Assembly: GCA_016199085.1 (NCBI GenBank) | Contig: JACQHJ010000003.1 | Location: forward strand, 103,517 to 167,516 | Reading direction: 5' to 3' | DNA length: 64,000 bases | DNA from: Candidatus Levyibacteriota bacterium | GTDB lineage: Bacteria; Patescibacteriota; Microgenomatia; Levybacterales; UBA12049 | Shown: positions 1 through 64,000 of the stretch, in pieces | Layout of the letters: each line of letters begins with the position of its first letter | Position numbering within the stretch: position 1 is the stretch's first letter | The notes under the pieces: model-generated | Told to the model about the DNA's origin: nothing | What the model saw: only the letters and a program-made list of their open reading frames with translations | The model's database searches: none | Made by a program: the position numbers and the translations under genes

Positions 1-748
1 TATTTTTGATATTTAGAAAATTGTGCCTTATCTCAAAAGCGATAAATAATGACCAGCCTATTAAAAATCCGACAAAAACAACCAGATAGTTTTTAGCAAG
101 ATCTACAAAAGCTTTGTTTAATTTAGATTTATAAAGCACTGCAAATAACATATAGAAAAATATGACCGCTCCCAAAAAAAGCGCCAGATAATGAAGTTGC
201 ATTGCTATCCCTAAAAGAATTCCTGCAAGAAAGAAAAGCTTAAGGCTACTTCTTTTTATAGCTTCGTAAATTACAAATAGAGAAAGAAGCGAGAAAAACG
301 GGAAAGGATTAGGATTCCAGGAAGATCTTGAATAAGAAGCAATTAAGGGTGAAATTGCATATAAAGCGGATGCAAAGACCGCAATACGTTTATTAAAAAA
401 TATTGAGCTGACTTTATAGACAAGAAAAACTGTTGCTATACCAAATAATGCAACCATGACTGCAGGGCCTACCGGATCGTAGTTAAAAATCCACAGGAAT
501 GGAGCCATAAAATAGTAATAGATGGAGCCAAGGAAAAATCCTCCAACCGATGACGTAGGACCTAGAAGAGTCAGTTCTCCGTGTAGTATTTCATAGACTT
601 TTAAGACGTCTCTTCCCTCATCTCCCAAAAAAGTCATGTAATCTGCTATTTTATAAAGCCTGAAAAAAGAGGCCAACAATAGTATTGCGATTAACAAAAG
701 ATTATCTTTAGTGAAAAAAGATTTTAAAATCTTTTTAATGTTGTTCAT
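1..748 (-). CDS. GT-C family membrane glycosyltransferase (ArnT/PMT-like), 5' part only; C-terminus lies beyond the window edge
   Basis: Not in the ORF track because it has no stop inside the window. Hand translation of the minus strand from ATG at 748-746 gives MNNIKKILKSFFTKDNLLLIAILLLASFFRLYKIADMTFLGDEGRDVL... followed by several predicted TM helices. The first-loop acidic GDEGRD motif after TM1 is typical of GT-C (GT39/GT83). The ATG overlaps the stop of the upstream GT2-GtrA gene as ATGA. Confidence 0.6.
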   Translation of the reverse strand, partial: MNNIKKILKSFFTKDNLLLIAILLLASFFRLYKIADYMTFLGDEGRDVLKVYEILHGELTLLGPTSSVGGFFLGSIYYYFMAPFLWIFNYDPVGPAVMVALFGIATVFLVYKVSSIFFNKRIAVFASALYAISPLIASYSRSSWNPNPFPFFSLLSLFVIYEAIKRSSLKLFFLAGILLGIAMQLHYLALFLGAVIFFYMLFAVLYKSKLNKAFVDLAKNYLVVFVGFLIGWSLFIAFEIRHNFLNIKN

Positions 749-1872
749 TGATGAGGTTTTTTTCGCCAAATAACAAATCTATACATTGTGAAGTTATAAA
801 TCAAAAGCACTCCTGTTGCCAAGACAAAATAGACATACGGCAGGGGAAATTCTCTACCAAATAATATTTCTCCTAGCTGGATAAGTCCTGACTGGATAAA
901 AAATACACCTGTATTGGAAGTTGCGAAAAAAGCTGCCATTTTCTTAAAATACGATCCCGCGGTTCCTGACTTTTCTTTTTTAAAAGTCCAGAGATTATTT
1001 AAATTATAGTTTGAAAAAATAGCAAGCTGGGCTGATAACTGGTTTGAAACGCCAAGAGGAAGAGTTGAACCTACCAACACTCTGTAAACAATAAGTTGTA
1101 GTAAAAATCCAATGCCTCCAACAATTAAAAACTTGCCAAACGATCCGTGGATCAGCCTTACGGTAATAACAAATACGAGCGTTCTTATAATAGTTTCTAT
1201 TCCCGGTATTTTTGATTTACCCTTTGTTCTATCTTTTGCGTTAAATGGAACTTCAGTAACCTTAAATCCGTCTAAGACTGCGTTATATAAAAATCCTACC
1301 TGGAAAGTGTAACCAGTGAATTTATCAAGCTTTGCACGCTCTTTCAAAAACACTTCTTTTTTAATAGCCCTGTATCCCCCTGTCCAGTCATCAATTCCCT
1401 TTCTTCCGAATAAAAGCCTGATAAACATATTGCCGTAAACCGACATTATCTTTCTGTGCACTCCCCAATCCTCTGGAATTGATCCTCCCTGGCTGTAGCG
1501 AGTACCGACTACAAAATCAAAACCTTCGTCAATTTTTTCTAAAAATGCAGGGATTTTTGCAGGATCGTGGAAAAGATCGGCATCCATTTCAAACATGACG
1601 TCTGCATTCATTTTTTCAACTGCATAAGTCATTCCCCGAATATACGCTGCCCCCAAACCGTTTTTCTCTCCTTCGTTTATATCGATATTGTCATACTTTT
1701 TCATTAAATCCCTTACAATATCACCTGTTCCATCAGGAGATGAATCATCGGCTACAAGAATAGACATTTTGTGATTAGTAATTTTAGGGAAAATTTCCTG
1801 TTCCAAGATATCAATCAAGCGCTCGATATTCCCTTTCTCATTATATGTGGGCACAACAATAACTACATTCAT
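745..1872 (-). CDS. GT2 polyprenyl-phosphate glycosyltransferase (DPM1/ArnC-like) fused to a C-terminal GtrA-like membrane domain
   Basis: N-terminus VVIVVPTYNEKGNI ... DADLFHDP is the DPM1/ArnC-type GT2 signature. The C-terminal ~110 aa are hydrophobic and GtrA-like (FLIVGGIGFLLQLIVY...). Confidence 0.8.
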   Translation of the reverse strand: MNVVIVVPTYNEKGNIERLIDILEQEIFPKITNHKMSILVADDSSPDGTGDIVRDLMKKYDNIDINEGEKNGLGAAYIRGMTYAVEKMNADVMFEMDADLFHDPAKIPAFLEKIDEGFDFVVGTRYSQGGSIPEDWGVHRKIMSVYGNMFIRLLFGRKGIDDWTGGYRAIKKEVFLKERAKLDKFTGYTFQVGFLYNAVLDGFKVTEVPFNAKDRTKGKSKIPGIETIIRTLVFVITVRLIHGSFGKFLIVGGIGFLLQLIVYRVLVGSTLPLGVSNQLSAQLAIFSNYNLNNLWTFKKEKSGTAGSYFKKMAAFFATSNTGVFFIQSGLIQLGEILFGREFPLPYVYFVLATGVLLIYNFTMYRFVIWRKKPHQ

Positions 1873-1889
1873 CAGCTTAGTTAATTAAA

Positions 1890-2843
1890 TCACAAACTCC
1901 TGAAATATTCTATGGTTCTTTGCAGTCCGTCTTCCAGCTTAATGCGCGGCTCCCAATCCAAAAGTCTTTTTGCTTTTGAGACATCGGGTTTTCTTTTATG
2001 AGGATCATCAATGGGAAGACTCTCCGAAAGGACAATCTCTGAGTCTGAATTAGTAAGTTTTTTTATTAAATTGGCATATTCAAGGACGCTTAATTCCTCA
2101 GGAGATCCAAGGTTGACAATCTCACCTTTTGTATCGGGGCTAAACATAAGTTTTATTAAACCCTCTACCAAATCCTCTACAAAACACAGTGACCTTGTCT
2201 GGTTTCCGTCACCAAAAACAGTTAGAGGTCTTTTCTCCAAAGCTTGCGTTATAAATTCAACGATCATTCTTTTGTCTTCTTTCATCATTCCCGGTCCGTA
2301 AGTATTGAAAATCCTGGCAATTCTTGCGTCAACATTTTTGCTTCTGACAAAATACGCAACTATTGTCTCTCCGAATCTTTTTGATTCGTCATAGACAGAG
2401 CGCGGACCCGTCGTTGAAGTATTTCCCCTATATTCCTCCGTTTGCGGATGCTCTAAGGGATCTCCGTATATTTCAGAGCTTGAAGTAAATAAAAACTTTG
2501 CATTTTGTTTTTGACTAAATTCCAAAAGCCTCATCGTCCCTGTAGTATTGGCAAGCATGGTCTCCAAAGGAAGAGCGTGGTAGCTTATTTTACTATGATG
2601 ATTGGGCGATGCGGGAGATGCAAGGTGGAAAACAAAGTTAGCTTTAATCTTGTCTGGAAGCGGCTTTGTAATATCTCTGTTTATAAAAGAAAAGTTAGGA
2701 TTTTTCTCTAAATCTTTAATTTTGCCTTTAGAGCTGCTTATAAAGTTATCTATAGAGATTACTTTTAGATTTTTATCAAGAAGTGCTTTACAAAGATGTG
2801 CCCCGATAAAACCAGCTCCACCCGCTACTAAACAAGTATCCAT
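1890..2843 (-). CDS. uxs: UDP-glucuronate decarboxylase (UDP-xylose synthase)
   Basis: Rossmann GGAGFIGAHL at the N-terminus. Strong identity to UXS1 across the protein (SSSEIYGDP, RIARIFNTYGPGM, LTVFGDGNQTRSLCFVEDLVEGL, DDPHKRKPDVSKAKRLLDWEP). Confidence 0.8.
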   Translation of the reverse strand: MDTCLVAGGAGFIGAHLCKALLDKNLKVISIDNFISSSKGKIKDLEKNPNFSFINRDITKPLPDKIKANFVFHLASPASPNHHSKISYHALPLETMLANTTGTMRLLEFSQKQNAKFLFTSSSEIYGDPLEHPQTEEYRGNTSTTGPRSVYDESKRFGETIVAYFVRSKNVDARIARIFNTYGPGMMKEDKRMIVEFITQALEKRPLTVFGDGNQTRSLCFVEDLVEGLIKLMFSPDTKGEIVNLGSPEELSVLEYANLIKKLTNSDSEIVLSESLPIDDPHKRKPDVSKAKRLLDWEPRIKLEDGLQRTIEYFRSL

Positions 2844-2924
2844 AATTTCTACACTTAATTGTAGCCTAAAACCGCCCTTGTGAAAAGCATGAGTTTTTGG
2901 TAAAGTAATATTTGAACTTAATTT

Positions 2925-3935
2925 ATGTCTAAAAAAGCATTAATTATAGGCGTTTCTTCCCAGGACGGTTCATACCTGGCCGAACTGCTCCTTAGTAAAG
3001 GCTACGAGGTCACAGGAACCGTAAGACACACTACAAACTTCTACCAGGAAAACATCACTCACCTCTACGGAAAGATAGGAATTGAAGCTGCGGATTTAAT
3101 TGATCTTGAAAGCCTTGCCAATGCCGTCAGAAAAAGTAAACCCGATGAAGTCTATAATATTGCCGCACAAAGTATCCCTGCAGACAGCTGGACTCATCCT
3201 TTCTATACGGGTGAGGTAACAGCTTTGGGTGCCGTACGGGCAATGGAGGCAGTCAGGCACTTTGCTCCTGGTGCCAAATTCTATCAGGCAACGAGTAGGG
3301 AAATTTACGGCAATATCCAAGCTGAAGCTGCAACAGAAGACCTTTTGTGCGATGCCAATAACCCATACGGCATAGCCAAGGCCTATGCTCACATGATGGC
3401 ACGCTGCTATAGAGAATCTTTCGGTATGTTTGTCTGTGGAGGAATCCTCTTTAACCACGAAAGTCCAAGAAGAAGCTTGCATTTTGTAACCAGGAAAATA
3501 TCGGCTGCTGCAGCTTGTATTAAAAATGGAGTCAAAAATCCGCCCCTAAATGAGCTTGGAGAACCGTTGGTTGATAAAAATGGCAAGCTCCACCTTGGTA
3601 ACCTGGATTCAAAAAGAGACTGGGGCTATGCAAAGGAATATGTAGAGGCAATGTGGCTTATCGTCCAAAATTCTACTCCCAAAGATTATGTGATAGGAAC
3701 AAACAAGACATATTCCGTAAGAGAGGCATGTAAGATTGCCTTTGACCATGTTGGTCTTAACTGGGAAGATCACGTTGTCTCAAATGAAAAGCTACTTAGA
3801 CCTACCGAGATTAAGGAGCTAAAAGGAGATTATTCTCTTGCTAAAAAAGAGCTTGGATGGGAACCAAAGACCTCATTTGAGCAACTTATGAAAATAATGG
3901 TAGAAGCAGATCTCGAGAGATTTAAAATCCACTAA
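2925..3935 (+). CDS. gmd: GDP-mannose 4,6-dehydratase
   Basis: KKALIIGVSSQDGSYLAELLLSKGYEVTG and NLDSKRDWGYAKEYVEAMW are typical of Gmd. Confidence 0.9.
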   Translation: MSKKALIIGVSSQDGSYLAELLLSKGYEVTGTVRHTTNFYQENITHLYGKIGIEAADLIDLESLANAVRKSKPDEVYNIAAQSIPADSWTHPFYTGEVTALGAVRAMEAVRHFAPGAKFYQATSREIYGNIQAEAATEDLLCDANNPYGIAKAYAHMMARCYRESFGMFVCGGILFNHESPRRSLHFVTRKISAAAACIKNGVKNPPLNELGEPLVDKNGKLHLGNLDSKRDWGYAKEYVEAMWLIVQNSTPKDYVIGTNKTYSVREACKIAFDHVGLNWEDHVVSNEKLLRPTEIKELKGDYSLAKKELGWEPKTSFEQLMKIMVEADLERFKIH

Positions 3936-4888
3936 GAGGTTTGTCTCCAGTATTCAAGAATTTCCTTTAAGGTAGCATCCAATGGAATTTGCGGTTTCCA
4001 GCCTGTTAGAGAATTAATTTTTGTATTGTCACATAAAAGCTCTGGGTTATCGCTTGGACGAAGAAGGGCTGGGTCTACTTCAACCTTAATTTTGGAATCT
4101 GAAAAAGAGAGTAAAATATTTAAGACATCTGACATCTTGTATGATCTTCCAGAACCTATGTTATAAACCTCTCCCGAAATACCTTTTTCCATTAAAAGAA
4201 CATAAGCCTGCATCATATCTTTCACGTCTGTAAAGTCCCTTTTGGACTCAAGGTTTCCGACCGTAAGAACAGGTTCTCTTTTGCCTTTTTCGATTTCTGC
4301 AATTTTTTTGGCAAAAGCGCTCGTTGCAAACTGGTCTGTCTGACCGGGACCGATATGATTAAAAGGTCTGACTCTAACAATATCCATTGAATAAGCCATA
4401 AAATACTGAAGGCCTATAAAATCTTGGGTAAGTTTTGAAACTGCATAAGGACTAATTGGTCTTAACGCCGTATCTTCATCAATGGGAAGATCTTTTGCAT
4501 CCACTTTTCCGTAGACTTCTGCCGATGAAATAATCATAATCCTTGGTTTAAGATCCAAGCTTCTGACTGCTTCCAAAAGATTTAATTGGGAATTGATATT
4601 ATTGGTCATAACCACGCTTGGCTCGCTAAAACTTTGGGCAGAAGACGCTATTGCTGCCAAGTGATAAATCTGATCAGGCTTAACTTTAGTTAAAACCTCC
4701 AGTACTGCCTTACTATCCATTAGATCAAGCTGGAAAAGGTTTAAATTATTCTTTATATCTTCTATTAAACTGAGGTTTTTCCCTAAGTGGTATGTTCCAG
4801 CCACCTCTCCCTTTTTAGACATGGTGAGGTTTCGGGCAAGATAACTACCCGCAAATCCACTAATCCCTGTAATAAGGATTTTTCTCAT
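3932..4888 (-). CDS. rmd: GDP-4-dehydro-6-deoxy-D-mannose reductase (Rmd-like short-chain epimerase/reductase)
   Basis: ITGISGFAGSYLA, PYAVSKL, RVRPFNHIGPGQ and VGNLESKRDFTDVKD match the pattern of Pseudomonas Rmd. It is convergent with gmd. Confidence 0.65.
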   Translation of the reverse strand: MRKILITGISGFAGSYLARNLTMSKKGEVAGTYHLGKNLSLIEDIKNNLNLFQLDLMDSKAVLEVLTKVKPDQIYHLAAIASSAQSFSEPSVVMTNNINSQLNLLEAVRSLDLKPRIMIISSAEVYGKVDAKDLPIDEDTALRPISPYAVSKLTQDFIGLQYFMAYSMDIVRVRPFNHIGPGQTDQFATSAFAKKIAEIEKGKREPVLTVGNLESKRDFTDVKDMMQAYVLLMEKGISGEVYNIGSGRSYKMSDVLNILLSFSDSKIKVEVDPALLRPSDNPELLCDNTKINSLTGWKPQIPLDATLKEILEYWRQTS

Positions 4889-6180
4889 TATCTTCCAACT
4901 CCCTGATAGGTAATCTCGAGTCTTTTAACTTCCTGCGGATTATAAATGTTTCTTCCGTCAAGTATAACCGGTTTTTTCATTACCTCTTTTATTTTTGCAA
5001 GATCAAGCTGTTTAAATTCATTCCATTCTGTAAGAACTATTAAAAGATCAGCGTCTCTTGCAGCCGAATATGAATCTTCACAAAACTCTACACCTGAAAA
5101 GATTTTTTTGGCATTTTCCATTGCAACCGGATCATAGGCTTTTATTTTTGCGCCATCCTTTAAAAGAGCGTTGATTATGGGAATTGACGGAGCATCTCTC
5201 ATGTCATCGGTGTTAGGCTTAAATGACAGTCCCAAAACACCAATCGTTGCGCCTTTAACATTGTTTCCTAGAAGTTTTTTGGCTTTGACAACTATGTCAT
5301 CCATTGCATCTGAATTTATTTTATCCACGGCTTTTAAAAGTTCGAAGTCATAACCATAAGAGTCGGCAATTGAGATTAACGCTTTGACGTCTTTTGGGAA
5401 GCAGGAACCCCCAAAACCTGCGCCTGGGGAAAGGAACTGATTTCCGATTCTTGCGTCATAACCTATTCCTTCCAGCACCTTTAGTCCGTCAGCTTCTGAT
5501 GCCTCGCTAAGTTTTGCAATTGCGTTTGAAAAAGATATTTTTGTAGCCAAAAATGCATTGGCAGCGTATTTAATCATCTCAGCTGTTTCAATATTTGTTA
5601 AAACATAATTTCCGTCAATTGGCTCGTGGAGTTCTACTAATAATTCCCGGGCTTTTTGGCTGTCTGTTCCGATGACTATTCTATCGGGATGCAACGTGTC
5701 TGATATTGCCTGACCTTCTCTTAAAAATTCAGGGACAGAGCCAAGGTCGTATTCGGCCTTTTGGGGTTTTACCTTTTCTATAATTTCCCGTGTCTTTTTA
5801 TTTGTTCCGACAGGCACTGTGCTTTTTGTGACAACAACCGTATATCCGTCAAGATTCTTACCTATCTTTTCGGCGACTTCAAAGACAACAGAAAGATCTG
5901 CTTCTCCATTTTGTTTTGGAGGAGTACCAACGGCAATGAAGACCACTTTTGAGGAAGGAATCGCCTGGTCATAATTAAGAGTAAACAAAAGCCTTCCTGC
6001 GTTAACATTTCTTTGGACGATTTCCGAAAGACCCGGTTCGTAGATTGGGATTATGCCTTTTTTAAGGTTTTCTATTTTTTCCTTGGTGTGTCCTATTACC
6101 CAGACAGTGTTTCCAAGATCTGCAAAAACAGCTGCTGTGACCAATCCCACATATCCGTGCCCTACAAAAGTTATTGTCAT
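4888..6180 (-). CDS. ugd: UDP-glucose 6-dehydrogenase
   Basis: ITFVGHGYVGLVTAAVFADLGN and the catalytic GFGGSCFPKD motif. Confidence 0.9.
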   Translation of the reverse strand: MTITFVGHGYVGLVTAAVFADLGNTVWVIGHTKEKIENLKKGIIPIYEPGLSEIVQRNVNAGRLLFTLNYDQAIPSSKVVFIAVGTPPKQNGEADLSVVFEVAEKIGKNLDGYTVVVTKSTVPVGTNKKTREIIEKVKPQKAEYDLGSVPEFLREGQAISDTLHPDRIVIGTDSQKARELLVELHEPIDGNYVLTNIETAEMIKYAANAFLATKISFSNAIAKLSEASEADGLKVLEGIGYDARIGNQFLSPGAGFGGSCFPKDVKALISIADSYGYDFELLKAVDKINSDAMDDIVVKAKKLLGNNVKGATIGVLGLSFKPNTDDMRDAPSIPIINALLKDGAKIKAYDPVAMENAKKIFSGVEFCEDSYSAARDADLLIVLTEWNEFKQLDLAKIKEVMKKPVILDGRNIYNPQEVKRLEITYQGVGR

Positions 6181-7046
6181 AAGTTTTCCTTTATAATAGA
6201 AAGTCCTTCTTCAAGTGTATGCATTACTACGCCAAGCCTTCTTATTTTAGCATTGTTCAAAGCTGATGAAAAGGGCTCAGGGGGACGACCCACTAAAAAT
6301 TCTTTTCTCGTAGTTTTAGATACCAAGCCCTGATCAAGATTGAATGTCTTTGCGATTAATAAAACCGCATCATACATACTTATGATTTGACTTCCGACGG
6401 CGTGATACACGCCCGTTTCGTCTTTTTCAATTAAAGTGTCTATTGCCAAACCCAGATCGTCGATAAAGGTGGGGGTAACCAATCTGTCTTCTAAAACTGC
6501 AATTGGTTTTTTCTCGGATAGCCAAGTTTTAAAAAATCTTACAAAATCCGGCTTTTCAAATGAAGCCCTGTATGGATATGCGAGCCTTATAATTAACCAA
6601 GGCGTTTGAAGTTGATTAACTATCTTTTCCGCCTCATATTTAGTTTTTGCATAGAAACTCAAAGGGTTTGGTACTGATCTTTCGCTAAAACCACCCACTG
6701 GCATATCGTCTCCTCCCAAAACCAAATCCGTTGAGAAATAAATTAATTTTTTACTTAGTTTACTGCAGGCTTTTGCGACATTGTCTGTTCCGACTACATT
6801 TATTTTCCAAGACTGGCTTTTTTCTCCCAAATCTCTCTCTTTCTCTGCCTGCTTTACATCGGTATAAGCAGCAAGATGCAAAACTATGTCTGCATCAAAA
6901 GAAGATATTGCTTTTAAGACAGAGTCGTAATCAGTAATATCAGCTCCTGTTGATCTGCTGATGTTTTCAAAAGTGTGTTTTTCTTTAAGAAGATCTACTA
7001 TTCTTGAGCCTATCAGGCCATTTAAGCCTGTTCCTAAAATTTTCAT
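6177..7046 (-). CDS. rmlD: dTDP-4-dehydrorhamnose reductase
   Basis: MKILGTGLNGLIGSRIVDLL...ADITDYDSV is the RmlD N-terminal pattern. There is a 4-bp overlap with ugd. Confidence 0.75.
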   Translation of the reverse strand: MKILGTGLNGLIGSRIVDLLKEKHTFENISRSTGADITDYDSVLKAISSFDADIVLHLAAYTDVKQAEKERDLGEKSQSWKINVVGTDNVAKACSKLSKKLIYFSTDLVLGGDDMPVGGFSERSVPNPLSFYAKTKYEAEKIVNQLQTPWLIIRLAYPYRASFEKPDFVRFFKTWLSEKKPIAVLEDRLVTPTFIDDLGLAIDTLIEKDETGVYHAVGSQIISMYDAVLLIAKTFNLDQGLVSKTTRKEFLVGRPPEPFSSALNNAKIRRLGVVMHTLEEGLSIIKENL

Positions 7047-7067
7047 AAGAAAAAGTTTGGCAATACA

Positions 7068-8087
7068 CTAAAGACCGTCATTGCCAAATTGTTTAGCGTA
7101 GTAATCCTTAAATTCCCCTGATTTGATTTTCCTCCACCATTCTTCGTTTTCTCTGTACCAATCAATTGTAATCTTAAGACCGTCCTCAAAATTGTGTTTT
7201 GGTTCCCAACCAAGCTCTTTTCGTATCTTTGACCAGTCGATGTCATATCTGCGATCGTTTCCTGGCCTATCAGCGACCATTTGAATCAGATCCTCATCTT
7301 TACCCATTAAAGAAAGAATTTTTTTAACAGTATCAAGATTTGACATACCGCTTTTTAACCCTCCTACCAAATACGTCTCGCCTATTTTTCCTTTTTCCAA
7401 AATGAGTTCAATTGCCGATATATGGTCTTCGACAAATAACCAGTCCCTTTCATTTTTCCCGTCTCCATGAATTGGGATTTTTTTGTCCTCCAACGCATTA
7501 GTTATAGCAAGGGGAATAAGCTTTTCGGGATACATTGCGGGACCGAAATTATTCGAGCAGTTGCTGATTGTTATGGGAAGGTTATAGGTATAAAAATATG
7601 CCCTGACCAAGTGATCCGATCCTGCTTTTGTAGCAGAATAGGGACTTCTGGGATTGTATTTTGTTTCCTCGTTAAACTTATGATCTTTATCAAGTTCCAA
7701 TGTTCCGAAAACTTCATCTGTTGAAATATGATGGAATCTTTGAATTTTATGTTTTTTGGCAACTTCCAAAAGAGTATAGGTTCCAACCAAATTTGACTGG
7801 ATAAAAGGCCATGGATCCATGATCGATCTGTCAACGTGGGTTTCGGCTGCAAAATGGACAACAATGCCGACTCCGTTCATGATCTTTTCTACCAAGGGCA
7901 TGTCAGATATATCGCCTTTAACAAATTCATAATTGGGGCTGTCTATTACCTGCTGAAGATTTACAAGGCTTCCGGCATAAGTGAGGTTATCGAGGTTGAC
8001 AATATTGTCGTCGGGATGGTTTTTGATCCAATAGTTGATAAAGTGTGAGCCGATAAATCCTGCTCCGCCGGTGACCAAAAGCTTCAT
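7068..8087 (-). CDS. rmlB: dTDP-glucose 4,6-dehydratase
   Basis: MKLLVTGGAGFIGSHF and HFAAETHVDRS, with RmlB-like sequence throughout. Confidence 0.9.
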   Translation of the reverse strand: MKLLVTGGAGFIGSHFINYWIKNHPDDNIVNLDNLTYAGSLVNLQQVIDSPNYEFVKGDISDMPLVEKIMNGVGIVVHFAAETHVDRSIMDPWPFIQSNLVGTYTLLEVAKKHKIQRFHHISTDEVFGTLELDKDHKFNEETKYNPRSPYSATKAGSDHLVRAYFYTYNLPITISNCSNNFGPAMYPEKLIPLAITNALEDKKIPIHGDGKNERDWLFVEDHISAIELILEKGKIGETYLVGGLKSGMSNLDTVKKILSLMGKDEDLIQMVADRPGNDRRYDIDWSKIRKELGWEPKHNFEDGLKITIDWYRENEEWWRKIKSGEFKDYYAKQFGNDGL

Positions 8088-8116
8088 ATTTGTCTTTTAA
8101 TCTTAACATGTCTTGT

Positions 8117-8146
8117 TTGTAAACTCAACTTAGATTGTGCTATATT
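8117..8146 (+). promoter_or_regulatory. sigma70-like promoter (TTGTAA - 18 nt - TGcTATATT, extended -10) upstream of rmlC, in the divergent rmlB/rmlC intergenic region
   Basis: Read from sequence: ttgtaa at 8117-8122, and tgctatatt at 8138-8146. Confidence 0.4.
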
Positions 8147-8153
8147 AGCCTAT

Positions 8154-8783
8154 ATGGACACAAAATATAAGCTTGCTCTTTCCCCTTCCGATCCAGGTTT
8201 TCCAGAGATGATAGAAACGACAGAAATTCCAGGTCTTTTAATTTACAAAAGAGAAACACACGAAGACGAAAGAGGTTTTTTCCATGAAATAGTAGAGCTT
8301 AGAGACCTTGAAAAAGTTTTAGGAAAAAAAATAAGTGTTGTCCAAAGTAATCATGCAAGATCAAAACCCGGAGTTATCAGAGGATTCCACAGTGAGCCCT
8401 GGGAGAAAATCATTTACGTGGCAAAAGGCGAGGTTATGGCTGTAATCGTTGATTTTAGAATTGATTCTCCTGCTTTTGGAAAGGCTGTAAAGATTATGCT
8501 TGGAGACAAAAGCCGAAATACAATTTATCTTCCTTTGGGAATGGGAAATTCATTATGCGTAACAGGAAATGAGGATGCTGAATATCTCTATCTGATTACT
8601 AACTATTTTGAAGGAAAACCAACTCCAGCTGTTTATTACAAAGACCCTATGCTGACAAAACAATTTGGAGGATGGCCAGTAGAAAATCCGATAGTGAGCG
8701 CCAAAGATGAAAGTTATCCGACTCTTAAGGAAAAATTCGGGCAGGAGGTAGATTTTTCAAAATTCCCTTGGTTAAACGAATAA
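8154..8783 (+). CDS. rmlC: dTDP-4-dehydrorhamnose 3,5-epimerase
   Basis: MIETTEIPGLLIYKRETHEDERGFFHE aligns to the RmlC N-terminus (MMIVIKTAIPDVLILEPKVFGDERGFF). The true start is probably the internal ATG at about 8208, because the first 18 codons have no RmlC counterpart. Confidence 0.85.
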   Translation: MDTKYKLALSPSDPGFPEMIETTEIPGLLIYKRETHEDERGFFHEIVELRDLEKVLGKKISVVQSNHARSKPGVIRGFHSEPWEKIIYVAKGEVMAVIVDFRIDSPAFGKAVKIMLGDKSRNTIYLPLGMGNSLCVTGNEDAEYLYLITNYFEGKPTPAVYYKDPMLTKQFGGWPVENPIVSAKDESYPTLKEKFGQEVDFSKFPWLNE

Positions 8784-9728
8784 CTACTCTGAAACTTTTA
8801 ATCCCAAAGTCGTTCTTTTCTCTAAAAATCCTATTGCCTTATCGACAATCCAATAGATAATAAATGGATATTTGTTTTTATAGTTTTTCTTATAAAAAAT
8901 CCTCATGGCACTAAATCTTTCCTTTTGAAGTCTTTTTTTGGTTTCAATGTTTGCCGTTGTTAACTCTTGGGTCTTTTTCTTGATACCGCTTGAGGCTCCT
9001 CCGATATGCATAATATTTGAAGTTCCAGCATAATAAATTTTATATCCTAATTTTTTAATATCCAGACAAAATTGCAGATCCTCACCGTAGAAAAAATAGT
9101 CCTCATCCCACCAGCCGACTTTTTCTCCAACCTCTTTCGGCATCATCATAAATGCCCCCTCTATCGCATCTACTTCATGGATGCTGTCAAAATCTTCCCA
9201 ACCCCTAGTGTATCCTGCAAAAATTCTGCTTTTAGGAAACAGTCTTTGGAGTCCCGAGAAATAACAAAGCGCATTCCAAGGAGTCGGAAAACCCCTGTGG
9301 CAATTAAAATCAATCTCTCCGTCTTTATTTATCAGCTTACAAGAAACAGCTCCTACATTTGGATTTTTGTCAAGAAATGAAATCATTTTATTAAGTGTTT
9401 CCTTATAAACAATCGTATCCGGATTTAGAAACAAAACGTATTTTCCCTTTGTATAGGCAACTCCCTTGTTGTTACCCTTGGAAAAACCTAAGTTCCCCCC
9501 GTTATCTATTATCTGAAATGTTTTTATAGATGTAGTTTCTTTATATTTTTTAAAAAACTCCAAGCTGCCGTCGGTTGAGCTATTATCCGCTACGATTACC
9601 TCGTACTCTCCTGATTTAACTTCATCGGAATAGTTTTCTTCAATCGATTTAACCGCATCTAGGGTTATTTCCTTGGTGTTGTAGGTCAAAATTATTATTG
9701 AAAGGGTAGGTCTTAAGTCTTTTTGCAT
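8784..9728 (-). CDS. Family 2 glycosyltransferase
   Basis: LSIIILTYNTKEITLDAVKSI...VIVADNSSTDGS is a GT2 signature. Confidence 0.8.
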   Translation of the reverse strand: MQKDLRPTLSIIILTYNTKEITLDAVKSIEENYSDEVKSGEYEVIVADNSSTDGSLEFFKKYKETTSIKTFQIIDNGGNLGFSKGNNKGVAYTKGKYVLFLNPDTIVYKETLNKMISFLDKNPNVGAVSCKLINKDGEIDFNCHRGFPTPWNALCYFSGLQRLFPKSRIFAGYTRGWEDFDSIHEVDAIEGAFMMMPKEVGEKVGWWDEDYFFYGEDLQFCLDIKKLGYKIYYAGTSNIMHIGGASSGIKKKTQELTTANIETKKRLQKERFSAMRIFYKKNYKNKYPFIIYWIVDKAIGFLEKRTTLGLKVSE

Positions 9729-9732
9729 ATCA

Positions 9733-10611
9733 TTAAATTCCTTTTACAGCTTGTTTATATGTATCTTTTAAATAATTATTGTTTAAAAGTATGCCGACAA
9801 GAATTAAAACATAGGCTTTTGTAAAAAGTAAAACTTTTAGAATTAGATATTCGGGATATGATTTATGTTTTTTGTAAAAATACAAAAGGTTTTTATAGAT
9901 ATTAACAATTGCAAAAGTCCTATTGGTACTGCCGTGTTCCTCGTGCAAAACATTTGTAAAAGGATAAAAATAGGTTAAGAATCCTTTTTGTTTTGCTCTA
10001 AAACAAAGCTCCATATCCTCCGTATACATAAAAATGTTTTCATCGAAACCATTCAGCTTCTCAAAAACATCTCTTCGTATCATAAATAACCCTCCTTTTA
10101 CCCAGTCTACTTTTTTAATTTCCCTGGGACTTTTATCAACCATTCCCAGCCTTTGTAAGCCGGCTAAAAGCATTGTCACCGAAAAAAGATTATAAAAACT
10201 TCCGCTACTTATTTGCAAAGATTCGTCCATATTTTTTAATTGTCCACCTAAAATCGAAACTTTTTGGTTTTTATTCAGATAATTAACCATTTCCAAAAGA
10301 CTTTTGTCTTTAACAACCGTATCGTTATTTAAAAATAACAAATATTCTCCCTCTGCCCCTTTAGCTCCGATATTGCATCCTTTTCCAAAACCATAATTTT
10401 GATCATTTTCAATTACCTTTGAATTTTTATATTTTTTGCTCTCAACTTCTTTTTTAATTTCGTCTGCTTCTTTGCCAGATGCATTATCAACCACGATAAC
10501 TTCCATTAGATTCTTTTCAAATTCGTCCCTAAATTGATCATATAAGGACTTAAGGCACGAAAGGGTTAATTCCTTCTTTTTGTAATTTAACGTAATGATT
10601 GAAATAAGCAT
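9733..10611 (-). CDS. Family 2 glycosyltransferase
   Basis: ISIITLNYKKKELTLSCLKSL...VIVVDNASG and FLNNDT are GT2 motifs. Confidence 0.8.
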   Translation of the reverse strand: MLISIITLNYKKKELTLSCLKSLYDQFRDEFEKNLMEVIVVDNASGKEADEIKKEVESKKYKNSKVIENDQNYGFGKGCNIGAKGAEGEYLLFLNNDTVVKDKSLLEMVNYLNKNQKVSILGGQLKNMDESLQISSGSFYNLFSVTMLLAGLQRLGMVDKSPREIKKVDWVKGGLFMIRRDVFEKLNGFDENIFMYTEDMELCFRAKQKGFLTYFYPFTNVLHEEHGSTNRTFAIVNIYKNLLYFYKKHKSYPEYLILKVLLFTKAYVLILVGILLNNNYLKDTYKQAVKGI

Positions 10612-10612
10612 T

Positions 10613-10879
10613 TTAAATACCCCCGGTGAAGATAAAAAATATTATTGAAAAACCAAGAAGACCAATTAGAAGATATTCGACAATAATTTTATTTGTCAGC
10701 TCGTGATTAAGTTTGTGATGTAAAATTCCCCAGAAAACATACGAGGCAATTGTTAAAACTATTATCAGTATCTGTAAATTTGTGTTGGGAGATGCAAAAA
10801 CCGTAGCCAGTAAGCCAATACTAAAAATTATCAAAAGCAGTAAATAGTAATTAAGATGTTTTAAAAATTTCTTTATCAT
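10613..10879 (-). CDS. Small 3-TM membrane protein of unknown function (possibly a DUF2304-like GT2 companion)
   Basis: 88 aa and almost entirely hydrophobic. Sits immediately upstream of the two GT2 genes. Confidence 0.4.
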   Translation of the reverse strand: MIKKFLKHLNYYLLLLIIFSIGLLATVFASPNTNLQILIIVLTIASYVFWGILHHKLNHELTNKIIVEYLLIGLLGFSIIFFIFTGGI

Positions 10880-10880
10880 T

Positions 10881-11825
10881 TTAGACTATATATCCTTTAA
10901 TAATTACCAATATCAAAGCAAGAATAAGTCCTAAAAACATTATGTGATCCAAGTTGTGACCTACAAACCTTAGTATCTTTTTTCTTTCAATTATTATCAT
11001 ATCTAGAATAAAGACAAACATAAATATAGTGATTGCAACGGAGGCTAGATTTGAGGAAAATGTTTCCGCGTTAATAAGCGGTTTTATCTTGGGATTTACA
11101 TTACTTGCAACAGTTTCGGTATTGGTCTTTTCTTGGGCCAAAGGAGATGACTCCTCTTCAACCAAAGCCTGGGCTTTGGGAACTTGGGCAAAAGATTCCT
11201 CTGTTGATCCGGTTGCAACCTCTTTAACTGTTTCCTCTTGAGTCTTACTCGGTGCTGCAGCAAGAGTTGTGCTACCAAACATCTCTACAACCACAACAGT
11301 ATCTTCTCCGTTTAAGTTTCCAGTTACGACGGCAAAGCCTACATTATTATAATTTGGGGAAAGAATATTGTCCTTATGTGATTGACTTGCCATCCAGGCA
11401 TTAATTACGTCGGAGGTGTTAGTATATCCCCTAGCCAAATTTTCCCCTGCAAAGGTATAATTGTAGCCAGCTCCTCTAATAAAAACCCAGGGAGTGGCAC
11501 CATCTGGAGCTATATGAGCCCAGTATCCTTTGGCAAGCATATCGCTTCCCTTATTAGCTGCTGCCGTATTTAGTCTCCCATCTAAACTCAACGGGGGAAG
11601 ACCGCTTTCTTGTCTTTTTTGATTAGTCAATATAAGCAGTTGATCTATGGAGACATCAGAAGATATACCCAAAATCTCCGGGTAGTTAGTCTTTGCAAAA
11701 GACATCAAAAGACCTGCTGAGAAAAAGAAAAGCGTTAGAAGCAAAAGAATCTTTGGATGAAGCAATCTTGGCCTGTAATTATTTGAAGTTTGAGGAGTAA
11801 AAAAATGATAAATAAAGCTAACCAT
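10881..11825 (-). CDS. CAP (SCP/PR-1/YkwD-like) domain protein with N- and C-terminal membrane anchors
   Basis: GYWAHIAPDG...FAGENLARGY...AWMASQSHKDNIL...VGFAV is the CAP-domain core. Confidence 0.7.
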   Translation of the reverse strand: MVSFIYHFFTPQTSNNYRPRLLHPKILLLLTLFFFSAGLLMSFAKTNYPEILGISSDVSIDQLLILTNQKRQESGLPPLSLDGRLNTAAANKGSDMLAKGYWAHIAPDGATPWVFIRGAGYNYTFAGENLARGYTNTSDVINAWMASQSHKDNILSPNYNNVGFAVVTGNLNGEDTVVVVEMFGSTTLAAAPSKTQEETVKEVATGSTEESFAQVPKAQALVEEESSPLAQEKTNTETVASNVNPKIKPLINAETFSSNLASVAITIFMFVFILDMIIIERKKILRFVGHNLDHIMFLGLILALILVIIKGYIV

Positions 11826-11828
11826 ATT

Positions 11829-12146
11829 TTAATTATATACTGGCTCTTCCATTTCTCCAACTTTTCTTTCATTAACAGGAATTTTAAGCAAATATGAAAG
11901 AGTGTTTGCGATAGCTATTCCAACCCTAAGCCCAGTAAACGAACCAGGGCCTTTGTTTACTTCAATTTTTGATAAATCTTTTGGGGAAAGATTATTATCT
12001 TTTAATACTTTTTCTATTAATAAAAGGCACGTTTGGGATTTTAATTTCTTAGAATCTGAAACTACTATATTTCTCTTTCCGCCAGTTTCAATTCCAATCT
12101 TTACTTTCTTATTGCTTGAAGTATCAATAATCAAAATATTGCCCAT
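11829..12146 (-). CDS. tsaB: tRNA t6A biosynthesis protein TsaB (YeaZ) with the N-terminal half only (105 aa)
   Basis: ILIIDTSSNK...GPGSFTGLRVGIAIANTL is the TsaB N-terminal motif. The CAP gene follows immediately, so the short length is native and not a frameshift. Confidence 0.7.
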   Translation of the reverse strand: MGNILIIDTSSNKKVKIGIETGGKRNIVVSDSKKLKSQTCLLLIEKVLKDNNLSPKDLSKIEVNKGPGSFTGLRVGIAIANTLSYLLKIPVNERKVGEMEEPVYN

Positions 12147-12148
12147 AC

Positions 12149-12730
12149 TTATATCTTAAGCTCTACAGCGCCTTTTCGCAAAATTTGCCAGGGGGTTTTG
12201 GTACAGTCGACAACAGTCGAGGCATTTTTTATGCTACATTCTCCCTCCAAGACAAAATCTACCGATTGAACAAGATATTTATTCAGCATATTTTTTGAGT
12301 AAGGAGTTTGTTCACCATGTATATTTGCGGAAGGACCAAGGATGGGAACGCCGGTTTTTTCAATAATCTCAAGTATTTGCTTATCATTGGGCATTCTGAT
12401 TCCGATATTGCCTCCCCCTCCCCTGACTAAAGACGGAACGAGATCTTTTCTTGCTTTTAAAACAATTGTTAGGGCTCCTGGCCAGTATTTCTTAATTAAT
12501 TTTTCTTCAACATTTGCTTCCAAACTCTCCCAATATTTTTTTGCCATTTCTATACTTGATACTAAAACAGGAGTCGCCATACGAATAGGTCTTTGACGAA
12601 GATTAAATAAGCGCTCTATTGCATCGATTCTATCTATTCTACAACCAATACCAAAAGCAGTATCTGTTGGAAAAATTATTATTCCACCACTATTTAAAAT
12701 CTGTACAGCCTTATCAATATCGCTATTCAT
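12149..12730 (-). CDS. tsaC: L-threonylcarbamoyladenylate synthase TsaC/YrdC
   Basis: IIIFPTDTAFGIGC and RPIRMATPVLV are YrdC-fold signatures. Confidence 0.85.
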   Translation of the reverse strand: MNSDIDKAVQILNSGGIIIFPTDTAFGIGCRIDRIDAIERLFNLRQRPIRMATPVLVSSIEMAKKYWESLEANVEEKLIKKYWPGALTIVLKARKDLVPSLVRGGGGNIGIRMPNDKQILEIIEKTGVPILGPSANIHGEQTPYSKNMLNKYLVQSVDFVLEGECSIKNASTVVDCTKTPWQILRKGAVELKI

Positions 12731-13154
12731 GGCTTTCCATTGTTATCTTTCTTGTATTATCATCTACATATTCAAATCTTAAATCAATTCTTTTTAGGGG
12801 TAACAAATCCAAAAGCTTTTCCGCCCATTCGATTGCAACTATATTTTTGTCATCCGACAATATCTCGTCTATGCCAATACCCAACAAATCTTCCCTTGTT
12901 TTTGTCCTGTAAAGATCAATGTGATAGAAATTTAAATCATTGAAATCGTAATGCCTTGCAATAATAAAGGTGGGTGAAATTATCCTTCTTGCAATTCCAA
13001 GTCCTTTTGCAAGTCCTTGAATAAAACTCGTTTTACCGCTTCCCAATTGTCCATAGAAACATAAAATGTCACCTGATTTAATAGTTTTTGCAAAATCAAA
13101 AGCAACATTTTGGGTTTCTTTTAGACTTTGCGTTGTAATAATTTTAGAATACAT
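12723..13154 (-). CDS. tsaE: tRNA t6A ATPase TsaE (YjeE)
   Basis: Walker A GQLGSGKTSF and the SPTF motif. Confidence 0.85.
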   Translation of the reverse strand: MYSKIITTQSLKETQNVAFDFAKTIKSGDILCFYGQLGSGKTSFIQGLAKGLGIARRIISPTFIIARHYDFNDLNFYHIDLYRTKTREDLLGIGIDEILSDDKNIVAIEWAEKLLDLLPLKRIDLRFEYVDDNTRKITMESHE

Positions 13155-13187
13155 TGTCTTTAGAATTTTTATATGACCAGAAAAATA

Positions 13188-14015
13188 CTATACCACAAAG
13201 GGAGAGAAAAAGACTCCAAGGGCAATAAAAATTACCCCAATTTTATTATCACTACTTGCTCCTTCTACATATGTGACAACACCTTTGTCTTCATCGGGTT
13301 TATCCATATCTCCAAGAACTGACTGATCTAAAGCTGGCGTTGAATAACTAGTAGGAGGCGTAACTGTAGTAGTAGTCGACAAAGCAGGAGTTGGGGTTTT
13401 AGAAGGAGTAGGGAGAGGAGTTACCGTAGAAGTTGGTTTAATTGTAGGAGTGGGAGTTGGAGACTTTGTTGGAGTTAGTGTTTGAGTCGGAGTTGGTGAA
13501 TTGGTTGGAGATGGAGTAAGCGTTGGCGTAGGCGCAACAACTGCAATTATCACCGGTTCACATGCAGTGCTTTCCTCAGTGCACCACTTTGGATCTATTC
13601 CAGTTGCAGTATATCTTCCAAGTTTAAAACTATAATTCCCACTCCCTTTAAAACTCGCGTCTTGAGTATCTAATTTAAACTCGATAGAGCCACTCCATTG
13701 CCCATTTGGATCCATTGTAACTTGATAATACTTTGCCTTATCTCCTTCATCATCATTGTGCCATTCACCAAAGTTATTCTTTGTATAACCAAGATAAGAA
13801 GGAGGAGGATCTGAGTGCGAAAATACTCCTTTAATATAATAAACATTTCCTGAAGAGTTGTTTATTTCAAGATTAATATTTACAAAAAATGTATCAGTTT
13901 CATTAAGAGTAGTTGGGGCTCCCGAAAAGGTAAAAGTGGCTGCCGAGACTGTATTTACTATTGTTAAATAAATTAACAATAGTGCAAAAGCAATTAAAAT
14001 ATTTATTGCTTTCAT
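13188..14015 (-). CDS. Secreted/surface protein with a Thr/Pro-rich linker and a C-terminal hydrophobic anchor
   Basis: Signal-like N-terminus, then a PTPTLTPSPTNSPTPTQTLTPTKSPTPTPT... run, ending in a C-terminal TM segment. Confidence 0.5.
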   Translation of the reverse strand: MKAINILIAFALLLIYLTIVNTVSAATFTFSGAPTTLNETDTFFVNINLEINNSSGNVYYIKGVFSHSDPPPSYLGYTKNNFGEWHNDDEGDKAKYYQVTMDPNGQWSGSIEFKLDTQDASFKGSGNYSFKLGRYTATGIDPKWCTEESTACEPVIIAVVAPTPTLTPSPTNSPTPTQTLTPTKSPTPTPTIKPTSTVTPLPTPSKTPTPALSTTTTVTPPTSYSTPALDQSVLGDMDKPDEDKGVVTYVEGASSDNKIGVIFIALGVFFSPFVV

Positions 14016-14037
14016 TAATAATAAATTCTAGTAAAAA

Positions 14038-15273
14038 TCACTTTATCTCTATTTTCTCTATTGAGTTTATGTTCGAAACAGAGTAGTGATCTGTAAATTT
14101 TATATGATGTCCGTTGGGCACAAAAGGATCGTACATTGTATAATCTCCGTTAGATCCGCTTACAAAGACGACAAAATGATCAGGTCCTCTTCCAATTCCT
14201 ATAATAACTGGTCTTCCGGCACTTAACTCACCATCTATGGTTGCGTATACCCTCTCCAATGTCATTCCATCTGCGCTTATTCTCTTATTTAGATATGCCG
14301 GATAATATGAGGCAAAGTTTGAAGAATTTGAATTTATAGTTTGAGGGGTTACGCCCTTTTTGCCTAAATGAGTATAAACCATAGCCATGGCAGTAACCAA
14401 ACAACCATCCGATGCGAGAGTATACTGAGTACCATTTAGAGAATTGTTGCCCCACTGGCTGTCTCTTTGATTGTAATAGCAACCCCAATCATCACAATAT
14501 GTCTGTCCTGAGAGGATTGATGCTCCACCCTGGCTTGTTACGAATCTTTGAAAACCGGCTAGTTGGGCTTTTGCTTGAGCAAGAAGTCTTTGATAATTTG
14601 CTTCTGAGCCTTGAGTTTCTGTCAGAAGCCTTTGTTTTGCTTGTTTATCTTGTTCTAACTTATTATCATATTCTTCTAGCTGGATCTTTAAGCTTTCCAC
14701 TTTTTTCTTTTCATCTTCAAATATCTCTTTTTGATTTGCATAATCTACCTTTGCCTGCTGGGTCTGATAAATAAGTTGTTTATCATGAGCTTGAGCTCTT
14801 TTTAAATAGTTAAGTCTTGAGAAGAAATCCGAAGCATCGGAGGAAGTAAGAAGGATTTGCAATGGCTGTATTGTTCCAACCTCGTAAGTTGCAACCATTC
14901 TATTAAGCAAAACTTCGACCAATTCGTTCAATGACCTTTCAAGACCCGATATTTTTTTAGTTGTAGTATCAATATCCAAAGTAATATCAGTAATCTGTTC
15001 CTGAGTTGAGGCAATTTGATACTCAGTTAATTTAATCTGATTATCCATAACTGCAATCTGTGAAGACAGAGTGTTTGCCTGACTCTTTAATTCATTAATC
15101 TTGCTTGTGTACTCGCTAATTTTATTTTGTAAATCTTGGTTAGCTGGAGAAGTTGTTGGAGTTGGCGTAGGGCTTGATTGGGCAAGAGAAAAACCTTTAG
15201 TAAAAATTAAGACCAGAAAAATGATTAAAAATATTATTGTTTTTTTTAAAAAATTCATAGAACATAAAGTCAT
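14038..15273 (-). CDS. PcsB/EnvC-like coiled-coil protein with a C-terminal papain-like (Peptidase_C39-like) cysteine peptidase domain, the putative FtsEX-regulated cell-wall hydrolase
   Basis: Signal peptide, then about 200 aa of heptad-rich Q/E/K sequence. The C-terminal domain carries the Q...C...H...D pattern (YYNQRDSQWGN, SDGCLVTAMAMV, GPDHFVVFV, DYTMYDP). It lies immediately downstream of ftsX. The start may be the internal MNFLKK at about 15258. Confidence 0.65.
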   Translation of the reverse strand: MTLCSMNFLKKTIIFLIIFLVLIFTKGFSLAQSSPTPTPTTSPANQDLQNKISEYTSKINELKSQANTLSSQIAVMDNQIKLTEYQIASTQEQITDITLDIDTTTKKISGLERSLNELVEVLLNRMVATYEVGTIQPLQILLTSSDASDFFSRLNYLKRAQAHDKQLIYQTQQAKVDYANQKEIFEDEKKKVESLKIQLEEYDNKLEQDKQAKQRLLTETQGSEANYQRLLAQAKAQLAGFQRFVTSQGGASILSGQTYCDDWGCYYNQRDSQWGNNSLNGTQYTLASDGCLVTAMAMVYTHLGKKGVTPQTINSNSSNFASYYPAYLNKRISADGMTLERVYATIDGELSAGRPVIIGIGRGPDHFVVFVSGSNGDYTMYDPFVPNGHHIKFTDHYSVSNINSIEKIEIK

Positions 15274-16136
15274 TTAAGATATCTTAAAACAGCCAAAAAG
15301 CTTGAGATAATACCAAGTAATGCAGCAAGCAATAATTCAAGTCCTAAAAGCATAAGTAAATCCATAGCTGGAACCGGGATAATGGGAATTCCTTTTAGGA
15401 AAGACTCTAGAAATGGAGTTGCATATAAAAGCGTGGCCGTTGAAATAGACCAACCAATTACTGCACCAATCATTCCGTAAAATATTCCTTCTATGATAAA
15501 AGGCCATCTTATATACCAATTGGTTGCTCCGATAAGCTTCATTATCTCAATATCTTCCTTTTTATGAGAGATCTTTATTCCAATTATTGTAACCATAATA
15601 AAGACTGAGACAAGTGATAAGAGAACTATTAAGGCAATGCCGATTTTTCTGATTGCATTAGTCCAGGAAGTTAATGCTGAAACAACATCCTTTTGATAGA
15701 TTACTTCTGAAACAATCGGAGATTTTTTAAGTGTATCTGAAATGGGTGCCAAATCTTCGATTTTAATTGCGGATATTTCAAAAGATGCAGGCAGGACGTC
15801 TGCCGTTACCAAATCAAGCAAAAGAGGATCGTCTTTATTCTGCTCTTTATAAATGCTTAAAGCCTGTTCTTTGGAAACATATTTAATTGACGCAATTTTA
15901 CCACTCGTTGAAAGCTGGTTTTCAAGCGCATTAATATCAGCTTGGGGTGCATCGTTTTTGAAAAAAGCGGTAACCTGAGGTTTTGATTCAAAAAAATTAA
16001 CTATTTTTGAAGATCCTACAAGTATAAATGTAAAAAAGGAAACGACCAAGAAAGTTAAGGTCATAATTAGAATTGCAGCAAAAGCCTGATAAGGCGACCT
16101 TCTGATATTTCTCCAAGCTGTGCTAAAGAATTTCAT
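15270..16136 (-). CDS. ftsX: Cell division permease FtsX
   Basis: Four-TM FtsX topology with a large extracytoplasmic loop. The 4-bp overlap with ftsE gives operon context. Confidence 0.85.
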   Translation of the reverse strand: MKFFSTAWRNIRRSPYQAFAAILIMTLTFLVVSFFTFILVGSSKIVNFFESKPQVTAFFKNDAPQADINALENQLSTSGKIASIKYVSKEQALSIYKEQNKDDPLLLDLVTADVLPASFEISAIKIEDLAPISDTLKKSPIVSEVIYQKDVVSALTSWTNAIRKIGIALIVLLSLVSVFIMVTIIGIKISHKKEDIEIMKLIGATNWYIRWPFIIEGIFYGMIGAVIGWSISTATLLYATPFLESFLKGIPIIPVPAMDLLMLLGLELLLAALLGIISSFLAVLRYLK

Positions 16137-16939
16137 TCTTTCTTTTCCTCCTTTTGGCTTTTTTCATCTTTTTCTTGGCCTTCTTGATCTTTTTGTTCAA
16201 CATGTTCTTCATGTTTTTTCTCTTTCTCTTCGTGTTTCTCCTCATGCTTTTCTTCGTGCTTTTTCTCCTCATGATGGCCTTTTTCTTCCTTTATAACTCT
16301 TCCCTTATCCAAATGAACAACTCTTTTGTTCATGCTTTTGACTATGTCAACATTATGCGTTGCCATAATAACCGTAGTTCCCATTTTATTAATGTCTGAT
16401 AATATCTTTACTATTTCCCAGGAAGTGGCTGCATCAAGGTTTCCCGTTGGCTCATCGGCAAGAAGAATCTCTGGGGAAAGGATTAATGCTCTTGCTATGG
16501 CTGTTCTTTGCAGCTCTCCTCCTGAAAGCTGAATCGGGAATTTGTCTTTGTGTTCCAATAAACCCACTTGTCTTAATATTTCTTCTACTCTTTGTGATAC
16601 TTTTTTTGCATTTTCTCCGGAGACTTCAAGGGGTAGAACTACGTTTTCAAAAATAGTCCTATCTGCCAAAAGCTTTAAATCCTGGAAAACAACGCCTATT
16701 TTTTTTCTAAAAGAAGAGAGCTTTCCTTTGGAGAGCTTAACAACATCAAATTCATTGATGAAAATGCTTCCCTCAGAGGGTAAAGTATCTCTTATTAAAA
16801 GTCTAAAGAGAGTTGTTTTACCGCTACCTGTTGGACCTACCAAAAAAATAAATTCTCCTTTATCAACTAAAAGAGAAACTTCGGAAAGCGCAAGAGTTCC
16901 TGTTGCAAATTTTTTAGATACTTTATCAAGTTTTATCAT
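16133..16939 (-). CDS. ftsE: Cell division ATP-binding protein FtsE with a roughly 45-aa His/Glu/Lys-rich C-terminal tail
   Basis: Walker A GPTGSGKTT, ABC signature LSGGELQR, Walker B LLADEPTGNLD. The tail reads HHEEKKHEEKHEEKHEEKEKKHEEH. Confidence 0.9.
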   Translation of the reverse strand: MIKLDKVSKKFATGTLALSEVSLLVDKGEFIFLVGPTGSGKTTLFRLLIRDTLPSEGSIFINEFDVVKLSKGKLSSFRKKIGVVFQDLKLLADRTIFENVVLPLEVSGENAKKVSQRVEEILRQVGLLEHKDKFPIQLSGGELQRTAIARALILSPEILLADEPTGNLDAATSWEIVKILSDINKMGTTVIMATHNVDIVKSMNKRVVHLDKGRVIKEEKGHHEEKKHEEKHEEKHEEKEKKHEEHVEQKDQEGQEKDEKSQKEEKKE

Positions 16940-17418
16940 TACAAAACCTCAACTCTTCCTACATCCATTAACCATCCTGCGTGTTGAGCTTTTTGTGTTT
17001 CTCCCCAGACCTTTATTTTCCTACTGACAAACTGTGATAAATCAACAATTGAGGAAGTAAGGTAAACGTTTTGGCTTTCTCCACCGGGTCTTTCCAGATG
17101 AAATGCACCTTCGCCGTCTATCCCGCCTTCTTTTAATGTTCCCTCAACAACGTCTTTGAAAGTTTTAGTATCTTTTGATCCAACGATAGTTCCTTTAGGT
17201 GCGGAAGATAAATTCAAGATATTATTTGTTTTTGATCCAGAAGTTTGGCCACCAATACTGCCGGAAAGGAAGAATCCGGTCATTATTCCCAAAACTACGA
17301 CTAAAATTAAAGCACCTACTATTTTAGGAGAGTATTTTGATTTCATAGCATTTTTATCGAAGTTTTTGATCAAAGGTTGATCTGTAATTCTTTCTTGCTC
17401 GTTTTTTTCTGTCTCCAT
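16939..17418 (-). CDS. Single-pass membrane protein of unknown function, first gene of the predicted ftsEX operon
   Basis: 159 aa with one TM (IVGALILVVVLGIMTGFFL) and an extracytoplasmic domain. ATGA overlap with ftsE. Confidence 0.4.
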   Translation of the reverse strand: METEKNEQERITDQPLIKNFDKNAMKSKYSPKIVGALILVVVLGIMTGFFLSGSIGGQTSGSKTNNILNLSSAPKGTIVGSKDTKTFKDVVEGTLKEGGIDGEGAFHLERPGGESQNVYLTSSIVDLSQFVSRKIKVWGETQKAQHAGWLMDVGRVEVL

Positions 17419-17474
17419 TAACTTTAAATCACCTCCTCATCTAGTAAACCATATTTCAAGGCTTTTAGCAACCT

Positions 17475-18476
17475 TTAAAGGAGTCTTAGTTCCTCTTCAA
17501 TGAAGCTATCTATCTCTCCATTTAAGACAGATTCCGTATTTGAGGTCTCAAAATTGGTTCTTAAGTCTTTTACCATTTTATAAGGATGCAAAACATATGA
17601 TCTTATCTGGTTTCCCCAGCCTGGAGTCTTATACCCGCCCTTAAGGCTTTGCTCATGCTTTTTCCTCTCTTCTTCCTGTAGAAACCAAAGCTTGGCACGA
17701 AGCATTTTTAAGGCATATTCCCTGTTTTGGCCCTGATAGCGTTCACTTTGGGCCGTAACTATGATTCCCGTTGGCTTATGAGTTAGTCTTACCGCAGTTG
17801 ATACTTTATTTACGTTTTGGCCGCCATGGCCTCCGCTTCTGAAAAAATCCCACTCCAAATCGTCGTCTTTTATCTCAAGTTTTCCCTCCTCAATGTCTGG
17901 CAATACTTCAACCAAAGCAAAAGAGGTTTGCCTTAGCTTATCCGCGTTAAAAGGAGATTGCCTGACAAGCCTATGGACCCCTGCTTCGTGTTTTAGGAAG
18001 CCGTAGGCATATGGACCGTCAACTTGGATGGTTATGCTCTTTAAACCGGCTTCTTCACCTGGTGTTTGTTCAATTATCTCCTGCTTGAAGTCGCGTCTTT
18101 CAAAAAACCTCGAGTACATTCTATAAAGCATGTTCGTCCAGTCCATTGCCTCAACTCCTCCCTGGCCTGAATGCAAAGCCAAAATTGCCGAACCTTTATC
18201 AAAATCGCCTGAGAAGTAAAGTAAATTCTCAAATTCTTTAACCAAAGTCTTTGCCTCATCAAGACTTCCTGTTTCCAAAAGTTCTAAAAGCGTCTCTGCT
18301 TTTTTTATCTCTTCGGAAAGTCCTGCTAGTTCTTTCATTCTTGAAGAAGCCGATCTTTGATCTTTCCAAAAGTCAGGATGGGAACTTTGGACCTCAATTT
18401 CTCTAACCATCTTTCTCTTTTGGTCAATATTAAATTTTTCTAAGGCTTTTTGTGCTCTTATCTTTAAATCTTCCAT
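17475..18476 (-). CDS. prfB: Peptide chain release factor 2
   Basis: SPF tripeptide (RQSPFNADK) and [21 protein letters not shown]. It is a single frame, with no +1 frameshift site. Confidence 0.9.
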
Positions 18477-18479
18477 AAA

Positions 18480-19751
18480 TTAAAATACTTTTAAAAATGA
18501 CAGAATTACTGCTACCGAGGCTATAGCCATAATAACGGTAATTAGCCACCCCATTATATTCGAAACTTTTGGGTTTGTCCTGCCATTCATAATCTGTTTA
18601 TTATTGGAAATTTTCATAATAAGAATTAGAAGGATTGGCGCACATACTCCGTTTAAAATGGCAGAGTAATAAAGTATCTGGAATGGCTTAATTGGCAAAA
18701 ACCCTATCAAAAGTCCAAGCAAGGTTGCAAGTGCAATGACAAAATAAAAAGTTTTGGCTTTTGAAAACCTCTCATTAAGTCCCGTTCTCCAGCCAAAGCT
18801 TTCAGAAAGCGCATATGATGCACTTCCGGCTAAGATCGGTACTGCCAAAAGTCCAGTGCCTATAATTCCTGCAGCAAAAAGAAGGAAAGCAAAATCCCCC
18901 GCAATAGGTTTTAGGGCCAATGCTGCCTGATCGGCTGTTTCAATACTTAGTATTCCGTTTAAATGAAGCGTTGAGGCTGTTGTGATGATAATAAAAAACA
19001 TGACAATATTTGAAAAAAACATGCCAATTACGGTATCAAGCCTTAACTGACTAATATCTTTTCCTGTTATATGCGGCTTTCCTCTTCCCATACTTGCAAT
19101 TTTATGATGCTCTATCTCTTCCTCAACCTCTTCATCAGCCTGCCAGAAAAAAAGATATGGGGAAATAGTTGTACCTAAGATGGCTACGATATTAAAAAGA
19201 TACTCTTTGGAAAAATAAACAGTAGGTAGAACAGTTGATTTAAGAACATTTATCCACTCCTGTTTTATTATTATTGCGGCAAAGATATATGAAAAAAGAG
19301 CAAATGTAAGATATTTAAGAAGACGGGCATAAACTGCGTAAGAAACAAAAACCTCTAGGGTAATTGTCGTAACAGTTAAAACAATCAGCCAAAAGACATA
19401 AGGGATATCAAATATTAGTTTTGCCGATGCCGCCATTGCCGATAAATCAGCGGCGATGTTTATAGTATTGGCAAAAAACAAAACAAATACTGCTCCATAT
19501 AAAATCCATTTTGAATAGTATCTTCTAATAATCCCAGAAAGACCCATTCCGGTAGCAAGACCGATGCGACCACAAATCTCCTGAATGACGGTCATAAAAG
19601 GAAATGTGAAAAGTGCGGTCCAGGCCTGGGAATAGCCAAACATTGCTCCTGTTTGGGAATATGCTGCTATACCTGAGGGATCGTCGTCTGCGGCACCTGT
19701 GATAAACCCAGGACCTAAAACTTTTAATAGCTTTTTCAATTTTTCTTTCAT
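18480..19751 (-). CDS. mntH: NRAMP-family divalent metal (Mn2+/Fe2+) transporter
   Basis: GPGFITGAADDDPSGIAAYSQTGAMFGY is the Nramp signature. Multi-TM protein. Confidence 0.85.
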   Translation of the reverse strand: MKEKLKKLLKVLGPGFITGAADDDPSGIAAYSQTGAMFGYSQAWTALFTFPFMTVIQEICGRIGLATGMGLSGIIRRYYSKWILYGAVFVLFFANTINIAADLSAMAASAKLIFDIPYVFWLIVLTVTTITLEVFVSYAVYARLLKYLTFALFSYIFAAIIIKQEWINVLKSTVLPTVYFSKEYLFNIVAILGTTISPYLFFWQADEEVEEEIEHHKIASMGRGKPHITGKDISQLRLDTVIGMFFSNIVMFFIIITTASTLHLNGILSIETADQAALALKPIAGDFAFLLFAAGIIGTGLLAVPILAGSASYALSESFGWRTGLNERFSKAKTFYFVIALATLLGLLIGFLPIKPFQILYYSAILNGVCAPILLILIMKISNNKQIMNGRTNPKVSNIMGWLITVIMAIASVAVILSFLKVF

Positions 19752-20126
19752 TTAAAGCCCACTACAAATCCTCTCGCATGTGCTTTTCAACTGGCTTTTA
19801 GGAAGATCCTTGAGAGACTTTAAATCATTAATTAGTTTCTGAACCTGGGGGGAAGAACTGGCAATTTCTGCAACATCTAAGCTTTCCGCCTGAGTTTTTA
19901 AGTTATTAACATTTTCGGAAATACTTTGCTTAATATTACTTGAGAACTCAGCTGTGTTTAAGCCTTTTACGTTTTCTTTTGGTTTTTGGGCAGGAGGTTT
20001 ATAATCCGGTGGAAAAACTGAATTTTTAACCTGAATTGCTGTTACTATGACAAGAACTGCGATAACTATTGTGGCTATTATTTTCTTCTTATCCCAGGCG
20101 ATTTCTTCTTTTTCTATCTTTCTCAT
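19752..20126 (-). CDS. Hypothetical membrane-anchored protein
   Basis: 124 aa with an N-terminal TM. Abuts mntH. Confidence 0.35.
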   Translation of the reverse strand: MRKIEKEEIAWDKKKIIATIVIAVLVIVTAIQVKNSVFPPDYKPPAQKPKENVKGLNTAEFSSNIKQSISENVNNLKTQAESLDVAEIASSSPQVQKLINDLKSLKDLPKSQLKSTCERICSGL

Positions 20127-20169
20127 GCAATAATTGTAGGCAATTTAGACCCTCTTTGCAAACAAAATA

Positions 20170-20961
20170 ATGGTATATAATATTCCTATGGACTTTTTAC
20201 AGGCGATTATTTTGTCTGTTGTTGAGGGAATTACAGAATTTCTGCCAATATCTTCAACCGGACACCTTATTTTAGCCTCAAATCTTCTAAATATTCCCCA
20301 GACTGAGTTTGTCAAAGATTTTGAAATAGTAATCCAGCTTGGAGCAATACTTTCCATAGTTTTCTTGTATTTTGGGCGCTTTATGCAAAGCAGTCAGATT
20401 TGGAAAAAGATTTTAGCAGCTTTCATACCGACCGCTGTTGTCGGATTTATTCTTTTTAAGTTTATAAAAGAGTTTCTTTTAGGAAATCTTTATATAACTC
20501 TTTTTGCCTTATTCGTTGGAGGTATTTTATTAATTCTCTTAGAACTTTTGTATAAAGAAAAGGAACACCATGTAGATTCTATAGAGGAAATTCCGCTTAG
20601 AAATGCCTTTTTAATAGGACTATTTCAGGCAATCGCCGTAATACCAGGAGTCTCAAGATCAGCATCGACAATTGTTACAGCGCTTTTCCTTGGAACTAAG
20701 AGAAAAGCAGCGGCGGAGTTTTCTTTCTTACTTGCAGTTCCGACAATGCTTGCTGCAACTTTACTTGATATAACAAAAAGTAATTTTTCTTTTAACGAAG
20801 GCCAGTGGACGATTTTGGCAACAGGATTTGTAGGATCATTTATCGTAGCTGTTATCGTAGTTAAGCTTTTCTTAAGATACTTACAAAACCATAGCTTTAT
20901 TTCTTTTGGAATTTATAGAATTGTCGTAAGTTTAATATTTTGGTATATTCTTATCAAATGA
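20170..20961 (+). CDS. uppP: Undecaprenyl-diphosphatase
   Basis: VVEGITEFLPISSTGHL and PGVSRSASTI are BacA/UppP motifs. Confidence 0.9.
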   Translation: MVYNIPMDFLQAIILSVVEGITEFLPISSTGHLILASNLLNIPQTEFVKDFEIVIQLGAILSIVFLYFGRFMQSSQIWKKILAAFIPTAVVGFILFKFIKEFLLGNLYITLFALFVGGILLILLELLYKEKEHHVDSIEEIPLRNAFLIGLFQAIAVIPGVSRSASTIVTALFLGTKRKAAAEFSFLLAVPTMLAATLLDITKSNFSFNEGQWTILATGFVGSFIVAVIVVKLFLRYLQNHSFISFGIYRIVVSLIFWYILIK

Positions 20962-21260
20962 ACACGTTTGAAAGCATATATGACATTGTTGCAAAAATCC
21001 CCAAAGGAAAAGTGACTACTTATGGTGCAATTTCCAAACTCTTGTCAATTGACCCAAGAGTTGTTGGTTTTGCGCTGCATGCCAATAAAGATCCCGAAAA
21101 TATCCCCTGTCACAGGGTCATAAATTCAAAAGGTAAAATTTCTGCGGGTTTTGCATTTGGAGGACCAGATATTCAACAGCAAATGCTTGAAAAAGAAGGA
21201 GTAGAATTTGATAAGGGAAAAGGGGTAGATTTAAATAAGTTTGGCTATTTTTTATCCTGA
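20940..21260 (+). CDS. Methylated-DNA-protein-cysteine methyltransferase (MGMT/Ogt) DNA-binding and active-site domain only
   Basis: TYGAISKLL...IPCHRVINSKGKISAGF carries the PCHRV active-site motif. At 106 aa it lacks the N-terminal domain. Overlaps uppP by 22 nt. Confidence 0.7.
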   Translation: MVYSYQMNTFESIYDIVAKIPKGKVTTYGAISKLLSIDPRVVGFALHANKDPENIPCHRVINSKGKISAGFAFGGPDIQQQMLEKEGVEFDKGKGVDLNKFGYFLS

Positions 21261-21586
21261 TTTTCCTTAACCTTTTTAACGTCTTCCAATAATTCTTTAG
21301 TCACCCTATCAATTTCTTTTTTGAGTTTTTCCTCAATATCGTTAACTTTTGTCTTTAGATGAGAAAGAGTTTGTTCATGATTTTCCAAAGCTAAGTTTTT
21401 CAAAAATGTCTTTTTATCTTCTTCGCTTAACTGACTTAGAGTCTTTGAGACAACGGTGCTATGAATATTTGCTTCGACTAAGGAAAGTAGATGGACTCTT
21501 TCCTCACTTGTCACATCAAGGGAAGCTAACTCCAAAGTAATATGGGTAGTTTCTACTAAATGTGAATAAAAATGTTTTGTTTTCAT
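21245..21586 (-). CDS. Hypothetical coiled-coil protein
   Basis: 113 aa, charged and helical. No recognisable motif. Confidence 0.3.
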   Translation of the reverse strand: MKTKHFYSHLVETTHITLELASLDVTSEERVHLLSLVEANIHSTVVSKTLSQLSEEDKKTFLKNLALENHEQTLSHLKTKVNDIEEKLKKEIDRVTKELLEDVKKVKENQDKK

Positions 21587-21593
21587 ATGCTTA

Positions 21594-22466
21594 TTATAAA
21601 CTAACTGGTCCCAAAGGTACCTTATTTTCCGGATCGTCTACGAAAAAGTACAAAACAGGACCTTTTCCTCTTCCGTCTACTCTTTCTAAATACCTCATTA
21701 CTTCGGGAGACCCTCCCAGTTGCTTACCCGTCCAGGCAGCGGGACCTGAATCACCGATTACGGCAACGACTGCTTTACCGTTTTGGGGATTAACAACCAG
21801 CATTTTCCTGTATTTATAAAAATCCATATATTCTTTTGTCTTTTCGTTAAATCCGGGAGAAAGAAAAGTCTGTACCGCAATGTAATATTTTTCTCTTAAA
21901 TTATCCTCCCCAGTCATCTCTGACCTTGAATTGGCAAAATACCTGAATGCTCCAAGACCCGGAGCCATGCCATAGCTACCAAATTCCAAAGCTTCCTGTG
22001 GGGTATCAAAGTGCATAAACATATTGTCACCCGGAAATCTAGCCAAATGCTGCTCCTGACCAATATAGCCATATTGGGAATTTAGTCTTTTACCTGAAAG
22101 CTGTGCAATCGCATTGATACCAAACGTTCTTGCAAATACCTCAGAGACTTTACTTTCCTCATCCGTCGTTAACGGTCTTACGTCAGGAGGCAAGACGCTT
22201 TTTAGATCGTAGACTAAAAAAACTCGCTTATCCACAGGCTGGGGATTTGTCACCTCTGCCGAAAAAGAAGCTGGAATCTGCGGGATTATGGGAGATGTTA
22301 ATAAGAAAAGCCCGGTAATTGAGCCAACGGCTAATTGCTTTGAATTATTCTCCAGCCAATCAAAAGCTTCTTTGTGTTTATCAAATATTTCCTTTTGAAG
22401 ATTACTATGCTTTTGACCCCACTTTTGCAAAAGCTTTTGATAATGAATACTTTTACCCTGAAGCAT
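21594..22466 (-). CDS. Membrane-anchored protein with a C-terminal RlpA-like double-psi beta-barrel (DPBB) domain
   Basis: LVVNPQNGKAVVAVIGDSGPAAWTGKQLGGSPEVMRYL resembles the RlpA DPBB core (...TNLENGRSVVVRVNDRGPF...IDLSRAAA). Confidence 0.5.
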   Translation of the reverse strand: MLQGKSIHYQKLLQKWGQKHSNLQKEIFDKHKEAFDWLENNSKQLAVGSITGLFLLTSPIIPQIPASFSAEVTNPQPVDKRVFLVYDLKSVLPPDVRPLTTDEESKVSEVFARTFGINAIAQLSGKRLNSQYGYIGQEQHLARFPGDNMFMHFDTPQEALEFGSYGMAPGLGAFRYFANSRSEMTGEDNLREKYYIAVQTFLSPGFNEKTKEYMDFYKYRKMLVVNPQNGKAVVAVIGDSGPAAWTGKQLGGSPEVMRYLERVDGRGKGPVLYFFVDDPENKVPLGPVSL

Positions 22467-22489
22467 ACTTAAATCATAACAAATTTAGT

Positions 22490-24235
22490 CTACTTAACAA
22501 AACTGTAGATAAAAGTCTGCCCAAAGTTTTCAAAAAACAAAAGATTTGGATTATTATTTAACCGCCTTATTACGTAATCTCCGTCACCTAAAAGATAATG
22601 CTTATTTTTACTCAAAGCGTTGTATTCGTCCCTATTGACAACTATAAAGTTAACTCCCATTCCTTTTATTTTTGCCAAAGATTCATCGCTTGGAAAGTTT
22701 TTAAATAAAAACAGTACGTCTTCCTGCCATTTTTTTGGTGAAAAACCGCTGTAGCCGTTAACGACTTTTCTAAAGCTTTTTGTATAGAAATATTCCCTTT
22801 CAAGCTCAATATATGAATTAGGACTGTTCCAGTTATAGATTGGCATGATAATAAACTTTGAATCTTTAGAAGTTGTATTCATCCATCCATAAACACTTGG
22901 GAAATTATTTTTTGCTAAAACAGGATAAAATCTCATGGGAAAATTATATTCTGCAACTATACCTACAATTAAAATCAGGTAAATCACCCAAGACTTTTTA
23001 AAGTTTTTTAATATCAAAGGAAGAATTAGGGCAATTAAGATAGCCATACAAAAGATAAAAAGCATTTCCCATCTGGCTGAATTTCTAAAACCGTTAAAGC
23101 CTGGAATTATGTAATAAAAAAGTGCATAAGGCAAAATAACGGGAAACGGACTATGAATTGTCTGCCTAGCTAAATGAAGAGCAGGACCAAGGCTTAATAT
23201 AATACCTAAAATACCTGTTGTTAAAAAGCTTTTTTCAAAAATACCAATTTTTTGAAATCTTTTGATGCAATAAAAAATGACAAAGATAGATACCAAGCTA
23301 AATACCAAGCCTATATATCCTGGCTTTAACTCGTCGGTTCTTGAATACTTTTGAGCATTCGATATATTTAAAAGTAAAGGTTCTAGGATAGTGTGCTCGC
23401 TTGGGTAAATTAAGTCTTCGGGTTGAAGCGCAAAGTGAATAGAATCTCTGATATCCCTTTGTGCTTCGTATTCTTTATTAACATCCAAATACGGTTTTGC
23501 AATTATAAAACAAAGTATTAAGACCGAAAAGATAAGCAAAGCCGTTTTCCTATTAATAAGTTTTTTAATAATTTTTCTATCTTTAAAGTAAAGAAAAAGT
23601 AAATATATACAAAAAAAGAATAATAAAAAGTATGCAGGCAAAAAACTGTTATAAAACTGCAGGACAAAGAAAACCAAGGATAAAAAAAGAAAACGCACTT
23701 TAAAGTTTTTGGTAAAGATAATAAAAAACAAAATTGAAAGCGGAATCCATTGGATAGAAAGCATTTGTAAATGGGTTTTCTTATCCAAAAATGCCGGTGA
23801 GAAAATTATAAGTAATCCCGAGACTATTGCTGCCCAAAAATTCTTGGTTAAATAGAAAGATAATAGAAAGGTAAAAAAACCAACCATAAAGATTGAGGAA
23901 ATAAAAGTAAAATTAACGACTGCAATAGGTTGATTAATTAACCAAAGAGGAATAATGGAAAAAACAGCTGAAGTAATAAAAGTTTCTGAATATGCAAGAG
24001 AATTTATATAAGGAAAATAGATGTTGGCATTAAACAAGGACAAAGGATCGGTAAATAAAGAGTGGATTACCCAATTCATTATCCAAGCCTCAAGATATTG
24101 ATCACCGTAACCCGTCGTAAGCTTTCCCAAATTAAAAATAAGAGGATAGGTAATATAAATTGCACTAAGAAGAAAAATTGCAACTGCAATTATAACCTTA
24201 GAATGTTTTTGGATAAATTCTTTTAACCAAGACAT
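22490..24235 (-). CDS. Large polytopic membrane protein (GT-C-like; possible glycosyltransferase/YfhO-like), function unknown
   Basis: More than 10 predicted TMs with a soluble C-terminal domain. The start is trimmed to the internal MSWLKEF to avoid a 70-nt overlap with serC. Confidence 0.45.
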   Translation of the reverse strand: MSWLKEFIQKHSKVIIAVAIFLLSAIYITYPLIFNLGKLTTGYGDQYLEAWIMNWVIHSLFTDPLSLFNANIYFPYINSLAYSETFITSAVFSIIPLWLINQPIAVVNFTFISSIFMVGFFTFLLSFYLTKNFWAAIVSGLLIIFSPAFLDKKTHLQMLSIQWIPLSILFFIIFTKNFKVRFLFLSLVFFVLQFYNSFLPAYFLLFFFCIYLLFLYFKDRKIIKKLINRKTALLIFSVLILCFIIAKPYLDVNKEYEAQRDIRDSIHFALQPEDLIYPSEHTILEPLLLNISNAQKYSRTDELKPGYIGLVFSLVSIFVIFYCIKRFQKIGIFEKSFLTTGILGIILSLGPALHLARQTIHSPFPVILPYALFYYIIPGFNGFRNSARWEMLFIFCMAILIALILPLILKNFKKSWVIYLILIVGIVAEYNFPMRFYPVLAKNNFPSVYGWMNTTSKDSKFIIMPIYNWNSPNSYIELEREYFYTKSFRKVVNGYSGFSPKKWQEDVLFLFKNFPSDESLAKIKGMGVNFIVVNRDEYNALSKNKHYLLGDGDYVIRRLNNNPNLLFFENFGQTFIYSFVK

Positions 24236-24242
24236 TGAATAT

Positions 24243-25328
24243 TTAGGCAAATTCGGACAGTATCTTAATAAGAGTTTTAACTTGCAAAAGAGTATGTGCG
24301 GGAAAATTTCCAATCCTTACTTGTTTTTGTTTATTTTCACCATATCCGCTTCCTAAAATTATTCCTCTTTTTCTGCAAAAGGAAATTAAATCAAGTGAAT
24401 TTCCCTTGATCTTTGCTACAATTGTTGTCTTGGAACGAAGGCTCTTTTCGTTCACCAATGGAGATAAAATCTTACTTTTATCTAAAAAGCCATAAAGAAT
24501 ATCTGCTTTTTTAATTGTTTCTTTTCTTAATCTTTGTATCCCATATTTTCCCATATCTTTTAATACCCCATTTAAAAGAAATATCGCCAACACATTGGGT
24601 GTCTCTGGAGTTTCAGATTTTAAACTATATGAATAAAGAGTTGGGAGGTTGTGATATGAACCGATATCTTTTCCCAAATCCAAAAGTTTTTGGGATTTTT
24701 TTAGTGCTTTATCGCTTATTACGAGCACTCCAAGGCCTGCAGGTAATCCAAAACCTTTCTGAACTGAGAAAAATACATTATCAAGATATTTATATTCTAA
24801 GTCCCCAAAAGGAACTCCTGATACAAAGTCTACGGCAATGAGTAAGTTTTTATTTTTTCTTTTAAGATCATAAATTTTATCCATTGGAAAAACTATTCCG
24901 CTACTGGTATCGTTTTGGGTAACACATAAAAGCTCTATTTTGGAAAGATCAATTTCTTTTAATTTGTCTTCATCCAGCCCTTTTCCAAATTCTGCGGAAA
25001 TTTTGACTGGTTTTTTCCCCAAGTCTTTTGCTATATTAAAAAACTTTTCTCCAAAAGCTCCCGTTATAAGATGCAAGCTATTTTCCAAAACCAGATTATT
25101 AATACTTATTTCCATTCCTTCAGTTCCTGAAGAGATGAAAAATACATGAAAGTCTTGAGGGATATTCAAAAGTTTCTTAAGTAAAGCTACATTTTCCAAA
25201 AACAGTTGGTGAAAGAAATCACCCCTGTGGGAAATAGATAACACATCCTCATTAACTGCCTTTAATAAATGTTTTTGTACGCTTTTATAGTTTTGCGAAG
25301 GCCCTACCGTAAAAAAAACTTTTTTCAT
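24243..25328 (-). CDS. serC: Phosphoserine aminotransferase
   Basis: FTVGPS...SISHRGDFF...FHVFF and the PLP-lysine region QKGFGLPAGLGVLVI align to E. coli SerC. Confidence 0.8.
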   Translation of the reverse strand: MKKVFFTVGPSQNYKSVQKHLLKAVNEDVLSISHRGDFFHQLFLENVALLKKLLNIPQDFHVFFISSGTEGMEISINNLVLENSLHLITGAFGEKFFNIAKDLGKKPVKISAEFGKGLDEDKLKEIDLSKIELLCVTQNDTSSGIVFPMDKIYDLKRKNKNLLIAVDFVSGVPFGDLEYKYLDNVFFSVQKGFGLPAGLGVLVISDKALKKSQKLLDLGKDIGSYHNLPTLYSYSLKSETPETPNVLAIFLLNGVLKDMGKYGIQRLRKETIKKADILYGFLDKSKILSPLVNEKSLRSKTTIVAKIKGNSLDLISFCRKRGIILGSGYGENKQKQVRIGNFPAHTLLQVKTLIKILSEFA

Positions 25329-25329
25329 G

Positions 25330-27222
25330 TTAATAAAGTAATCTAAATTTTATTGTTTCTTCAATATTTTTAAGCTTAGTTTGTAAGTCATTTGAATATT
25401 CTTTGTTGATATCGGTAATTACACACCCAATTATATCATTTGTGCCTAAGATTTGGTTTTCAATATTTGCACCCGTTTCGGAAAGAGCTGTATTTATCTT
25501 TGCCAAAACCCCAGGAACATTTTTATGTATATGTATGAGTCTGTGAATTTTTTGCATTTGAGAAAGATTAAGGTTTGGAAAATTAACCGACAAAGTAGTA
25601 TTTCCAAGATCGATAAAATCTATCAGTTTTTTACCAACAAACTCTCCGATATCTTCTTGTGCTTCCTCCGTGCTTCCTCCGATGTGAGGAGTAAGAATAA
25701 CATTGGGTAAATTTCTAAGAAGGGAGTTAAATTTTTCACCATTGCCGTTTGGCTCATTGGGAAAAACATCCACGGCAGCACCCTTAATTTTTCCATTAAC
25801 AATATATTTATGCAAAGCTTGAATATCTACTATAAATCCCCTGCTCAAATTTAAGAATATCACTCCGTCCTTCATTTGCTTAAATTCTTTTTCACCAATT
25901 AAGTTTTGATTTGATTTTCTCCCATCTACATGTATCGCTATAACATCACTTATTTGTAAAAGCTCCAAAAGAGTCTGACATTTTCTTACGTTTCCAACTG
26001 CCAATTTCTCAACTATGTCATAAAAATAAACTTCCATACCTAAAGCTTGGGCGATAATTCCAAGTTGTGTACCTATATTTCCGTAGCCGACTATTCCCAA
26101 ACGTTTTCCCCTTACTTCATGACTTCCCTTTGCCGACTTATCCCAAACTCCACTATGTAACTTGTTACTTTTTTCAATTACGTTTCTAAAAAGAACTATT
26201 ATTTCCGCAATCGTAAGCTCGACTACGCTTTTGGTATTACTGTAAGGCGCATTAAAAACAACTATCCCTTTTTTCGTACATTCCAAAAGATCAATCTTAT
26301 CAGTACCTATACAAAACGCGCCTATGGCAATTAGTTTCGGGGCATTTTCTAAGACTTTTTTTGAAACAGCGGTCTTTGATCTGACACCAAGTATTGAAAC
26401 ATCTTTAATTTTTTCTATCAATGTTTTTTCATCCAAAGCATTTTCCAATAACTCGACAGTATATCCCTGGTCTTTAAATTTCTTAACTGCAGATTTATCT
26501 ATATTTTCAGTTAATAAAACCTTCATCTTGCTTTTTGGATAAGACAGAGCCCTTGGAAGACCGAGGGAAAACAAAAATTCATCAAAACTGTTAACTGTTA
26601 AATCAGCTTTTTTAACTACGTTTTCTCTTGTTACATTTTCGCAAAAGGCAACAAATTTTACTTTTTTATCTAATTTCTTTATCTCAAAATCCGTATATCC
26701 GTCTCCTAAAACAAATACATTTCCTTCTAAATGCAATGATTTTACGGCTCTTGCCTTACCGTTTTCTTGAGATAAAATATTTTTCTTATCAAATCCCAAT
26801 ACCTTATTGTTTTTTATAATGAAACTATTAGAAAGAATATGGTTTTCCAAAACACCAAACCTTTTTACAACAGGGTAAATATATTCTTTAAATCCTCCTG
26901 AAATAATATAAATACTATTTCTATTTTCCTTAAAAAACTCCTTGTTTCTTTCAATGGAAGGTGTAATTTTTGCTTTAAGATGTTTTATTAGTTTTTCTAT
27001 ATCTTTTTTTTCTATTTTTAGAAGAGACAATCTTTTTGATAAAGACTTTGAAAACTTTATTTTCCCTTCCATACCTAAGGCGGTAGTTTTCTTAATTTCC
27101 GAAGTAATTCTGTCTTTATTTAAATTACCCTTAAGAACAATCTCTGAGAGTTCGTCGATTGCCTCAGTTTGAATAAAAGTGCTGTCAAAATCAATTATGT
27201 AATAGTTTTTCATTTTTACCAT
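25330..27222 (-). CDS. serA: Fusion protein: N-terminal HAD phosphoserine phosphatase (SerB-like) + D-3-phosphoglycerate dehydrogenase (SerA) + C-terminal ACT domain
   Basis: N-terminal IIDFDSTF (DxDxT) HAD motif. The central 2-hydroxyacid dehydrogenase has GIVGYGNIGTQ and GAFCIGTDKIDL. The C-terminus ends in an ACT-like segment. Confidence 0.75.
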   Translation of the reverse strand: MVKMKNYYIIDFDSTFIQTEAIDELSEIVLKGNLNKDRITSEIKKTTALGMEGKIKFSKSLSKRLSLLKIEKKDIEKLIKHLKAKITPSIERNKEFFKENRNSIYIISGGFKEYIYPVVKRFGVLENHILSNSFIIKNNKVLGFDKKNILSQENGKARAVKSLHLEGNVFVLGDGYTDFEIKKLDKKVKFVAFCENVTRENVVKKADLTVNSFDEFLFSLGLPRALSYPKSKMKVLLTENIDKSAVKKFKDQGYTVELLENALDEKTLIEKIKDVSILGVRSKTAVSKKVLENAPKLIAIGAFCIGTDKIDLLECTKKGIVVFNAPYSNTKSVVELTIAEIIVLFRNVIEKSNKLHSGVWDKSAKGSHEVRGKRLGIVGYGNIGTQLGIIAQALGMEVYFYDIVEKLAVGNVRKCQTLLELLQISDVIAIHVDGRKSNQNLIGEKEFKQMKDGVIFLNLSRGFIVDIQALHKYIVNGKIKGAAVDVFPNEPNGNGEKFNSLLRNLPNVILTPHIGGSTEEAQEDIGEFVGKKLIDFIDLGNTTLSVNFPNLNLSQMQKIHRLIHIHKNVPGVLAKINTALSETGANIENQILGTNDIIGCVITDINKEYSNDLQTKLKNIEETIKFRLLY

Positions 27223-27223
27223 T

Positions 27224-27245
27224 AAAAAACCTCCCTTTTGGGAGG
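27224..27245 (-). terminator. Rho-independent terminator after secA (cctccc-tttt-gggagg + U6 on the minus strand), abutting the serB/serA start
   Basis: Hairpin and T-run read directly from sequence. Confidence 0.55.
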
Positions 27246-27395
27246 TTCTGTTTGTTATTTACTTTCTTCTACAACACCATAAACCTCCCAAAGTTCAAAT
27301 CGGAACTTGAGGAAGGTGAAAAATTATTGTTAACGTCAACTCTGCTATTCATGTTTTTATTATACAAAATTAACTGCTTATGTCAACAAAGAATC

Positions 27396-30077
27396 TTAAT
27401 TCGGCCAGTGGCACTTTTTATATTTTTTTCCGCTTCCACACCAACACGGATCATTTCTTCCAAGTTTTTTCTTTGCAAGTTTTTTCTGGTCATCGGAAAC
27501 CTCTTTATTTATATTTTCTCCTGCAGGTTTCTCACTAACGCCTGGTTTATTAAGTGGATTTTCTACTGGAGGATTATTATGAACATGAATCTTATAAATT
27601 CTATGAACCATTTCGTCGTCAACAGCGTTTATTAATTGTTCAAACATTGTATACGCTTCATTTTTGTACTCAACTAAAGGATCTTTCTGGCCGTATCCAC
27701 GAAGACCGATTCCCTGTCTTAAATTATCTATTGCATCCAAATGATCAACCCAAAGATTGTCAATTACGGAAAGTGAAACAAATTTTTCAAGCTGCCTCAT
27801 CAAATCCTCACCCATTTCTTGTTCCCGTTTTTGATAAAGATCGTTTGCAATATTGGTTAAGAAAGAAATTTTGTCTTCAATACCCCGTAGTTGTTCAAGC
27901 TGGATTGCAATTTGTTTTAATGACTCTTCATCAAAAGGAATAATTGTCCCAAACTGCTCAGCAATCTTATCAGACGGAGATTTTCCTTCCTCAAAACTTT
28001 CTGAATACATTGTAACCAAGGCCGAAATACTGGCGTGTATTTTTTCAATTAAATCTTGCCTTAAATCTTTTGACTTTTCGTCAGTTTCCAAGACCGCTCT
28101 TCTTCTTTGATAAATAATTTCCCTTTGCTTATTTAAGACGTCGTCATAATCGACCAAGTGTTTTCTGATATCAAAATTATATCCCTCAACCTTAACTTGA
28201 GCCTGCTCTATTGCTCTTGAAACAAGCGGATGCGATAGGGGTACGGCTTCAGGCATATTAAATTTCGTCATTAACCCCGAGATCGTGTCACCGCCAAAAA
28301 GCCTCATGATTTCATCATCCAAGCCTACAAAAAACTGTGAAAGTCCTGGATCACCTTGTCTTCCGGATCTTCCTCTTAGCTGGTTATCAATTCTTCTTGA
28401 TTCGTGTCTTTCAGTTCCGATTACATATAGTCCACCCAAATCTACAACCTCTTTGTGTTTTTGCTCCCAGTCTTTCCATTTACTAGATGTTTTATCATCA
28501 GTTCCATCAGATTTTTTAGGGGGCTGACCTCCAAGGATAATATCAACACCGCGTCCTGCCATATTGGTTGCAACAGTAACCGCACCTTTTTCTCCAGCTT
28601 TTGCAATGATTTCTGCTTCTCTTTCATGGTTTTTGGCATTTAAGACTTCGTGTTTAATACCTTTTCTTTTTAAGAGCTGGCTTACTATCTCATTTTTATC
28701 AATTGAGGTTGTGCCAACCAAAACAGGCTGTCCTCTTTTATTGGCTTTTTCAATCTCAGCTGCAACCGCGGTATATTTGGCATTTTTTGTTTTATAGATA
28801 GCATCTGACATGTCATTTCGTACCATGTCTCTGTGAGTCGGGATGACAACTACATCCAGCTTATATATCTTATTGAACTCTTCCGCTTCTGTGACTGCCG
28901 TTCCAGTCATACCGGCAAGACGCTCATACATCCTAAAATAGTTTTGCAAAGAAACGGTAGCAAGAGTTTTGGATTCTCTCTGTATGGCAACGCCTTCTTT
29001 GGCTTCAATTGCCTGATGGAGTCCTTCAGAAAGCCTTCTTCCAATCATAAGCCTTCCCGTAAACTCGTCAACCAAGATTACTTCTCCTTCTTTGACAATA
29101 TAATCTTTTTCTTTGTGGAAAAGCGTCCTTGCCTTTAGCGCTGCTTCCAAATGATAAACAGTATCAAAATCCCTTTCGTATATATTGGCAATTCCGTAGA
29201 GTTTTTCTATCTTTCCGATTCCATGATCTGTTAAATGGGCTGTTCGCAGTTTCTCATCAATCTTATAATCAGTTTCGGAACTTAACTTATCAACGAGCCT
29301 TGCGTATTCATAATACTTCTGGGTTGGTTCTTCATCGGGAGCTGAAATTATATGCGGAGTCCTTGCCTCATCAATTAATACTGAGTCAACCTCATCGACA
29401 ATTGCAAAGTAAAAACCCCGCTGCACCAAAGAAGCCTTGTCTTGTGCCATATTATCTCTTAGATAATCAAAGCCAAACTCGGAGTTTATGCCATAGACAA
29501 TATCTGCCTCGTATGCTGTCTTTCTGTCAATTTCTTTTAGGTGCAAAAGTCTGACGTCCGTTGCTTCTTTGTTGACAAACTTTGGGTCAAAAAGAAAAGA
29601 CTGTTCGCTAATAAGAGAAGAAACAGTCATTCCCAGGAAATCAAAGATCGGACCCATCCAACCCGCATCTCTTCTTGCTAGATAATCGTTGACCGTAACC
29701 AAGTGGACATTTTTGCCTGTCAATGCATGAAGAAAAAGGGCGGGAGTTGCAGACAATGTTTTTCCTTCCCCTGTTTTTTGCTCTGCAATCTTTCCGCTAG
29801 CCAAAACAGCTGCAGCTATAAGCTGGACGTCAAAATGCCGTAGTCCCACAGTTCTTACGGCTGCTTCCCGAACAAGCGCAAAAGCTTCCGGCATGATTTG
29901 CTCAAGGGGCTCACCGTCCTCAACTCTTTCTCTAAATTCTGCTGTTTTTTTGGGAAAGTCCGTAGCTTTTAATTTTTTATACTTTTCCTCTAAACTATTT
30001 ATTCTTTCAATAGCTGCCTGTAGTTTATTAATCTCTTTTTCGTTTGAGTCAAAAAGCTTACCAAAGATATTTAGCAT
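27396..30077 (-). CDS. secA: Preprotein translocase ATPase SecA with a C-terminal zinc-binding motif
   Basis: SecA motifs throughout, and a C-terminal CWCGSGKKYKKCH. The start is set at the ATG (MLNIFGKLF); the ORF-track start is a TTG 30 nt upstream. Confidence 0.9.
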   Translation of the reverse strand: MLNIFGKLFDSNEKEINKLQAAIERINSLEEKYKKLKATDFPKKTAEFRERVEDGEPLEQIMPEAFALVREAAVRTVGLRHFDVQLIAAAVLASGKIAEQKTGEGKTLSATPALFLHALTGKNVHLVTVNDYLARRDAGWMGPIFDFLGMTVSSLISEQSFLFDPKFVNKEATDVRLLHLKEIDRKTAYEADIVYGINSEFGFDYLRDNMAQDKASLVQRGFYFAIVDEVDSVLIDEARTPHIISAPDEEPTQKYYEYARLVDKLSSETDYKIDEKLRTAHLTDHGIGKIEKLYGIANIYERDFDTVYHLEAALKARTLFHKEKDYIVKEGEVILVDEFTGRLMIGRRLSEGLHQAIEAKEGVAIQRESKTLATVSLQNYFRMYERLAGMTGTAVTEAEEFNKIYKLDVVVIPTHRDMVRNDMSDAIYKTKNAKYTAVAAEIEKANKRGQPVLVGTTSIDKNEIVSQLLKRKGIKHEVLNAKNHEREAEIIAKAGEKGAVTVATNMAGRGVDIILGGQPPKKSDGTDDKTSSKWKDWEQKHKEVVDLGGLYVIGTERHESRRIDNQLRGRSGRQGDPGLSQFFVGLDDEIMRLFGGDTISGLMTKFNMPEAVPLSHPLVSRAIEQAQVKVEGYNFDIRKHLVDYDDVLNKQREIIYQRRRAVLETDEKSKDLRQDLIEKIHASISALVTMYSESFEEGKSPSDKIAEQFGTIIPFDEESLKQIAIQLEQLRGIEDKISFLTNIANDLYQKREQEMGEDLMRQLEKFVSLSVIDNLWVDHLDAIDNLRQGIGLRGYGQKDPLVEYKNEAYTMFEQLINAVDDEMVHRIYKIHVHNNPPVENPLNKPGVSEKPAGENINKEVSDDQKKLAKKKLGRNDPCWCGSGKKYKKCHWPN

Positions 30078-30105
30078 ACAACCTATCTTAGCATAAATCA
30101 GCCTC

Positions 30106-30136
30106 AAAAAAAATCCCTCACCGTAAAGATGAGGGA
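30106..30136 (-). terminator. Rho-independent terminator after serS (tccctca-loop-tgaggga + U8 on the minus strand)
   Basis: 7-bp GC-rich stem and a U8 tract read from sequence, 29 nt upstream of the secA ATG. Confidence 0.6.
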
Positions 30137-30378
30137 TACCAATTGATCAACTGGTAATAATTGGTAATGCTCCAAATTGCTTACCAACTATTTCTTCTTC
30201 TTTCTTTTCTTTGCCATTGTTAATTCACCTCCCTTTCGGTTTATAAATTATTTTTACTATTAACCAGTAATTAAGTTTATATTGTAATATTTTTTCTTTA
30301 ATGTCAAGAAATTTTCTTTGCTTCAAAATACGCGGTTTTAATTGATTTAGCAATTAAAATTAGTGAGGCTAATTTTTA

Positions 30379-31602
30379 CTATTTTATTACACTTTTACCC
30401 AAAATTTCTTGTAAAACTTCGGGGACTTTTATTGACCCATCAGCTTGTTGGAAGTTTTCTAAAATTGCAATGATTGGTCTTGTAGAAAAAGCAGTACCGT
30501 TTAGGATGCTTACAAACTTTCTTTCGTTATCTTCTTGGTATCTAATATTTAGCCTTCTTGCTTGGAAATCAGTTGTTGTAGAAGTTGATGTAACTTCCCT
30601 GTATTTTCCCTCAGATGGAACCCATGCCTCCAGGTCATACTTTCTGGCAGCAGGATATCCCAAATCTCCGCTACACATTTTTACGACTTGGTATGGGATA
30701 CCTAATGCCTGAAGTAACTTTTCTTCTATTGATAAAAGATATTCGTGTTCCTTATCATCTTCTCCCTCTTTTGTATAAGAAACCATCTCAACTTTGTCAA
30801 ACTGATGAACTCTTAAAATTCCCCTTGTATCTTTTCCATAGCTTCCGGCTTCTCTTCTAAAACACGTTGAAAAACCAACGTATCTTTTGGGTAAATCTTT
30901 TGCATTTAAGACTTCGTCTTTGTGCATTGCAACAATTGATTGTTCGCTTGTTCCGACCAAAACCAAATCGTCTTTATCAAAAATGTACATATCTTCATCT
31001 CCACCGTTTTCCATGTAACCCAGTCCTTTCATAATCTCTGTCTTGATTAAAACCGGTGGTATAAGAGGAATAAACCCTTCTTTAAGTAAAATGTCAAAAG
31101 CAAGCTGTCTTAGCGCAAATTCCAAAAGTGCTCCGTCATTTTTCAGAAAATAAAATCTGGCGCCTGATATTTTGGAAGCTCTGACTACGTCAATAATATC
31201 CAGACTTTCTCCTAAGGTAAGATGATCTTTTGGAGTAAAATCAAATTTAGTAGGCTCTCCTACTTTTCTTAAGACTTCATTATCTTCCTCGTTTTTACCA
31301 ACCTTAACATCGTCTTTTGCCGGATTTGGGACTTTTAAAAGATAAATATTTAGTTCTTCCCTGACTGCGTTTAAGGCATGCTCATGTTTTTCCAGTTTTA
31401 TCTTAATGTCTTTGCCTTTTTCAATGTTTTTTTCTTTTGCAACTTTGTTTCTTTCCTCTCGAAGTGACTGAACCATGGTATCCAAGCCTCTAAGTTTATT
31501 ATCAAGCTCCAGGATATGTTCAACATTAATCTCTATACCCTTATCATTGGCTTTCTTTTGAATCTTTTCAGGGTTTTCTCTAATTTGTTTTATATCAAGC
31601 AT
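30379..31602 (-). CDS. serS: Seryl-tRNA synthetase
   Basis: N-terminal coiled-coil arm and a class II core (FRREAGS motif 2-like, GTAFSTRP). Confidence 0.9.
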   Translation of the reverse strand: MLDIKQIRENPEKIQKKANDKGIEINVEHILELDNKLRGLDTMVQSLREERNKVAKEKNIEKGKDIKIKLEKHEHALNAVREELNIYLLKVPNPAKDDVKVGKNEEDNEVLRKVGEPTKFDFTPKDHLTLGESLDIIDVVRASKISGARFYFLKNDGALLEFALRQLAFDILLKEGFIPLIPPVLIKTEIMKGLGYMENGGDEDMYIFDKDDLVLVGTSEQSIVAMHKDEVLNAKDLPKRYVGFSTCFRREAGSYGKDTRGILRVHQFDKVEMVSYTKEGEDDKEHEYLLSIEEKLLQALGIPYQVVKMCSGDLGYPAARKYDLEAWVPSEGKYREVTSTSTTTDFQARRLNIRYQEDNERKFVSILNGTAFSTRPIIAILENFQQADGSIKVPEVLQEILGKSVIK

Positions 31603-32200
31603 ATTTTTTAATAAATCGTTTTAGTTTCTGACTGGCAATGTATCTATGATTATATAACCTTTGCTCAGCTTTTGAAAGTTGGTTCTCATAAAAAAACTTT
31701 TTGATTTTGACAAGATAGAAAAATGACCTGAAAGGATACCCTTTCATAAAACTTTCCTTTGGTGTTTTAGAGATTATTCCGTTGACTTTACCCTTAACAC
31801 TAAAGACCTTTCCGCTTGGAAGCGCAAGCGAGACCACTGTCACAAATCTTGCTTTCCTATTATTATCGGGTAATGTTTTAGAAAGTTTATGCATATGGTT
31901 TATTAATTCTTCATCAGTTGAGTGGTGTCCGAGCCATCTTCTTGTTCTTACCCCGGGTGCATTTCCTAAAGCGCTGATTTCAATTCCACCGTCATCGGCA
32001 ATTGTTGGAAGATTTGCAATTTTTGCAAAAAATAAAGCTTTTTTCTGTGAGTTCTCTATATAAGTTTTCCCGTCTTCCTCGATATCTTTATCAATTCCCA
32101 AGTCTTTGAGTGAAACAAATTTAAAGGAAAGATCTTTTAGAAAATCTTTAAATTCATTGACCTTAGCAGGGTTTTTGGTTGCGATAAGAAGCTTTTTCAT
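31595..32200 (-). CDS. rdgB: Non-canonical purine NTP pyrophosphatase (RdgB/Ham1 family)
   Basis: LIATKNPAKVNEF, IADDGGIEISALGNAPGV, KGYPFRSFF and NHRYIA correspond to the RdgB motifs. Confidence 0.8.
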   Translation of the reverse strand: MKKLLIATKNPAKVNEFKDFLKDLSFKFVSLKDLGIDKDIEEDGKTYIENSQKKALFFAKIANLPTIADDGGIEISALGNAPGVRTRRWLGHHSTDEELINHMHKLSKTLPDNNRKARFVTVVSLALPSGKVFSVKGKVNGIISKTPKESFMKGYPFRSFFYLVKIKKFFYENQLSKAEQRLYNHRYIASQKLKRFIKKYA

Positions 32201-32426
32201 TTCAAAATTATATCATTTTTATTTTTGGAAAATTATGCTAATATATGTGCGCTTATGCAGGAAAGAAAGACCCACTCAGTAAATTCCCCTGGTGTAACAT
32301 CGGGGCAGGCAGCTACCCTTGACGCCTGGTTTGATACTATAGGCAAAAGTAATCTTATAATGACTCGGCTTTGCCAAAGAAGAGCGCAGCAAAGAAGGTT
32401 TGGACTAGTAAGAAGAGATTCTAGGA

Positions 32427-33953
32427 CTAGACGTCGCTAAATCTTTTTTTGACAAATTCTTTATCCAAGGAAAGTATTAACCAGGCCGCTTTTGGACCAT
32501 AATCTTTTCCAAGTAAAGATAAATAGATTGCCGCAAAAGTTTCTTTGCCGTTTAATCCCAAACTTTTCCCAATATCATAAATTTTTATTTGAAAATCCTC
32601 GGGACTCCGTTTATTATCGATCTCATTTGCAATTTGACGCAGAGCTTTTCTTTGATTATCCGATAGCTCTTTTGCTTTTTGAGGTATGTTTTTTTGTACA
32701 GTGAATTTTTCGTTTTCTGGTGCATATTTTTCTATCCAGTTTCTGGCATAAGTTGCCCAATCTTCCAAATTATTTTTTTTAATTTCAGGCTCCATATTTG
32801 GCATCTGGACCCACTGGGCCAAAACGGAAAATCTAACTGAGGGCGGATGTTTAATTTGATCACCAATTTGGGAAAGTTCAAAAATTCGGGCTATGTCGCT
32901 TCCATCTTTTTTAAAGTATGCATCAGCGGCTTTTTGATAGTCGTCAAACAGATTGGCAATTGTGTTTGGCTCCGAAGGATCAAAGTTAATTTGCGTATTT
33001 ACTTTAATTCTAACTATCAGAAACCTAATTAGCTCGGGGGGCAATATCTCAAGCATGTCTGACGCAGCAATTCCCACCCCTCTTGAAGAAGACATTTTCC
33101 TTCCACCTATCAATATCCACTCATAGGGAATTGGGAAAGGAACTGGATAATTAAGAACTCTTTTTGCTACTTCACTTGCCAGGTCATGCGAGCCGCCTTT
33201 TGACATATGGTCTTTTCCGGCTCCTTCAATAGTTACTCCAATCGCTTTCCATTTTACCGGCCACTCAACTTTCCATGGCATTTTTCCGACAATCTTGCCA
33301 TCACCGCTAAAAGGCGAGGCTTTACCTTTTTCACCGCAACCTTTTGTCCATTTAACTTTATCGACAACACATTCAAAGGTTACAAGCTTTCCATCCCAGT
33401 CTATAACCTGGGTTGTTGAAACTTTGCCGCAATTTGGACAATATAGTTGGAATGGATACCAATCATCCGGCAGTTTTTTGTCATACATTTCCTCATATAT
33501 TTTCCTGACTTTACTGGCATTATCCAAAACATCTTTAATCATCGGATTCATAAGTCCATTTGTGTATAAATCTTTGGTCCAGATAATTTCCGGTGTACTT
33601 CCGATTGCGTTAAATACTTTTTGGAAATCAGCGGCATAATACCTTGCATAATTTTCATATCCCTCAACAGGAGATGGGATTTTAAAAAGAGGCATACCCA
33701 AAAAAGGCTCAAATTTCTCTCTGTCTAAATATGAAGGGACATCATCCATTGGATCGTGATCTTCAAACACATAGGTATATTTTGCTTTTTCCCCTCTACT
33801 AAGAAGGGCTTTATAGATAAGATCATGAATTACTACTCCTCTTAAAGCACCAACATGAACCCTGCCTGAGGGAGTTTTCATGTCATCCACCCAGTATGGC
33901 TTATATTTTCCTGATTTAACAATTTGTTCTACTATTTGATCAACCCAAAACAT
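32427..33953 (-). CDS. lysS: Class I (archaeal-type) lysyl-tRNA synthetase
   Basis: HIGH-like GRVHVGALRG and KMSKS-like GRKMSSSRG. 508 aa with no class II motifs. Confidence 0.85.
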   Translation of the reverse strand: MFWVDQIVEQIVKSGKYKPYWVDDMKTPSGRVHVGALRGVVIHDLIYKALLSRGEKAKYTYVFEDHDPMDDVPSYLDREKFEPFLGMPLFKIPSPVEGYENYARYYAADFQKVFNAIGSTPEIIWTKDLYTNGLMNPMIKDVLDNASKVRKIYEEMYDKKLPDDWYPFQLYCPNCGKVSTTQVIDWDGKLVTFECVVDKVKWTKGCGEKGKASPFSGDGKIVGKMPWKVEWPVKWKAIGVTIEGAGKDHMSKGGSHDLASEVAKRVLNYPVPFPIPYEWILIGGRKMSSSRGVGIAASDMLEILPPELIRFLIVRIKVNTQINFDPSEPNTIANLFDDYQKAADAYFKKDGSDIARIFELSQIGDQIKHPPSVRFSVLAQWVQMPNMEPEIKKNNLEDWATYARNWIEKYAPENEKFTVQKNIPQKAKELSDNQRKALRQIANEIDNKRSPEDFQIKIYDIGKSLGLNGKETFAAIYLSLLGKDYGPKAAWLILSLDKEFVKKRFSDV

Positions 33954-33990
33954 ATGACTATTATATTGCTTTTTAACCCAAACAAAAAGC

Positions 33991-35037
33991 CTAAATAAGC
34001 TTTTTAGCCTTTAGAAGCTCCGCGTTTAGTATAGCTGCTCCTGCTGCGCCACGTATAGTATTGTGGACCAAGAGAGTAAATTTAATATCAAAGATAGCCG
34101 ATTGCCTAATTCTCCCAACGCTTACAGACATACCGTTATTTATATCTCTGTCTAGAACCGGCTGAGGCCTGTCCTCTTCCGTTCTGACAATAATAGGATC
34201 AGCCGGAGCAGAGGGAAGATTAAGTTTTTGCGGAAGACCTTTGAAGCTTTTGAATGCTTTCACAACGTCTTCAATTGCCGGTTTTTTAATAAGCTCAACT
34301 GTTACCGATTCCAGATGTCCGTCTCTGACTGCGACCCTGTTGCAGTGAGCACTGATTATCATTTTTGCATTGTTTATTTTTCCGCTTCCAACGCTTCCTA
34401 AAAGCTTAAGCGGTTCTGTTTCTACTTTTTCTTCTTCATCTCCAATATATGGAACAACATTATCAACTGCATCAAGGGAGGCAACTCCCGGATATCCTGC
34501 GCCTGATAATGCCTGCATAGAAACAACAGAAACTCTACTTATCCCAAATGCGTCCTGCAAGGGCTTTAAGGCAAGGGTTAAGCCGATAGTCGTACAATTT
34601 GGGTTTGTGACAATAAAACCTTTGCCTTTAAATCTAGTTTTTTGGATATTTATTAAATCCAGATGCTCTGGATTTACTTCTGGGATTAAAAGTGGAACAT
34701 CGCTGTCCATTCTATGGTTTTTGGAATTACTGATAACTATGTATCCTTTTTTGGCAAATTCTTCCTCGATTGGGCCTGCCACTGATGAATCAAGAGCCGA
34801 AAACACAACCCGAGCATTAAAATCAGGAACACATAGCCTAACTTTTAATTTAGCAATGTCTTTTGGAATCCTTGGGGAGACTTTCCAGTTGACAATCTCC
34901 TCGTATCTTTTGCCAAGGCTTTTCTCTGAAGCACAAACAAACTTTACCTCAAACCACGGATGACCTTCCAGAAGTTGTACAAACCTCTGGCCGACGTTTC
35001 CGGTTGCTCCCAAAATTCCTACAGGTATTTTTCTCAT
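33991..35037 (-). CDS. asd: Aspartate-semialdehyde dehydrogenase
   Basis: GILGATGNVGQRF and the active-site Cys in SAHCNRV. Confidence 0.9.
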   Translation of the reverse strand: MRKIPVGILGATGNVGQRFVQLLEGHPWFEVKFVCASEKSLGKRYEEIVNWKVSPRIPKDIAKLKVRLCVPDFNARVVFSALDSSVAGPIEEEFAKKGYIVISNSKNHRMDSDVPLLIPEVNPEHLDLINIQKTRFKGKGFIVTNPNCTTIGLTLALKPLQDAFGISRVSVVSMQALSGAGYPGVASLDAVDNVVPYIGDEEEKVETEPLKLLGSVGSGKINNAKMIISAHCNRVAVRDGHLESVTVELIKKPAIEDVVKAFKSFKGLPQKLNLPSAPADPIIVRTEEDRPQPVLDRDINNGMSVSVGRIRQSAIFDIKFTLLVHNTIRGAAGAAILNAELLKAKKLI

Positions 35038-35918
35038 ATTAATTCCATCCTTTTTAAAATATCTTTTAGAACTAATTTATTTTTCTCTTCCATAGGAACC
35101 AAAGGCAATCTGAAAACTTCCTCAATTTTTCCCATTAAAGACAGTGCTGTTTTGACAGGAAGTGGATTTGTCTCAATGAAATTTGCATTCATCAGTTCCA
35201 TTAATTTGTAATGAAGGACTTTTGCTTTTGCAAAATCTCCGTTTAATCCATATTGAATCAATTTTGCAAAATCTCTTGGAACCTCATTTGAAACAACGGA
35301 TATGCATCCGTGTCCACCGACACTAAGCAAGGGAAGCGTAAAAAGATCGTCTCCTGATAAAACACTAAAGTTGGATGGTGCTTTTTTAACTATCTCCATC
35401 ATTTGTCCCAAATTTCCTGAAGCTTCTTTTACTCCAATAATGTGATCAACTGCATTTGCAATTTTTAATGTCATATCCGAAGTTAAGTTAAGACCAGTAC
35501 GACCCGGGACATTATATACAACAATTGGCAAATCAACTGCTTTTGCGATTGCTTTATAGTGAGCGATAAGTCCGTTGATTGTTGGTTTATTGTAATAAGG
35601 CGTTACGTGTAAAAGCGCATTTGCTCCCGCCTGTTTTGCCAAAAGAGAAAAATGAACCGCTTTTAACGTATCGTTACTTCCTGCACCTGCGATTACCGGC
35701 ACTCTGCCCCTTACCTCTTCAACCACGGTTTTGACAACCAATTGGTATTCTTCGCTGTTCATAGTTGCCGCTTCACCTGTTGATCCACAAGGAACCAGAC
35801 CGTTAATACCTTCGCTCAACTGGAATTTAACCAATTTTCTAAGTGCTTCAACATCAATTGACCCATCCCTTTTAAAAGGAGTTGCCAAAGCTGTTATGGC
35901 ACCGGTTAGTTTTTTCAT
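35034..35918 (-). CDS. dapA: 4-hydroxy-tetrahydrodipicolinate synthase
   Basis: ALATPF...GLVPCGSTGEAATM and Schiff-base lysine in IGVKEASG. Confidence 0.9.
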   Translation of the reverse strand: MKKLTGAITALATPFKRDGSIDVEALRKLVKFQLSEGINGLVPCGSTGEAATMNSEEYQLVVKTVVEEVRGRVPVIAGAGSNDTLKAVHFSLLAKQAGANALLHVTPYYNKPTINGLIAHYKAIAKAVDLPIVVYNVPGRTGLNLTSDMTLKIANAVDHIIGVKEASGNLGQMMEIVKKAPSNFSVLSGDDLFTLPLLSVGGHGCISVVSNEVPRDFAKLIQYGLNGDFAKAKVLHYKLMELMNANFIETNPLPVKTALSLMGKIEEVFRLPLVPMEEKNKLVLKDILKRMELI

Positions 35919-36658
35919 TTGTTACTCACCCCCAAAGTTTTAATAAAAATATCATTAAAGTTATAAAAACCTTTTTTTGACAAAATAAAGTTTGCTGCCA
36001 AAAGTGCTCCTTTTGCAAAACCTTTCCTGTTCCAAGCCTGATGAGTCAGTCTTATCTCATCGGAGGGGCTGTCAAAAACAATTTCATGCTGTCCGAAATT
36101 TCTTCCGCCTCTGACTGATGCAAAGTGTAGCTCATTTTTCCCTATCAATCCCTGTACTCTTTCTATCTGCAGTTTTGTTTTAGAAGGAAAGTTTTTCATA
36201 ATTATTTCCGCAAGTTTTCTTGCTGTACCGCTTGGACTGTCTTTTTTTCCGCTGTGATGCGTTTCAATGCCAAAGACGTCATAATCATATTTTGTCAAAA
36301 GCAGACAAGCATGGGAAACTATCGAGAAAAAAATGTTTGCACCGACTGAGAAGTTCTGCCCATAAATTAAACTGCCGTTATGTTGTTGAACAATTTTTTG
36401 CACTTTTTTGACATTGTCGTACCAACCAGTTGTTCCAACGACCATCGGTTTTTTTAGTCGCATTACTTGTCTTATATTATCAACAACAATCTCAAAAGAA
36501 CTAAAATCAATTACAACATCAGCATTTCTTATTCCTTCCAGATCAAGTTTTTCATTTCTGCTTTTGAAACTTATGGAAACAACTAAGTGGCCGTTCTCTT
36601 TTACAAGAGACTCTATTTCCTGTCCCATATTTCCGTATCCTATTAAGGCAATTTTCAC
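35915..36658 (-). CDS. dapB: 4-hydroxy-tetrahydrodipicolinate reductase
   Basis: MKIALIGYGNMGQ and the DapB core. ATGA overlaps on both sides. Confidence 0.85.
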   Translation of the reverse strand: MKIALIGYGNMGQEIESLVKENGHLVVSISFKSRNEKLDLEGIRNADVVIDFSSFEIVVDNIRQVMRLKKPMVVGTTGWYDNVKKVQKIVQQHNGSLIYGQNFSVGANIFFSIVSHACLLLTKYDYDVFGIETHHSGKKDSPSGTARKLAEIIMKNFPSKTKLQIERVQGLIGKNELHFASVRGGRNFGQHEIVFDSPSDEIRLTHQAWNRKGFAKGALLAANFILSKKGFYNFNDIFIKTLGVSNK

Positions 36659-37989
36659 AGTGCTTCTCCTTTACCGATCAGTGCTTTATGCAATAAGCTA
36701 ACACTTTGATCAACGTGAATTGAAGGCAAAACCAAGCTGATGTTAATATCCGACGCTCCAAGGGATATCATTCTGACACTAATATCTGATCTATCGAGAA
36801 TTGAAAATATTTGTTTAAGAATATTTTTAACATCAACAATTTTTTCTCCAATTAAAGAAACCATACCCAGTTCTTTGGTTGTTGAAATTGTTGAAAATTC
36901 TTTTAGCTCTTTTATTGCCTGTTCTAAATTTTCATTGTTATCCAAGGAAGCTGAAATACTTACTTCCGAAACGCTGACAAGGTCGATTGAAATATTATAT
37001 TTTGAAAAAATTGAAAAAACTTTTGCCAAAAATCCTTTATTTAATAACATATCTGTTGAGTAAATTGTAACCAAGGTAATTTTTCTTTTGGAAGCAATTG
37101 CAACAATGTGGCTTTTATCTAAATTGGTATTTTTGATAACTGTGCCTTTTGCTTTTGGATTAAAAGTATTTAAAACCCTGACTGGAATTCCACTAGATAC
37201 AGCAGGACGAATAGTTCTTGGATGAAGAACTCTTGCTCCAAATGCAGCAAGCTCAGAAGCTTCTTTATATGAAACGACTTTTAAAACTTTTGCTTGTTTG
37301 ATAAGTTTTGGATCTGATGTGAAAATTCCATCTACGTCTGTCCAAATCTGGATTTCATCTGCGTGAAGACTAAATCCAAGTATGGCAGCTGTATAATCAG
37401 ATCCTCCTCTTCCAAGAGTCGTCGTTTTATTCTGTTTTGTACTACCAATAAAACCAGTAACGACTGGGATAATTCCTTTTTTAATAAGAGGTGTCAGTGT
37501 ATTTTTTGTTTTTTGCTCTGTTTCTCTTGGCAAAAACTCTGCAGAACCAAAATGATCATTGGTTACAATTAAGGAAGTTGCAATTATTTGTTTTGCATTG
37601 ACTTTTGCATCGTTTAACATATGAGTGATTATTTTTGAAGAAATTATCTCCCCATATGAGATAATTTCATCTAAAATTTGAGATGTATTTTTTTTACTAA
37701 GAAGTTCATCAACAGATTCCAAGGACTCTAAAAGGTAATCTTTTAAATCGTTTGGTACGCTTTCATAATAATCCCTTATTAAGTTTAAGTGCAGATTTTC
37801 TATCTGTTTAAAAATAGTATTTTTATTTGCATTTACTTTTGTTAAAGACAAAAGCAGATCTGTTATCCCTGATATTGCCGAAACAACAACAATGGGATTT
37901 TTAGACCTTTGTGTTCTTACAATCTCAACAATTGTTTTTAAACTTTTTTTTGTACTTACGGATGTTCCTCCGAATTTTAGAATAATCAT
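36655..37989 (-). CDS. lysC: Aspartate kinase with tandem C-terminal ACT domains
   Basis: IILKFGGTSV and the Asp kinase core plus ACT repeats. Confidence 0.9.
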   Translation of the reverse strand: MIILKFGGTSVSTKKSLKTIVEIVRTQRSKNPIVVVSAISGITDLLLSLTKVNANKNTIFKQIENLHLNLIRDYYESVPNDLKDYLLESLESVDELLSKKNTSQILDEIISYGEIISSKIITHMLNDAKVNAKQIIATSLIVTNDHFGSAEFLPRETEQKTKNTLTPLIKKGIIPVVTGFIGSTKQNKTTTLGRGGSDYTAAILGFSLHADEIQIWTDVDGIFTSDPKLIKQAKVLKVVSYKEASELAAFGARVLHPRTIRPAVSSGIPVRVLNTFNPKAKGTVIKNTNLDKSHIVAIASKRKITLVTIYSTDMLLNKGFLAKVFSIFSKYNISIDLVSVSEVSISASLDNNENLEQAIKELKEFSTISTTKELGMVSLIGEKIVDVKNILKQIFSILDRSDISVRMISLGASDINISLVLPSIHVDQSVSLLHKALIGKGEAL

Positions 37990-39245
37990 ATCTGCCTCCC
38001 TAGCGTTCTAAAATCTATGGTTTTAAAATAATCATCAACAGTTTCAGCTCTTCGTATTAGTACTGCTTTCCCGTTTGGTTTTAATAGAAGCTCTGCTGAT
38101 CTTAATTTACCGTTGTAGTTAAAACCCATTGCGTGACCGTGTGCACCTGTATCGTGAATTACTAAAATATCTCCTATATCTACTTTCGGAAGTCTTCTGT
38201 CAATTGCGAATTTATCATTGTTTTCACATAAAGATCCTGTTACGTCATAAATCTTTGTTTTATCTTTTTTACTTTTTCCCATAACCGTAATATGATGGTA
38301 AGCGCCATACATGCCGGGCCTCATTAAATTAGCCATGCTTGCATCAAGTCCGACGTAATTTTTGTACGTATCTTTTTTATGCAAAACCGTTGTTACTAAA
38401 TACCCGTAAGGACCTGTTATCATACGGCCGTTTTCCATAAATAGTTTAAGAGGATGCAAATTGTTTTTTACAATTTTTTCTTTATAGATTCTTTCAATTT
38501 TTCTAGACAAAAGGCTTAGATCAACAGGTTTTTGATCTTCTCTGTACGGGATGCCTATCCCTCCGCCGATGTTTATAAATTCAAATGTAATTCCCAAGGT
38601 TTTATTTATTTCCAAAATCAAATCAAAAAGCATGTTTGCTGTATCGACAAAATACTGGGGATTTAATTCATTTGATGCAATCATCGTATGAAGTCCAAAT
38701 CTTTTTACTCCTTTTTGTTTCATAATTTTATAGGCTTTAAATAACTGGTCACGAGTTAATCCGTATTTTGCTTCTTCGGGTTTTCCTATAATTGCATTTC
38801 CTTTTCTAAGTTTTCCCGGGTTATATCTAAAGCAAATAATATCCGGTATTCCTGCATGCTCTTTTAAGAATTCAATGTGGGATATATCATCAAGATTGAT
38901 GATTGCCCCTAAATCTTTTGCTTTTATGTATTCTTTTGCAGCGGCATCGTTTGAGGTAAACATAATGTCTTCGCCTTTAAGCCCTACTTTTTGGGCTAAA
39001 ATAAGTTCAGCATAGGAACTGCAGTCTGCTCCAAAACCCTGTCTTTTCATTATTTCCAGAATATACGGATTGGGGAGTGCTTTAACCGCAAAATATTCCC
39101 TAAAGCCTTTATTCCAAGAAAAGGCTTTGTTTAGTTTTATAGCATTTTCTACAATAGCTTTCTCATCATAAATATGAAAAGGTGTTTCAAAATTTTTGAT
39201 AATTTCTACTATTTGTTTTTTTGTAAATGGCAATGTTTTTCTCAT
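37986..39245 (-). CDS. lysA: Diaminopimelate decarboxylase
   Basis: Fold-III PLP decarboxylase motifs (YAVKALPN, GGGIGIPY, GAHGHAMG). Confidence 0.85.
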   Translation of the reverse strand: MRKTLPFTKKQIVEIIKNFETPFHIYDEKAIVENAIKLNKAFSWNKGFREYFAVKALPNPYILEIMKRQGFGADCSSYAELILAQKVGLKGEDIMFTSNDAAAKEYIKAKDLGAIINLDDISHIEFLKEHAGIPDIICFRYNPGKLRKGNAIIGKPEEAKYGLTRDQLFKAYKIMKQKGVKRFGLHTMIASNELNPQYFVDTANMLFDLILEINKTLGITFEFINIGGGIGIPYREDQKPVDLSLLSRKIERIYKEKIVKNNLHPLKLFMENGRMITGPYGYLVTTVLHKKDTYKNYVGLDASMANLMRPGMYGAYHHITVMGKSKKDKTKIYDVTGSLCENNDKFAIDRRLPKVDIGDILVIHDTGAHGHAMGFNYNGKLRSAELLLKPNGKAVLIRRAETVDDYFKTIDFRTLGRQI

Positions 39246-40465
39246 ATTTTTAAATTCTCTTGAATACTTTTTATTGCTTGTTTTACGTTTTCTCTATGTC
39301 CAAAAGCGGATAATCTAAAATACCCCTCTCCTAAAAGTCCAAATCCCGCACCCGGAGTTCCGACGACACGGGCCTCATTTAATAATTTGTCAAAAAATTC
39401 CCAAGAACTTAAACCATTTGGTGTTTTAAGCCAAATGTAGGGAGCGTTTTTTCCTCCGAAGACTTTTAACCCCATTTTTTCAAGACCGACTCTAATAAGT
39501 CTTGCGTTTTCCATGTAATAATCAATAATTTCCCCAGACTCTCTTTGTCCTTTTTTAGACAGCACTGCAAGACCCCCTTCCTGGGCAATATTTGATGCGC
39601 CGTTAAACATCGTTGTCTGGCGTCTGTTCCACATTGCGTTAAGCTCGCCTTTTTTTGAATTTTGGGTAATAAGATCCATTGGCACAATTGTCCAACCAAG
39701 CCTAACTCCTGTAAAACCAGCCCATTTTGAAAAGCTTGAAATTTCTATGGCACATTTTCTAGCCCCTGGTATTTCGTAAATACTTCTTGGCAAATTTTTA
39801 TCTTTAATGAAAAAACTGTAAGCTGCATCAAAAATAATTATGGCTTTGTGTTTCAAAGCCCAGTTAACAAATCTTTTAAGCTGATCTCTGGTTGCAACCG
39901 CACCCGTCGGATTATTCGGACTGCAGATATAAATTAAATCTACTTTTTTATCTGGCAGTTTAGGAAAAAAACCGTTTTCTTCCAAAGAATCCAGATAAAC
40001 AATGTTTTTATATCTTCCGTTTTTAAACTCTCCACCCCGTCCTTGTATAACATTACTGTCAACGTAGACTGGATAAACAGGATCTGAAACTGCAACTACA
40101 TTATCGTTTCCGAAAATTGAACTGATATTTGCACTGTCTGTTTTTGCTCCATCACTTACAAAAATCTCTAAAGGATCTATTCTCACTCCCATATTTTTAT
40201 ACCAAGTAGAAAGTGCTGCTCTAAGTCTTGTATCACCCTGCTCATCGCCGTAACCCGTATAGGTATCTACATTTGCTAATTTAGATACACCTAAGCCTAA
40301 ACCATCTATTACGCTTTTAGGTAAAGCCTCTGTCGTGTTTCCAATACCAAGCCTTAAGACTTTTGCATCTTTGTTTTTTTCCAAAAACACTTTAGTCCTT
40401 TTTGCAATCTCTGAAAAAAGATATCCTGCCTGCAATGTTTTATAATTTTTATTTATTGTTGCCAT
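39242..40465 (-). CDS. dapL: LL-diaminopimelate aminotransferase
   Basis: N-terminus MATINKNYKTLQAGYLFSEIAKR matches DapL ([23 protein letters not shown]). PLP lysine in SFSKWAGFTGVRLGW. Confidence 0.85.
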   Translation of the reverse strand: MATINKNYKTLQAGYLFSEIAKRTKVFLEKNKDAKVLRLGIGNTTEALPKSVIDGLGLGVSKLANVDTYTGYGDEQGDTRLRAALSTWYKNMGVRIDPLEIFVSDGAKTDSANISSIFGNDNVVAVSDPVYPVYVDSNVIQGRGGEFKNGRYKNIVYLDSLEENGFFPKLPDKKVDLIYICSPNNPTGAVATRDQLKRFVNWALKHKAIIIFDAAYSFFIKDKNLPRSIYEIPGARKCAIEISSFSKWAGFTGVRLGWTIVPMDLITQNSKKGELNAMWNRRQTTMFNGASNIAQEGGLAVLSKKGQRESGEIIDYYMENARLIRVGLEKMGLKVFGGKNAPYIWLKTPNGLSSWEFFDKLLNEARVVGTPGAGFGLLGEGYFRLSAFGHRENVKQAIKSIQENLKI

Positions 40466-40491
40466 ATATTTTAAATATTGTTTTTCCCATT

Positions 40492-40513
40492 AAAAAAACC
40501 CTCTAATGAGGGG
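40492..40513 (-). terminator. Terminator/attenuator-like hairpin (ccctc-atta-gaggg + U7) in the 190-nt leader between kbl and dapL
   Basis: Read from sequence. Lies 30 nt upstream of the dapL ATG. Confidence 0.45.
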
Positions 40514-40654
40514 TGTCTTTCTACTTTGGGTCTAAATTTACGACAAGACAAAACCCCCCACAAAGGAGTCCTTCTTGCACTTATCTTCAAAATTTACAAA
40601 TAAATTTTTCATCTGTTTCGTAATTCTAGCATTAAATTATTTTTTTGTCAAAAC

Positions 40655-41848
40655 TTATTTTAAAACTTTCAGTTGCCTTCCTATTTTTTCAAAAGCCTTT
40701 ATTCCAAAATCCAAGTCCTCTTTGCTATGCGATGCCGACGGAATTACCCTAATTCTTGCCTTTCCTTTTGCTACCATCGGAAAAACTATTGGCGTTGCAA
40801 AAACATTTTCCTCAAACAATTTTGCACTAAATTCCCTTGCTAAATCTTCATCGGAAAGCATCACCGGAGTTATCGGAGTGACACTGATTCCTGTATCAAA
40901 ACCAAGGTTTTTGAAACTTTCTTTAATGTATCTTGTATTATCCCAAAGTTTTTTAACCAGTAAGTCATCTTCTTCAAGTATTTTGACTGCTTCAACTAAT
41001 GCGGCTGTATCAGCTATTGTTAATGCATTTGAAAACAAAAACTGCCTTGCATTTTGTTTATAAAAATCTATTAAAACCTTTTTACCTGTGATAAATCCTC
41101 CTAAAACACTGAATGCTTTGGATAAAGTTCCTACTTCTATGTCTATTTGTCCGTGAAGGTTAAAATGATCTACTATTCCTCTTCCGCCTTTTCCCAGCAC
41201 TCCTTCACCGTGCGCATCGTCAACCATTGTTAAAACACCATATTTTTTAGCCAAACTCACAATCTGGGGAACAGGAGCCAAATCTCCGTCCATTGAAAAA
41301 ACTCCATCGGTCACTACAAGAATCCTGGGAGCCTTTCCATCAGTCTTTGGGGTCTTGGCAACTTCTTTTGCCTCAATGATTTTTTCCTCCAAATCTTTTA
41401 CGTCTAAGTGTTTATAAATAAATTTTGTTTTTACCCCCGAGAGCCTTACTGCATCAATTATTGAGGCGTGGTTTAGTTCGTCTGAGATGACAATATCTTC
41501 TTTACCGATAATTGTTGCAATTGCAGCGCAGTTTGCCATATAACCGCCTGTTAATACAATGCAACTTTCTGCTTTTTTAAATCTTGCTAAACGCTCCTCC
41601 AGTTCTACATGGAGCTTATGTGTTCCGGCAAGAGTTCTGTAACCCGTACCGACACCGTATCGATCGACAGCTTCTTTAATGGCTTTTTTTAATCTGTCGT
41701 TGACCGATAGTCCAAGATAGTGGCTTGAGCAAAAATTAAGCTTTTTTACACCGTCAATAGTTAGATATGCACCCTCTGCCGATTCGACAACCTTAGGAGT
41801 CTTGCCTTTTATAACCATTTCTTCAAGTTGTTTATAAAAATCATCCAT
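40655..41848 (-). CDS. kbl: 2-amino-3-ketobutyrate CoA ligase (glycine C-acetyltransferase)
   Basis: Alpha-oxoamine synthase family with PLP lysine in [11 protein letters not shown]. Immediately follows tdh. Confidence 0.8.
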
Positions 41849-41851
41849 ATC

Positions 41852-42853
41852 TTAGGGAATCAAAAGTATCTTACCACACTCTCCGGATTTCATAACTTCC
41901 ATGGCCTTTTCAAATTCCGAAAGTTTAAATCTATGGGTAATGATTTTTGTTAAGTCAACTTTTTTTGATTTTAAAAGCTCTGAAACGTCTTCCCATGTTT
42001 CCCAGATTTTTCTGCCGAATACTCCTTTAACAGTCAATTCTTTGTCTATAAAATATTTTCCAAAGTTTAACGATATGTCTTTTTTGGGAATGCCAAATAT
42101 TATTACCGTTGCCTTAATCCTTGCGGCTTCAAAGGCAGTTTGTATGGCGATTTCGTTTCCAGACATTTCCAAAACCACATCCATCTTATTTAGGTATTTC
42201 TCGGGAAGCTTTTCATAAACTTCATCTGCTCCCATCTTTTTACCCAAAACTCTTCTATAGCTTCCTCTGTTTAAGGCAATTATCTTTTTGGCACCATATG
42301 CTTTCGCAGCGGCAACTGCGCAAAGACCGGTAGGACCAAGCCCCGTCACCAAAACCGTTTTACCTTTAACGTTTACCCTATGAATAACGTGCACGGCATT
42401 ACCAAGAGGCTCCTGTGAGCTCATTTCCTCTAAGGGTATTGTCTTATCATTTTTCCATGATGTTTTAATTGGGACAGTTGCATACTGGGCAAAACCTCCA
42501 TTTCTTCCAATTCCAAATAGCTGCATATTCTCACAGATGTGCTTATTGCCGATTTTACATTGATAACACCTACCACAAAAAATATGAGTCTCTGAAGAGA
42601 TTAAATCTCCGACTTTAATATTTTTACTTTTACCATTAATTTCTACGACTTCGCCGACAACTTCATGACCGACAATAATAGGAGGATTTATATGAGACTG
42701 GGCCCATGGAGTCCAGTCATAAATATTAACATCTGTTCCACAAATGGAAACGATTTTTACTTTTATTAAAAGCTCGTCTTTTTGAGGTTTAGGAACGGGA
42801 ACTTGCTTTAACCTAACACCCTTTGTCTTTTGTTCTTTAACTACGGCTAGCAT
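41852..42853 (-). CDS. tdh: L-threonine 3-dehydrogenase (Zn-dependent)
   Basis: LLIKVKIVSICGTDVNIYDW and GHEVVGEVV match E. coli Tdh. Confidence 0.85.
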   Translation of the reverse strand: MLAVVKEQKTKGVRLKQVPVPKPQKDELLIKVKIVSICGTDVNIYDWTPWAQSHINPPIIVGHEVVGEVVEINGKSKNIKVGDLISSETHIFCGRCYQCKIGNKHICENMQLFGIGRNGGFAQYATVPIKTSWKNDKTIPLEEMSSQEPLGNAVHVIHRVNVKGKTVLVTGLGPTGLCAVAAAKAYGAKKIIALNRGSYRRVLGKKMGADEVYEKLPEKYLNKMDVVLEMSGNEIAIQTAFEAARIKATVIIFGIPKKDISLNFGKYFIDKELTVKGVFGRKIWETWEDVSELLKSKKVDLTKIITHRFKLSEFEKAMEVMKSGECGKILLIP

Positions 42854-42859
42854 AATTTA

Positions 42860-44656
42860 TTAATCTTTAACCTCAATCGCGGAAACCATATCTTCATCGA
42901 GTCTTAAAAGACCTTCATCGAGTCTTTTCTGATCCAAGAAATGCGCAATGAAACCAACCGATCTTGATATGACAAACAAGGCATTGAAAAATTCCGTATC
43001 AATAAGTTCGCCAAGATCTTTATCCGAATATCCTTCTTTTTCTGAAAGAATATCCAATAATACAGCTGCTATTGCACCATCAACGTTTAATATCAAATTT
43101 GCTTTCTTTCCTGTTGTTACTTTTTCAACTTCTTTTGCAAAACCGGAAAAGCGCTTCTTTGAAAGCTTATGAGAAAAGTTTAAAATCTCAGAAACTCTTG
43201 GATCAGGCATATCCAAGCGGTATTTTTTGTGCCCTATTCCCGAGATATAAATTTTTTGCCTTACAAAATGCTCTACAAAATCGGCCGCATTCCAACCTTC
43301 GGTCACACCTTTTAACCAATTATCTGCAGCCTGGTTGATTGCTCCGCCAAAACGAGAACCAATCGTTAAAAGACCCGATGAAAGTGAAGATACGAGGTCT
43401 CTGCCTGCTCTGGAGGCAACGATAGTATTTAGGGCGCCGCTGACATAAGGACCGTGGTCAACAAGAAGCCTTAGTACAAAATCAACAAAGTCTTCAAGCT
43501 GCCTTGATTTTATTTTCTTGCCTAAAAAAAGCGATGCGACGATTGCGGCAAAGGAATTTTGCTTGGCAAATTTAAGCAAATCTTCATTTAAAATCTTGAC
43601 GTTTCCGTCTTCATCTTTTGAAATTGTCGTTGAGATGAGAGCTTTTTTCCTTTGTTCCATAGACCTTATTCTACTATAATCCGTTGTAGTTTTCACTCTT
43701 TCCAAGGGCGCGTTTGTTATTTGTCTAACAAATTCTGGAAAAGTCTCATAAACAGTTGCTCCTGCATTTTTCAAAGCTTCTTTTTTTGCCCTTGCCGTTT
43801 CGTTTTGATTTTTAGCCATTGCTTTTGCATGACCAAACTGAGGAGGTGTTTCAAAAATCTCCGAGATGCTTCCTGCAATAAAACAAAAAGTAGGTTTTGT
43901 TATTTTCTTTGTTTTAATTAAATCTGCAATCTCGTATTCATCAACTCCGCCAAGCTCTCCGAAATAAACGATTGCTTTAGTTTTACTGTCATTTTGGGCA
44001 GACATAAATGCATCGCTTGGTGTAGTTATTGGAAATCTGTCACCCCCAAAAGAAAGAGAAAAAGAAATATTCTTACCTGAATTTGCAACAATTCTTATTA
44101 ATTCTCCTGTCATTCCGCCTGAGGCGCTAAATACAGCTACGCTTCCGCTACTTAGAAGCGATGAATCAATTAATTGTCTTACGTCTATCCCGCCAATCGG
44201 ACCAAGCTTAAGTACCTCTGGGATAACCAAACCAACGCTTGACGGACCGATTATAAACTTATTTTTGTTCTTAGAAAATTCGTAAAGTTCAAGGGAATGT
44301 TTTTCGGGAACATTTTCCGCAAAGATTACTCCCCCCAAGAGAGAAGGCAACGATTCTAAAATCTCTTTTGTAGATGAAAGAACTCTTCTAGCTGAAGAAA
44401 GGTTAATAAAGAAAGACAAATTCTGTTTTTTTTCATCGGGGAGATCCTTAAATGAAGAAACAACAGGAATCAGTATCTCTTTTTTACCCCAAAAATATCT
44501 TTCGTAATTTCTTCCGCTTGCAATTATTAAGCTTATGCTGGGTTCCTTCTTGCCTACCAAATAATCAAAGTCCAAAATTGACTGAATTATCCCAGGATAA
44601 CTGCCTATCGTTACAATATTTCCTTTAGTCTGTCTAATTTTTTCTATATTAATCAT
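42860..44656 (-). CDS. aclA: ATP-citrate lyase large subunit (CoA-binding/SCS-alpha-like + citrate-synthase-like domains)
   Basis: Tracks the C-terminal two-thirds of human ACLY: QSILDFDY, FWGKKEILIPV, PQFGHAKA (catalytic His), DHGPYVSGALNTIVASRAGRDLVSSLSSGLLTIGSRFGGA, SGIGHKKY, LILNVDGA, GFIAHFLDQKRL. Confidence 0.85.
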   Translation of the reverse strand: MINIEKIRQTKGNIVTIGSYPGIIQSILDFDYLVGKKEPSISLIIASGRNYERYFWGKKEILIPVVSSFKDLPDEKKQNLSFFINLSSARRVLSSTKEILESLPSLLGGVIFAENVPEKHSLELYEFSKNKNKFIIGPSSVGLVIPEVLKLGPIGGIDVRQLIDSSLLSSGSVAVFSASGGMTGELIRIVANSGKNISFSLSFGGDRFPITTPSDAFMSAQNDSKTKAIVYFGELGGVDEYEIADLIKTKKITKPTFCFIAGSISEIFETPPQFGHAKAMAKNQNETARAKKEALKNAGATVYETFPEFVRQITNAPLERVKTTTDYSRIRSMEQRKKALISTTISKDEDGNVKILNEDLLKFAKQNSFAAIVASLFLGKKIKSRQLEDFVDFVLRLLVDHGPYVSGALNTIVASRAGRDLVSSLSSGLLTIGSRFGGAINQAADNWLKGVTEGWNAADFVEHFVRQKIYISGIGHKKYRLDMPDPRVSEILNFSHKLSKKRFSGFAKEVEKVTTGKKANLILNVDGAIAAVLLDILSEKEGYSDKDLGELIDTEFFNALFVISRSVGFIAHFLDQKRLDEGLLRLDEDMVSAIEVKD

Positions 44657-45831
44657 TTTTCTAAGTACTTAAGAGCAATTAAGACAATATCTGTTAAGAC
44701 CATTTTTGGGCCTTCGACTTTTCCAAGCAAATCCTCTTTCCCCAAAAAATTCCTCATCTCCAAAAGTCCTTCTTCCTGATGAGGCCCACCTCTTCTGACA
44801 AAAACCTTAACTTTTTGTTTTACTAAGTTTTTTTTAACTTCATCTAAGGCTTGTATTACGCCTTTGAACGTAATCCTGATATCGGTAAAGTTTGCGACTC
44901 CTCCCCCGATTATTAAAACTTTTTTCATGGCATTTGATTTCAGAAGAAGACTAAGTAAATTCTTGGTATAGATATATGTTTCCTCTTTATTTGGATTTCC
45001 GCTATACTCACCATAGTTTGCAAGCTCTTTTCCGAATCCCTGGTTTGCGACCTCGTCTGCTAAAACAATACTTGCTCCTCCTCCTGATAAAAGCATAAAA
45101 ATACTTCCATTAGGATTTAAAATATCAAGCCTAAATGCAGCCTGACTTTTTTGCGAAAGATTAAGAATACTTTCTTCCTCTTTTGTCTTTGTCCTTGCCT
45201 CTAGGATAAAATCAGATTCGTCAAATGCTCTCTTTACGAAAAACTGGGCTGTGCTATCTACTTCTACTGCAAGATCAAGAATATATATTCTATCTTTGAT
45301 TACAACCAAGGGGTTAATTTCCAAAAATGAAAAGTAATTTTGGTCAAAGAGGGAAAATATTTTTTCCAAAAAGTTTTTGTCAATTTCAAGATACCTTGCA
45401 ATTTCGTCAATATCTTTAACCGTTTTTACGATCTTTTTTTTGATGTTTTCTTTGTGTTTCTCTATATCTATTCCGCCAGCATTTGAATAAAGAAATAGCT
45501 TTCCTTCTCTCACCAAATCAATGGACAAATATTTTTCTTGGTCTTTCTCATGAGCAATATACTCTTCAATAAAAAGGGACGAAAAGCCTAGCTTTGTATA
45601 TGAATCGATGATCTTTTCTACTTCACTAGTTTTTTTATCTATTGCTACAAGTCCTTTTTTAAACCTTCCCTTTACTCCCTGATCAACTTTTATAACGTAT
45701 CTTTTATTTGGATCTAAGATGGGAATCTTATTGTTGGTTTTAGAAGAAATTGAGAAACAATCTGGAGGAAAATTAAGGATATTATAGACAAGCTGCTTAG
45801 CTTTATATTCGCTTATTTTTACTCTTGCCAT
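44653..45831 (-). CDS. aclB: ATP-citrate lyase small subunit (ATP-grasp)
   Basis: Aligns to the ACLY N-terminus: MARVKISEYKAKQLVY, FLEINPLVV.KD.IYILDLAVEVDSTA, SGGGASIV, ELANYGEYSGNP, IIGGGVANFTDI..TFKG, VRRGGPHQEEGL. Confidence 0.85.
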   Translation of the reverse strand: MARVKISEYKAKQLVYNILNFPPDCFSISSKTNNKIPILDPNKRYVIKVDQGVKGRFKKGLVAIDKKTSEVEKIIDSYTKLGFSSLFIEEYIAHEKDQEKYLSIDLVREGKLFLYSNAGGIDIEKHKENIKKKIVKTVKDIDEIARYLEIDKNFLEKIFSLFDQNYFSFLEINPLVVIKDRIYILDLAVEVDSTAQFFVKRAFDESDFILEARTKTKEEESILNLSQKSQAAFRLDILNPNGSIFMLLSGGGASIVLADEVANQGFGKELANYGEYSGNPNKEETYIYTKNLLSLLLKSNAMKKVLIIGGGVANFTDIRITFKGVIQALDEVKKNLVKQKVKVFVRRGGPHQEEGLLEMRNFLGKEDLLGKVEGPKMVLTDIVLIALKYLEK

Positions 45832-45872
45832 ATCTTACAGATTGTATCAAACCTGGCTTTAATTGTGGAGGT

Positions 45873-46346
45873 TTAGTGAACGGCAATTATCGTGTAGGCA
45901 ATTTTTCCCGCTGGCGCTTCAACCTCTACTTTTTCTCCTACTTTTTTACCCATTAAGGCTTTGCCAAGAGGGGATTCATGCGAAATCTTTTTCTCTTTAG
46001 GATCTGCTTCCCATTCTCCAACGACGGTAAACTCTTCTTTCTTTCCCTTAACGGTAACAAAGACCTTGGAGCCAAGCGATACGACGTGGCTTGAGCCATT
46101 GTGATGGTTTTCCTCAATAAGGGTTGCCTGGCTTATCAATTCCTCAAGCTCGCCCAGTCTTCCATCAATAAAAGAAAGCTCTTCTCTTGCAGCAACGTAT
46201 TCAGCGTTCTCAGAAAGATCGCCCATGCTTCGCGCTTGGGAAACTCTTTCTAAAACCAAAGGCCTTTTAGAAGTATTTAATTCTTCGTATTCCTTTTTTA
46301 ACTCTTGTAATCCTTCTTTTGTTAAATAAATTTTCTTACTATCCAT
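45873..46346 (-). CDS. greA: Transcription elongation factor GreA
   Basis: Coiled-coil N-terminal domain plus FKBP-like C-terminal domain (SHESPLGKALMGKKVGE). Confidence 0.9.
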   Translation of the reverse strand: MDSKKIYLTKEGLQELKKEYEELNTSKRPLVLERVSQARSMGDLSENAEYVAAREELSFIDGRLGELEELISQATLIEENHHNGSSHVVSLGSKVFVTVKGKKEEFTVVGEWEADPKEKKISHESPLGKALMGKKVGEKVEVEAPAGKIAYTIIAVH

Positions 46347-46354
46347 ATGCTTCT

Positions 46355-46387
46355 AAAATAAAATCCCTCAGAATGTACTTCGAGGGA
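46355..46387 (-). terminator. Terminator-like hairpin (tccctc-loop-gaggga + U-rich) downstream of the 46483..47340 gene, abutting the greA start
   Basis: Read from sequence. Confidence 0.4.
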
Positions 46388-46482
46388 ATAATCACTTAAA
46401 TAAATACAATTATTTGTCCAATGCATAATAACTAAAATCAAAAACTTTGTCAATGACCTCTAGTTAATAAATAGAGGATATT

Positions 46483-47340
46483 TTATGCATTTCGTTTTAA
46501 AAAGACATTTACCTTTTTTTCCGTATTTTGAGGGTGAAAAGCAAGGAAGTTATCCTCTACCGTTTCTATCGTCACATCGTTTTTCATATACTCCCATTGC
46601 AGTATCCTTGCAAACTTTTCAACTCTAGTGATATTTAGAAACCAAACCAAAATCTTATTGAAGAAATTATCCTCAGCGTTAAAAAATATTTTATAACCTT
46701 TGATACGTGTTTTAATATTTGGAAAGAAATTAAATACCCAATCATTTTGATTTAAAAAATCAAAATAACAATTTTGTCTTTGAAAGACCGGTAAAAGCTG
46801 TACAATTTCGTGAGCAATATAGATGCTTTGCCTTTTTTTGATAAATCCGATGCTTTCTTTTCCGATAATTAAGTTTAGACATATTTTGTCTTTTGTATTT
46901 ACTTGTCTTTTCTTTCTATAAACTCCAAAAAGACTAAGGAGCAAAACCAGCATAAGCCTCGTAAACCAAGTTAGATTATTTTTAGAGATCACAAAGATGT
47001 CAATATCTTCATCTAAACTTGAGTTTTTCATTGCTAGGCTGCCACTTATACCGATAAATTCTACTGTTGGCAAGAAAGATAACTTTTTAATAATTGGGAG
47101 AGCTTTTATTATTTTTTGACTACTTATTTTTTCCTTTTCTAATCTTTGATAGACATCTTTTCTATTTTTTAAATAATAAAAAGATTTGTAAGAAGAGATA
47201 TTTAACGTTTTTAAGTATTTGAAAAAATGTTCTTTGGTTTTATCTGTTTTTGTAAACTGCCAGATTTCTTCTTTAGTTAGTGGATAATTGAAAAAATTAA
47301 AGTAGGACAGTGTTTCTAAAATTCTTTTTTTACTGTCCAT
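46483..47340 (-). CDS. Nucleotidyltransferase-fold protein (Pol-beta/KNTase-like GS-x9-DxD motif), function unknown
   Basis: IGISGSLAMKNSSLDEDIDIFVI matches the minimal NTase pattern hG[GS]x9-13Dh[DE]h. The remainder is unrecognisable. Confidence 0.4.
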   Translation of the reverse strand: MDSKKRILETLSYFNFFNYPLTKEEIWQFTKTDKTKEHFFKYLKTLNISSYKSFYYLKNRKDVYQRLEKEKISSQKIIKALPIIKKLSFLPTVEFIGISGSLAMKNSSLDEDIDIFVISKNNLTWFTRLMLVLLLSLFGVYRKKRQVNTKDKICLNLIIGKESIGFIKKRQSIYIAHEIVQLLPVFQRQNCYFDFLNQNDWVFNFFPNIKTRIKGYKIFFNAEDNFFNKILVWFLNITRVEKFARILQWEYMKNDVTIETVEDNFLAFHPQNTEKKVNVFLKRNA

Positions 47341-48817
47341 ATTGAGAAAGCACTTGCGTCATTCCTTCGGTAAGAGTGTCAAATGCACTTTCGGTGGAGC
47401 CGGCATTATAAATAGAATTTATGGCGTTACCAAGGTATGTATTTAGCTGCTGGTTTAAACCGTTATCATAAGTTGCATCGACAAAAAATGATGAACCGGC
47501 AGTTGGAGCCTGAGTCAAAAATGGATATACTAGAGGATTCTCCGAAGCTGTAGCTGCAAGATCAACTCTAGCATAGGGTTCGCCAAATGTCCTTTCCTTA
47601 GATTGCTCAAGATACATTTTTTCTTCCGTTTCCCTTTGCGCAAGAAAACTTACAAACATCAAGGCTTCTTTCTGATGAGTGCTTTTAGCAGAAACCCCAG
47701 ACGCCCAATAGCTTGCCATATTAATAGATTGGTTTGGTAGCTGCGGGACAGTTGTTATTTCAAAATTGAGGTTTGGATTAAATGCCTTGATTGTAAAATA
47801 ATCCCAGGAATAACCAAAAAACATTGCCAGGTTCCCTTTCGAAAAAGCGAGGATTGATGGATCAAGTGTAATATCCCAAACGTTATTTACGTCTGTTGCA
47901 AAGGATGTATAAAAATTCAACGCCCCCAATGCCCTGTCTCTTGAAGACTCCATGTCGGCAAGGTCAACGCTGTTTTGTAAAAATAACAAGGAGACTATAT
48001 CCGAAGCGTGAGAAATGTTATCGAAAGTTCCCATTGCGGCTCCAGCAGTTTTTATCTTACCTTCTTCATCTTTAACAGTTAGTATTCTGGCAAAGTCTAC
48101 GAAATCATTCCAGGTCTTGGGATATACAAGTCCTGCAGAGCTAAAAATATCCTTATTAACATACATTGCAAGAGTGTCTATGCTCATTGGAACACCATAA
48201 ATTGCCCCGTTTTGTATCAGATCTTTCTGAACAACTGGATAAAAAGAGTTTAAATATTCATCTTTTGAGATTGTCTTACTTGGAAAAGGAAGCAAGATGG
48301 ACGAAAGCATCGGATACCAGCTGTTGTGAAACAGGAAAATGTCAGGACCATTTCCGTTATCTATTCTTGTCTGAAGAGTTTCCCTGTATTGTTTTACATC
48401 TTGTTTTTCATATTTCACTTTAATGCTTGGATTTTGTCTTTGAAAATCATCGATTACTGCCTTCATTGTTTTCTCGTCTTCCCAAAGACCCCAGAAGGTA
48501 AGTTCTCCGCCTGTTGCGGTATTGCTCTTTCCTCCAAACAGAGTATTAACTGCGAAAAATATTACCGAAACCACTATTAAAACTACGACTGCTCCGATTA
48601 ATATCCTAAGTAAACCTCTAACGGGAAGTTTTCTTTTGTTTTCATTTGACGGTTTTGGCTCTTGGGGAGCCGTAGGAGGTGGCCCACTAAGTGGTGGCGG
48701 AGGATTATCCGGCGGATTTTGAGGTAAGGGATTATTCAAAGGCTCTCTGCCCGGCAAAGGAGGCATTTGACCCCCTGGCGGTTGAGGACTTTGAAATACT
48801 GTTTGATCGTTTTCCAT
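47330..48817 (-). CDS. Extracellular solute-binding protein (ABC family 1-like), orphan, with a Pro-rich N-terminal region and a TM anchor
   Basis: The N-terminal 60 aa are P/Q/N-rich, then a TM, then an SBP-like fold (WGLWEDEK...YGVPMSIDTLAMYVNKD). No permease or ATPase genes are adjacent. Confidence 0.65.
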   Translation of the reverse strand: MENDQTVFQSPQPPGGQMPPLPGREPLNNPLPQNPPDNPPPPLSGPPPTAPQEPKPSNENKRKLPVRGLLRILIGAVVVLIVVSVIFFAVNTLFGGKSNTATGGELTFWGLWEDEKTMKAVIDDFQRQNPSIKVKYEKQDVKQYRETLQTRIDNGNGPDIFLFHNSWYPMLSSILLPFPSKTISKDEYLNSFYPVVQKDLIQNGAIYGVPMSIDTLAMYVNKDIFSSAGLVYPKTWNDFVDFARILTVKDEEGKIKTAGAAMGTFDNISHASDIVSLLFLQNSVDLADMESSRDRALGALNFYTSFATDVNNVWDITLDPSILAFSKGNLAMFFGYSWDYFTIKAFNPNLNFEITTVPQLPNQSINMASYWASGVSAKSTHQKEALMFVSFLAQRETEEKMYLEQSKERTFGEPYARVDLAATASENPLVYPFLTQAPTAGSSFFVDATYDNGLNQQLNTYLGNAINSIYNAGSTESAFDTLTEGMTQVLSQYGQ

Positions 48818-48856
48818 GAGCTTTTTATAGTATAATACAATATATAAAGCTACTCA

Positions 48857-50302
48857 ATGAAGACATCCTTTCAAAAGCTAAAAACCAAATTTCGTTTTAG
48901 GTATTCAAAGCGTCTTAAGAAAATAGTCGCCAATCTTTTCTGGTTTTTTACAGGAGCTTTCCTTTCATTAATTTTTTTAACAAGTCTTATCCTTTTTGTC
49001 TATCAAAAGATTTATGACAATAAAGTTTATCCAGGTATTTATGTAGGGAATAAGGATTTTGGAGGACAAACTAAAGAATATGTAAAAAACTATTACAAAG
49101 CAAAAAATAATCAAATAAGCGAATCTTCTTTTGTTTTTACTAGCGACTATGGAATAGCAACGATTTCAGCAAAGCAGATTGGCTTTGGCTATGAACCCGA
49201 TTTACTCGCCGAGCAAGCCTACTCCCTAGGTAAATCTACCAACCTTTTATCTAATATAAGCGTAATTGTCCAGGCATATTTTACAGGCATACATCTTTCT
49301 CCGACCTATGCTTTTTCAAGAGATGTGTTAGCCGAGAACCTAAAACCTATTAAGGAAAAAATAGATAAAAAACCCGTTGATGCCCAGTTTGCATTTAAAA
49401 ACGGAAGAGTTACGACCTTTAAACCATCAAGTAACGGTCAGGTTTTAGAGATAGATAAAATATTTAAGCTCGTTGAAGAAAAAACTCCGACAGTCATTTC
49501 ATCGGCAAAAACCGAGACAATTACAATACCTCTTCCTATTACCGTACTTTTCCCAAATATCACTACAGAAGAAGCAAATAATATGGGGATCAAGGAACTC
49601 ATAGGAAAAGGGGAGTCTACTTTTTTCCATTCAATCCCAGGGAGAGTTTATAATGTAAACCTGGCATCTTCAAGACTAGACGGAGTCCTGATAGCACCAG
49701 GCGAAGTGTTTTCTTTCAATAAAGCGCTTGGCGATGTATCAGCCTTCACGGGCTATAAGCAGGCATATATAATCCAAAACGGCAGAACGGTCCTAGGAGA
49801 CGGAGGAGGGGTTTGTCAGGTCTCTACAACCTTTTTCAGAGCTATTTTAGACGCAGGGCTTCCCATTGTTGAAAGACAAGCCCATGCATATAGAGTAGGC
49901 TATTACGAACAGGATTCACCCCCTGGAATTGATGCAACAATCTTTGTGCCAAGCGTTGATTTAAAGTTTAAAAACGATACTGGACACTATATTTTGGTTC
50001 AAAGAGAAATTGACCTTGCCAATTATTCCTTAAAATTCTATCTTTATGGAACAAGCGACGGAAGGAAAACTGAGATAGGAAAACCGGTAATATTAAGCCA
50101 GTCTCCTCCGCCTGAACCTTTATACCAGGATGATCCAAACTTACCCGTTGGTCAAGTTTCGCAAACAGACTTTGCGGCCTGGGGAGCAAATGTCTATTTT
50201 ACAAGAACCGTAACCAGAGACGGGAAAGTAATAATTTCCGATAAATTCACCTCCAACTACAGACCCTGGCAAGCAGTATTTTTAAGAGGCACCAAACAAT
50301 AA
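48857..50302 (+). CDS. VanW family protein
   Basis: N-terminal TM, then the VanW core (GYKQAYIIQNGRTVLGDGGGVCQVSTTFFRA). Confidence 0.75.
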   Translation: MKTSFQKLKTKFRFRYSKRLKKIVANLFWFFTGAFLSLIFLTSLILFVYQKIYDNKVYPGIYVGNKDFGGQTKEYVKNYYKAKNNQISESSFVFTSDYGIATISAKQIGFGYEPDLLAEQAYSLGKSTNLLSNISVIVQAYFTGIHLSPTYAFSRDVLAENLKPIKEKIDKKPVDAQFAFKNGRVTTFKPSSNGQVLEIDKIFKLVEEKTPTVISSAKTETITIPLPITVLFPNITTEEANNMGIKELIGKGESTFFHSIPGRVYNVNLASSRLDGVLIAPGEVFSFNKALGDVSAFTGYKQAYIIQNGRTVLGDGGGVCQVSTTFFRAILDAGLPIVERQAHAYRVGYYEQDSPPGIDATIFVPSVDLKFKNDTGHYILVQREIDLANYSLKFYLYGTSDGRKTEIGKPVILSQSPPPEPLYQDDPNLPVGQVSQTDFAAWGANVYFTRTVTRDGKVIISDKFTSNYRPWQAVFLRGTKQ

Positions 50303-50303
50303 A

Positions 50304-50789
50304 ATGGGCAAGGTCGTAACTTTAGAAAAAGCCATAGACTTGGCCAATGAAATAAAACAAACCGGTAGAACAATTGTTTTAGCGGGAGGATGTTTTGATA
50401 TTTTGCATATTGGACATATTAAGTTTTTAGAAAAAGCCAAGAAACAGGGAGACTTTCTTTTCATACTTTTGGAAAACGACGACTCCGTTAAGAAATTAAA
50501 AGGTGAGAATAGACCGATAAATTCACAAAGCGACAGGGCGCAGATTTTATCTGCCTTACAATCCGTTAATTTCGTCGTCTTACTTAATAAAATGGAGTCT
50601 GATAGTCAATACGATGACCTGATCCAAAAACTCAAACCCGATATTATCGCTGTTACTCAAAACGATTCCCAAGAAGTTCACGCAAAAAGACAGGCGAAAA
50701 ATATAAATGCAAAAGTGGTAAAAGTTACGGATAAGATTGAAGATCAGTCTACAACAAGACTTGCAAAATTAATTTCAGAAAATTTTTAA
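50304..50789 (+). CDS. Cytidylyltransferase-fold adenylyltransferase (HldC/RfaE domain II-like)
   Basis: TIVLAGGCFDILHIGHIKFLEKAKKQGDFLFILLENDDSVKKLKGENRPINS closely parallels HldE domain II (VFTNGCFDILHAGHVSYLE...RLKGDSRPVNP). Confidence 0.6.
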   Translation: MGKVVTLEKAIDLANEIKQTGRTIVLAGGCFDILHIGHIKFLEKAKKQGDFLFILLENDDSVKKLKGENRPINSQSDRAQILSALQSVNFVVLLNKMESDSQYDDLIQKLKPDIIAVTQNDSQEVHAKRQAKNINAKVVKVTDKIEDQSTTRLAKLISENF

Positions 50790-50791
50790 AT

Positions 50792-51241
50792 ATGAGACTA
50801 CTTTTTTTAGCTTTTGTCTTATTATCAACAATTTTCTTATCCTCAGTCATATTTATGTTTTTCTTCAATAATCAAAAGGCGTATGTTGTAATAAACGGGA
50901 AATATTTTAATACCGAAATTGCCAAAACAGATAAGCAAAAAGCAGTAGGACTTTCTAAATACAATAAAATAGAAAATAACTTCGGCATGCTTTTCCCATA
51001 TCAAACAGAAGATTATTATTCTTTTTGGATGAAAAATATGAAATTTCCAATAGACATTATTTATATTAGGAAAAATAAGATTTCTACAATCTTTAAAAAT
51101 GTAGACTTTCCTAAAAATCAGGAGGAAGAGCTAATTAAATATACCCCCGACGAACCCTCTGATCTTGTCTTTGAGATAAACGGTGGACTTTCCGATAAAT
51201 ATAACTTTAAGATAGGAAACAATGTTAAAATAGTTTATTGA
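50792..51241 (+). CDS. DUF192 (COG1430) family protein
   Basis: FGMLFPY...YSFWMKNMKFPIDIIYI matches the DUF192 motif (GLMF...WMKNT.IPLDIIF). Confidence 0.6.
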   Translation: MRLLFLAFVLLSTIFLSSVIFMFFFNNQKAYVVINGKYFNTEIAKTDKQKAVGLSKYNKIENNFGMLFPYQTEDYYSFWMKNMKFPIDIIYIRKNKISTIFKNVDFPKNQEEELIKYTPDEPSDLVFEINGGLSDKYNFKIGNNVKIVY

Positions 51242-51242
51242 A

Positions 51243-52268
51243 ATGATAATTTTAGGAATTGAGACAAGCTGCGATGAAACTTCTGCCGCAATCGTCACAA
51301 CAGGAAAAAACAGTCAGGAAGTAACTCTGCTTTCTAATGTTGTTGCCACTTCTCTTTCTTTACATACCAAAACTGGCGGAATAATTCCGGAAGTTGCAGC
51401 CAGAGAGCAGGTTAAATATATAATCCCAGTAATTGACGAAGCTTTGAAAAAAGCTTCCATCGATATTTCCGATATAGACACCATAGCCGTAACAACCGGA
51501 CCCGGACTAATAGGATCTCTTTTGGTAGGGGTGGAAACGGCGAAAACATTGAGCTTTACTTTGGGAAAACCAATTGTATCCGTAAATCATCTCTATGGAC
51601 ATATCTACGCTAACTTTATTAAAGATCCTCTAAGTAAAGACGTTATTGAATTTCCGGCTGTCTCCTTGGTTGTTTCGGGAGGACATACGGATTTAGTCTT
51701 AATAAAAAATCATAAGAATTTTGTCTGGCTTGGAGGAACAAGAGACGATGCCGCAGGAGAAGCATTTGATAAAGTAGGAAGATTACTTAATCTTCCTTAT
51801 CCAGCAGGACCTGTCATAGAAAAACTATCACAAAAAGGGGATAGTCAAAAATATAAATTTCCCCACCCATTGATTGACTCAGATGATTTTGACTTTAGTT
51901 TTAGCGGTTTAAAAACAGCAGTCCTTCGAGAAGTTTTAGACAGAAAACTTAGTAAAAGTGAAACAGTTGATATTTGTGCATCTTTTCAAAAAGCAATAAT
52001 TGATACTCTGATAGTAAAAACAATAAAAGCAGCTAGAAAATACAATGTTAAATCAATTCTTCTGGGTGGAGGCGTAGCTGCAAACCAAAAACTAAAAGAA
52101 AGCATTACTTTACAAATTAACGATAATTTAAGCGGTACTAAAATATTTATCCCTACAAAAAATCTTTGCACCGATAATGCCGCAATGATTGCTGCAGCAG
52201 GCTTTTTTAACTACAAAAAGTCTTCATGGAGAGATATAGACGCAAATCCTGAAAGCTACTTTATCTAG
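51243..52268 (+). CDS. tsaD: tRNA N6-adenosine threonylcarbamoyltransferase TsaD (Kae1/YgjD)
   Basis: ILGIETSCDETSAAIV and the metal-binding His pair HLYGHI. Confidence 0.9.
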   Translation: MIILGIETSCDETSAAIVTTGKNSQEVTLLSNVVATSLSLHTKTGGIIPEVAAREQVKYIIPVIDEALKKASIDISDIDTIAVTTGPGLIGSLLVGVETAKTLSFTLGKPIVSVNHLYGHIYANFIKDPLSKDVIEFPAVSLVVSGGHTDLVLIKNHKNFVWLGGTRDDAAGEAFDKVGRLLNLPYPAGPVIEKLSQKGDSQKYKFPHPLIDSDDFDFSFSGLKTAVLREVLDRKLSKSETVDICASFQKAIIDTLIVKTIKAARKYNVKSILLGGGVAANQKLKESITLQINDNLSGTKIFIPTKNLCTDNAAMIAAAGFFNYKKSSWRDIDANPESYFI

Positions 52269-52280
52269 ACTTGCGTCTAA

Positions 52281-53306
52281 ATGATAGAATATAAAATAAT
52301 GCAACTAGACCTGCTCATAATTGTATCTGTAATAATCATTGGTTTTGTCGTACTTTTAGTCCTAATTAACAGAAAGCTCTCGGATATTTCCCAAAACAAA
52401 ACCGACCAGGCGCTTTTGGAATGGCTTAAAACCATGCAAATATCTATCAACTCCTCCTCATCCCATATGGTCAAGACCCTACAGGAAAACTCAAAGCAGC
52501 TAAATGATAGACTTGAAAAAACAGCAAGCGTTATCCAGGACGTTGAAAGGGAAGTCGGACAAATGAGTGAAATAGGAAGAAACATGAAGGAACTGCAGGA
52601 CTTTCTAAAAAGTCCGAAACTAAGAGGAAATATCGGGGAACAAGTCTTAAAGGATCTAATCGCCCAGATGTTTCCCAAAAGCAGTTTCTATTTACAGTAC
52701 GCATTCAAATCCGGAGATAAAGTCGATGCGGCTATAAAAACAGACGCGGGAATCCTTTCTATAGACTCCAAATTCCCGATGGAGAATTTTGTCAAAATGA
52801 CTAAGTTTCCAACCAAAAGTGTTGAGTATTCTGCTTTCCAAAAGGAATTTATTAAAGATTTGAAAAAACATATAGAAGCAATCTCGCAAAAATACATTTT
52901 ACCATCCGAAGGAACAATGGATTTTGCCCTAATGTATATTCCAAGCGAATCAGTCTATTATGAAGTAGTCAATCTTCCTGAAGTACTAGACTATGCCAGA
53001 AAACTAAGAGTCTATCTTGTATCCCCTTCGACTCTATATGCACATTTACAGACAATACTACTCTCCTTTGAGGGAAAAAGAATCGAAAGCACATCTAAAG
53101 AACTTTTTGCCTTACTTAGAAATATTGTTATTGATTTTGAAAAGGTTGATGAAAATCTCTCTATACTTGGAAAACATATTAATAATTCCTATTCCCAATT
53201 TTCAAACGTTTCAAGCGGATTTGCAAACCTTGGCAATAAAATGAAATTGACAAAAAGTCTGGAATATAATAAAAAAGAAATTACACAAAATAAAGGGGGT
53301 GAATAA
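52281..53306 (+). CDS. rmuC: DNA recombination protein RmuC
   Basis: N-terminal TM plus coiled coil and the RmuC core (GNIGEQVLKDLIAQMFP...PDAAIKTDAGILSIDSKFP). Confidence 0.8.
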   Translation: MIEYKIMQLDLLIIVSVIIIGFVVLLVLINRKLSDISQNKTDQALLEWLKTMQISINSSSSHMVKTLQENSKQLNDRLEKTASVIQDVEREVGQMSEIGRNMKELQDFLKSPKLRGNIGEQVLKDLIAQMFPKSSFYLQYAFKSGDKVDAAIKTDAGILSIDSKFPMENFVKMTKFPTKSVEYSAFQKEFIKDLKKHIEAISQKYILPSEGTMDFALMYIPSESVYYEVVNLPEVLDYARKLRVYLVSPSTLYAHLQTILLSFEGKRIESTSKELFALLRNIVIDFEKVDENLSILGKHINNSYSQFSNVSSGFANLGNKMKLTKSLEYNKKEITQNKGGE

Positions 53307-53311
53307 AATTT

Positions 53312-53737
53312 ATGAATACAAAATTAATCGGTATTGTAGGAGTAGTCGTAGTCTTGGTCATTGCAGCAGTTGTAGTATTTAATACCAAAAGCGCAAATCA
53401 AAATAACACTTCTGGTGGTAACCCAAGCCCAACAGTCTTTGCTACGCCAACAGGAAACATTCAATCACAAACAACGAATGTTCAAGTATCAGCAAGTGGT
53501 TTTGAACCACAAGAAATTAAAATAAAGAAAGGTGCAAGAGTAGTCTGGACAAACACAAGCGGCGCAAAAGCTACCGTAAGCTCAGATGTTCATCCAACTC
53601 ATTTACTCTTCCCATTTTTAAATCTTGGAGCGTTTGAAGATAAGCAGAGTGTATCGGTAATCTTTGAAAAGCCAGGAACTTATACATATCACAATCATTT
53701 CAAACCAAGCCAAACAGGAACCGTGGTGGTAGAGTAA
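53312..53737 (+). CDS. Secreted cupredoxin-like domain protein lacking the canonical Cys ligand
   Basis: N-terminal TM/signal, then a cupredoxin-like beta pattern (EIKIKKGARVVWTNTS...HPTH...GTYTYHNHFKPSQTGTVVV). There is no Cys where the type-1 copper site would carry one. Confidence 0.5.
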   Translation: MNTKLIGIVGVVVVLVIAAVVVFNTKSANQNNTSGGNPSPTVFATPTGNIQSQTTNVQVSASGFEPQEIKIKKGARVVWTNTSGAKATVSSDVHPTHLLFPFLNLGAFEDKQSVSVIFEKPGTYTYHNHFKPSQTGTVVVE

Positions 53738-53768
53738 GGATAGATTTTGGCTGTGATACAATACCTGC

Positions 53769-56663
53769 ATGAAGGCGGGCATCAATTTAGATAAAAACCA
53801 GCTTAAAGCTGTAAAATTTGGTGGCGGACCCCTCCTTATTATCGCTGGAGCAGGAACAGGAAAAACAACTGTAATCACCGAACGCATAAAACATCTTGTT
53901 ATAGACAAAAATGTAACCACCTCCCAAATACTTGCTTTAACGTTTACTGAAAAAGCTGCGGCTGAGATGATCGAGCGGGTTGACCAGGCAATGCCCTATG
54001 GGTATACACAAACGTGGATCTCAACGTTTCATTCTTTTTGCGATCGGGTTTTAAGATCTGAAAGCATTCATATAGGACTAAATCCTTCATATAAACTGAT
54101 GACAGAAGCAGAAAGCATTCTGTTTCTAAAAACAAATCTTTTTAAATTTAAATTCAATTATTTCAGGCCTCTTGGAAATCCCAATAAATTCTTGGAAGCA
54201 ATCCTTCAGCATTTCTCAAGGCTTAAAGACGAAGACGTATTGCCAGACAAATATCTGGAGTTTATTAAAACAAACAAACAATTAAGAAAAGAAAACCAAG
54301 AATATAAAAAATATCTTGAATTATCCCAAGCTTTTCTAACCTATGAAAAACTGAAAGCAAAAGAGTCAGTCATGGATTTTTCAGACCTAATCTCAAATAC
54401 CTTAAAACTTTTTAGGACCAGGCCGAACATTTTAAAACAGTACCAGGAAATGTTTCGCTACATTTTAGTAGATGAATTCCAGGACACAAACTATGCCCAA
54501 AACGAACTGGCAATTTTGATTTCGGGTAAAAAACGAAACATAACTGTTGTAGGAGACGATGACCAGTCAATTTACAGATTTCGGGGAAGTTCGATTTCCA
54601 ATATTTTGCAATTTAAGAAAAGATTTCCTAAAACCAAAATAATAACCCTTACAAAAAACTTTCGCTCTACAAAAGAAATTTTGGAAAGATCATATAAACT
54701 TATCCAATTTAATAATCCCGATAGGTTGGAGGTAAAAGAGAAAATAAATAAAAAACTTATTTCTGCAAGAAACATAGACGGAAAAGAAACCGAACTTTTA
54801 TATAAGCCAAGGGTCGAAGATGAAGCAGAAGCAGTAGTAAATAAAATCAAAGAGGTCTATAAAGACGGGGAGAAATATGACTATAAAGACTTTGCCATTT
54901 TAGTTCGGGCAAATGACCACGCAGACAGTTTTATAAGAGCTTTGGAAAGATCAAAAATTCCCTATCAATTCCTAGGCCCAGGAAGACTTTTTCACCAGGA
55001 AGAGATAAAAGACCTAGTCGCCTATTTAAAAGTCTTATATAACTTTGATGATACGGCATCTTTATACAGAGTTTTGAATATGCCTGTGTTTGACTTTGAG
55101 TCTTTGAGTATCTCGGCAATTTTAAATTATATGAAAAGAAAAAATTATTCTCTTTTTGAAGCCCTGGAACATATTGACGATTTAGTCCTAAAACAAACTA
55201 CAAAAGATAAATTTAAATCCTTAACTAAAATGATAAAAAGACACATAAAACTTGTTCCAAAACAAACAGCAGGGCAAATTCTCTATTATTTTTTGGAAGA
55301 ATCGGGTCTTTTCAAAAGCATTCTGGAATATCAAACCCTCAAAGAAGAATTGATTGCTAAAAATATAGCAAAGTTTTTTGATAAGCTAAAAACCTATGAG
55401 GGAGAACACAAATCCGCAAGTGTTTTTGACGTTGTCGATTGGATAGATCTTTCAATGCAAATGGGTGAAAGCCCTTTGTCTTCCGAAACCGACTGGTCTG
55501 AAAATAATGCGGTAAATATTTTAACCGTTCATTCAAGCAAGGGTCTTGAATTTCCTATTGTCTTTTTGGTAAATCTTGTAGCTCAAAGGTTTCCAACGAG
55601 AGAAAGAGGAGAAAAGATACCGATTCCTCTTGCCCTGATTAAGGAAATACTTCCAAGTGGAGATTTCCATCTCCAGGAAGAAAGAAGGCTTTTTTATGTT
55701 GGTATGACAAGAGCAAAAGACCAGCTGTTTTTTTCTGCCGCTAACTTCTATGGGCAGGGGAAACAAAACAGAAAACTTTCTCCCTTTGTCTATGAAGCTC
55801 TTGGTGAAAGAGAAGTTGAGAATATCTTAAACAGGCAAAATCCTAACATCAACTTACAGCTTTCTTTTAACGGCTGGGCTCAAGGCCAAGAAAAGATTGA
55901 GGAAAAAAAGAGCAACAATCTTTTGATAGATTATATTTCCTATTCTCACCTGCAGACTTTTGCAACGTGTCCTTTGCATTACAAATTAAGATATCTTTTA
56001 AAAATCCCGGGAGCTCCTACGCCTTCTCAAAGTTTTGGAACGAGTATTCATCTAGTTCTAAGAGATTTCTATCAAAGCTGGATTATAGGAAAAAAGCTTA
56101 GCACTAAAGACTCCTCTAAACTTTTTACAACAAACTGGATAAACGAAGGATATTTTAGTAAGGAGCATGAGAAAAAAGCTTTGGCGAAAGCAAAACAAAT
56201 TGTAATTAAATATTTAAAAAAGAATTTTAATAAAGACCATCTTCCTATTGCGTTGGAACAGCCGTTTAAGTTTAACTTGGGTAATTTAAAGATCAGTGGA
56301 AGAATAGATAGAATTGATTTATTGGAAAATGGGAAAGTAGAAATAATAGATTATAAAACTGGACAAAACAAGCTAACGCAAAAGAGACTGGATGAAAGTG
56401 AGCAGTTAAGCCTTTATGCACTTGCCGCAAGAGAAATATTGGAGAAACCTTTTAATATAGATCCCAAGAATTTAATTCTTTCTTTTCACTATCTTGATAC
56501 AAATACCAAGCTTTCTACAAAAAGAACAAATATACAGCTTGACGAGGCAAAGAAAGAAGTTTTGAAAAAGGTAAAAGAAATAGAAAAAAGCGAGTTTGAA
56601 TGCTCAAGGTCAATTTACTGCAAAAATTGTGAGTATAAAATGCTTTGTTCAACATACCTCTAA
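53769..56663 (+). CDS. UvrD/PcrA-family SF1 helicase fused to a C-terminal PD-(D/E)XK (AddA/Cas4-like) nuclease domain with a terminal Cys cluster
   Basis: Walker A AGAGTGKTT; helicase motifs (VDEFQDTNYAQ, TVHSSKGLEFPIV, YVGMTRAK). The C-terminal ~250 aa has a PD-(D/E)XK-like GRIDRID...EIIDYK and terminal ...C.RS.YC.NC.....C. Confidence 0.8.
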   Translation: MKAGINLDKNQLKAVKFGGGPLLIIAGAGTGKTTVITERIKHLVIDKNVTTSQILALTFTEKAAAEMIERVDQAMPYGYTQTWISTFHSFCDRVLRSESIHIGLNPSYKLMTEAESILFLKTNLFKFKFNYFRPLGNPNKFLEAILQHFSRLKDEDVLPDKYLEFIKTNKQLRKENQEYKKYLELSQAFLTYEKLKAKESVMDFSDLISNTLKLFRTRPNILKQYQEMFRYILVDEFQDTNYAQNELAILISGKKRNITVVGDDDQSIYRFRGSSISNILQFKKRFPKTKIITLTKNFRSTKEILERSYKLIQFNNPDRLEVKEKINKKLISARNIDGKETELLYKPRVEDEAEAVVNKIKEVYKDGEKYDYKDFAILVRANDHADSFIRALERSKIPYQFLGPGRLFHQEEIKDLVAYLKVLYNFDDTASLYRVLNMPVFDFESLSISAILNYMKRKNYSLFEALEHIDDLVLKQTTKDKFKSLTKMIKRHIKLVPKQTAGQILYYFLEESGLFKSILEYQTLKEELIAKNIAKFFDKLKTYEGEHKSASVFDVVDWIDLSMQMGESPLSSETDWSENNAVNILTVHSSKGLEFPIVFLVNLVAQRFPTRERGEKIPIPLALIKEILPSGDFHLQEERRLFYVGMTRAKDQLFFSAANFYGQGKQNRKLSPFVYEALGEREVENILNRQNPNINLQLSFNGWAQGQEKIEEKKSNNLLIDYISYSHLQTFATCPLHYKLRYLLKIPGAPTPSQSFGTSIHLVLRDFYQSWIIGKKLSTKDSSKLFTTNWINEGYFSKEHEKKALAKAKQIVIKYLKKNFNKDHLPIALEQPFKFNLGNLKISGRIDRIDLLENGKVEIIDYKTGQNKLTQKRLDESEQLSLYALAAREILEKPFNIDPKNLILSFHYLDTNTKLSTKRTNIQLDEAKKEVLKKVKEIEKSEFECSRSIYCKNCEYKMLCSTYL

Positions 56664-56685
56664 AATGGCTTAATTTGCCTCTTTT

Positions 56686-56694
56686 TGGTATAAT
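56686..56694 (+). promoter_or_regulatory. Extended -10 promoter element (TGgTATAAT) positioned for an rnpB transcription start at about 56701-56704
   Basis: tggtataat read at 56686-56694, 9 nt upstream of the predicted P1 5' end. Confidence 0.5.
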
Positions 56695-56703
56695 ACACAT
56701 GTT

Positions 56704-57050
56704 CTTTGGAAGATGAGTTGCTAGTTCGATTTATTTCGGACAGGAAAGTCCAGACAGGTATAAGGCCAGGATTGGAACGTAAGTTCCGACTAGAAATAGC
56801 TAGTGTCTAAAACCTCACCCACATATGGTTTTAGAACAGATTATGAATTAACATAATCTGAGAGCAACAGAGACGAGTGGGAGTGAAACGGGCAATCCTA
56901 CCTGCTGTAACCTCCGAATGATGCGCTAAAAGAGCTTTATCTTGCATCGAAGTTTGAGGGCAGTTTCGAAAAGAAACCAAAAGTGACTAAATATCACATT
57001 TGAGACAGATTGCAACTTAGAAACAGAATCTGGCTTACTATCTTCCAAAG
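56704..57050 (+). ncRNA. rnpB: RNase P RNA (bacterial type A-like)
   Basis: An 11-bp P1 helix is formed by ctttggaagat (56704-56714) and atcttccaaag (57040-57050). The 5' P4/CR-I element is ggaaagtccagac (consensus GGAAAGUCCGGGC). The 3' CR-V element is acagaatctggcttac (consensus ACAGAAcCCGGCUUA). An internal gtgaaacgggcaatcctacc matches the conserved GUGAAA/GGG-type region. Length is about 347 nt. Confidence 0.75.
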
Positions 57051-57053
57051 AAC

Positions 57054-58097
57054 CTATTTATATTTTTCCTCTATTTCTTTGTCTTCAATAAGCTCCAGTG
57101 AATATTCAACAATTATTTTTAAGATACCAGCAATTGGAACAGCCAATAAAAGTCCTGTGATACCGGCAACATGTTCTCCCGCAATGACAGCAAACAATAT
57201 GACTAAAGGATGTAATTTTGTAATTCTTCCCATCACATGAGGATTAATCAGATAATCCTGGATTTGTCTGACAACCGTATAAGCAATAACCACTACTATT
57301 GCCGTCTGAAGCGGATCTAATCCAAAGTTTGAAGTACTCCCCATATATGCAACAACAGCCGCAACAGCTGCGGCAAGAATCGGCCCGATAATAGGAACTA
57401 TTTCGGCAAATCCTGAAAATATTGCAAGGATCAATGCGTATCTAACACCGATAATTGTTAAACAAATAAAAAGGATAAATGAGACAAGAATGACTAAAAA
57501 TATCTGACCTCTCAGGTAACTGCCGAGTATTGAATTTATTTTCTTAAGTAGAATATCTACTTCAATCTTGTATCTGTTGGGAACCAGATTTAAAAGTCTG
57601 TCAAACATTCCTCCTCCTTCTTTAAGAAAATAAAAGGCGGCAAACAGAAAGATAATAAATGTTATTATTCTTGAAAATATCTGTGGAACAAACGAATAAA
57701 TTGATGGAACCGAAACGCTTACTGATTTTTCTATCGAAGTTACCGCATCATTTAATGTTGGTCTCACCCACTGGGGAAGTGTATTAATTTGAGACTTGGC
57801 TGTTTTTGTAATTGTTGTTACCTGAGTCTTAAGCTGGGAAGATTCATCAATTACCCTTTTATATGAAACAAAGATCGTCCCTATTATTACCCCAACTATA
57901 AGTGTGTAAATGACTATTACTGATAACGTTCTTGGCACTTTAAATCTTTTATGAAGAATGTTAACAACGGGATTAAAAATGTAGGCAAATATAGCTGCGA
58001 AAATAAAAGGCGTTAAGATTTCCCTTTGTACGTAGAGAAAGAGAATTAACAAAAGACCAACTGCTAAAAAGAAAATGAACTTAAGTCTTAAAGTCAT
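57054..58097 (-). CDS. AI-2E family transporter (PerM/YhhT, UPF0118)
   Basis: 8-TM protein of typical AI-2E length with the family pattern (LLAVPIAGILKIIVE at the C-terminal end). Confidence 0.7.
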   Translation of the reverse strand: MTLRLKFIFFLAVGLLLILFLYVQREILTPFIFAAIFAYIFNPVVNILHKRFKVPRTLSVIVIYTLIVGVIIGTIFVSYKRVIDESSQLKTQVTTITKTAKSQINTLPQWVRPTLNDAVTSIEKSVSVSVPSIYSFVPQIFSRIITFIIFLFAAFYFLKEGGGMFDRLLNLVPNRYKIEVDILLKKINSILGSYLRGQIFLVILVSFILFICLTIIGVRYALILAIFSGFAEIVPIIGPILAAAVAAVVAYMGSTSNFGLDPLQTAIVVVIAYTVVRQIQDYLINPHVMGRITKLHPLVILFAVIAGEHVAGITGLLLAVPIAGILKIIVEYSLELIEDKEIEEKYK

Positions 58098-58128
58098 TAA
58101 GACTATTATAGCAAAAGTCTTTTATAAA

Positions 58129-58401
58129 TTATCTAACTGCTTTTTTAAGAGTCTTTCCCGGTGTAAATCCCGGAGCTTTTCTTGCTTCAATAGTAATTTT
58201 TTCTCCTGTTTTTGGATTTCTACCTGGTCTAGCTGCTCTTTTTCTGATACTAAATGTTCCAAAGCCTGTAATTACGACTTTTTCTCCTCTTTTAAGTGAA
58301 TCTCTAATACCGTTTAGAAATGCGGAAACAGAATCTCTAGCTGCTTTGTTGGTAAGATTTCCCTTTTTTGCTACTAACTCTACTAAATCTTTTTTGGTCA
58401 A
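58129..58401 (-). CDS. hup: DNA-binding protein HU
   Basis: MTKKDLVELVA...GFGTFSIRKRAARPGRNPKTGEKI is the HU signature. Confidence 0.9.
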   Translation of the reverse strand: MTKKDLVELVAKKGNLTNKAARDSVSAFLNGIRDSLKRGEKVVITGFGTFSIRKRAARPGRNPKTGEKITIEARKAPGFTPGKTLKKAVR

Positions 58402-58497
58402 ATTATTTCACCTCCCTGCCTTTTTGATTTAGGTTTACAATACAGTGTAATCAAGATGTTTGTCAAGAGGAAAATTGGAGAAAAATTGCGCAATCGG

Positions 58498-59022
58498 TTA
58501 TTTTTTAATTTTTTCCATTAATAAGTCACTGTATGAAACTTCTATTAGATCCTTTTCCTTAACATCAAATAGCTTAAGATACTTCTGGCATTGTATTAAT
58601 AACTTATCTTTCCCAATATTACCGTTTTTGTCTATTGCTTCAATTTCCATAAATGTCCCTAAATCCTTAACTGTATCTACGTGAAACTTTACATTTTCTA
58701 TGAAATAGATTTTTCTTTCTTTATCTACGATTACCAAAACTCCAAGTGCATTCATCAAAATATTTTTAAGTGGTGAGTTTGGAACTGTTTTGAGAAGAAT
58801 AATCTTTGATTTTTTAGGTCCTTTTTTATTTTCTCTCTCATAATAAATAAGATAATTTTCAATATTACCTTCACGTAATTTTAATCTTCCCCGAGCTACT
58901 TTAAAATATGTATCTATTTGATAATCTGTTCCTTTAAAATCCGCTTTGCATGACTTAAGAATTGACAAAATTGCCTTCGGATTACTACATCTTGCTTTAA
59001 TCTCAATATTTAAATGTTTCAT
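58498..59022 (-). CDS. CYTH-domain protein (CyaB-like class IV adenylyl cyclase / triphosphatase fold)
   Basis: N-terminal NIEIKARCSNP matches the CYTH EXEXK motif. Length is typical of CyaB. Confidence 0.65.
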   Translation of the reverse strand: MKHLNIEIKARCSNPKAILSILKSCKADFKGTDYQIDTYFKVARGRLKLREGNIENYLIYYERENKKGPKKSKIILLKTVPNSPLKNILMNALGVLVIVDKERKIYFIENVKFHVDTVKDLGTFMEIEAIDKNGNIGKDKLLIQCQKYLKLFDVKEKDLIEVSYSDLLMEKIKK

Positions 59023-59026
59023 AAGA

Positions 59027-60295
59027 TTATGAGGAATATTCTGAGGAAACAGCTCTAAATTCTCTAATTGCTGTAACCTTAATCTCTCCGGGAACTGCCA
59101 GGGCTTTACTTACTTCATCTCTTATTTTTGCAGCAAGAACCGTTGTTTCTTCATCACTTAAAGCTCCTGGATTTATTATAACTCGCAGTTCCCTACCTGC
59201 TTCAAAAGCATAAGCGTCTTCTACTCCGTCGAATTTCTTGGCGATTTCTTCCATTTGAGTAAGTCTTTTTGCATATTCTTCTATGTCTTCGTATCTTGCA
59301 CCTGGTCTTGCTCCTGAAATTGCATCTGCAATATGAACTATTACTGACTCAACTGAAGAAAATGGTTTATCTTCATGATGTTCTGCAACACAGTTTACAA
59401 TTGCTTCTGGAATATTGTGTTTTTTCAAAAACTCTACTCCCAAAGTTACATGACTTCCCTCTCCTTCAATTACTTTTCCAATGTCGTGGAATAAACAACC
59501 AAGCCTGACTATGTTTACGTCTGCTCCGATTTCTGCTGCAATGTGGACTCCGATTTTGGTGTCTTCTAATGTATGGACTATTAAATTTTGTCCAAACGAG
59601 GTTCTGAATTTAAATCTACCCAATACTGACAATATTTCCTTGGGAAGATTATAGACTCCTGCCTCATGAGCCAACTTTTCTCCTTCTTCAAACATTACTT
59701 TATCGACTTCCTGTTTTGTCTGAGTAACTATCTCTTCTATTCTGAAAGGCTGGATTCTTGTGTCTTTGATTAATTTCTCAAGGGCTCTTCTTGCAACTTC
59801 TCTTCTTACCTGGTCAAAAGATGAAAGCCTTATAATTCCCTCTTCATCTAGGTCAACGTCGACTCCTGTTGCCTGTTCGAAAGCTCTGATATTTCTTCCT
59901 TCTTTTCCGATTATCCTTCCCTTTACATCTTCATCGGTTATTTTAACAACAGAAACAGTGTATTCAGCAATGTAATCCAAGACTCCATGACGCATGCTTT
60001 CAACCAATATTTCCTGAGCTTTTCTATCTGCTGTTTTAGCAGCCTCTTCTTCTCTTTCCCGAATTATCTTTGCAACAGCAGCTACTTCCTTTTGCTCAAT
60101 GAGATCTAATAATTCTTTTTTTGCTTCCTGTGCCGTAAGGGAAGATGCTTTTTCCAAAAGCTCTTCCAGTTTGTCTTTTGTTGCCTGGAGTTTTTGTTTC
60201 TCTTTTTCTAATGCTTCTTTTTCGCTATCCAATTTCTCCTGTCTTTCAAGAAGTTTTTTTTCTAACTGGATTAAATCCTGATTGTTATCTGCCAT
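59027..60295 (-). CDS. rny: Ribonuclease Y (KH + HD domains), lacking the usual N-terminal TM anchor
   Basis: N-terminal coiled coil, a KH domain (VKITDEDVKGRIIGKEGRNIRAFEQATGVDV) and an HD domain (LFHDIGK). Confidence 0.8.
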   Translation of the reverse strand: MADNNQDLIQLEKKLLERQEKLDSEKEALEKEKQKLQATKDKLEELLEKASSLTAQEAKKELLDLIEQKEVAAVAKIIREREEEAAKTADRKAQEILVESMRHGVLDYIAEYTVSVVKITDEDVKGRIIGKEGRNIRAFEQATGVDVDLDEEGIIRLSSFDQVRREVARRALEKLIKDTRIQPFRIEEIVTQTKQEVDKVMFEEGEKLAHEAGVYNLPKEILSVLGRFKFRTSFGQNLIVHTLEDTKIGVHIAAEIGADVNIVRLGCLFHDIGKVIEGEGSHVTLGVEFLKKHNIPEAIVNCVAEHHEDKPFSSVESVIVHIADAISGARPGARYEDIEEYAKRLTQMEEIAKKFDGVEDAYAFEAGRELRVIINPGALSDEETTVLAAKIRDEVSKALAVPGEIKVTAIREFRAVSSEYSS

Positions 60296-60411
60296 AAGTG
60301 TTTAACAATAGAAGCTAGAGCTTTTATTTAAGCTCTTGTAAAGTGGATTATCGAAAAGATTAAATTTTTACTTTTCATATAACAACTTAGCTTTTTGCTC
60401 TATTGCTTGCT

Positions 60412-60933
60412 CTAATTATACCGATTTCGTATTAATTGGTCAACAACTTCTTTGATTGTATCCCAGTTAAATCCGCGGGAAGCAAGAAATCTAACGAGCT
60501 TTTCATATTGTTTTTGAGGTTCATCGTTTTTAAGTCTTGGCAATTTTTTCTTGGCAATTTTTTTTGCTTTATCCAGGTCACTTTCTGTCTCTACGGATTT
60601 ATCTTGTAATATTTCGTCAACAAGATCTTTATCTATTCCCTTTTGGGCAAGTTCTAATTTAATAAGTCTTTGTGCTTTAGGTCTAAATTTTGTTCTTTGT
60701 TCTATCCACCACTTGGAAAAATCAGTATCGTTTATGAAATTATGTTCCTTAAGGCTTTCAATAATTCTTTTAATAGTTAGATCATCTGCTTTTTTCTTAA
60801 TTAAATAGTCTCTGACTTCTTTTTCGCTTCGGGGTCTATACGACAGAAATTTATAGGATTTATTGAGGAGCTTTTCAAAATTATCCATTAAAGATTTACT
60901 CTTCTTTTGCTTCTTCCACTCCGACTTCAACAC
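60412..60933 (-). CDS. recX: RecA regulator RecX
   Basis: Immediately downstream of recA and overlapping it. The helical repeat protein has a RecX-like N-terminus ([20 protein letters not shown]). Confidence 0.75.
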
Positions 60934-61978
60934 GAGCAGGTGTAGTTTTACTTACGGTCATTATCTGCTCAACAATCTTTTTGGCAACATCTGGTTTTTC
61001 TTTTAAGAAAGCAATTGAGGCCTGTTTTCCCTGGCCAAGCATTAATTCACCGTATCTAAAGAATGCTCCGGATTTACTAATTATTCCCATATCTACTCCA
61101 ACATCCATTATTCCGCCTTCTCTTGAAATTCCGGTGTCTCCGTAGACGTCAAATTCTGCAATTCTAAAAGGAGAGGAAACTTTGTTTTTAACAATCTTTG
61201 CTCTATGTCTACTGCCTATTACCCTGTCTCCTTCTTTAAGGCTTTCAATTTTTCGAATATCTATTCTGACTGAGGAATAAAATTTTAAAGCAAGTCCTCC
61301 TGTTGTAGTCTCGGGATTTCCAAACATGATTCCAATTTTTTGTCTTAATTGGTTTGTAAAAATAACAACTGTTTTTGATTTGGAAATTACAGCCGTTAGC
61401 TTTCTTAAAGCCTGGGACATCAGTCTTGCCTGAAGACCCATGACAGCGTCTCCCATTTCACCCTCAATTTCAGCCCTTGGGACCAAAGCTGCAACGCTGT
61501 CAATAACTAAAACATCAACTCCACCCGATCTTATCAAGCTTTCTGCAATTTCCAAAGCCTGTTCTCCCGTATCCGGCTGGGAAATTAATAAATCATCAAG
61601 CTTTATTCCAATCCTTTCAGCCCACAGCGGATCAAGTGCATGTTCTGCGTCAATAAAGGCTGCAACGCCTCCGTGTTTTTGGGCTTGGGCAATAATTGAA
61701 AGACAGACTGTAGTTTTTCCGGAAGCTTCAGGACCGTAAATTTCGATGATTCTACCCCTTGGCACTCCCCCTACCCCGAGCGCTAAATCTAAGGGAAGAC
61801 AGCCTGTGGAGATAACCGAGATATCAAGTTTTTGCCCTATGTCTCCAAACCTCATAATGGAGCCCCTACCGTATTGTTTTTCGATTTGTTCCATTGCAAG
61901 CTTGACAGCTTCCATCTTTCCGGAGGGTTGGACTTGACCGTTGGGCATCGATTTGGTTGGATTTGCAGTGCGCGCCAT
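60896..61978 (-). CDS. recA: Recombinase RecA
   Basis: Walker [10 protein letters not shown], and [10 protein letters not shown]. Canonical RecA throughout. Confidence 0.95.
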
Positions 61979-62003
61979 AGCGTGTTTATTGTAACAACTT
62001 TTT

Positions 62004-62012
62004 GTTATAATG
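62004..62012 (+). promoter_or_regulatory. Extended -10-like element (TGtTATAAT) about 19 nt upstream of the tRNA-like gene
   Basis: tgttataat read from sequence at 62004-62012. Confidence 0.35.
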
Positions 62013-62030
62013 CAATATGTAAAACCGTTA

Positions 62031-62104
62031 CGGGGAATAGCTCAGATAGATAGAGCGCGCGCATGGGGTGCGTGAGGTCGCTGGGGCGGAACCAGTTTCC
62101 CCGA
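62031..62104 (+). tRNA. tRNA-Pro(GGG)-like gene with a non-canonical D-loop (no G18G19) and T-loop (GGCGGAA instead of TTCRANY); no encoded CCA
   Basis: Manual fold of 74 nt. Acceptor stem CGGGGAA/TTCCCCG (7 bp). U8, A9. D-stem GCTC/GAGC with loop AGATAGATA. Anticodon stem CGCGC/GCGTG with loop A-T-GGG-G-T (U33, anticodon GGG, G37). Variable loop AGGTC. T-stem GCTGG/CCAGT with loop GGCGGAA. Discriminator A. Confidence 0.5.
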
Positions 62105-62177
62105 CTAATGCGATAATCTATATTTAGAGTTTACAGTTGATTAGCTAACATCTCTTATTCTAACCTCCATTTTTATG

Positions 62178-62206
62178 TTGACAAACAAAGCATATTGCAG
62201 TATATT
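62178..62206 (+). promoter_or_regulatory. Near-consensus sigma70 promoter TTGACA-N17-TATATT driving the 62233 ORF
   Basis: ttgaca at 62178-62183, a 17-nt spacer, tatatt at 62201-62206. The ORF ATG lies 27 nt downstream. Confidence 0.55.
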
Positions 62207-62232
62207 ATGGCCGTACTGTCCAATATACCTTT

Positions 62233-62829
62233 ATGGCAGATACAGAAAAAGAGCATTCACAATCGTATACAGAATTAGTCGAAGCATTTAATCAAGCTGC
62301 TAACTCATCTAACGCATTAATCTCCCAAGCCGCCGATCTACAAACTGAAGCACGGGCAAGATTTGAAGAATTGGCAGCACTCCGGGGACGAATGCTTGAG
62401 GAAAAGCTTAGACAAAGAGGATTGACTGTTTGTTCTGAAACGCCTGGAAGACATGATGAAAATCCAGACAGACCCGAAGATAGATTAGGGGTATTCCCCC
62501 AAGGAGAAATGCGGTTACTTTACGAAGCTGTTACTGTATGGGCAGGCGGACATGGATATGAACACTTAGAAAGAGATCCTGTGCTCAAACAACTATGCCC
62601 CCAACACTTTCCTACTAAAGGACTCAATCTAGTGTGGCCATCAGGACATTCTTCAGCAAAATTTGACATTCGAAGTGAAGTCGTTGAACACGACGGAAGA
62701 CTAGTAACATTGGTAAATGAAATTGATGTAACCAGTTTGCCGCCTCTAAGAAGGGGTTACACTCCTGATATGTATCGACATTTTGGCATTCCTAACTTAC
62801 CAACAACTCCACTTATTACTATTAGATAG
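62233..62829 (+). CDS. Hypothetical protein of atypical composition (GC-richer, Arg/Glu-rich), likely horizontally acquired; function unknown
   Basis: 198-aa ORF whose codon and base composition differ visibly from all neighbours (many CGN/GCN/CCN codons). N-terminal helical, coiled-coil-like segment. No motif recognised. Flanked by the tRNA-like gene and the strong promoter. Confidence 0.5.
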   Translation: MADTEKEHSQSYTELVEAFNQAANSSNALISQAADLQTEARARFEELAALRGRMLEEKLRQRGLTVCSETPGRHDENPDRPEDRLGVFPQGEMRLLYEAVTVWAGGHGYEHLERDPVLKQLCPQHFPTKGLNLVWPSGHSSAKFDIRSEVVEHDGRLVTLVNEIDVTSLPPLRRGYTPDMYRHFGIPNLPTTPLITIR

Positions 62830-62914
62830 AGTCTGTTCAAGGCTTATCGCTTCTACCAGATACTGAAATTTAAATTGCTTTTTAGGCCTATTTTGGCTAT
62901 AATCAACTCTACTT

Positions 62915-63667
62915 ATGATTTCACTCAGCCGTAAAAAAATGGATATTTACAGTGCGTTCCCGACGCTTAAATCAATTCCAAAGGAAAGCTTTCCCCAGTT
63001 TATTTTCATAATTCCTGACGGAAACAGAAGATATGCAAGGGAAAATGGAAAGTCCGTTCTTTGGGGGCATAAAAAAGGGCTTGACGTATGTATTTATCTT
63101 CTAAGAAGTATGAGACCGCTTCCTGTAAAAGTTGTGGGATTTTGGGGATTTTCTTCTGATAACTGGAAGAGAAATGAAAGAGAGATAAAAGGACTCATGA
63201 GTCTTTTTGAGTTATTTCTTACTAAGTATGTTGGAGAATTAATGGAGAACAATTCCAGATTCCTTCATCTTGGAAGAAGAGATAGATTACCAAAAAGATT
63301 AGTAGATAAAATTATAGAGGTTGAACAAAAAACCAGCAAGAATACCGGACAAATTGTTTGTGCAGCTTTAGATTTTGGAGGCGAAGATCAAATGATTAGA
63401 ATATTAAATAAAGCAAGACAGCTAGATAAAAATATTGAAATAACACCAGAACTATTGCATTCCTTAAGAGATGGGAATGGCCTAGTTCCATCAGCAGATT
63501 TGATTATTAGAACTTCCGAAATTAGGACATCGGATTTAGGATGGATTAATGGTAAAAATACTGTGCTTTATTTTATTCCTGAAAAGTATTTTCCAGATAT
63601 GGATAATGGTGACGTAGTAAAAGGCATTGAATTTTTCTATCAAACTGAAAGAAGACAAGGTAAATAA
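62915..63667 (+). CDS. uppS: cis-Prenyltransferase (undecaprenyl diphosphate synthase family)
   Basis: FIIPDGNRRYA (cf. IIMDGNGRWA), FSSDNWKRNEREI and IRTSEIRTSD are UppS-family motifs. The start may be the internal MDIYSAF. Confidence 0.8.
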   Translation: MISLSRKKMDIYSAFPTLKSIPKESFPQFIFIIPDGNRRYARENGKSVLWGHKKGLDVCIYLLRSMRPLPVKVVGFWGFSSDNWKRNEREIKGLMSLFELFLTKYVGELMENNSRFLHLGRRDRLPKRLVDKIIEVEQKTSKNTGQIVCAALDFGGEDQMIRILNKARQLDKNIEITPELLHSLRDGNGLVPSADLIIRTSEIRTSDLGWINGKNTVLYFIPEKYFPDMDNGDVVKGIEFFYQTERRQGK

Positions 63668-63685
63668 CTACTCCTTTCTATTTAT

Positions 63686-64000
63686 ATGTATGACCTAAAA
63701 CAGTTTAAGGAGATATTTGACCCTATATTAAACAATTTTGTTGATAAAAAAACTGAAGGTTTCCAAAAAAATACAAACGATGTCTTTATAAAAGATTTCG
63801 TCTTGTATTCCAAAAACCTAATTACAGGTGGAGGCAAAAGAATTAGGCCATACATTACCTATCTTACCTACAAATCCTTCGGGGGTACAAATGAAAAAGA
63901 AATAATGAATATTCTTCTAAGTCTGGAACTTTTCCATAATTTTTGCCTTATTCATGATGATGTTATGGACAAAGGCAAAACTCGCCATGGGCAAACAACA
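63686..64000 (+). CDS. trans-Polyprenyl diphosphate synthase (IPPS family), 5' partial, continues beyond window
   Basis: First aspartate-rich motif LIHDDVMD (DDxxD), with upstream GGKRIRP. Translated by hand from ATG at 63686. The window ends mid-gene. Confidence 0.8.
   Translation, partial: MYDLKQFKEIFDPILNNFVDKKTEGFQKNTNDVFIKDFVLYSKNLITGGGKRIRPYITYLTYKSFGGTNEKEIMNILLSLELFHNFCLIHDDVMDKGKTRHGQTT

Follow-up and report, generated by a model that had tools for sequence, protein, structure and literature searches.

Cell surfaces are known to be decorated by a lipid-carrier sugar synthase together with a membrane transferase, and the pairing of a synthase with a GT-C transferase belongs to the established three-component logic of extracytoplasmic glycosylation (PMC11127046, PMC13390465). 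An earlier note on the DNA studied here regarded a lipid-linked pentose as not standardly described for bacteria, but several already are, namely Ara4N, decaprenyl-P-arabinose, Und-P-ribofuranose/xylofuranose and dec-P-methylthioxylose (PMC11127046). A literature search for lipid-linked xylopyranose returned no paper. Positions 1-10611 of the window (the whole 64,000-nucleotide stretch analysed) are a nucleotide-sugar island of an uncultured member of Candidatus Levybacteria (Patescibacteria/CPR), and 1-6180 is the end part of a conserved sugar-precursor gene cluster. We consider it probable that a GT2-GtrA fusion protein (GT2GtrA) and a GT-C transferase at this end share the architecture and logic of the three-component systems, and we favor, by a modest degree, the view that they are a two-protein form of such a system, most likely with a GDP-sugar as the donor. 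The difference from the known systems is that the synthase and the flippase-like part are here fused in one protein.

The GT2 domain and a four-helix GtrA/DPMS_TM domain are joined in a single open reading frame of 375 aa (745..1872, minus strand), as had been noted before, with 95.5 bits to Pfam PF00535 (Glycos_transf_2) and 53.2 bits to PF04138 (GtrA_DPMS_TM) over all 117 profile positions. The best solved relative is the Pyrococcus enzyme PfDPMS (5MLZ; E 6.4e-35, 124 bits), aligned over residues 1-323 and covering the catalytic and membrane domains. The earlier label of a DPM1/ArnC-type enzyme is right only on its DPM1 side: the protein groups with the GDP-mannose-using DPMS/DPM1 enzymes, and the matches to ArnC (48 bits, 1e-11) and GtrB (35 bits, 1e-7) are far weaker. 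The fold comparison agrees, with 5MLZ as the top Foldseek match of the AF2 model (2.6e-20 over 390 columns) and ArnC and GtrB at 3e-13 and 4e-12. Identity to human DPM1, compared in a provisional copy of its sequence, is 38% over 228 aa (E 2e-38); the published value for PfDPMS against the human enzyme is 39% (PMC5526996). The fusion protein is a member of the DPM1/DPMS group of polyprenyl-phosphate glycosyltransferases.

Its GT-A domain carries the DAD motif, the acceptor-phosphate triad R125/R140/S144 and the A-loop arginine R215, and D97-A-D99, H102, R125, R140, S144, R215 and K221 are invariant or nearly so in 81 sequences (the window protein and 80 orthologs). When the donor contacts are mapped from PfDPMS (PMC5526996), D43, G72 and L73 correspond to the guanine-contacting D39, G68 and L69, and D97 and H102 correspond to D89 and H94, which contact O2 and O3 of mannose. 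H102 is kept in 80 of the 81 sequences; the corresponding residue in UDP-sugar enzymes is Asp in GtrB (DADLQD) and Asn in ArnC (DADLQN) (PMC12690121). In our own alignment the uracil-binding N77 of ArnC falls on K70, as it does in DPM1, and the loop around the nucleotide base is DPM1-like. Several of the defining residues of archaeal type-III DPMS, in contrast, differ in the window protein (Q93 to F101, K178 to T189 and N248 to Q259). Judged from the sequence, a GDP-sugar or mannose would be the donor with a probability at or just above an even one, GDP-mannose itself would come close to even without passing it, and locally made GDP-D-rhamnose would be less likely than GDP-mannose.

No curated family fixes the sugar, since the NCBIfam matches to PgfS, AglJ, ArnC, halophile hexose and PpgS enzymes are weak, about equal and all far under their respective cut-offs. 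This speaks for a system of the same architecture and mechanism that carries another sugar, which could be glucose, GlcNAc or an acid sugar derived from UDP-GlcA (GlcA or GalA), the last being comparable to Rhizobium dodecaprenyl-P-GalA. In line with this, Ugd is present in all Levybacteria loci that extend to its position, those without UXS among them, and two distant relatives (L086 and L088) have a GT2GtrA-GT2-Ugd arrangement. Against it, DPM1/DPMS is the nearest characterized group by a wide margin and no sequence feature for carboxylate or N-acetyl recognition was identified in GT2GtrA, and we find such a sugar unlikely.

The GT-C transferase is encoded on the minus strand by a frame that begins at 748 (1..748, N-terminal 249 aa) and continues past the start of the window; orthologs have ~500-530 aa, with 529 aa in a full-length one (L004:11125-12714). 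Its assignment as a GT-C enzyme next to the GT2 is backed by Pfam PMT_2 (53.7 bits, cut-off 26.1) and PMT (23.4 bits, cut-off 22.7). The first outside loop has an invariant Asp-Glu, and the FLGDEGRD motif in this loop is invariant in 30 orthologs. An AF2 model of the ortholog P0281 (pLDDT 87) matches AglB/STT3/PglB, ArnT, Pmt4 and ALG12, and by this model the transferase has the GT-C_A fold. Bases 745-748 read tcat on the plus strand, so that the GT-C start codon and the GT2 stop codon overlap by 4 nt, which bears out the ATGA overlap described earlier.

In the two-protein system that we favor, the GT2 domain would load polyprenyl phosphate at the cytoplasmic face with a single sugar taken from a nucleotide-sugar donor, and the fused GtrA-like domain would anchor the enzyme and may also assist in flipping the lipid-linked sugar, a role recently proposed for Pyrococcus DPMS (PMC12992685). 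Outside the membrane, the GT-C transferase would pass the sugar to a protein or a cell-wall glycopolymer. The general logic put forward in the earlier note, a polyprenyl-phosphate glycosyltransferase with its own GtrA-like membrane domain closely coupled to a GT-C transferase, is retained here. Its naming as an Arn-like module is not: Arn-specific components are absent, and the likeness to the Arn pathway is analogy only.

The sugar named in that note was xylose. The UXS protein (1890..2843, minus strand, 317 aa) is a UDP-glucuronate decarboxylase (UDP-xylose synthase) of the UXS1 type, as had been proposed; it matches human UXS1 with E 2.5e-84, and the catalytic motifs SSEIYGD, YDESKR and QTR align. 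An ArnA-type enzyme or a UDP-GlcA 4-epimerase is ruled out by the far weaker matches to the ArnA model (92 bits, cut-off 777) and the best epimerase (6ZL6, 1e-38). Ugd (4888..6180, minus strand, 430 aa), also correctly named before, is a UDP-glucose 6-dehydrogenase with three UDPG_MGDP_dh Pfam domains, 464.6 bits on the NDP-sugar dehydrogenase model TIGR03026 (cut-off 189.8) and UDP-glucose 6-dehydrogenase TuaD as its best equivalog (534 bits). With UDP-xylose from these two enzymes, GT2GtrA would make polyprenyl-phosphate-xylopyranose, which would be flipped and transferred by the GT-C enzyme to an outside acceptor. The genuine UXS and some donor promiscuity of PfDPMS (PMC5526996) are compatible with this, and in 70 of 79 relatives GT2GtrA directly follows UXS, the two genes overlapping by 4 nt in 30 of them; such overlaps, however, also link genes of different pathways in the operon, for example Ugd and RmlD (6177-6180). 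UXS is deleted in 9/79 loci, the result of about five independent losses at separate places in the tree; in these loci GT2GtrA and GT-C are intact and the GT2 catalytic residues unchanged, and on this basis UXS is dispensable.

More distant relatives can be read both ways. Of 10 distant contexts, 5 (L084, L086, L088, L089 and L092) have Ugd or UXS near GT2GtrA, and L089 (39% identity) retains the order Ugd-Gmd-UXS-GT2GtrA within different flanks, but in L081 the gene directly upstream of GT2GtrA-GT-C is Gmd and UXS is absent, and in L083 UXS is likewise missing within 10 kb. Taken with a GT2 that is DPM1/DPMS-like rather than ArnC- or GtrB-like and retains the mannose-contacting Asp and His and the DPM1-type base-pocket loop, we see no specific indication of xylose as the lipid-linked sugar; it is possible but rather improbable, and a GDP-sugar donor is better supported.

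All four genes singled out in the earlier note exist, but they are no minimal module: 1-6180 holds six genes, with Gmd and Rmd interposed between UXS and Ugd, and beyond Ugd the cluster goes on with RmlD, RmlB, RmlC and two GT2 genes to its end at 10611. The four are a selection from an operon in which the pathways to GDP-D-rhamnose and dTDP-L-rhamnose are encoded as well. Gmd (GDP-mannose 4,6-dehydratase; 2925..3935, plus strand, 336 aa) matches P. aeruginosa Gmd (1RPN, E 3.6e-88), with 333 bits to Pfam GDP_Man_Dehyd and 319 bits, under the cut-off of 415, to TIGR01472. Rmd (GDP-6-deoxy-D-lyxo-4-hexulose reductase; 3932..4888, minus strand, 318 aa) is the reductase of the GDP-D-rhamnose pathway (Aneurinibacillus Rmd 2PK3, E 5.2e-82); the GDP-fucose synthase model gives 77 bits against a cut-off of 500. 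Neither gene appeared in the first description of 1-6180.

Of 79 informative Levybacteria genomes, about 70 share the order RmlB-RmlD-Ugd-Rmd-Gmd-UXS-GT2GtrA-GT-C. This conservation is not specific evidence, because ~20 kb around the cluster, with RmlA, Nudix, SecD/SecF and unrelated genes, is equally syntenic in all 80 loci. The same synteny would fit a neighborhood of inherited gene order only, in which GT2GtrA, GT-C and the sugar-nucleotide genes are functionally unconnected. We hold this to be very improbable: insertions concentrate at the block borders (before RmlB and after GT-C) and are much rarer within, synthase plus GT-C is an established pairing, and in the distant L081 and L087 the overlapping pair recurs among otherwise different neighbors. 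Among the Levybacteria, GT-C is directly downstream of GT2GtrA in all 79 informative loci, often with a 4-nt overlap, a linkage that agrees with the earlier note. GT-C is also adjacent to or near GT2GtrA in the distant L081, L083, L087, L090 and L092, and in L081 the pair is followed by a GT87/MptA_B-like GT-C and a YfhO GT-C.

In the window's lineage Gmd is inverted, so that UXS-GT2GtrA-GT-C forms its own transcription unit by gene orientation, a separation that again fits the xylose proposal. The divergent region between UXS (minus) and Gmd (plus) at 2844..2924 is likely the promoter region of this unit in the window genome, and it contains one sigma-70-like site (2886..2858, minus strand); promoter-like sites overall were in no excess over chance (26 found, 30 +/- 5.6 expected).

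Beyond Ugd lie an RmlD-like dTDP-4-dehydrorhamnose reductase (6177..7046, minus strand, 289 aa; Pfam RmlD_sub_bind 171 bits, TIGR01214 152.6 bits, under the cut-off of 224), the dTDP-glucose 4,6-dehydratase RmlB (7068..8087, minus strand, 339 aa; TIGR01181 466 bits, cut-off 365) and an RmlC-like dTDP-4-dehydrorhamnose 3,5-epimerase (8154..8783, plus strand, 209 aa; Pfam dTDP_sugar_isom 128.8 bits, TIGR01221 116.7 bits, under the cut-off of 156). UXS, Ugd, Gmd, Rmd and RmlB/C/D would supply UDP-Xyl, UDP-GlcA, GDP-D-Rha and dTDP-L-Rha, probably for surface-glycan assembly in general; these genes are co-located with the GT2/GT-C pair and are not necessarily its donor pathway. The two soluble-type GT2 glycosyltransferases at 8784..10611 (minus strand, 314 and 292 aa; Pfam Glycos_transf_2 89 and 83 bits) occupy this position only in the closest relatives of the window (L002-L004, L007, L008, L010 and L012), and in L039 their homologs are found further upstream in inverted orientation.

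In the earlier note, the sugar genes at the start of the window were described as a minimal four-gene, Arn-like module predicted to make lipid-linked xylose or another pentose. All four genes named there are present with the domain content claimed, as seen in the ORF listing and profile searches: a GT-C transferase represented by its first 249 aa, its gene running past the window edge (1-748, minus strand); GT2GtrA, a 375-aa fusion of a GT2 with a GtrA/DPMS_TM domain (745-1872, minus strand); UXS (1890-2843, minus strand); and Ugd (4888-6180, minus strand). The ATGA overlap of the GT2 stop codon and the GT-C start codon was also confirmed in the sequence. GT2GtrA has 100% identity to a protein annotated in a Candidatus Levybacteria MAG, which places the window in a Patescibacteria/CPR genome. 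However, the interval carries six genes, Gmd (2925-3935, plus strand; 1RPN match, E 3.6e-88) and an Rmd-type reductase (3932-4888, minus strand; 2PK3 match, E 5.2e-82) having been skipped, and the minimal module singles out some of the genes of a larger operon. The same listing and searches gave RmlD (6177-7046, minus strand), RmlB (7068-8087, minus strand), RmlC (8154-8783, plus strand), and two GT2 genes (8784-10611, minus strand). Since Gmd, Rmd, and RmlB/C/D are present, the locus encodes three nucleotide-sugar branches, to UDP-GlcA/UDP-Xyl, GDP-D-rhamnose, and dTDP-L-rhamnose. Promoter and terminator scans gave counts no higher than chance, and Rfam and tRNA scans of the whole 64 kb returned no tRNA gene and no Rfam family at gathering score. 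Past 10.6 kb, the window holds housekeeping genes (a CAP-domain protein, FtsEX, RF2, Nramp, SecA, tRNA synthetases, and lysine biosynthesis).

The decarboxylase is of the UXS1 type and neither an ArnA-type enzyme nor an epimerase. It matched human UXS1 with an E value of 2.5e-84 (286 bits, aligned residues 4-316), and its catalytic motifs SSSEIYGD, YDESKR, and NQTR align with the human STSEVYGD, YDEGKR, and SQTR. The match to the Bacillus UDP-GlcA epimerase (1e-38) was well short of this, and the scores against the ArnA model (91.9 bits; cut-off, 777) and the 4-keto-pentose synthase model (also about 92 bits) were far below cut-off. An ArnA-type oxidative decarboxylase of UDP-GlcA releases UDP-4-keto-pentose and carries a formyltransferase domain, whereas a UXS-type enzyme reduces the intermediate to UDP-Xyl. 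The locus does share with the Arn pathway of lipid A Ara4N modification (ArnA, ArnB, ArnC, ArnD, ArnE/F, and ArnT) a nearby Ugd-derived UDP-pentose precursor, a GT2 synthase, small-TM flippase-type helices, and a PMT_2/ArnT-family GT-C, a likeness in overall logic. The enzymes differ: the ORF listing and profile searches found no ArnB aminotransferase, ArnD deformylase, or formyltransferase in 1-10611, and GT2GtrA scored 52.7 bits against the ArnC model NF007986 (cut-off, 529). Having no ArnA-type enzyme, aminotransferase, formyltransferase, deformylase, or ArnC orthology, the locus was rejected as an Arn pathway. Lipid A is not expected in CPR bacteria.

The closest characterized relative of GT2GtrA is the GDP-mannose-dependent dolichyl-phosphate mannose synthase of Pyrococcus furiosus (PfDPMS; 124 bits, E 6.4e-35), with an alignment that extends from the catalytic domain into the TM domain. 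In the same PDB search, ArnC scored 47.7 bits and GtrB 35 bits, and an AF2 model of GT2GtrA (pLDDT, 81) gave the same ranking by fold, PfDPMS ahead of ArnC and ArnC ahead of GtrB. The GT2 does not group with GtrB, a check set in the earlier note, and it is not ArnC-like either; PfDPMS is the best match by both sequence and fold. The catalytic domain belongs to PF00535 (95.5 bits), and residues 247-369 match profile positions 1-117 of 117 of PF04138 (53.2 bits; cut-off, 26.1), whose name, GtrA/DPMS transmembrane domain, reflects the GT2-GtrA architecture and which is the four-helix domain of type-III DPMS. As in PfDPMS (5MLZ/5MM0/5MM1/9EP0), a single polypeptide combines a GT2 GT-A domain, interface helices, and a four-helix GtrA-like domain. 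In the model, helices 189-241 are followed by four long helices at the C terminus (244-368), and 390 columns align with 5MLZ in Foldseek; by this model, the protein would be anchored in the membrane by its C-terminal TM helices beside the interface helices. The TM domain alone is weakly similar to that of PfDPMS (E 0.12), in an alignment that stops before the gating residue Phe338 and is too weak to place Phe338 and Arg341 of PfDPMS on the window protein. A search of 1.8 billion cluster representatives returned many DPM1-sized, catalytic-only matches (about 240-260 aa) at 40-50% identity and full-length GT2-GtrA fusions at 31-54% identity. The catalytic domain is 38% identical to human DPM1, a figure that we take as a lead only.

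Residue roles known from PfDPMS structures (PMC5526996; roles also in PMC12690121) were mapped onto 81 sequences, the window protein and its 80 orthologs. Both aspartates of the DXD motif D89-A-D91 (metal and diphosphate) are invariant (window D97 and D99), with A98 in 79/81. Also invariant are the acceptor-phosphate residues R117, R131, and S135 (R125, R140, and S144), the A-loop residues R202 and K208 (R215 and K221), the guanine contacts D39, G68, and L69 (D43, G72, and L73), and N277 of the TM polar pocket (N288). Of the contacts to mannose O2 and O3, D89 is the invariant D97 and H94 corresponds to H102, present in 80/81. A GT-A fold with a DAD motif, acceptor-phosphate residues, and an A-loop Arg is what defines a Pren-P GT, and all are found here. 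Three other positions depart from PfDPMS. The metal ligand Q93 is F101 in the window (Q in 44, S in 18, and F in 19 of the 81), K178, a sugar/phosphate contact, is T189 (T or I in the family), and N248 of the TM polar pocket is Q259, although N is found in 49/81.

The archaeal type-III group is defined by a stricter set of motifs (PMC12992685), and GT2GtrA was rejected as a member on that set. The motif 89-DADxQHPP-96 (x being L, F, or Y) is not matched, the window protein reading DADLFHDP with Asp103 in place of Pro95 of PfDPMS in 80/81 sequences. In the set R117 (SRY)/R131/S135/K178 (KIL), R125 (in TRY), R140, and S144 are kept, while Lys178 is replaced by T189 within a DPM1-like GYTFQ. Of the TM-domain residues in the definition (polar-pocket Asn248 and Asn277 and gating Phe338), Asn277 is matched by the invariant N288. 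Given the failures at Q93, K178, and N248, the protein is best described as a DPM1-like catalytic domain with a type-III-like GtrA domain.

The active site was also read for the donor, which worked in part. At the position that follows DXD-x-Q, GtrB, which uses UDP-Glc, has Asp, and ArnC, which uses UDP-Ara4FN, has Asn (PMC12690121); GT2GtrA has the His of DPMS/DPM1 there. The uracil-binding N77 of ArnC aligns with K70 of the window protein in the loop EKNGLGAAYIRGM. This loop closely resembles the corresponding loop of human DPM1, KKLGLGTAYIHGM. ArnC, which uses a UDP-sugar, shares the guanine-contacting Asp of PfDPMS, so this residue does not discriminate between donors. Together, the His after DXD and the base-pocket loop would favor a DPM1-type donor, short of being decisive.

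The C-terminal domain had been labeled flippase associated in the earlier note. The full-length match to the GtrA profile bears out the family assignment, and the only experimental support for the label is one study of PfDPMS, in which flipped Dol-P-Man was bound within the TM domain and a translocation role was proposed (PMC12992685). Translocation of a lipid-linked sugar by the GtrA-type element is thus a proposal even for PfDPMS, and by analogy it may apply here.

The window carries 249 aa of the GT-C, and the remainder of the gene was taken from relatives, whose orthologs are about 500-530 aa. The Pfam assignment is PMT_2, a family common to ArnT and many uncharacterized GT-Cs. For a full-length ortholog of 529 aa (L004), the profile matches were PMT_2 and, weakly, STT3; this ortholog lacks MIR and PMT_4TMC domains and gave no match to PDB sequences at an E value of ≤1. 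The proteins retrieved with the N terminus were all truncated, none exceeding 435 aa. With a score of 19.8 bits against the curated Pmt model NF058602 (cut-off, 800) and neither MIR nor PMT_4TMC, the GT-C was rejected as a GT39 Pmt ortholog. By structure, all 23 PDB matches at an E value of ≤1e-3 to an AF2 model of a 428-aa ortholog (pLDDT, 87; pTM, 0.89) are GT-C enzymes. Foldseek values for the oligosaccharyltransferases (OSTs) AglB, STT3, and PglB were about 3e-6 to 1e-3, and ArnT (5EZM; E 1.2e-4, TMq 0.57) was not better than the OSTs, Pmt4 (TMq 0.63), or ALG12 (TMq 0.60). A G-D-E-G-R-D sequence immediately after TM1 is invariant in 30 orthologs, at the place where the GT-C_A fold class has its catalytic acidic residues, and the model places the protein among the GT-C_A fold enzymes. 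Because this fold match is generic and PDB sequence matches are absent, the description of the GT-C as ArnT/PMT-like is right at the fold level only.

A Pren-P synthase, a GtrA-type element, and a GT-C are all encoded in two overlapping genes, a pair kept in every one of the 79 informative relatives, and this architecture very probably fits three-component extracytoplasmic glycosylation. The first two components are fused in GT2GtrA, with the GT-C coupled to it. The same elements (a GT2 polyprenyl-P sugar synthase, a four-helix element of the GtrA family, and a GT-C) make up GtrB/GtrA/Gtr* of Shigella and Salmonella phages, CsbB/GtcA/YfhO, and GacI/GacJ/GacK/GacL of rhamnose-rich cell-wall polysaccharides, and as in Gram-positive rhamnan decoration, the window pair lies in a locus with rhamnose-pathway genes (PMC13390465, PMC11127046, PMC9574508). 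In contrast to these systems, the window pair has its synthase and GtrA-like element in one protein, a synthase that resembles DPM1 and not GtrB/CsbB (GtrB, 35 bits), and a GT-C that is PMT_2 and not of the YfhO or Gtr* type.

Gene order was compared in 80 loci from one-genome-per-species assemblies, all Levybacteria-like, in which GT2GtrA is 52-87% identical. The linkage of the GT-C to the fusion, on which the four-gene reading depended, held in 79/79 informative loci. The order RmlB-RmlD-Ugd-Rmd-Gmd-UXS-GT2GtrA-GT-C is found in about 70 of these 79, down to 52% GT2 identity, and 4-nt overlaps join UXS and GT2 in 30/69 loci and GT2 and GT-C in at least 23/79. By all-ORF clustering, the flanks (an RmlA-like gene, Nudix genes, a CAP-domain protein, and SecD/SecF) are equally conserved, so much of the conservation is lineage synteny. 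Gene order was accordingly set aside as proof of coupling, about 20 kb including SecD/SecF being equally syntenic in loci that are all Levybacteria-like. Insertions do gather at the edges of the block, next to RmlB on the upstream side and next to the GT-C gene on the downstream side, which indicates that the block behaves as a unit. Ugd and RmlD also overlap by 4 nt in the window despite their separate pathways; overlapping stops and starts therefore do not discriminate between pathways and were ruled out as proof of a shared one.

The UXS gene bears directly on xylose as the donor sugar, the reading of the earlier note and one that we regard as rather improbable. UXS tightly adjoins GT2GtrA, which favors that reading, but it is repeatedly lost from loci that keep GT2GtrA and the GT-C. 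At nine loci, UXS is precisely deleted, with 35-131 nt left between Gmd and GT2, and these fall at about five positions in the GT2 tree (L016; L064; L054; L071 and L073; and L053, L057, L055, and L062). The UXS-less loci keep GT2GtrA, GT-C, and, where the contig reaches it, Ugd, and their GT2 catalytic residues are unaltered. In favor of xylose, UXS, GT2GtrA, and GT-C become a separate transcription unit in the window lineage because Gmd is inverted there.

Two types of Gmd share this position in Levybacteria, in what looks like replacement in place: the inverted type, as in the window, at 14 loci (68-89% identical to the window Gmd) and a co-directional type at most loci (about 50% identical). 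The region upstream of RmlB also varies. In most relatives, the next gene upstream is an RmlA-like nucleotidyltransferase, which a Nudix gene often accompanies. RmlC and the two GT2 genes (8154-10611) take this place in the window and its closest relatives, whose locus lacks RmlA.

More distant fusion proteins, 38-54% identical to GT2GtrA, lie in mixed contexts. Roughly half of them have Ugd or UXS close by, as in L084 (GT2GtrA, SDR, Wzx, GT2, UXS), L086 and L088 (GT2GtrA, GT2, Ugd), and L092 (UXS, GT2GtrA, GT-C). The arrangement in L089 (Ugd, Gmd-like, UXS, GT2GtrA), set between flanks that bear no relation to the Levybacteria synteny, is a further point for xylose. The fusion also adjoins Gmd or Rml genes without UXS. 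In L081, Gmd, GT2GtrA, and GT-C are followed by a GT2, a GT87/MptA_B-like GT-C, and YfhO, and in L083, the order is RmlB, RmlC, RmlD, TrmD, and GT2GtrA, with a GT2-PMT_2 fusion nearby. L087 has GT2GtrA, GT-C, and GT2, and in L090/L091, the fusion is within a Wzx-type polysaccharide cluster with YfhO and PMT_2 GT-Cs. These mixed contexts make the fusion a regular component of surface-glycan loci, often with a GT-C partner. The L083 protein (6886-9075) is a 729-aa fusion of a GT2 and a PMT_2 GT-C, 1.8 kb from the GT2-GtrA gene, and its GT-C part is 41% identical to the window GT-C N terminus. The array in L081 (301-9416) also includes a methyltransferase and a weak GT-C-like protein between the GT87/MptA_B-like and YfhO GT-Cs, and all its GT-Cs could use one lipid-linked sugar.

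In favor of a GDP-sugar donor are the DPMS/DPM1 homology, the Asp/His contacts, a base pocket like that of DPM1, and the recurrent loss of UXS. [quoted passage not shown] GlcA/GalA, Glc, and GlcNAc are unlikely even when taken jointly. A mannose donor has parallels in actinobacterial Ppm1/Pmt O-mannosylation and in MptA/MptB and PimE, where a DPM1-like polyprenyl-P-mannose synthase feeds outside GT-Cs. The window GT-C keeps the loop-1 Asp-Glu motif, and the GT-C after the GT2GtrA-GT-C pair in L081 is GT87/MptA_B-like. The window GT-C differs from actinobacterial Pmt in its low score on the Pmt equivalog (19.8 bits; cut-off, 800) and its ortholog's lack of MIR/PMT_4TMC, and Ppm1 is not known to have a fused GtrA-like domain.

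The xylose reading in full would have a DPM1/DPMS-type synthase recruited to UDP-xylose, with polyprenyl-phosphate-xylopyranose flipped by the enzyme's own GtrA-like domain and moved by the GT-C to the CPR surface, a sequence of events to which we give little credence. If true, it would give bacteria their first lipid-linked xylopyranose donor made by a GT2, would add a class to the known donors of lipid-linked sugars, and would show a mannose-synthase scaffold that had switched both nucleotide and sugar specificity. Our literature search for undecaprenyl- or dolichyl-phosphate-xylose gave no paper on such a donor among those covered. Lipid-linked pentoses as such are already known in bacteria, namely, Ara4N, decaprenyl-P-arabinose, Und-P-ribofuranose/xylofuranose, and decaprenyl-P-methylthioxylose (PMC11127046), so the novelty claimed in the earlier note would hold only for a GT2-made xylopyranose donor. 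Apart from Ara4N, these donors resemble the xylose reading in that an outside GT-C uses a lipid-phosphate pentose, Und-P-ribofuranose/xylofuranose belonging to GT136 systems (PMC11127046). They are derived, however, from PRPP or methylthioadenosine and not from UDP-xylose via a GT2, with phosphoribosyltransferase-type synthases and MATE flippases, and no such genes are in the window locus.

On present evidence, the GT2GtrA-GT-C pair is an ordinary CPR member of the known three-component kind. Very little is known of the surface chemistry of CPR/Patescibacteria, which are uncultured episymbionts, and a strongly conserved synthase and GT-C pair encoded next to three nucleotide-sugar pathways offers a concrete, clonable way into it. 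The type-III DPMS architecture was concluded in 2026 to be a hyperthermophilic-archaeal trait (PMC12992685), and PfDPMS itself is from a hyperthermophilic archaeon, whereas the host here is a mesophilic CPR bacterium. With 6075 related proteins at an E value of ≤1e-20 and 548 cluster representatives at ≤1e-30, the fused type-III-like architecture is abundant in mesophilic CPR bacteria. The bacterial fusions fail the strict motif set of that study but have the same architecture and some of the polar-pocket residues; the archaeal-type Gln and Asn occur at two defining positions in roughly half of the orthologs from Levybacteria. The commonness of the fusion in mesophilic CPR bears on the proposed flippase role of the fused domain.

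Some genes outside the sugar locus deserve mention. Two adjacent genes at 42860-45831, one with Citrate_bind and ATP-grasp domains and the other with CoA-ligase and citrate synthase C-terminal domains, resemble both subunits of ATP-citrate lyase or citryl-CoA synthetase/lyase, a pair unexpected for a reduced CPR genome. A 607-aa ORF with a TTG start (22490-24313) has no Pfam match at an E value of ≤1e-4. A 630-aa protein (25330-27222) combining HAD phosphatase-like, D-3-phosphoglycerate-dehydrogenase-type, and ACT domains may be a SerB-SerA fusion, and a class-V aminotransferase (24243-25328) adjoins it. The lysyl-tRNA synthetase at 32427-33953 is of the class I (archaeal-type) family.

Follow-up and report, generated by a model that had tools for sequence, protein, structure and literature searches.

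We identified a two-subunit ATP-citrate lyase (ACL), encoded by the adjacent genes aclB and aclA, in a 64,000-nt stretch of DNA from Candidatus Levyibacteriota bacterium (GCA_016199085.1, JACQHJ010000003.1:103517-167516), which was analysed over its whole length and is referred to below as the window. At the level of sequence comparison, the assignment of AclB/AclA to an intact ACL of the heteromeric type (EC 2.3.3.8) is fully supported. The enzyme belongs to a clade specific to CPR bacteria; it is probably functional and most likely serves biosynthesis by cleaving citrate into acetyl-CoA and oxaloacetate, without participating in a carbon-fixing reverse TCA (rTCA) cycle.

Organization of the locus

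The GC content of the window ranges from 0.32 to 0.41 (about 36% for the Levybacteria MAG that it matches), and a scan of the whole window against Rfam at gathering thresholds gave no match, hence no rRNA or tRNA context. The principal features are listed in Table 1. The aclB and aclA genes overlap by 4 nt (ATGA) and, with 6 nt between the end of aclA and the start of tdh and 3 nt between the end of tdh and the start of kbl, constitute a tightly packed aclB-aclA-tdh-kbl unit; after it comes an operon for the aspartate-to-lysine pathway, whose genes are translationally coupled. The co-orientation of aclBA with, and its position directly upstream of, tdh-kbl had been proposed in an earlier interpretation (hereafter, the sequence-only reading) and is confirmed by these spacings. 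On the other side, greA, encoded on the same strand, ends 41 nt before the start of aclB and is itself preceded by a promoter-like site at 46453-46425.

Table 1. Features of the aclBA locus, in the direction of transcription; positions are counted from the first nucleotide of the window.
Feature	Description	Coordinates	Strand	Basis
greA		45873..46346	-	Pfam GreA_GreB N- and C-terminal domains
aclB	ACL beta subunit, ATP-grasp and citrate-binding domains, 392 aa	44653..45831	-	Pfam, human ACLY alignment
aclA	ACL alpha subunit, CoA-binding/CoA-ligase and citryl-CoA lyase module, 598 aa	42860..44656	-	Pfam, human ACLY alignment
FGHAKA	Phosphohistidine loop, AclA residues 274-279	43820..43837	-	Translation and alignment
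tdh	L-threonine 3-dehydrogenase, 333 aa	41852..42853	-	NCBIfam, Zn-ADH domains
kbl	2-amino-3-ketobutyrate CoA ligase (glycine C-acetyltransferase), 397 aa	40655..41848	-	NCBIfam
Intergenic gap	189 nt between the acl-tdh-kbl unit and the lysine operon	40466..40654	-	Promoter-like site, conserved leader, terminator-like hairpin
dapL-lysA-lysC-dapB-dapA-asd	Complete aspartate-to-lysine pathway (LL-DAP aminotransferase route)	33991..40465	-	NCBIfam

Identification of the enzyme

The domain composition of both subunits is that of ACL. AclB matches the Pfam ATP-grasp model of ATP-citrate synthase (PF24948; residues 5-201, 109 bits against a cutoff of 83) and the Citrate_bind model (PF16114; residues 213-388, 196.7 bits against a cutoff of 26.8), whereas AclA contains the Ligase_CoA (PF00549; residues 177-300) and Citrate_synt (PF00285; residues 359-585) domains. 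The Pfam CoA_binding model does not match AclA, but the posterior probability of the alignment with ACLY is still high over the corresponding region, and residues 17-592 of AclA form one continuous alignment with residues 502-1092 of human ACLY. AclA is 100% identical to an NCBI entry named ‘hypothetical protein HY344_02730 [Candidatus Levybacteria bacterium]’.

Among proteins with solved structures, AclA is most similar to human ACLY (E=4.6e-104) and ACLY-B of Methanosaeta (Methanothrix) concilii (4.8e-100), followed by AclA of Chlorobium limicola (1.2e-61); for AclB, the respective values are 5.6e-63 (N-terminal part of human ACLY), 6.9e-58 and 1.4e-36. Such matches far exceed what would be expected by chance, and, given this similarity to solved ACLs (E=1e-104), the fold of AclA can be considered settled. 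The scores against solved ACLs are 3-6 times those for citryl-CoA synthetase (CCS), citryl-CoA lyase (CCL) or succinyl-CoA synthetase (SCS): AclA scores 352 bits with ACLY, as opposed to 78.5 with SCS alpha and 43.7 with citrate synthase, and AclB scores 216 bits with ACLY and 22 with SCS beta. The NCBIfam models for SCS, CCL and citrate synthase all score far under their cutoffs on these proteins. In Hydrogenobacter thermophilus, CCS and CCL (PDB 6HXQ, 6HXP) consist of homologous modules and achieve the same net cleavage of citrate in two steps, but the lyase there is a separate protein, whereas in the present case it is fused inside the 598-aa AclA; the scores with the CCS small subunit, CCL and the CCS large subunit are only 81.5, 55.7 and 52 bits, respectively. 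Placement among SCS or citrate synthase-like paralogues devoid of the ACL residues, which had been named as the outcome that would overturn the identification, is contradicted by these scores and by retention of the residues described below; an NJ tree also places the protein inside the diversity of ACLs.

The similarity to both eukaryotic ACLY and the Chlorobium proteins pointed out in the sequence-only reading is real, although the human and Methanosaeta enzymes are much closer than Chlorobium AclA. Human ACLY and M. concilii ACLY-A/B (PDB 6HXH, 6HXI) are the best-scoring solved relatives (352/339 bits for alpha, 216/200 bits for beta) and share the domain order as well as the catalytic and citrate-binding residues with AclB/AclA, but are only about 35%-38% identical to it and carry a GHAGA instead of a GHAKA loop. 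In the human enzyme, both parts are fused into one chain, unlike the two subunits found here, whereas the M. concilii enzyme is likewise split and likewise has no obvious rTCA setting. The rTCA-type AclB/AclA of C. limicola (PDB 6HXJ) also comprises two subunits encoded by adjacent aclB-aclA genes and performs the same chemistry; it is, however, far more distant (212 bits for alpha and 130 for beta; identity to P0191, which represents the Chlorobiaceae, is 29%), and its role in autotrophic CO2 fixation is not expected here. Although ACL classically serves as the marker of an rTCA cycle (PMC9802188), it is very unlikely to signify Chlorobium-like autotrophy in this organism, and this reading was rejected: apart from the distance from the Chlorobiaceae type, the organism belongs to the CPR bacteria, and the ~60 genes of the 64-kb window include none for 2-oxoglutarate synthase, fumarate reductase, aconitase, isocitrate dehydrogenase or another rTCA partner enzyme. 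According to surveys of CPR bacteria, moreover, it is chiefly their co-occurring partners that have the TCA cycle (PMC11608272).

Catalytic residues and the GHAKA loop

The residues expected of a working ACL are retained in both subunits. In AclA, H276 aligns to the human phosphohistidine loop residue H760 and E114 to E599, the partner glutamate of the phosphohistidine, whereas H401 (DHGP), H476 (GIGH) and D526 (LNVDG) in the lyase module align to H900, H975 and D1026; all five residues are invariant in an alignment of 27 homologues. The lyase residues were also seen in loci L002-L013, with a text search for DHGP lacking a match in L003 only. In AclB, a hand-counted alignment matches EYSG, ANFT and VRRGGP column by column with human G309, N346/T348 and R379, which we take to be the citrate-binding residues of the ACLY-citrate structure. 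Both the FGHAKA histidine loop and the citryl-CoA lyase segment had been recognized in the sequence-only reading, as had the two-subunit ACL itself, and all three are substantiated by the domains, scores and mapped residues.

The loop differs from that of the solved relatives in that K278 stands for human G762, two residues after the histidine. The segment Q273-A279 is invariant in the 27 CPR homologues, and FGHAKA is present in 90 of 91 loci, most of which were recovered with an FGHAKA-containing pattern (genome loci L002-L008 were not). Lysine at this position is absent from the sampled Chlorobiaceae, fungal/fused eukaryote-type and archaeal-type ACL representatives, and a text search for ‘GHAKA’ returned unrelated substrings only. 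The invariance of the Gly-to-Lys replacement within the clade, its absence from the other sampled ACL types and the monophyly of the clade might indicate that these proteins have diverged to act on another tricarboxylate or hydroxy-acid, or with altered phosphotransfer, and are not true ATP-citrate lyases. We consider such divergence very improbable, because the positions aligned to the human citrate-binding and citryl-CoA-cleaving residues are all kept, and the second position after the histidine shows some variation in other parts of the family (GHAWA in P0172, GHAAA in P0151), with P0122, nested within the GHAKA clade, carrying the canonical-looking GHAGA.

A CPR clade of ATP-citrate lyases

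The enzyme belongs to a CPR-only clade, which is monophyletic in 100 of 100 NJ bootstraps and marked by GHAKA instead of GHAGA. The clade includes hundreds of sequences from Levy-, Woese-, Dojka- and Saccharibacteria, which share 45%-80% identity and have intact ORFs, a clear sign of purifying selection; aclB and aclA are adjacent in all 78 loci with a recognizable aclB in the upstream DNA. By its sequence affinities, the clade is assigned to the archaeal/eukaryote-like branch of the ACL family.

The sequence-only reading took ACL to occur mainly in rTCA autotrophs and eukaryotes, a premise that is outdated given the solved enzyme of the archaeon M. concilii, the reported grouping of eukaryotic ACL with archaea of the DPANN and Thermoplasmatota (PMC11976288), the hundreds of CPR sequences and the CPR ACLs already published, namely, those of Gracilibacteria in 2019 (Sieber et al.; PMC6851277) and of Saccharimonadia in 2025 (PMC12577380). 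Because ACL is common and already reported in CPR bacteria, the Levybacterium enzyme is no surprise but a typical member of a little-studied clade; our literature search found no biochemical study on any CPR ACL. The Gracilibacterium enzyme, described as archaeal-like, is likewise a two-subunit CPR ACL and was proposed to split externally derived citrate into acetyl-CoA and oxaloacetate, a published precedent for the same citrate-cleaving role; however, it was reported to carry the canonical GHAGA and called ‘rarely detected in CPR’ (PMC6851277), whereas the present clade has the GHAKA loop and numerous members among Saccharibacteria and lineages of the Microgenomates type. A broader proposal, that the GHAKA clade represents a widespread, undescribed CPR lineage of ACL in which citrate is a major carbon currency and the lysine an adaptation of phosphotransfer, appears to us rather unlikely in its entirety.

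Genomic neighbourhood

The tdh-kbl pair consists of a gene for a Zn-dependent dehydrogenase adjoining one for a PLP-dependent glycine C-acetyltransferase. For both products, the best NCBIfam matches fall just short of the curated cutoffs, as expected for divergent CPR proteins: Tdh scores 374.6 bits with TIGR00692 (cutoff 458) and 364.5 with NF003808 (cutoff 380), and Kbl scores 497 bits with TIGR01825 BioF/Kbl (cutoff 535) and 436.7 with NF005394 (cutoff 460). Within one subclade, 5 of 10 distinct genomes have the pair next to aclBA, in one or the other of two orders; none of ~75 other CPR loci does. In Trypanosoma brucei, a host-dependent user of this route, Tdh and Kbl acting on scavenged threonine are described as a main source of acetyl-CoA (PMC4034587), which provides a functional analogy for the combination of tdh-kbl with another acetyl-CoA-forming enzyme; as far as that account extends, the trypanosome route is eukaryotic and mitochondrial and, unlike the Levybacterium locus, without a link to ACL. 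The unusual acetyl-CoA/citrate node envisaged around tdh-kbl in the sequence-only reading is plausible and recurs in two orders, but is confined to one subclade, and that reading overlooked the lysine pathway.

Consecutive genes of the lysine operon all overlap by 4 nt, and all six score over the curated NCBIfam cutoffs (dapL, TIGR03542, 558.9 bits; lysA, TIGR01048, 307.5; aspartokinase, TIGR00657, 387.4; dapB, TIGR00036, 157.9; dapA, TIGR00674, 349; asd, TIGR00978, 460.3). In relatives that lack tdh-kbl, aclBA still adjoins lysC-dapB-dapA-asd. Because a full aspartate-to-lysine pathway comes next to the acl-tdh-kbl unit, oxaloacetate, beside acetyl-CoA, is a likely reason for having ACL. The kbl-dapL gap contains a promoter-like TTGACA-17-TAGAAT (40651-40623) and a terminator-like hairpin with a T-run (40512-40499), and its leader is kept in L008, L001/L012 and L015 and partly in L026. 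Comparison of this leader with the lysine riboswitch and any other Rfam family (E<=1) yielded chance-level matches only. A leader-peptide attenuator with Lys codons was also considered and discarded, the small ORF not being conserved (in L001, it stops after 6 codons). The apparent dapL of L026 was similarly rejected as a 25%-identity match to a different aminotransferase, ORF translations indicating an apparent dapD/dapE-type lysine block; therefore, L026 counts in favour of a linkage between acl and lysine genes, which are separated there by murB, but offers no support for the dapL route.

The links between ACL and its neighbours are lineage-restricted, and shared ancestry instead of selection could explain them. 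The SBP-NTase-greA-aclBA backbone is kept in a subclade that includes L001, L002, L008, L013, L026, L028, L029 and L035, and the links are confined to this subclade, with its SBP-NTase-greA...lysS-rdgB-serS arrangement; within it, the tdh-kbl and dap/lys blocks come and go, the housekeeping genes greA, lysS, serS and that for EF-G are equally near aclBA, and the promoter-like site and terminator-like hairpin part kbl from dapL. It is, hence, a serious possibility, even if we judge it to be the less probable one, that the ACL is real but came to adjoin tdh-kbl and the lysine genes through a historical accident of a conserved chromosomal backbone, without metabolic meaning. This view does not readily account for the fact that tdh-kbl stays adjacent to aclBA after a move from downstream to upstream, nor for the independent placement of aclBA in unrelated CPR lineages beside murB (23 of 87 loci), glmS (10 loci) or an AspAT-like aminotransferase and an archaeal-type PEP carboxylase (6 loci). 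The products of these genes either use UDP-GlcNAc, which derives from acetyl-CoA, or act at the oxaloacetate/aspartate node.

Proposed role

Under the biosynthetic role that we favour, AclB would bind ATP and citrate, and H276 of AclA would be phosphorylated and hand the phosphate on to form citryl-phosphate, which CoA would attack to yield citryl-CoA; the C-terminal citrate-synthase-like module (H401, H476 and D526) would then split citryl-CoA into acetyl-CoA and oxaloacetate. The citrate probably comes from the host or the surroundings; no citrate transporter, aspartate aminotransferase or citrate synthase is encoded within the 64-kb window, although citrate synthase, aconitase or further sources of acetyl-CoA may be encoded elsewhere in the genome. 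Oxaloacetate would be converted to aspartate and, through the products of lysC, asd, dapA, dapB, dapL and lysA, to meso-DAP and lysine for the cell wall and protein, whereas acetyl-CoA would enter a pool in common with the presumably co-transcribed Tdh-Kbl, interconverting threonine and glycine plus acetyl-CoA.

The ACL reaction operates near equilibrium, so that gene content alone cannot set its direction, and we infer cleavage, as well as the coupling to the neighbouring pathways, from the genomic setting. The enzyme might instead run in reverse, combining acetyl-CoA produced by Tdh-Kbl from scavenged threonine with oxaloacetate into citrate and ATP, for glutamate synthesis or energy. The usual direction of Tdh-Kbl is acetyl-CoA-forming, its genes share a tight unit with aclBA and adjoin it in two orders, and the lack of a citrate synthase gene in the window would suit such a scheme. 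Reversal, however, would require stoichiometric oxaloacetate, yet the adjacent operon drains the oxaloacetate/aspartate pool; the window offers neither aconitase nor isocitrate dehydrogenase, and most CPR loci with a GHAKA-type ACL have no tdh-kbl nearby. We therefore regard reverse operation as improbable and retain citrate cleavage as the preferred direction.

Implications

In public databases, members of the clade go under names such as ‘hypothetical protein’, ‘citrate/2-methylcitrate synthase’ or ‘succinyl-CoA synthetase alpha subunit’. Because of such annotations, misnamed ACLs may be scored in surveys as TCA-cycle genes or as markers of rTCA carbon fixation in organisms that perform neither. 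Given its position among the archaeal/eukaryote-like ACLs, the clade also brings bacteria into the discussion on the origin of eukaryotic ACLY, although the NJ tree gives no definite sister group.

CPR bacteria are thought to depend on their hosts for most building blocks, and their supply of acetyl-CoA and C4-acids is poorly defined. Under the broader proposal considered rather unlikely above, with citrate as a major carbon currency of these symbionts, oxaloacetate would feed aspartate, meso-DAP and lysine, and acetyl-CoA would feed N-acetyl sugars and the interconversion of threonine and glycine, such that both halves of scavenged citrate would end mostly in cell wall and protein. A conserved and abundant CPR ACL provides a concrete, testable entry point into this metabolism, with citrate in, and acetyl-CoA and oxaloacetate out.

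Identity of the enzyme

Analysis at the sequence level demonstrated that the window encodes an intact and conserved ATP-citrate lyase (ACL) of the archaeal/eukaryote-like type in a bacterium of the candidate phyla radiation (CPR). The two ORFs, aclB and aclA, overlap by 4 nt (ATGA). The aclB product contains two ACL-specific Pfam domains, namely, the ATP-citrate synthase ATP-grasp domain PF24948 (109 bits; cutoff of 83) and the citrate-binding domain PF16114 (196.7 bits, above the curated cutoff), and the aclA product carries the CoA-ligase domain PF00549 and the citrate synthase fold PF00285 (residues 359-585). The NCBIfam models of succinyl-CoA synthetase (SCS), citryl-CoA lyase and citrate synthase (CS) produced partial matches to the window ORFs, all far under their cutoffs (for SCS-alpha, 103 bits versus 336), a pattern expected of ACL because the enzyme combines modules found in these paralogues. 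When compared with solved structures, both subunits scored higher with ACLs than with the paralogues; thus, placement among SCS- or CS-like proteins lacking the ACL residues does not apply, and the two-subunit ACL proposed in the sequence-only reading is sound.

Alignment scores (bits) of the window proteins against solved structures
Reference	Alpha	Beta
Human ACLY	352 (E=4.6e-104, single alignment, residues 17-592)	216
M. concilii ACLY	339	200
Chlorobium limicola ACL	212	130
Citryl-CoA synthetase	81.5 (small subunit)	52 (large subunit)
Succinyl-CoA synthetase	78.5	22
Citryl-CoA lyase	55.7	not applicable

Counted along the alignment, human E599, H760, H900, H975 and D1026 correspond to E114, H276, H401, H476 and D526 of the window AclA, all of which are invariant among 27 homologues. 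The AclB motifs EYSG, ANFT and VRRGGP align to human G309, N346/T348 and R379, respectively, which we take to be the citrate-binding residues. The sole deviation among the residues checked lies in the His loop, which reads FGHAKA in the window AclA versus FGHAGA in human ACLY.

Coordinates of features in the window and, for the lysine leader, in related loci
Feature	Position	Strand	Product or remark
aclB	44653-45831	-	392 aa
aclB 5' side	45831-45869	-	no Shine-Dalgarno-like sequence
aclA	42860-44656	-	598 aa
FGHAKA loop	43820-43837	-	part of aclA
Lysine leader	40466-40654	-	window
Lysine leader	12007-12187		L008
Lysine leader	~10740-10940		L001
Lysine leader	~3010-3210		L015
Lysine leader	~13630-13820		L026
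Class I lysS	32427-33953	-	archaeal-type lysyl-tRNA synthetase
SerB-SerA fusion	25330-27222	-	630 aa
SerC-like aminotransferase	24243-25328		adjoins fusion gene
ORF	22490-24313	-	607 aa, no Pfam match at E<=1e-5
ORF	21594-22466	-	290 aa, no Pfam match at E<=1e-5
ORF	14038-15273	-	411 aa, no Pfam match at E<=1e-5
ORF	13188-14015	-	275 aa, no Pfam match at E<=1e-5

Gene order and the lysine leader

The acl genes belong to a co-oriented minus-strand run consisting of SBP, NTase-like, greA, aclB, aclA, tdh, kbl, dapL, lysA, lysC, dapB, dapA, asd, lysS, rdgB and serS. As initially noticed, aclBA lies directly upstream of tdh-kbl; given the gaps of -4 nt (aclB-aclA), 6 nt (aclA-tdh) and 3 nt (tdh-kbl), aclBA-tdh-kbl forms one tight unit, which is preceded by greA at 41 nt. 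A 189-nt gap bearing a promoter-like site separates kbl from the lysine pathway genes dapL, lysA, lysC, dapB, dapA and asd, all six above their NCBIfam cutoffs and translationally coupled, each junction being -4 nt. The starting compound of this pathway, aspartate, is the transamination product of oxaloacetate, the other product of ACL. A class I lysS gene follows the lysine operon, 37 nt from asd, and is likewise found 3' of the acl region in four relatives (L001, L002, L013 and L029). An extended -10-like element, TG-n-TACAAT, ends 10 nt ahead of the aclB ATG, so that, besides greA read-through, aclB may have its own promoter and a leaderless or near-leaderless mRNA.

The lysine leader contains a near-consensus promoter (TTGACA-17-TAGAAT), ~110 conserved nt including a hairpin in which both sides change between the window and L008, and a CCCTC-loop-GAGGG hairpin with a T-run 34 nt ahead of the dapL ATG. 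The leader had no Rfam match (no L-box), and a small ORF embedded in it is not conserved. This layout resembles a riboswitch or attenuator, making the leader a candidate for a new lysine-operon regulatory RNA in Levybacteria.

Gene context in relatives

A recognisable aclB directly precedes aclA in 78 of the 87 loci compared, the remaining loci ending too soon upstream. Links to tdh-kbl and lysine genes are confined to the subclade sharing the SBP-NTase-greA backbone, where several arrangements occur: aclBA-tdh-kbl-dapL-lysA-lysC (window and L008), greA-tdh-kbl-aclBA, with tdh-kbl on the opposite side (L013/L014, L028 and L035), and aclBA followed by lysC-dapB-dapA (L001/L012 and L015), with a NUDIX/GNAT gene between aclBA and lysC and asd past dapA in L012. 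In L026, aclBA and murB are followed by a block which, as read from ORF translations, resembles dapD/dapE-type lysine genes; a putative dapL there was rejected, the match having 25% identity. Neither link is present in L002 or L029. Accordingly, the tdh-kbl association holds in part: it recurs, in two gene orders, in 5 of 10 distinct subclade genomes, but is absent from all of the ~75 other CPR loci. In L001/L012 and L015, tdh, kbl, dapL and lysA are gone 3' of aclA, and the lysine leader with the first dapL codons (ATGGCAACAATAAAT...) persists before lysC-dapB-dapA-asd; this arrangement looks like a deletion scar, with the lysine pathway apparently incomplete at the locus.

For the 87 loci, we clustered every ORF lying up to 6 kb from aclBA. 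The commonest neighbour is murB (23 loci, co-oriented in 22 of them and mostly 100-600 nt downstream), followed by a GalE-like epimerase (13), EF-G (11) and glmS (10). In one CPR lineage, six loci (L048, L064, L066, L070, L072 and L079) share a conserved block comprising an AspAT-like aminotransferase gene (opposite strand), archaeal-type PEP carboxylase (493 bits), dcd (dCTP-deaminase-like, assigned by reading the sequence), a ~565-aa secreted protein, aclB and aclA, which thus places within ~8 kb two different enzymes that form oxaloacetate, along with a likely aspartate aminotransferase. Several neighbours have oxaloacetate or aspartate as product or substrate, or serve the acetyl-CoA-consuming synthesis of UDP-GlcNAc and peptidoglycan; housekeeping genes, however, occur just as often, and every pattern is lineage-restricted.

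Proposed function

We infer that the ACL most likely cleaves citrate acquired from external sources, with oxaloacetate feeding aspartate-family synthesis (the meso-DAP and lysine genes adjoin) and acetyl-CoA entering a pool in common with Tdh-Kbl. The main rival reading is that ACL operates in reverse, as an ATP-forming citrate synthase. Within the 64 kb of the window, we found no TCA-cycle enzyme, no recognisable citrate transporter and no sign of the reverse TCA cycle. As for Tdh-Kbl, it could convert glycine and acetyl-CoA to threonine, a direction of which the E. coli enzymes are capable. It could also convert threonine to glycine and acetyl-CoA, for which Trypanosoma brucei offers a precedent (PMC4034587).

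The window (GC of 0.32-0.41) further encodes nucleotide-sugar enzymes, glycosyltransferases, t6A tRNA-modification proteins (TsaD, TsaE and Sua5), RecA/RecX, SecA, aminoacyl-tRNA synthetases and serine biosynthesis proteins. The latter include a fusion of a HAD phosphoserine-phosphatase-like domain (SerB, residues 3-211) with a full phosphoglycerate dehydrogenase (SerA, 225-630); together with the adjoining SerC-like gene, the whole serine pathway is thus contained in two genes. The four Pfam-less ORFs are uncharacterised CPR proteins.

An abundant CPR clade

The window ACL is typical of a CPR clade that is abundant and marked by the GHAKA loop. Its AclA is 100% identical to one NCBI protein. 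Among clusters built at 90% identity, each of the 120 with the highest scores shares 60-80% identity with the window AclA and has a length of ~600 aa, the named members being assigned to Levybacteria or ‘Patescibacteria group’. A one-genome-per-species search yielded matches in records under the titles Woesebacteria, Saccharibacteria and Patescibacteria group, and in three MAGs titled ‘uncultured Gammaproteobacteria bacterium’ (L001, CAYWPH010000001.1; L002, CAZSWA010000001.1; L008, CAZUZF010000009.1). Because the latter have 33-34% GC and are syntenic with the window, their labels are probably mistaken; they share the window gene order and 63-87% protein identity. Two peptide patterns conserved in the family, run against JGI metagenomes, recovered 342 relatives.

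In a 50%-identity library, the nearest representatives (45-63% identical; one named Candidatus Dojkabacteria) carry GHAKA, and the remoter ones (30-41%) GHAGA or GHAGS. Among the latter are a second Saccharibacteria lineage (P0142/P0305), one archaeon of the Norongarragalinales, fused ~1,000-1,160-aa eukaryote-type proteins, e.g., of the fungus Paraphysoderma, and, at 29% identity, Chlorobiaceae AclA. In a neighbour-joining distance tree, reliable for the existence of the clade and not for finer branching, the GHAKA sequences and one nested GHAGA protein, P0122, form a clade in 100/100 bootstraps, the sister group receiving only 55/100. Either P0122 (604 aa) represents a reversion or the tree is imperfect there. 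Another AclA-like GHAGA protein, P0128 (1003 aa), has a C-terminal extension of ~400 aa without explanation.

A two-subunit ACL has been reported in a Gracilibacterium and termed ‘rarely detected in CPR’ (Sieber et al., 2019; PMC6851277). According to its authors, it is closest to archaeal proteins and probably acts on imported citrate, yielding acetyl-CoA and oxaloacetate; it has GHAGA, whereas the window ACL has GHAKA. In groundwater, Saccharimonadia MAGs were enriched in aclAB according to a 2025 study (PMC12577380), and a 2022 preprint described CPR and DPANN citrate-cleavage homologues mis-annotated as SCS or CS; hence, ACL in a CPR genome is not new. Eukaryotic ACLA/B and ACLY were reported to group with archaea, namely, DPANN and Thermoplasmatota (PMC11976288). 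In our literature search, we found neither the GHAKA clade described nor any account of how abundant it is in Microgenomates-type lineages or which genes surround it. In public sources, CPR AclA (P0001, P0025, P0112, P0117, P0126 and others) is named ‘hypothetical protein’, ‘succinyl-CoA synthetase alpha subunit’, ‘citrate/2-methylcitrate synthase’ or ‘ATP citrate (pro-S)-lyase’, and some of the ‘gltA’ (citrate synthase) calls that metabolic surveys (e.g., PMC11608272) list for CPR may stem from this. The description of this node as unusual in the sequence-only reading is therefore only partly justified, since the window copy is typical and CPR ACLs were already published. The finding nevertheless retains modest interest on three counts: the GHAKA loop is clade-specific, aclBA recurs beside tdh-kbl and the aspartate/lysine genes, and mis-annotation is widespread.

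Follow-up and report, generated by a model that had tools for sequence, protein, structure and literature searches.

The tRNA gene next to recA in the window (the whole stretch of 64,000 nucleotides that was analysed) is genuine and conserved: it specifies a proline tRNA of an ultra-small bacterium from groundwater and is one of at least 21 genes of near-identical architecture that form a family in Candidatus Levybacteria and other Microgenomates (CPR). We regard it as somewhat better than an even bet that this variant is an expressed, functional tRNA-Pro(GGG) allele in the recA-adjacent slot, which was spread by intronless homing together with an endonuclease gene; its role in translation is suggested by conservation and positional orthology. 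A full-text literature search returned no description of the variant tRNA family or of a coupling between endonuclease and tRNA in CPR. An exact look-up of the window RecA gave no record, and homologues of it were used to reach loci of relatives; loci are designated by L numbers, and others came from a genome pattern search or were chosen by the endonuclease protein. The features of the window locus are as follows.

60896 to 61978, minus strand: recA, the divergent left neighbour, which anchors the orthologous slot (Pfam RecA, 1e-128; synteny).
61989 to 62012, no strand: near-palindromic spacer TTGTAACAACTTTTTGTTATAATG between recA and the tRNA, identical across loci.
62031 to 62104, plus strand: variant tRNA-Pro(GGG), 74 nt (sequence, fold, family covariance model, family alignment).
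62106 to 62861, plus strand: insertion of 756 bp, absent from the empty site of relatives (comparison with the empty sites of L017 and L002 and with L001).
62178 to 62206, plus strand: promoter-like TTGACA-17-TATATT in front of the 198-aa open reading frame (ORF) (consensus scan, 11/12 matches; consensus match only).
62233 to 62829, plus strand: 198-aa ORF of an uncharacterised family, whose product combines a long helix at the N-terminus with a beta domain (homology search, AlphaFold2, GC pattern).
62915 to 63667, plus strand: uppS (undecaprenyl diphosphate synthase), the right neighbour (Pfam Prenyltransf, 6e-41; synteny in L001, L002, L017, L018, and L020).

The tRNA on the plus strand at 62031 to 62104 (CGGGGAA-TA-GCTC-AGATAGATA-GAGC-G-CGCGC-ATGGGGT-GCGTG-AGGTC-GCTGG-GGCGGAA-CCAGT-TTCCCCG-A) has stems of 7, 4, 5, and 5 bp, the anticodon GGG, a variable loop AGGUC, and no encoded CCA, and the cloverleaf is its minimum-free-energy fold (-30.9 kcal/mol; z = -2.2 versus shuffles). 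The original prediction had described a 74-nt cloverleaf with four stems, U8, A14, U33, G37, and the anticodon GGG, all of which are present in the sequence and its fold. These dimensions agree with tRNAs in general, i.e., a 7-bp acceptor stem, a D-stem of 3 to 4 bp, anticodon and T-stems of 5 bp each, and a 7-nt anticodon loop with U33 and a purine at position 37. The elbow is different. The T-loop GGCGGAA reads G54 G55 C56 G57 G58 A59 A60, without TTC and without A58, and the D-loop AGATAGATA reads A14 G15 A16 U17 A18 G19 A20 U20a A21, without GG; of the consensus G18 G19 / T54 Psi55 C56...A58, the variant keeps G19, C56, and R57 alone. The predicted lack of T54-Psi55 and A58 proved to be invariant across the family, and the family alignment confirmed that the elbow positions are altered systematically and in coordination. 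The claim of a D-loop without G18G19 stands in part: there is no GG, and G18 is replaced by A, but G19 and its partner C56 are invariant in the presumed register.

This elbow escapes the standard tools, as the original prediction had anticipated. ARAGORN made no tRNA call across the whole window, and none at 62031 to 62104 even with 80% thresholds; within the family, 2 of the 21 members are called. Rfam RF00005 matched neither the window tRNA nor the variants of L035, L038, and L050, be it at the gathering score (29 bits) or at E<=10, and the canonical orthologue in L017 reaches 58.1 bits against the same gathering score. The family covariance model R1 recovers the window tRNA at exactly 62031 to 62104 with 101.7 bits (E = 8e-29). 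No alternative T-arm register in the window sequence restores TTC and A58, and the register is fixed by family covariation.

In the family alignment of 17 distinct members, 357 of 357 stem cells are standard pairs and seven stem pairs have changes on both sides, values that were reached by 0 of 500 shuffles. The T-stem as drawn contains three covarying pairs, and slid registers give a pairing of only 35 to 51%. The core tertiary nucleotides U8, A14, R15-Y48, A21, and G53-C61 are invariant in these 17 members, and those kept in the variant are U8-A14, G15-C48, A21, G46, and G53-C61. The odd loop bases A18 G19 / G54 G55 C56 G57 G58 are likewise invariant throughout the alignment; within the family, the T-loop was preset by the search pattern for 16 members, and only the four loci sampled by protein and L001 are unbiased for it. 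The D-loop of the family has an invariant A-G at the place of G18-G19, with two bases before and two after the pair in the register adopted. Of the 36 matches of the genome pattern search, 20 came from unrelated GC-rich genomes and were set aside as due to chance. Bacterial prolyl-tRNA synthetase (ProRS) recognises tRNA-Pro by A73, G72 (C1-G72), G35, and G36. The proline identity set C1-G72, A73, G35, G36, and G37 is invariant in all members, including L057 to L061, and the variant keeps all determinants of ProRS and TrmD. Between the window and L001, 1 of the 74 tRNA positions differs, compared with 13 to 15.5% of the flanks (binomial P = 4e-4 to 6e-5), and the variant is intact in eight informative loci that contain neither the endonuclease gene nor a remnant of it. 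Judged by its pattern of substitutions, the variant RNA is a full-length cloverleaf under purifying selection.

The slot in which this gene resides is shared with a canonical tRNA. The best matches of the window RecA are RecA proteins of Candidatus Levybacteria (83 to 95% identity); recA has the variant as its divergent neighbour in 19 of the 21 variant loci and the canonical gene in all canonical loci, and in relatives that lack an insert uppS comes immediately after the tRNA. The spacer TTGTAACAACTTTTTGTTATAATG is identical in the window, L001, L002, L005, L009, L012, L014, L016, L017, L018, and L019, whichever tRNA allele follows. It holds an extended -10-like TGTTATAAT at 62003 to 62011, 19 nt before the tRNA 5' end, and is probably the tRNA promoter and perhaps also a recA operator. 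Each recA-adjacent locus gave one match to model R1, scoring either as a variant (92 to 105 bits) or as canonical (31 to 51 bits), with none between. An ARAGORN-called tRNA-Pro(ggg) with the T-loop TTCRATT or TCCRATT was present in 11 distinct loci without the variant, which were sampled only among relatives of the window and are mostly close ones. With the canonical tRNA-Pro(GGG) of L002 and L017, the variant shares the slot, the promoter spacer, the anticodon loop AUGGGGU, C1-G72, A73, G37, a near-identical anticodon stem, the unencoded CCA, and the C after A73. The two alleles differ in length (74 versus 72 nt), D-loop (9 versus 7 nt), variable loop (5 versus 4 nt), the sequences of the D-stem and T-stem, and the elbow, where the variant has A18, G54, G55, G58, and A60 and the canonical gene G18, T54, T55, A58, and Y60.

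How one allele gave way to the other can be read from L001, with the variant and the endonuclease gene, and L017, with the canonical tRNA and an empty site. Their RecA proteins are 98.6% identical and their flanks 93% identical up to the tRNA; despite these L017-like flanks, the tRNA of L001 agrees with that of the window at 73 of 74 positions. No clear co-conversion tract of donor sequence was seen in the L001 flanks, which are L017-like up to the tRNA. Since the tRNA is discordant with its flanks, the change reflects allele replacement by recombination and not slow drift in the window lineage, and the aligned loci demonstrate a replacement of the canonical 72-nt gene by the variant through recombination confined to the tRNA and the adjacent insert. 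In L036, a truncated canonical tRNA-Pro(GGG) lies ~90 nt downstream of the variant; except for this relic, no second tRNA-Pro(GGG) was found in the window or any locus examined. The window insert contains no remnant of a canonical tRNA, and model R1 gives a single match in the window at E<=1. CCU and CCC together account for 51% of the proline codons in the window ORFs.

The variant allele is accompanied by a gene of ~280 aa, which starts beside it in 12 related loci and was never found beside the canonical allele (8 of 16 informative variant loci versus 0 of 11 canonical loci; Fisher P = 0.008). In all 12 loci the gene directly follows the recA-adjacent tRNA, in hosts whose RecA proteins are only 62 to 86% identical, and in 8 of them it starts 1 to 3 nt past the tRNA discriminator; gene callers extend the ORF upstream into the tRNA, in different frames depending on the locus. 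Four of four homologues picked by protein alone lie beside recA with a variant tRNA directly upstream, which has the same T-loop and the D-loop motif AGAYAGNNA. The polymorphism of L001 and L017 shows that the empty site is precise among close relatives, and pairwise identities of the endonucleases are uncorrelated with those of RecA (r = -0.06). The encoded protein consists of N-terminal zinc ribbons (three CxxC...CSxxC), an HNH_repeat, and a putative Vsr-like nuclease domain at the C-terminus, with matches to Pfam HNH_repeat (PF18780) at 1e-11 to 3e-15 and to the PHROG 'HNH endonuclease' at 2e-8. The best PDB fold match of the AlphaFold2 model (pLDDT 89) is the catalytic domain of I-Bth0305I (target TM 0.73, 3.0 A over 95 columns, probability 1.0, with a modest Foldseek E-value of 0.01), followed by TnsA and a Vsr-like protein; at the sequence level, the nuclease domain had no match to solved nucleases, and weak zinc-finger matches occurred at the N-terminus only. 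The endonuclease family has >1000 members, and neither it nor the variant tRNA was found in IMG/VR, i.e., among phages. The earlier suspicion that a mobile element is involved with the tRNA is upheld in another form: one allele was replaced by the other, in association with a free-standing gene for a putative homing endonuclease.

In the window, the place that the homing endonuclease gene occupies in L001 and 11 other loci is taken by the 756-bp insert, which is bounded by the tRNA 3' end (...CCCCGAC) and the uppS promoter region (ACTGAAATTTAAATTGC...). A blastn comparison of the insert with all fetched loci matched only itself, and tblastn detected no remnant of the endonuclease (best E 0.24). 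A word-index search with its 198-aa ORF returned only the protein itself (P0121, Candidatus Levybacteria hypothetical protein HY344_02820), and an exhaustive search gave 64 relatives at E<=1e-3. The protein had no match in Pfam or PHROG, nor its fold in the PDB or BFVD; the AlphaFold2 model has a pLDDT of 94.9, and the codon positions are coding-like (GC1 > GC2 > GC3). On account of the 64 relatives and the confident model, the idea of an orphan or artefact was rejected. The ORF had been called compositionally foreign, which is mildly true of its overall GC content (42.5% versus 36.6% in window genes) and not of its third positions, whose GC3 of 26% versus 30% is host-like. Among the relatives, a serine recombinase, a reverse transcriptase, or other ORFs are located right after the tRNA, which marks the site as an insertion hotspot.

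Two known systems resemble parts of this arrangement. T4 SegB is a free-standing homing endonuclease encoded in a tRNA gene cluster, and within the 27-bp site that it recognises lies the 11-bp T-stem-loop motif GGTTCRANTCC (PMC2330249). SegB and other free-standing homing endonucleases share with the present system a gene among or next to tRNA genes, a presence/absence polymorphism, a precise empty site, and co-inherited tRNA DNA (PMC2330249). However, SegB is phage-borne and of the GIY-YIG type, whereas the system described here is chromosomal in CPR bacteria, putatively Vsr-like, and known from sequence and models; moreover, the carrier allele here is a wholesale rewritten tRNA, whereas the SegB system is characterised by missing or extra tRNA genes. 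In I-Bth0305I (PDB 3R3P), N-terminal DNA binding is followed by a C-terminal Vsr-like nuclease (PMC3239194), and this EDxHD family provides the best structural match for the C-terminal part of the endonuclease (TM 0.73) and resembles it in the order of domains and the context of a selfish element. Its N-terminus is of the NUMOD/HTH type in contrast to three zinc ribbons and an HNH_repeat, sequence similarity is undetectable, and its members are borne by introns or inteins and target recA or other protein genes, whereas the gene described here is free-standing and its putative target is the tRNA locus.

The proposed mechanism combines these elements. The endonuclease would cut the canonical tRNA-Pro(GGG) gene in genomes without the endonuclease, and repair would copy the endonuclease gene and the neighbouring variant tRNA, i.e., intronless homing. 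The carrier allele would be uncuttable owing to its altered T-arm (GGTTCRATTCC to GGGGCGGAACC) and D-arm; by analogy with T4 SegB, which reads the T-arm, the new T- and D-loops may thus confer immunity to an endonuclease that reads the tRNA gene, while the compensating change of the D-loop would keep the tRNA usable. The endonuclease mRNA would probably originate from the tRNA promoter and be freed as a leaderless message by tRNA 3' processing. For the window genome, such a homing history is suggested by L001 and the other loci, and the endonuclease gene may have been lost or never present. Given the absence of this gene and a slot occupied by an unrelated 198-aa gene with its own putative promoter, the window would therefore retain just the selected variant tRNA, kept by selection for CCY decoding.

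Would such a tRNA still be usable? The canonical elbow is a stack of A58-G18-G57-G19-C56, whose exposed G19-C56 face is read by partners (PMC4810234). According to the alignment, the inner contacts of the variant elbow are rewired, with A18 for G18, G54 G55 for T54 Psi55, G58 for A58, and A60 for Y60, and the variant keeps G19, C56, and G57 as well as purines at positions 18 and 58. Because the outer G19-C56 platform and G57 are retained, an L-shape that is readable by the ribosome, RNase P, RNase Z, and the CCA enzyme is plausible. Working translational tRNAs without the canonical consensus of the D- and T-loops are known from metazoan mitochondria (PMC4810234). In that case ribosomes and RNase P have changed along with the tRNAs, from which entire arms are often missing, whereas the variant has full arms and fixed alternative loops and stands alone among the otherwise ordinary tRNAs of a bacterium.

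Immunity accounts for loops that are unlike the canonical ones, not for their freeze in all 21 copies. Moreover, an insertion after the tRNA could alone disrupt a target that extends from the tRNA 3' end into the downstream sequence, and the tRNA changes therefore need not be immunity mutations. This leads to an unlikely but serious alternative, namely, that the tRNA is functional and its elbow changes, which arose once, are unrelated to immunity; the endonuclease gene would have been inserted beside it, the target destroyed by the insertion, and the variant would hitch-hike by co-conversion of the adjacent 74 bp. The insertion point at the exact tRNA 3' end fits such a course, the endonuclease gene abuts the tRNA (1 to 3 nt in 8 of 12 loci), which would make co-conversion nearly obligatory, and the loop bases are frozen and not diverse, as expected from structural constraint and not only from escape. 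Yet all 12 endonuclease loci carry the complete variant without chimeras or a canonical partner, the recombination breakpoints lie right at the tRNA 5' edge, and the changed positions belong to the most conserved DNA motif of tRNA genes, the one read by the known homing endonuclease of a tRNA cluster; a slightly deleterious variant would also be expected to have been replaced in the eight loci that lost the endonuclease. Rather improbable is a tRNA-shaped, non-translational punctuation module, whose cleavage by RNase P and RNase Z would yield a leaderless mRNA for the endonuclease, transcribed from the host tRNA promoter, the elbow being altered to avoid EF-Tu and the ribosome or to tune processing. 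Its attraction is that an ATG 1 to 3 nt past the discriminator in 8 of 12 loci leaves no room for a promoter or Shine-Dalgarno sequence, that the upstream extensions of the gene callers are in differing frames between loci, and that the altered bases are those read by elbow-binding factors. However, the RNA is intact with compensatory changes in eight loci without the endonuclease; one of them is the window, whose downstream ORF has a putative promoter of its own at a distance of 70 nt. The variant also takes the place of the sole tRNA-Pro(GGG) seen at the locus, even though CCY makes up 51% of the proline codons. Neither the anticodon loop nor the determinants for ProRS and TrmD vary, and a pure processing signal would not need them.

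The idea preferred in the original prediction, a non-proteinogenic donor of amino acids for a cell-wall or other non-ribosomal transferase, has become very improbable. In staphylococci, a non-proteinogenic tRNA-Gly that serves the peptidoglycan bridges has substitutions of the D-loop GG and of T-Psi-C; these cell-wall tRNAs are extra copies beside proteinogenic isoacceptors, and their partners are Fem transferases. The coordinated loss of G18, T54-Psi55, and A58 in the variant is reminiscent of them, and standard models miss the variant. In contrast to the staphylococcal tRNA-Gly, however, it does not supplement the canonical isoacceptor but replaces the only copy at the orthologous slot, has proline identity with the ProRS and TrmD determinants, and retains G19-C56 along with all core tertiary pairs; its constant companion is a putative nuclease gene and not a transferase gene, and we know of no cell-wall transferase that depends on proline-tRNA. 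A decaying pseudogene or a relic of the integrase attachment site of a mobile element is scarcely credible. ARAGORN and Rfam reject the element, and the site is an insertion hotspot with a serine recombinase, a reverse transcriptase, or other ORFs after the tRNA in relatives, but decay is contradicted by covariation (100% pairing and seven compensatory pairs in 17 distinct copies) and by one difference in 74 nt versus ~14% in the flanks. The suggestion of a decoy or attachment site likewise found no support: the gene is a full-length, selected cloverleaf, intact in loci without the mobile gene, and there is no partial-tRNA direct repeat in the window and no integrase between recA and uppS. As for the functional allele spread by homing, the further proposal that an endonuclease reading the tRNA gene forced the rewriting of the elbow (A18, G54, G55, G58) of a chromosomal elongator tRNA that still serves translation, and that gene conversion swept this allele through many Microgenomates lineages, is one that we hold tentatively, at somewhat less than even confidence.

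Few nucleotides in biology are as conserved as G18, T54, Psi55, and A58, which textbooks describe as required for the L-shape of tRNA. A bacterial tRNA family that replaces four such bases and keeps its stems, identity, position, and selection would be a natural experiment on what the elbow needs. Since ARAGORN and Rfam miss the variants, tRNA-Pro(GGG) is probably under-reported in CPR genomes. The endonuclease family may supply nucleases with long sites that are specific for tRNA genes. If the link to the endonuclease is causal, the variant would show plainly how a core structural RNA can be reshaped in evolution by a selfish element, and intronless homing would be extended from phages to the chromosomes of CPR bacteria.

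The element at 62031-62104 (plus strand) reads CGGGGAA UA GCUC AGAUAGAUA GAGC G CGCGC AUGGGGU GCGUG AGGUC GCUGG GGCGGAA CCAGU UUCCCCG A, and its minimum-free-energy fold is the cloverleaf (-30.9 kcal/mol, z = -2.2). ARAGORN reported no tRNA gene in the whole 64-kb window and, with thresholds lowered to 80%, still none at 62031-62104; Rfam returned no RNA family at the gathering score anywhere in the window, the element included, and none for the element at E<=10 on a 401-nt slice. The original prediction had thus described the element accurately, as a cloverleaf-forming tRNA-like gene with an odd elbow, and both programs reject it. The features of the region are as follows.

60896-61978, minus strand: recA, one neighbour of the variant tRNA
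61988-62015: near-palindrome ATTGTAACAACTTTTTGTTATAATGCAA, between recA and the tRNA
62031-62104, plus strand: variant tRNA-Pro(GGG)
62106-62861: 756-bp insert, delimited by comparison with the empty site of the related locus L017 (...CCCCGAC/ACTTCAATTTAAATTGC)
62233-62829: 198-aa ORF, the other neighbour of the variant tRNA, ahead of uppS
62915-63667: uppS, next after the 198-aa ORF

The best matches of the window's RecA are from Candidatus Levybacteria (Patescibacteria/CPR; 83-95% identity). The near-palindrome is unchanged in every close Levybacteria locus and may act as an operator for recA or as a shared promoter region, and TACAAT on the minus strand, 9 nt ahead of the recA ATG, suggests a leaderless recA mRNA.

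Comparison loci were obtained via RecA homologues and the conserved 24-nt spacer TTGTAACAACTTTTTGTTATAATG, and all of them carry recA with a divergent tRNA. In L002-L006, L008-L010, L012, L014, and L016-L020, ARAGORN identified a canonical 72-nt tRNA-Pro(ggg) with the T-loop TTCRATT or TCCRATT; the gene of L017 scores 58.1 bits with the Rfam tRNA model, and uppS directly follows the canonical tRNA in L002, L017, and L020. The window's tRNA sequence was found in only one locus of this set, L001, with a single difference in the D-loop. L001 and L017 are close relatives (RecA 98.6% identical), and their flanks are 93% identical on both sides up to the tRNA edges, while those of the window are 85-88% identical to both; the L001 tRNA, however, matches the window at 73/74 positions and L017 at only about 66%. 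The tRNA segment of L001 is hence window-like between L017-like flanks and has a history different from that of its surroundings: it was replaced through recombination, not by slow mutation. Between the window and L001, the tRNA differs at 1/74 positions versus 11-15% for recA, uppS, and the spacer (binomial P = 4e-4 to 6e-5), which points to selection on the tRNA. The anticodon stem of both (CGCGC/GCGUG; window 62058-62074) is of the local canonical Levybacteria type, most other variants having CUCGC/GCGAG, and may be a mosaic generated by partial gene conversion.

An insertion hotspot is located a few bases 3' of tRNA-Pro(GGG) (L005, ~4120-5800; L019, 1041-2084; L018, 3357-3860; a sub-locus of L021). 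Its cargo differs by genome: a large serine recombinase between inverted repeats of ~95 nt, an RVT_1 reverse transcriptase, an ORF of 167 aa, or a methyltransferase. The methyltransferase (L021) lies beside a variant tRNA; the other three adjoin a canonical one. In the Curtissbacteria locus L036 (6920-7145, minus strand), a 34-nt tandem duplication comes after the variant tRNA. Beyond it, ~90 nt downstream of the variant, lie a canonical tRNA-Pro(GGG) reduced to its 3' two-thirds (T-loop TTCGAGT) and then a GIY-YIG-like ORF fragment. The partial canonical tRNA is what remains of the displaced older gene, and the arrangement resembles a fossil left by the replacement.

Scanning one genome per GTDB species with the pattern ATGGGGT-N14-16-GGCGGAA-N6-8-CCCCGA yielded 36 matches, including 16 complete copies of the 74-nt cloverleaf from Levy-, Curtiss-, and Shapirobacteria, other Microgenomates, and MAGs titled "uncultured Gammaproteobacteria." Nine such GTDB-representative records (L021, L032, L035, L041, L042, L046, L051, L055, and L056) contain low-GC CPR-type loci (recA-recX-RNase Y, variant tRNA); their titles are probably wrong, since the L032 contig encodes a protein named Candidatus Daviesbacteria by NCBI. 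Across 17 distinct variant sequences, all 357/357 stem cells are standard pairs, and seven pairs have changed at both positions: two in the acceptor stem (6:67 and 7:66), two in the anticodon stem (28:42 and 31:39), and three in the T-stem. None of 500 shuffles attained the observed values, and pairing fell to 35-51% when the 3' partners were slid. U8, A14, G15, A21, G46, C48, G53-C61, the anticodon GGG, G37, C1-G72, and A73 are invariant in the family, and so are the unusual loop bases. A covariance model built on the family (R1) assigns 92-105 bits to variants and 31-51 bits to canonical tRNA-Pro(GGG), with no scores in between, and every locus carries either a variant or a canonical gene, not both; ARAGORN detects 2/21 variants.

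The D-loop of the family is A14 G15 A16 Y17 A G N N A21. A-G in this loop is conserved and can be read as A18 G19, because it occupies the place of G18-G19 with two bases on each side and the two variable bases fall at the normally variable positions 20/20a. In this register, the departures from the universal tRNA would be A18, G54, G55, G58, and A60, with G19, C56, and G57 retained. The canonical elbow is a stack of A58-G18-G57-G19-C56, whose exposed G19-C56 face is read by the ribosome, RNase P, and RNase Z (PMC4810234). With G19 and C56 retained, the outer face of the variant elbow would be preserved and its inner contacts rewired.

In L001, a 281-aa ORF with the Pfam domain HNH_repeat begins 2 nt past the variant tRNA. 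ORFs of 260-299 aa starting 1-18 nt past the discriminator were present in 8/16 informative variant loci versus 0/11 canonical loci, for which sampling was restricted to the window's relatives (Fisher P = 0.008). A protein profile search recovered >1000 homologues (>120 of full length at E<1e-110); those listed with a source name are CPR hypothetical proteins, except for one JGI entry, "HNH endonuclease." Four homologues chosen on protein alone (P0143, P0169, P0186, and P0130) are all encoded divergently beside recA with a variant tRNA directly upstream, which shares the family T-loop (GGCGGAA) and D-loop motif (AGAYAGNNA), and this protein-only sampling removes the circularity of the DNA pattern. 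The protein combines three CxxC...CSxxC zinc ribbons with the HNH_repeat ("homing endonuclease associated repeat"; 1e-11 to 3e-15), for which a PHROG "HNH endonuclease" family was a further match, and its C-terminal domain shows five invariant residues (D, H, D, E, and D). The top PDB fold match of its AlphaFold2 model (pLDDT 89) is the catalytic domain of the homing endonuclease I-Bth0305I (target TM 0.73, 3.0 A over 95 columns, modest E-value), followed by TnsA and a Vsr-like protein. This one fold match, the domains, and the context point to a nuclease. I-Bth0305I shares the domain order; its footprint spans ~60 bp, and single substitutions are tolerated (PMC3239194). Pairwise identity between the endonucleases (48-62%) is not correlated with that between the RecA proteins (62-86%; r = -0.06, 28 pairs), which is consistent with movement of the gene between lineages; neither the variant tRNA nor the protein was found in IMG/VR. 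Gene callers place the ORF start at a GTG/ATG within the tRNA anticodon arm (L001, 5411; equivalents in L022, L038, L044, and L055), in different frames in different loci, so that the tRNA is masked by protein annotation.

The window lacks the endonuclease gene and any detectable remnant of it; its slot holds the 198-aa gene, which has its own promoter-like site. An orphan status of this ORF was rejected, as an exhaustive search gave 64 relatives (25-48% identity). Its codon-position GC is coding-like, with a host-like third position, and its AlphaFold2 model (pLDDT 94.9) comprises a helix of 60 residues plus a beta domain. Searches of Pfam, PHROGs, PDB, and BFVD gave neither a match nor a function, and the family (~64 detectable relatives) is uncharacterised.

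Allele replacement is confined to the tRNA and the insert, the endonuclease gene is strictly coupled to the variant allele and occupies one site across divergent hosts, and its presence/absence polymorphism includes a precise empty site. We infer that the endonuclease targets the canonical tRNA-Pro(GGG) gene for cleavage and that repair copies the endonuclease gene together with the adjoining variant tRNA. The rewritten T-arm (GGTTCRATTCC -> GGGGCGGAACC) and D-arm would confer immunity, and G18A would compensate U55G, thereby keeping the tRNA fold. A direct precedent is T4 SegB, a free-standing homing endonuclease within a tRNA gene cluster whose 27-bp site includes the 11-bp T-stem-loop motif GGTTCRANTCC and which drives the inheritance of neighbouring tRNA genes (PMC2330249). 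In 8/12 loci, the endonuclease ATG lies 1-3 nt past A73-C74, leaving no space for a promoter or ribosome-binding site; transcription is therefore probably driven by the tRNA promoter, and tRNA 3' processing would free the message as a leaderless mRNA.

The variant may instead hitch-hike with the endonuclease gene, with elbow changes unrelated to immunity, as insertion at this point might alone abolish the target. A pure processing module is disfavoured because the proline identity set is invariant and because the variant persists without the endonuclease: in eight informative loci it is intact with neither the gene nor a remnant beside it. The donor tRNA for cell-wall synthesis, one of the non-proteinogenic roles originally considered, is likewise disfavoured, because the variant replaces the canonical copy and does not supplement it. 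Stem covariation contradicts a pseudogene or attachment-site relic. The earlier suspicion of a mobile element was justified, but not the kind of involvement proposed.

In the long ORFs of the window, CCU and CCC account for 51% of proline codons, which makes a GGG anticodon useful. Both tRNAs and intronless homing are known; this variant is undescribed as far as full-text literature searches show. Judged from sequence comparison and structure prediction, the element is a conserved non-canonical tRNA-Pro(GGG) allele of CPR bacteria that is tied to a predicted Vsr-like homing endonuclease.
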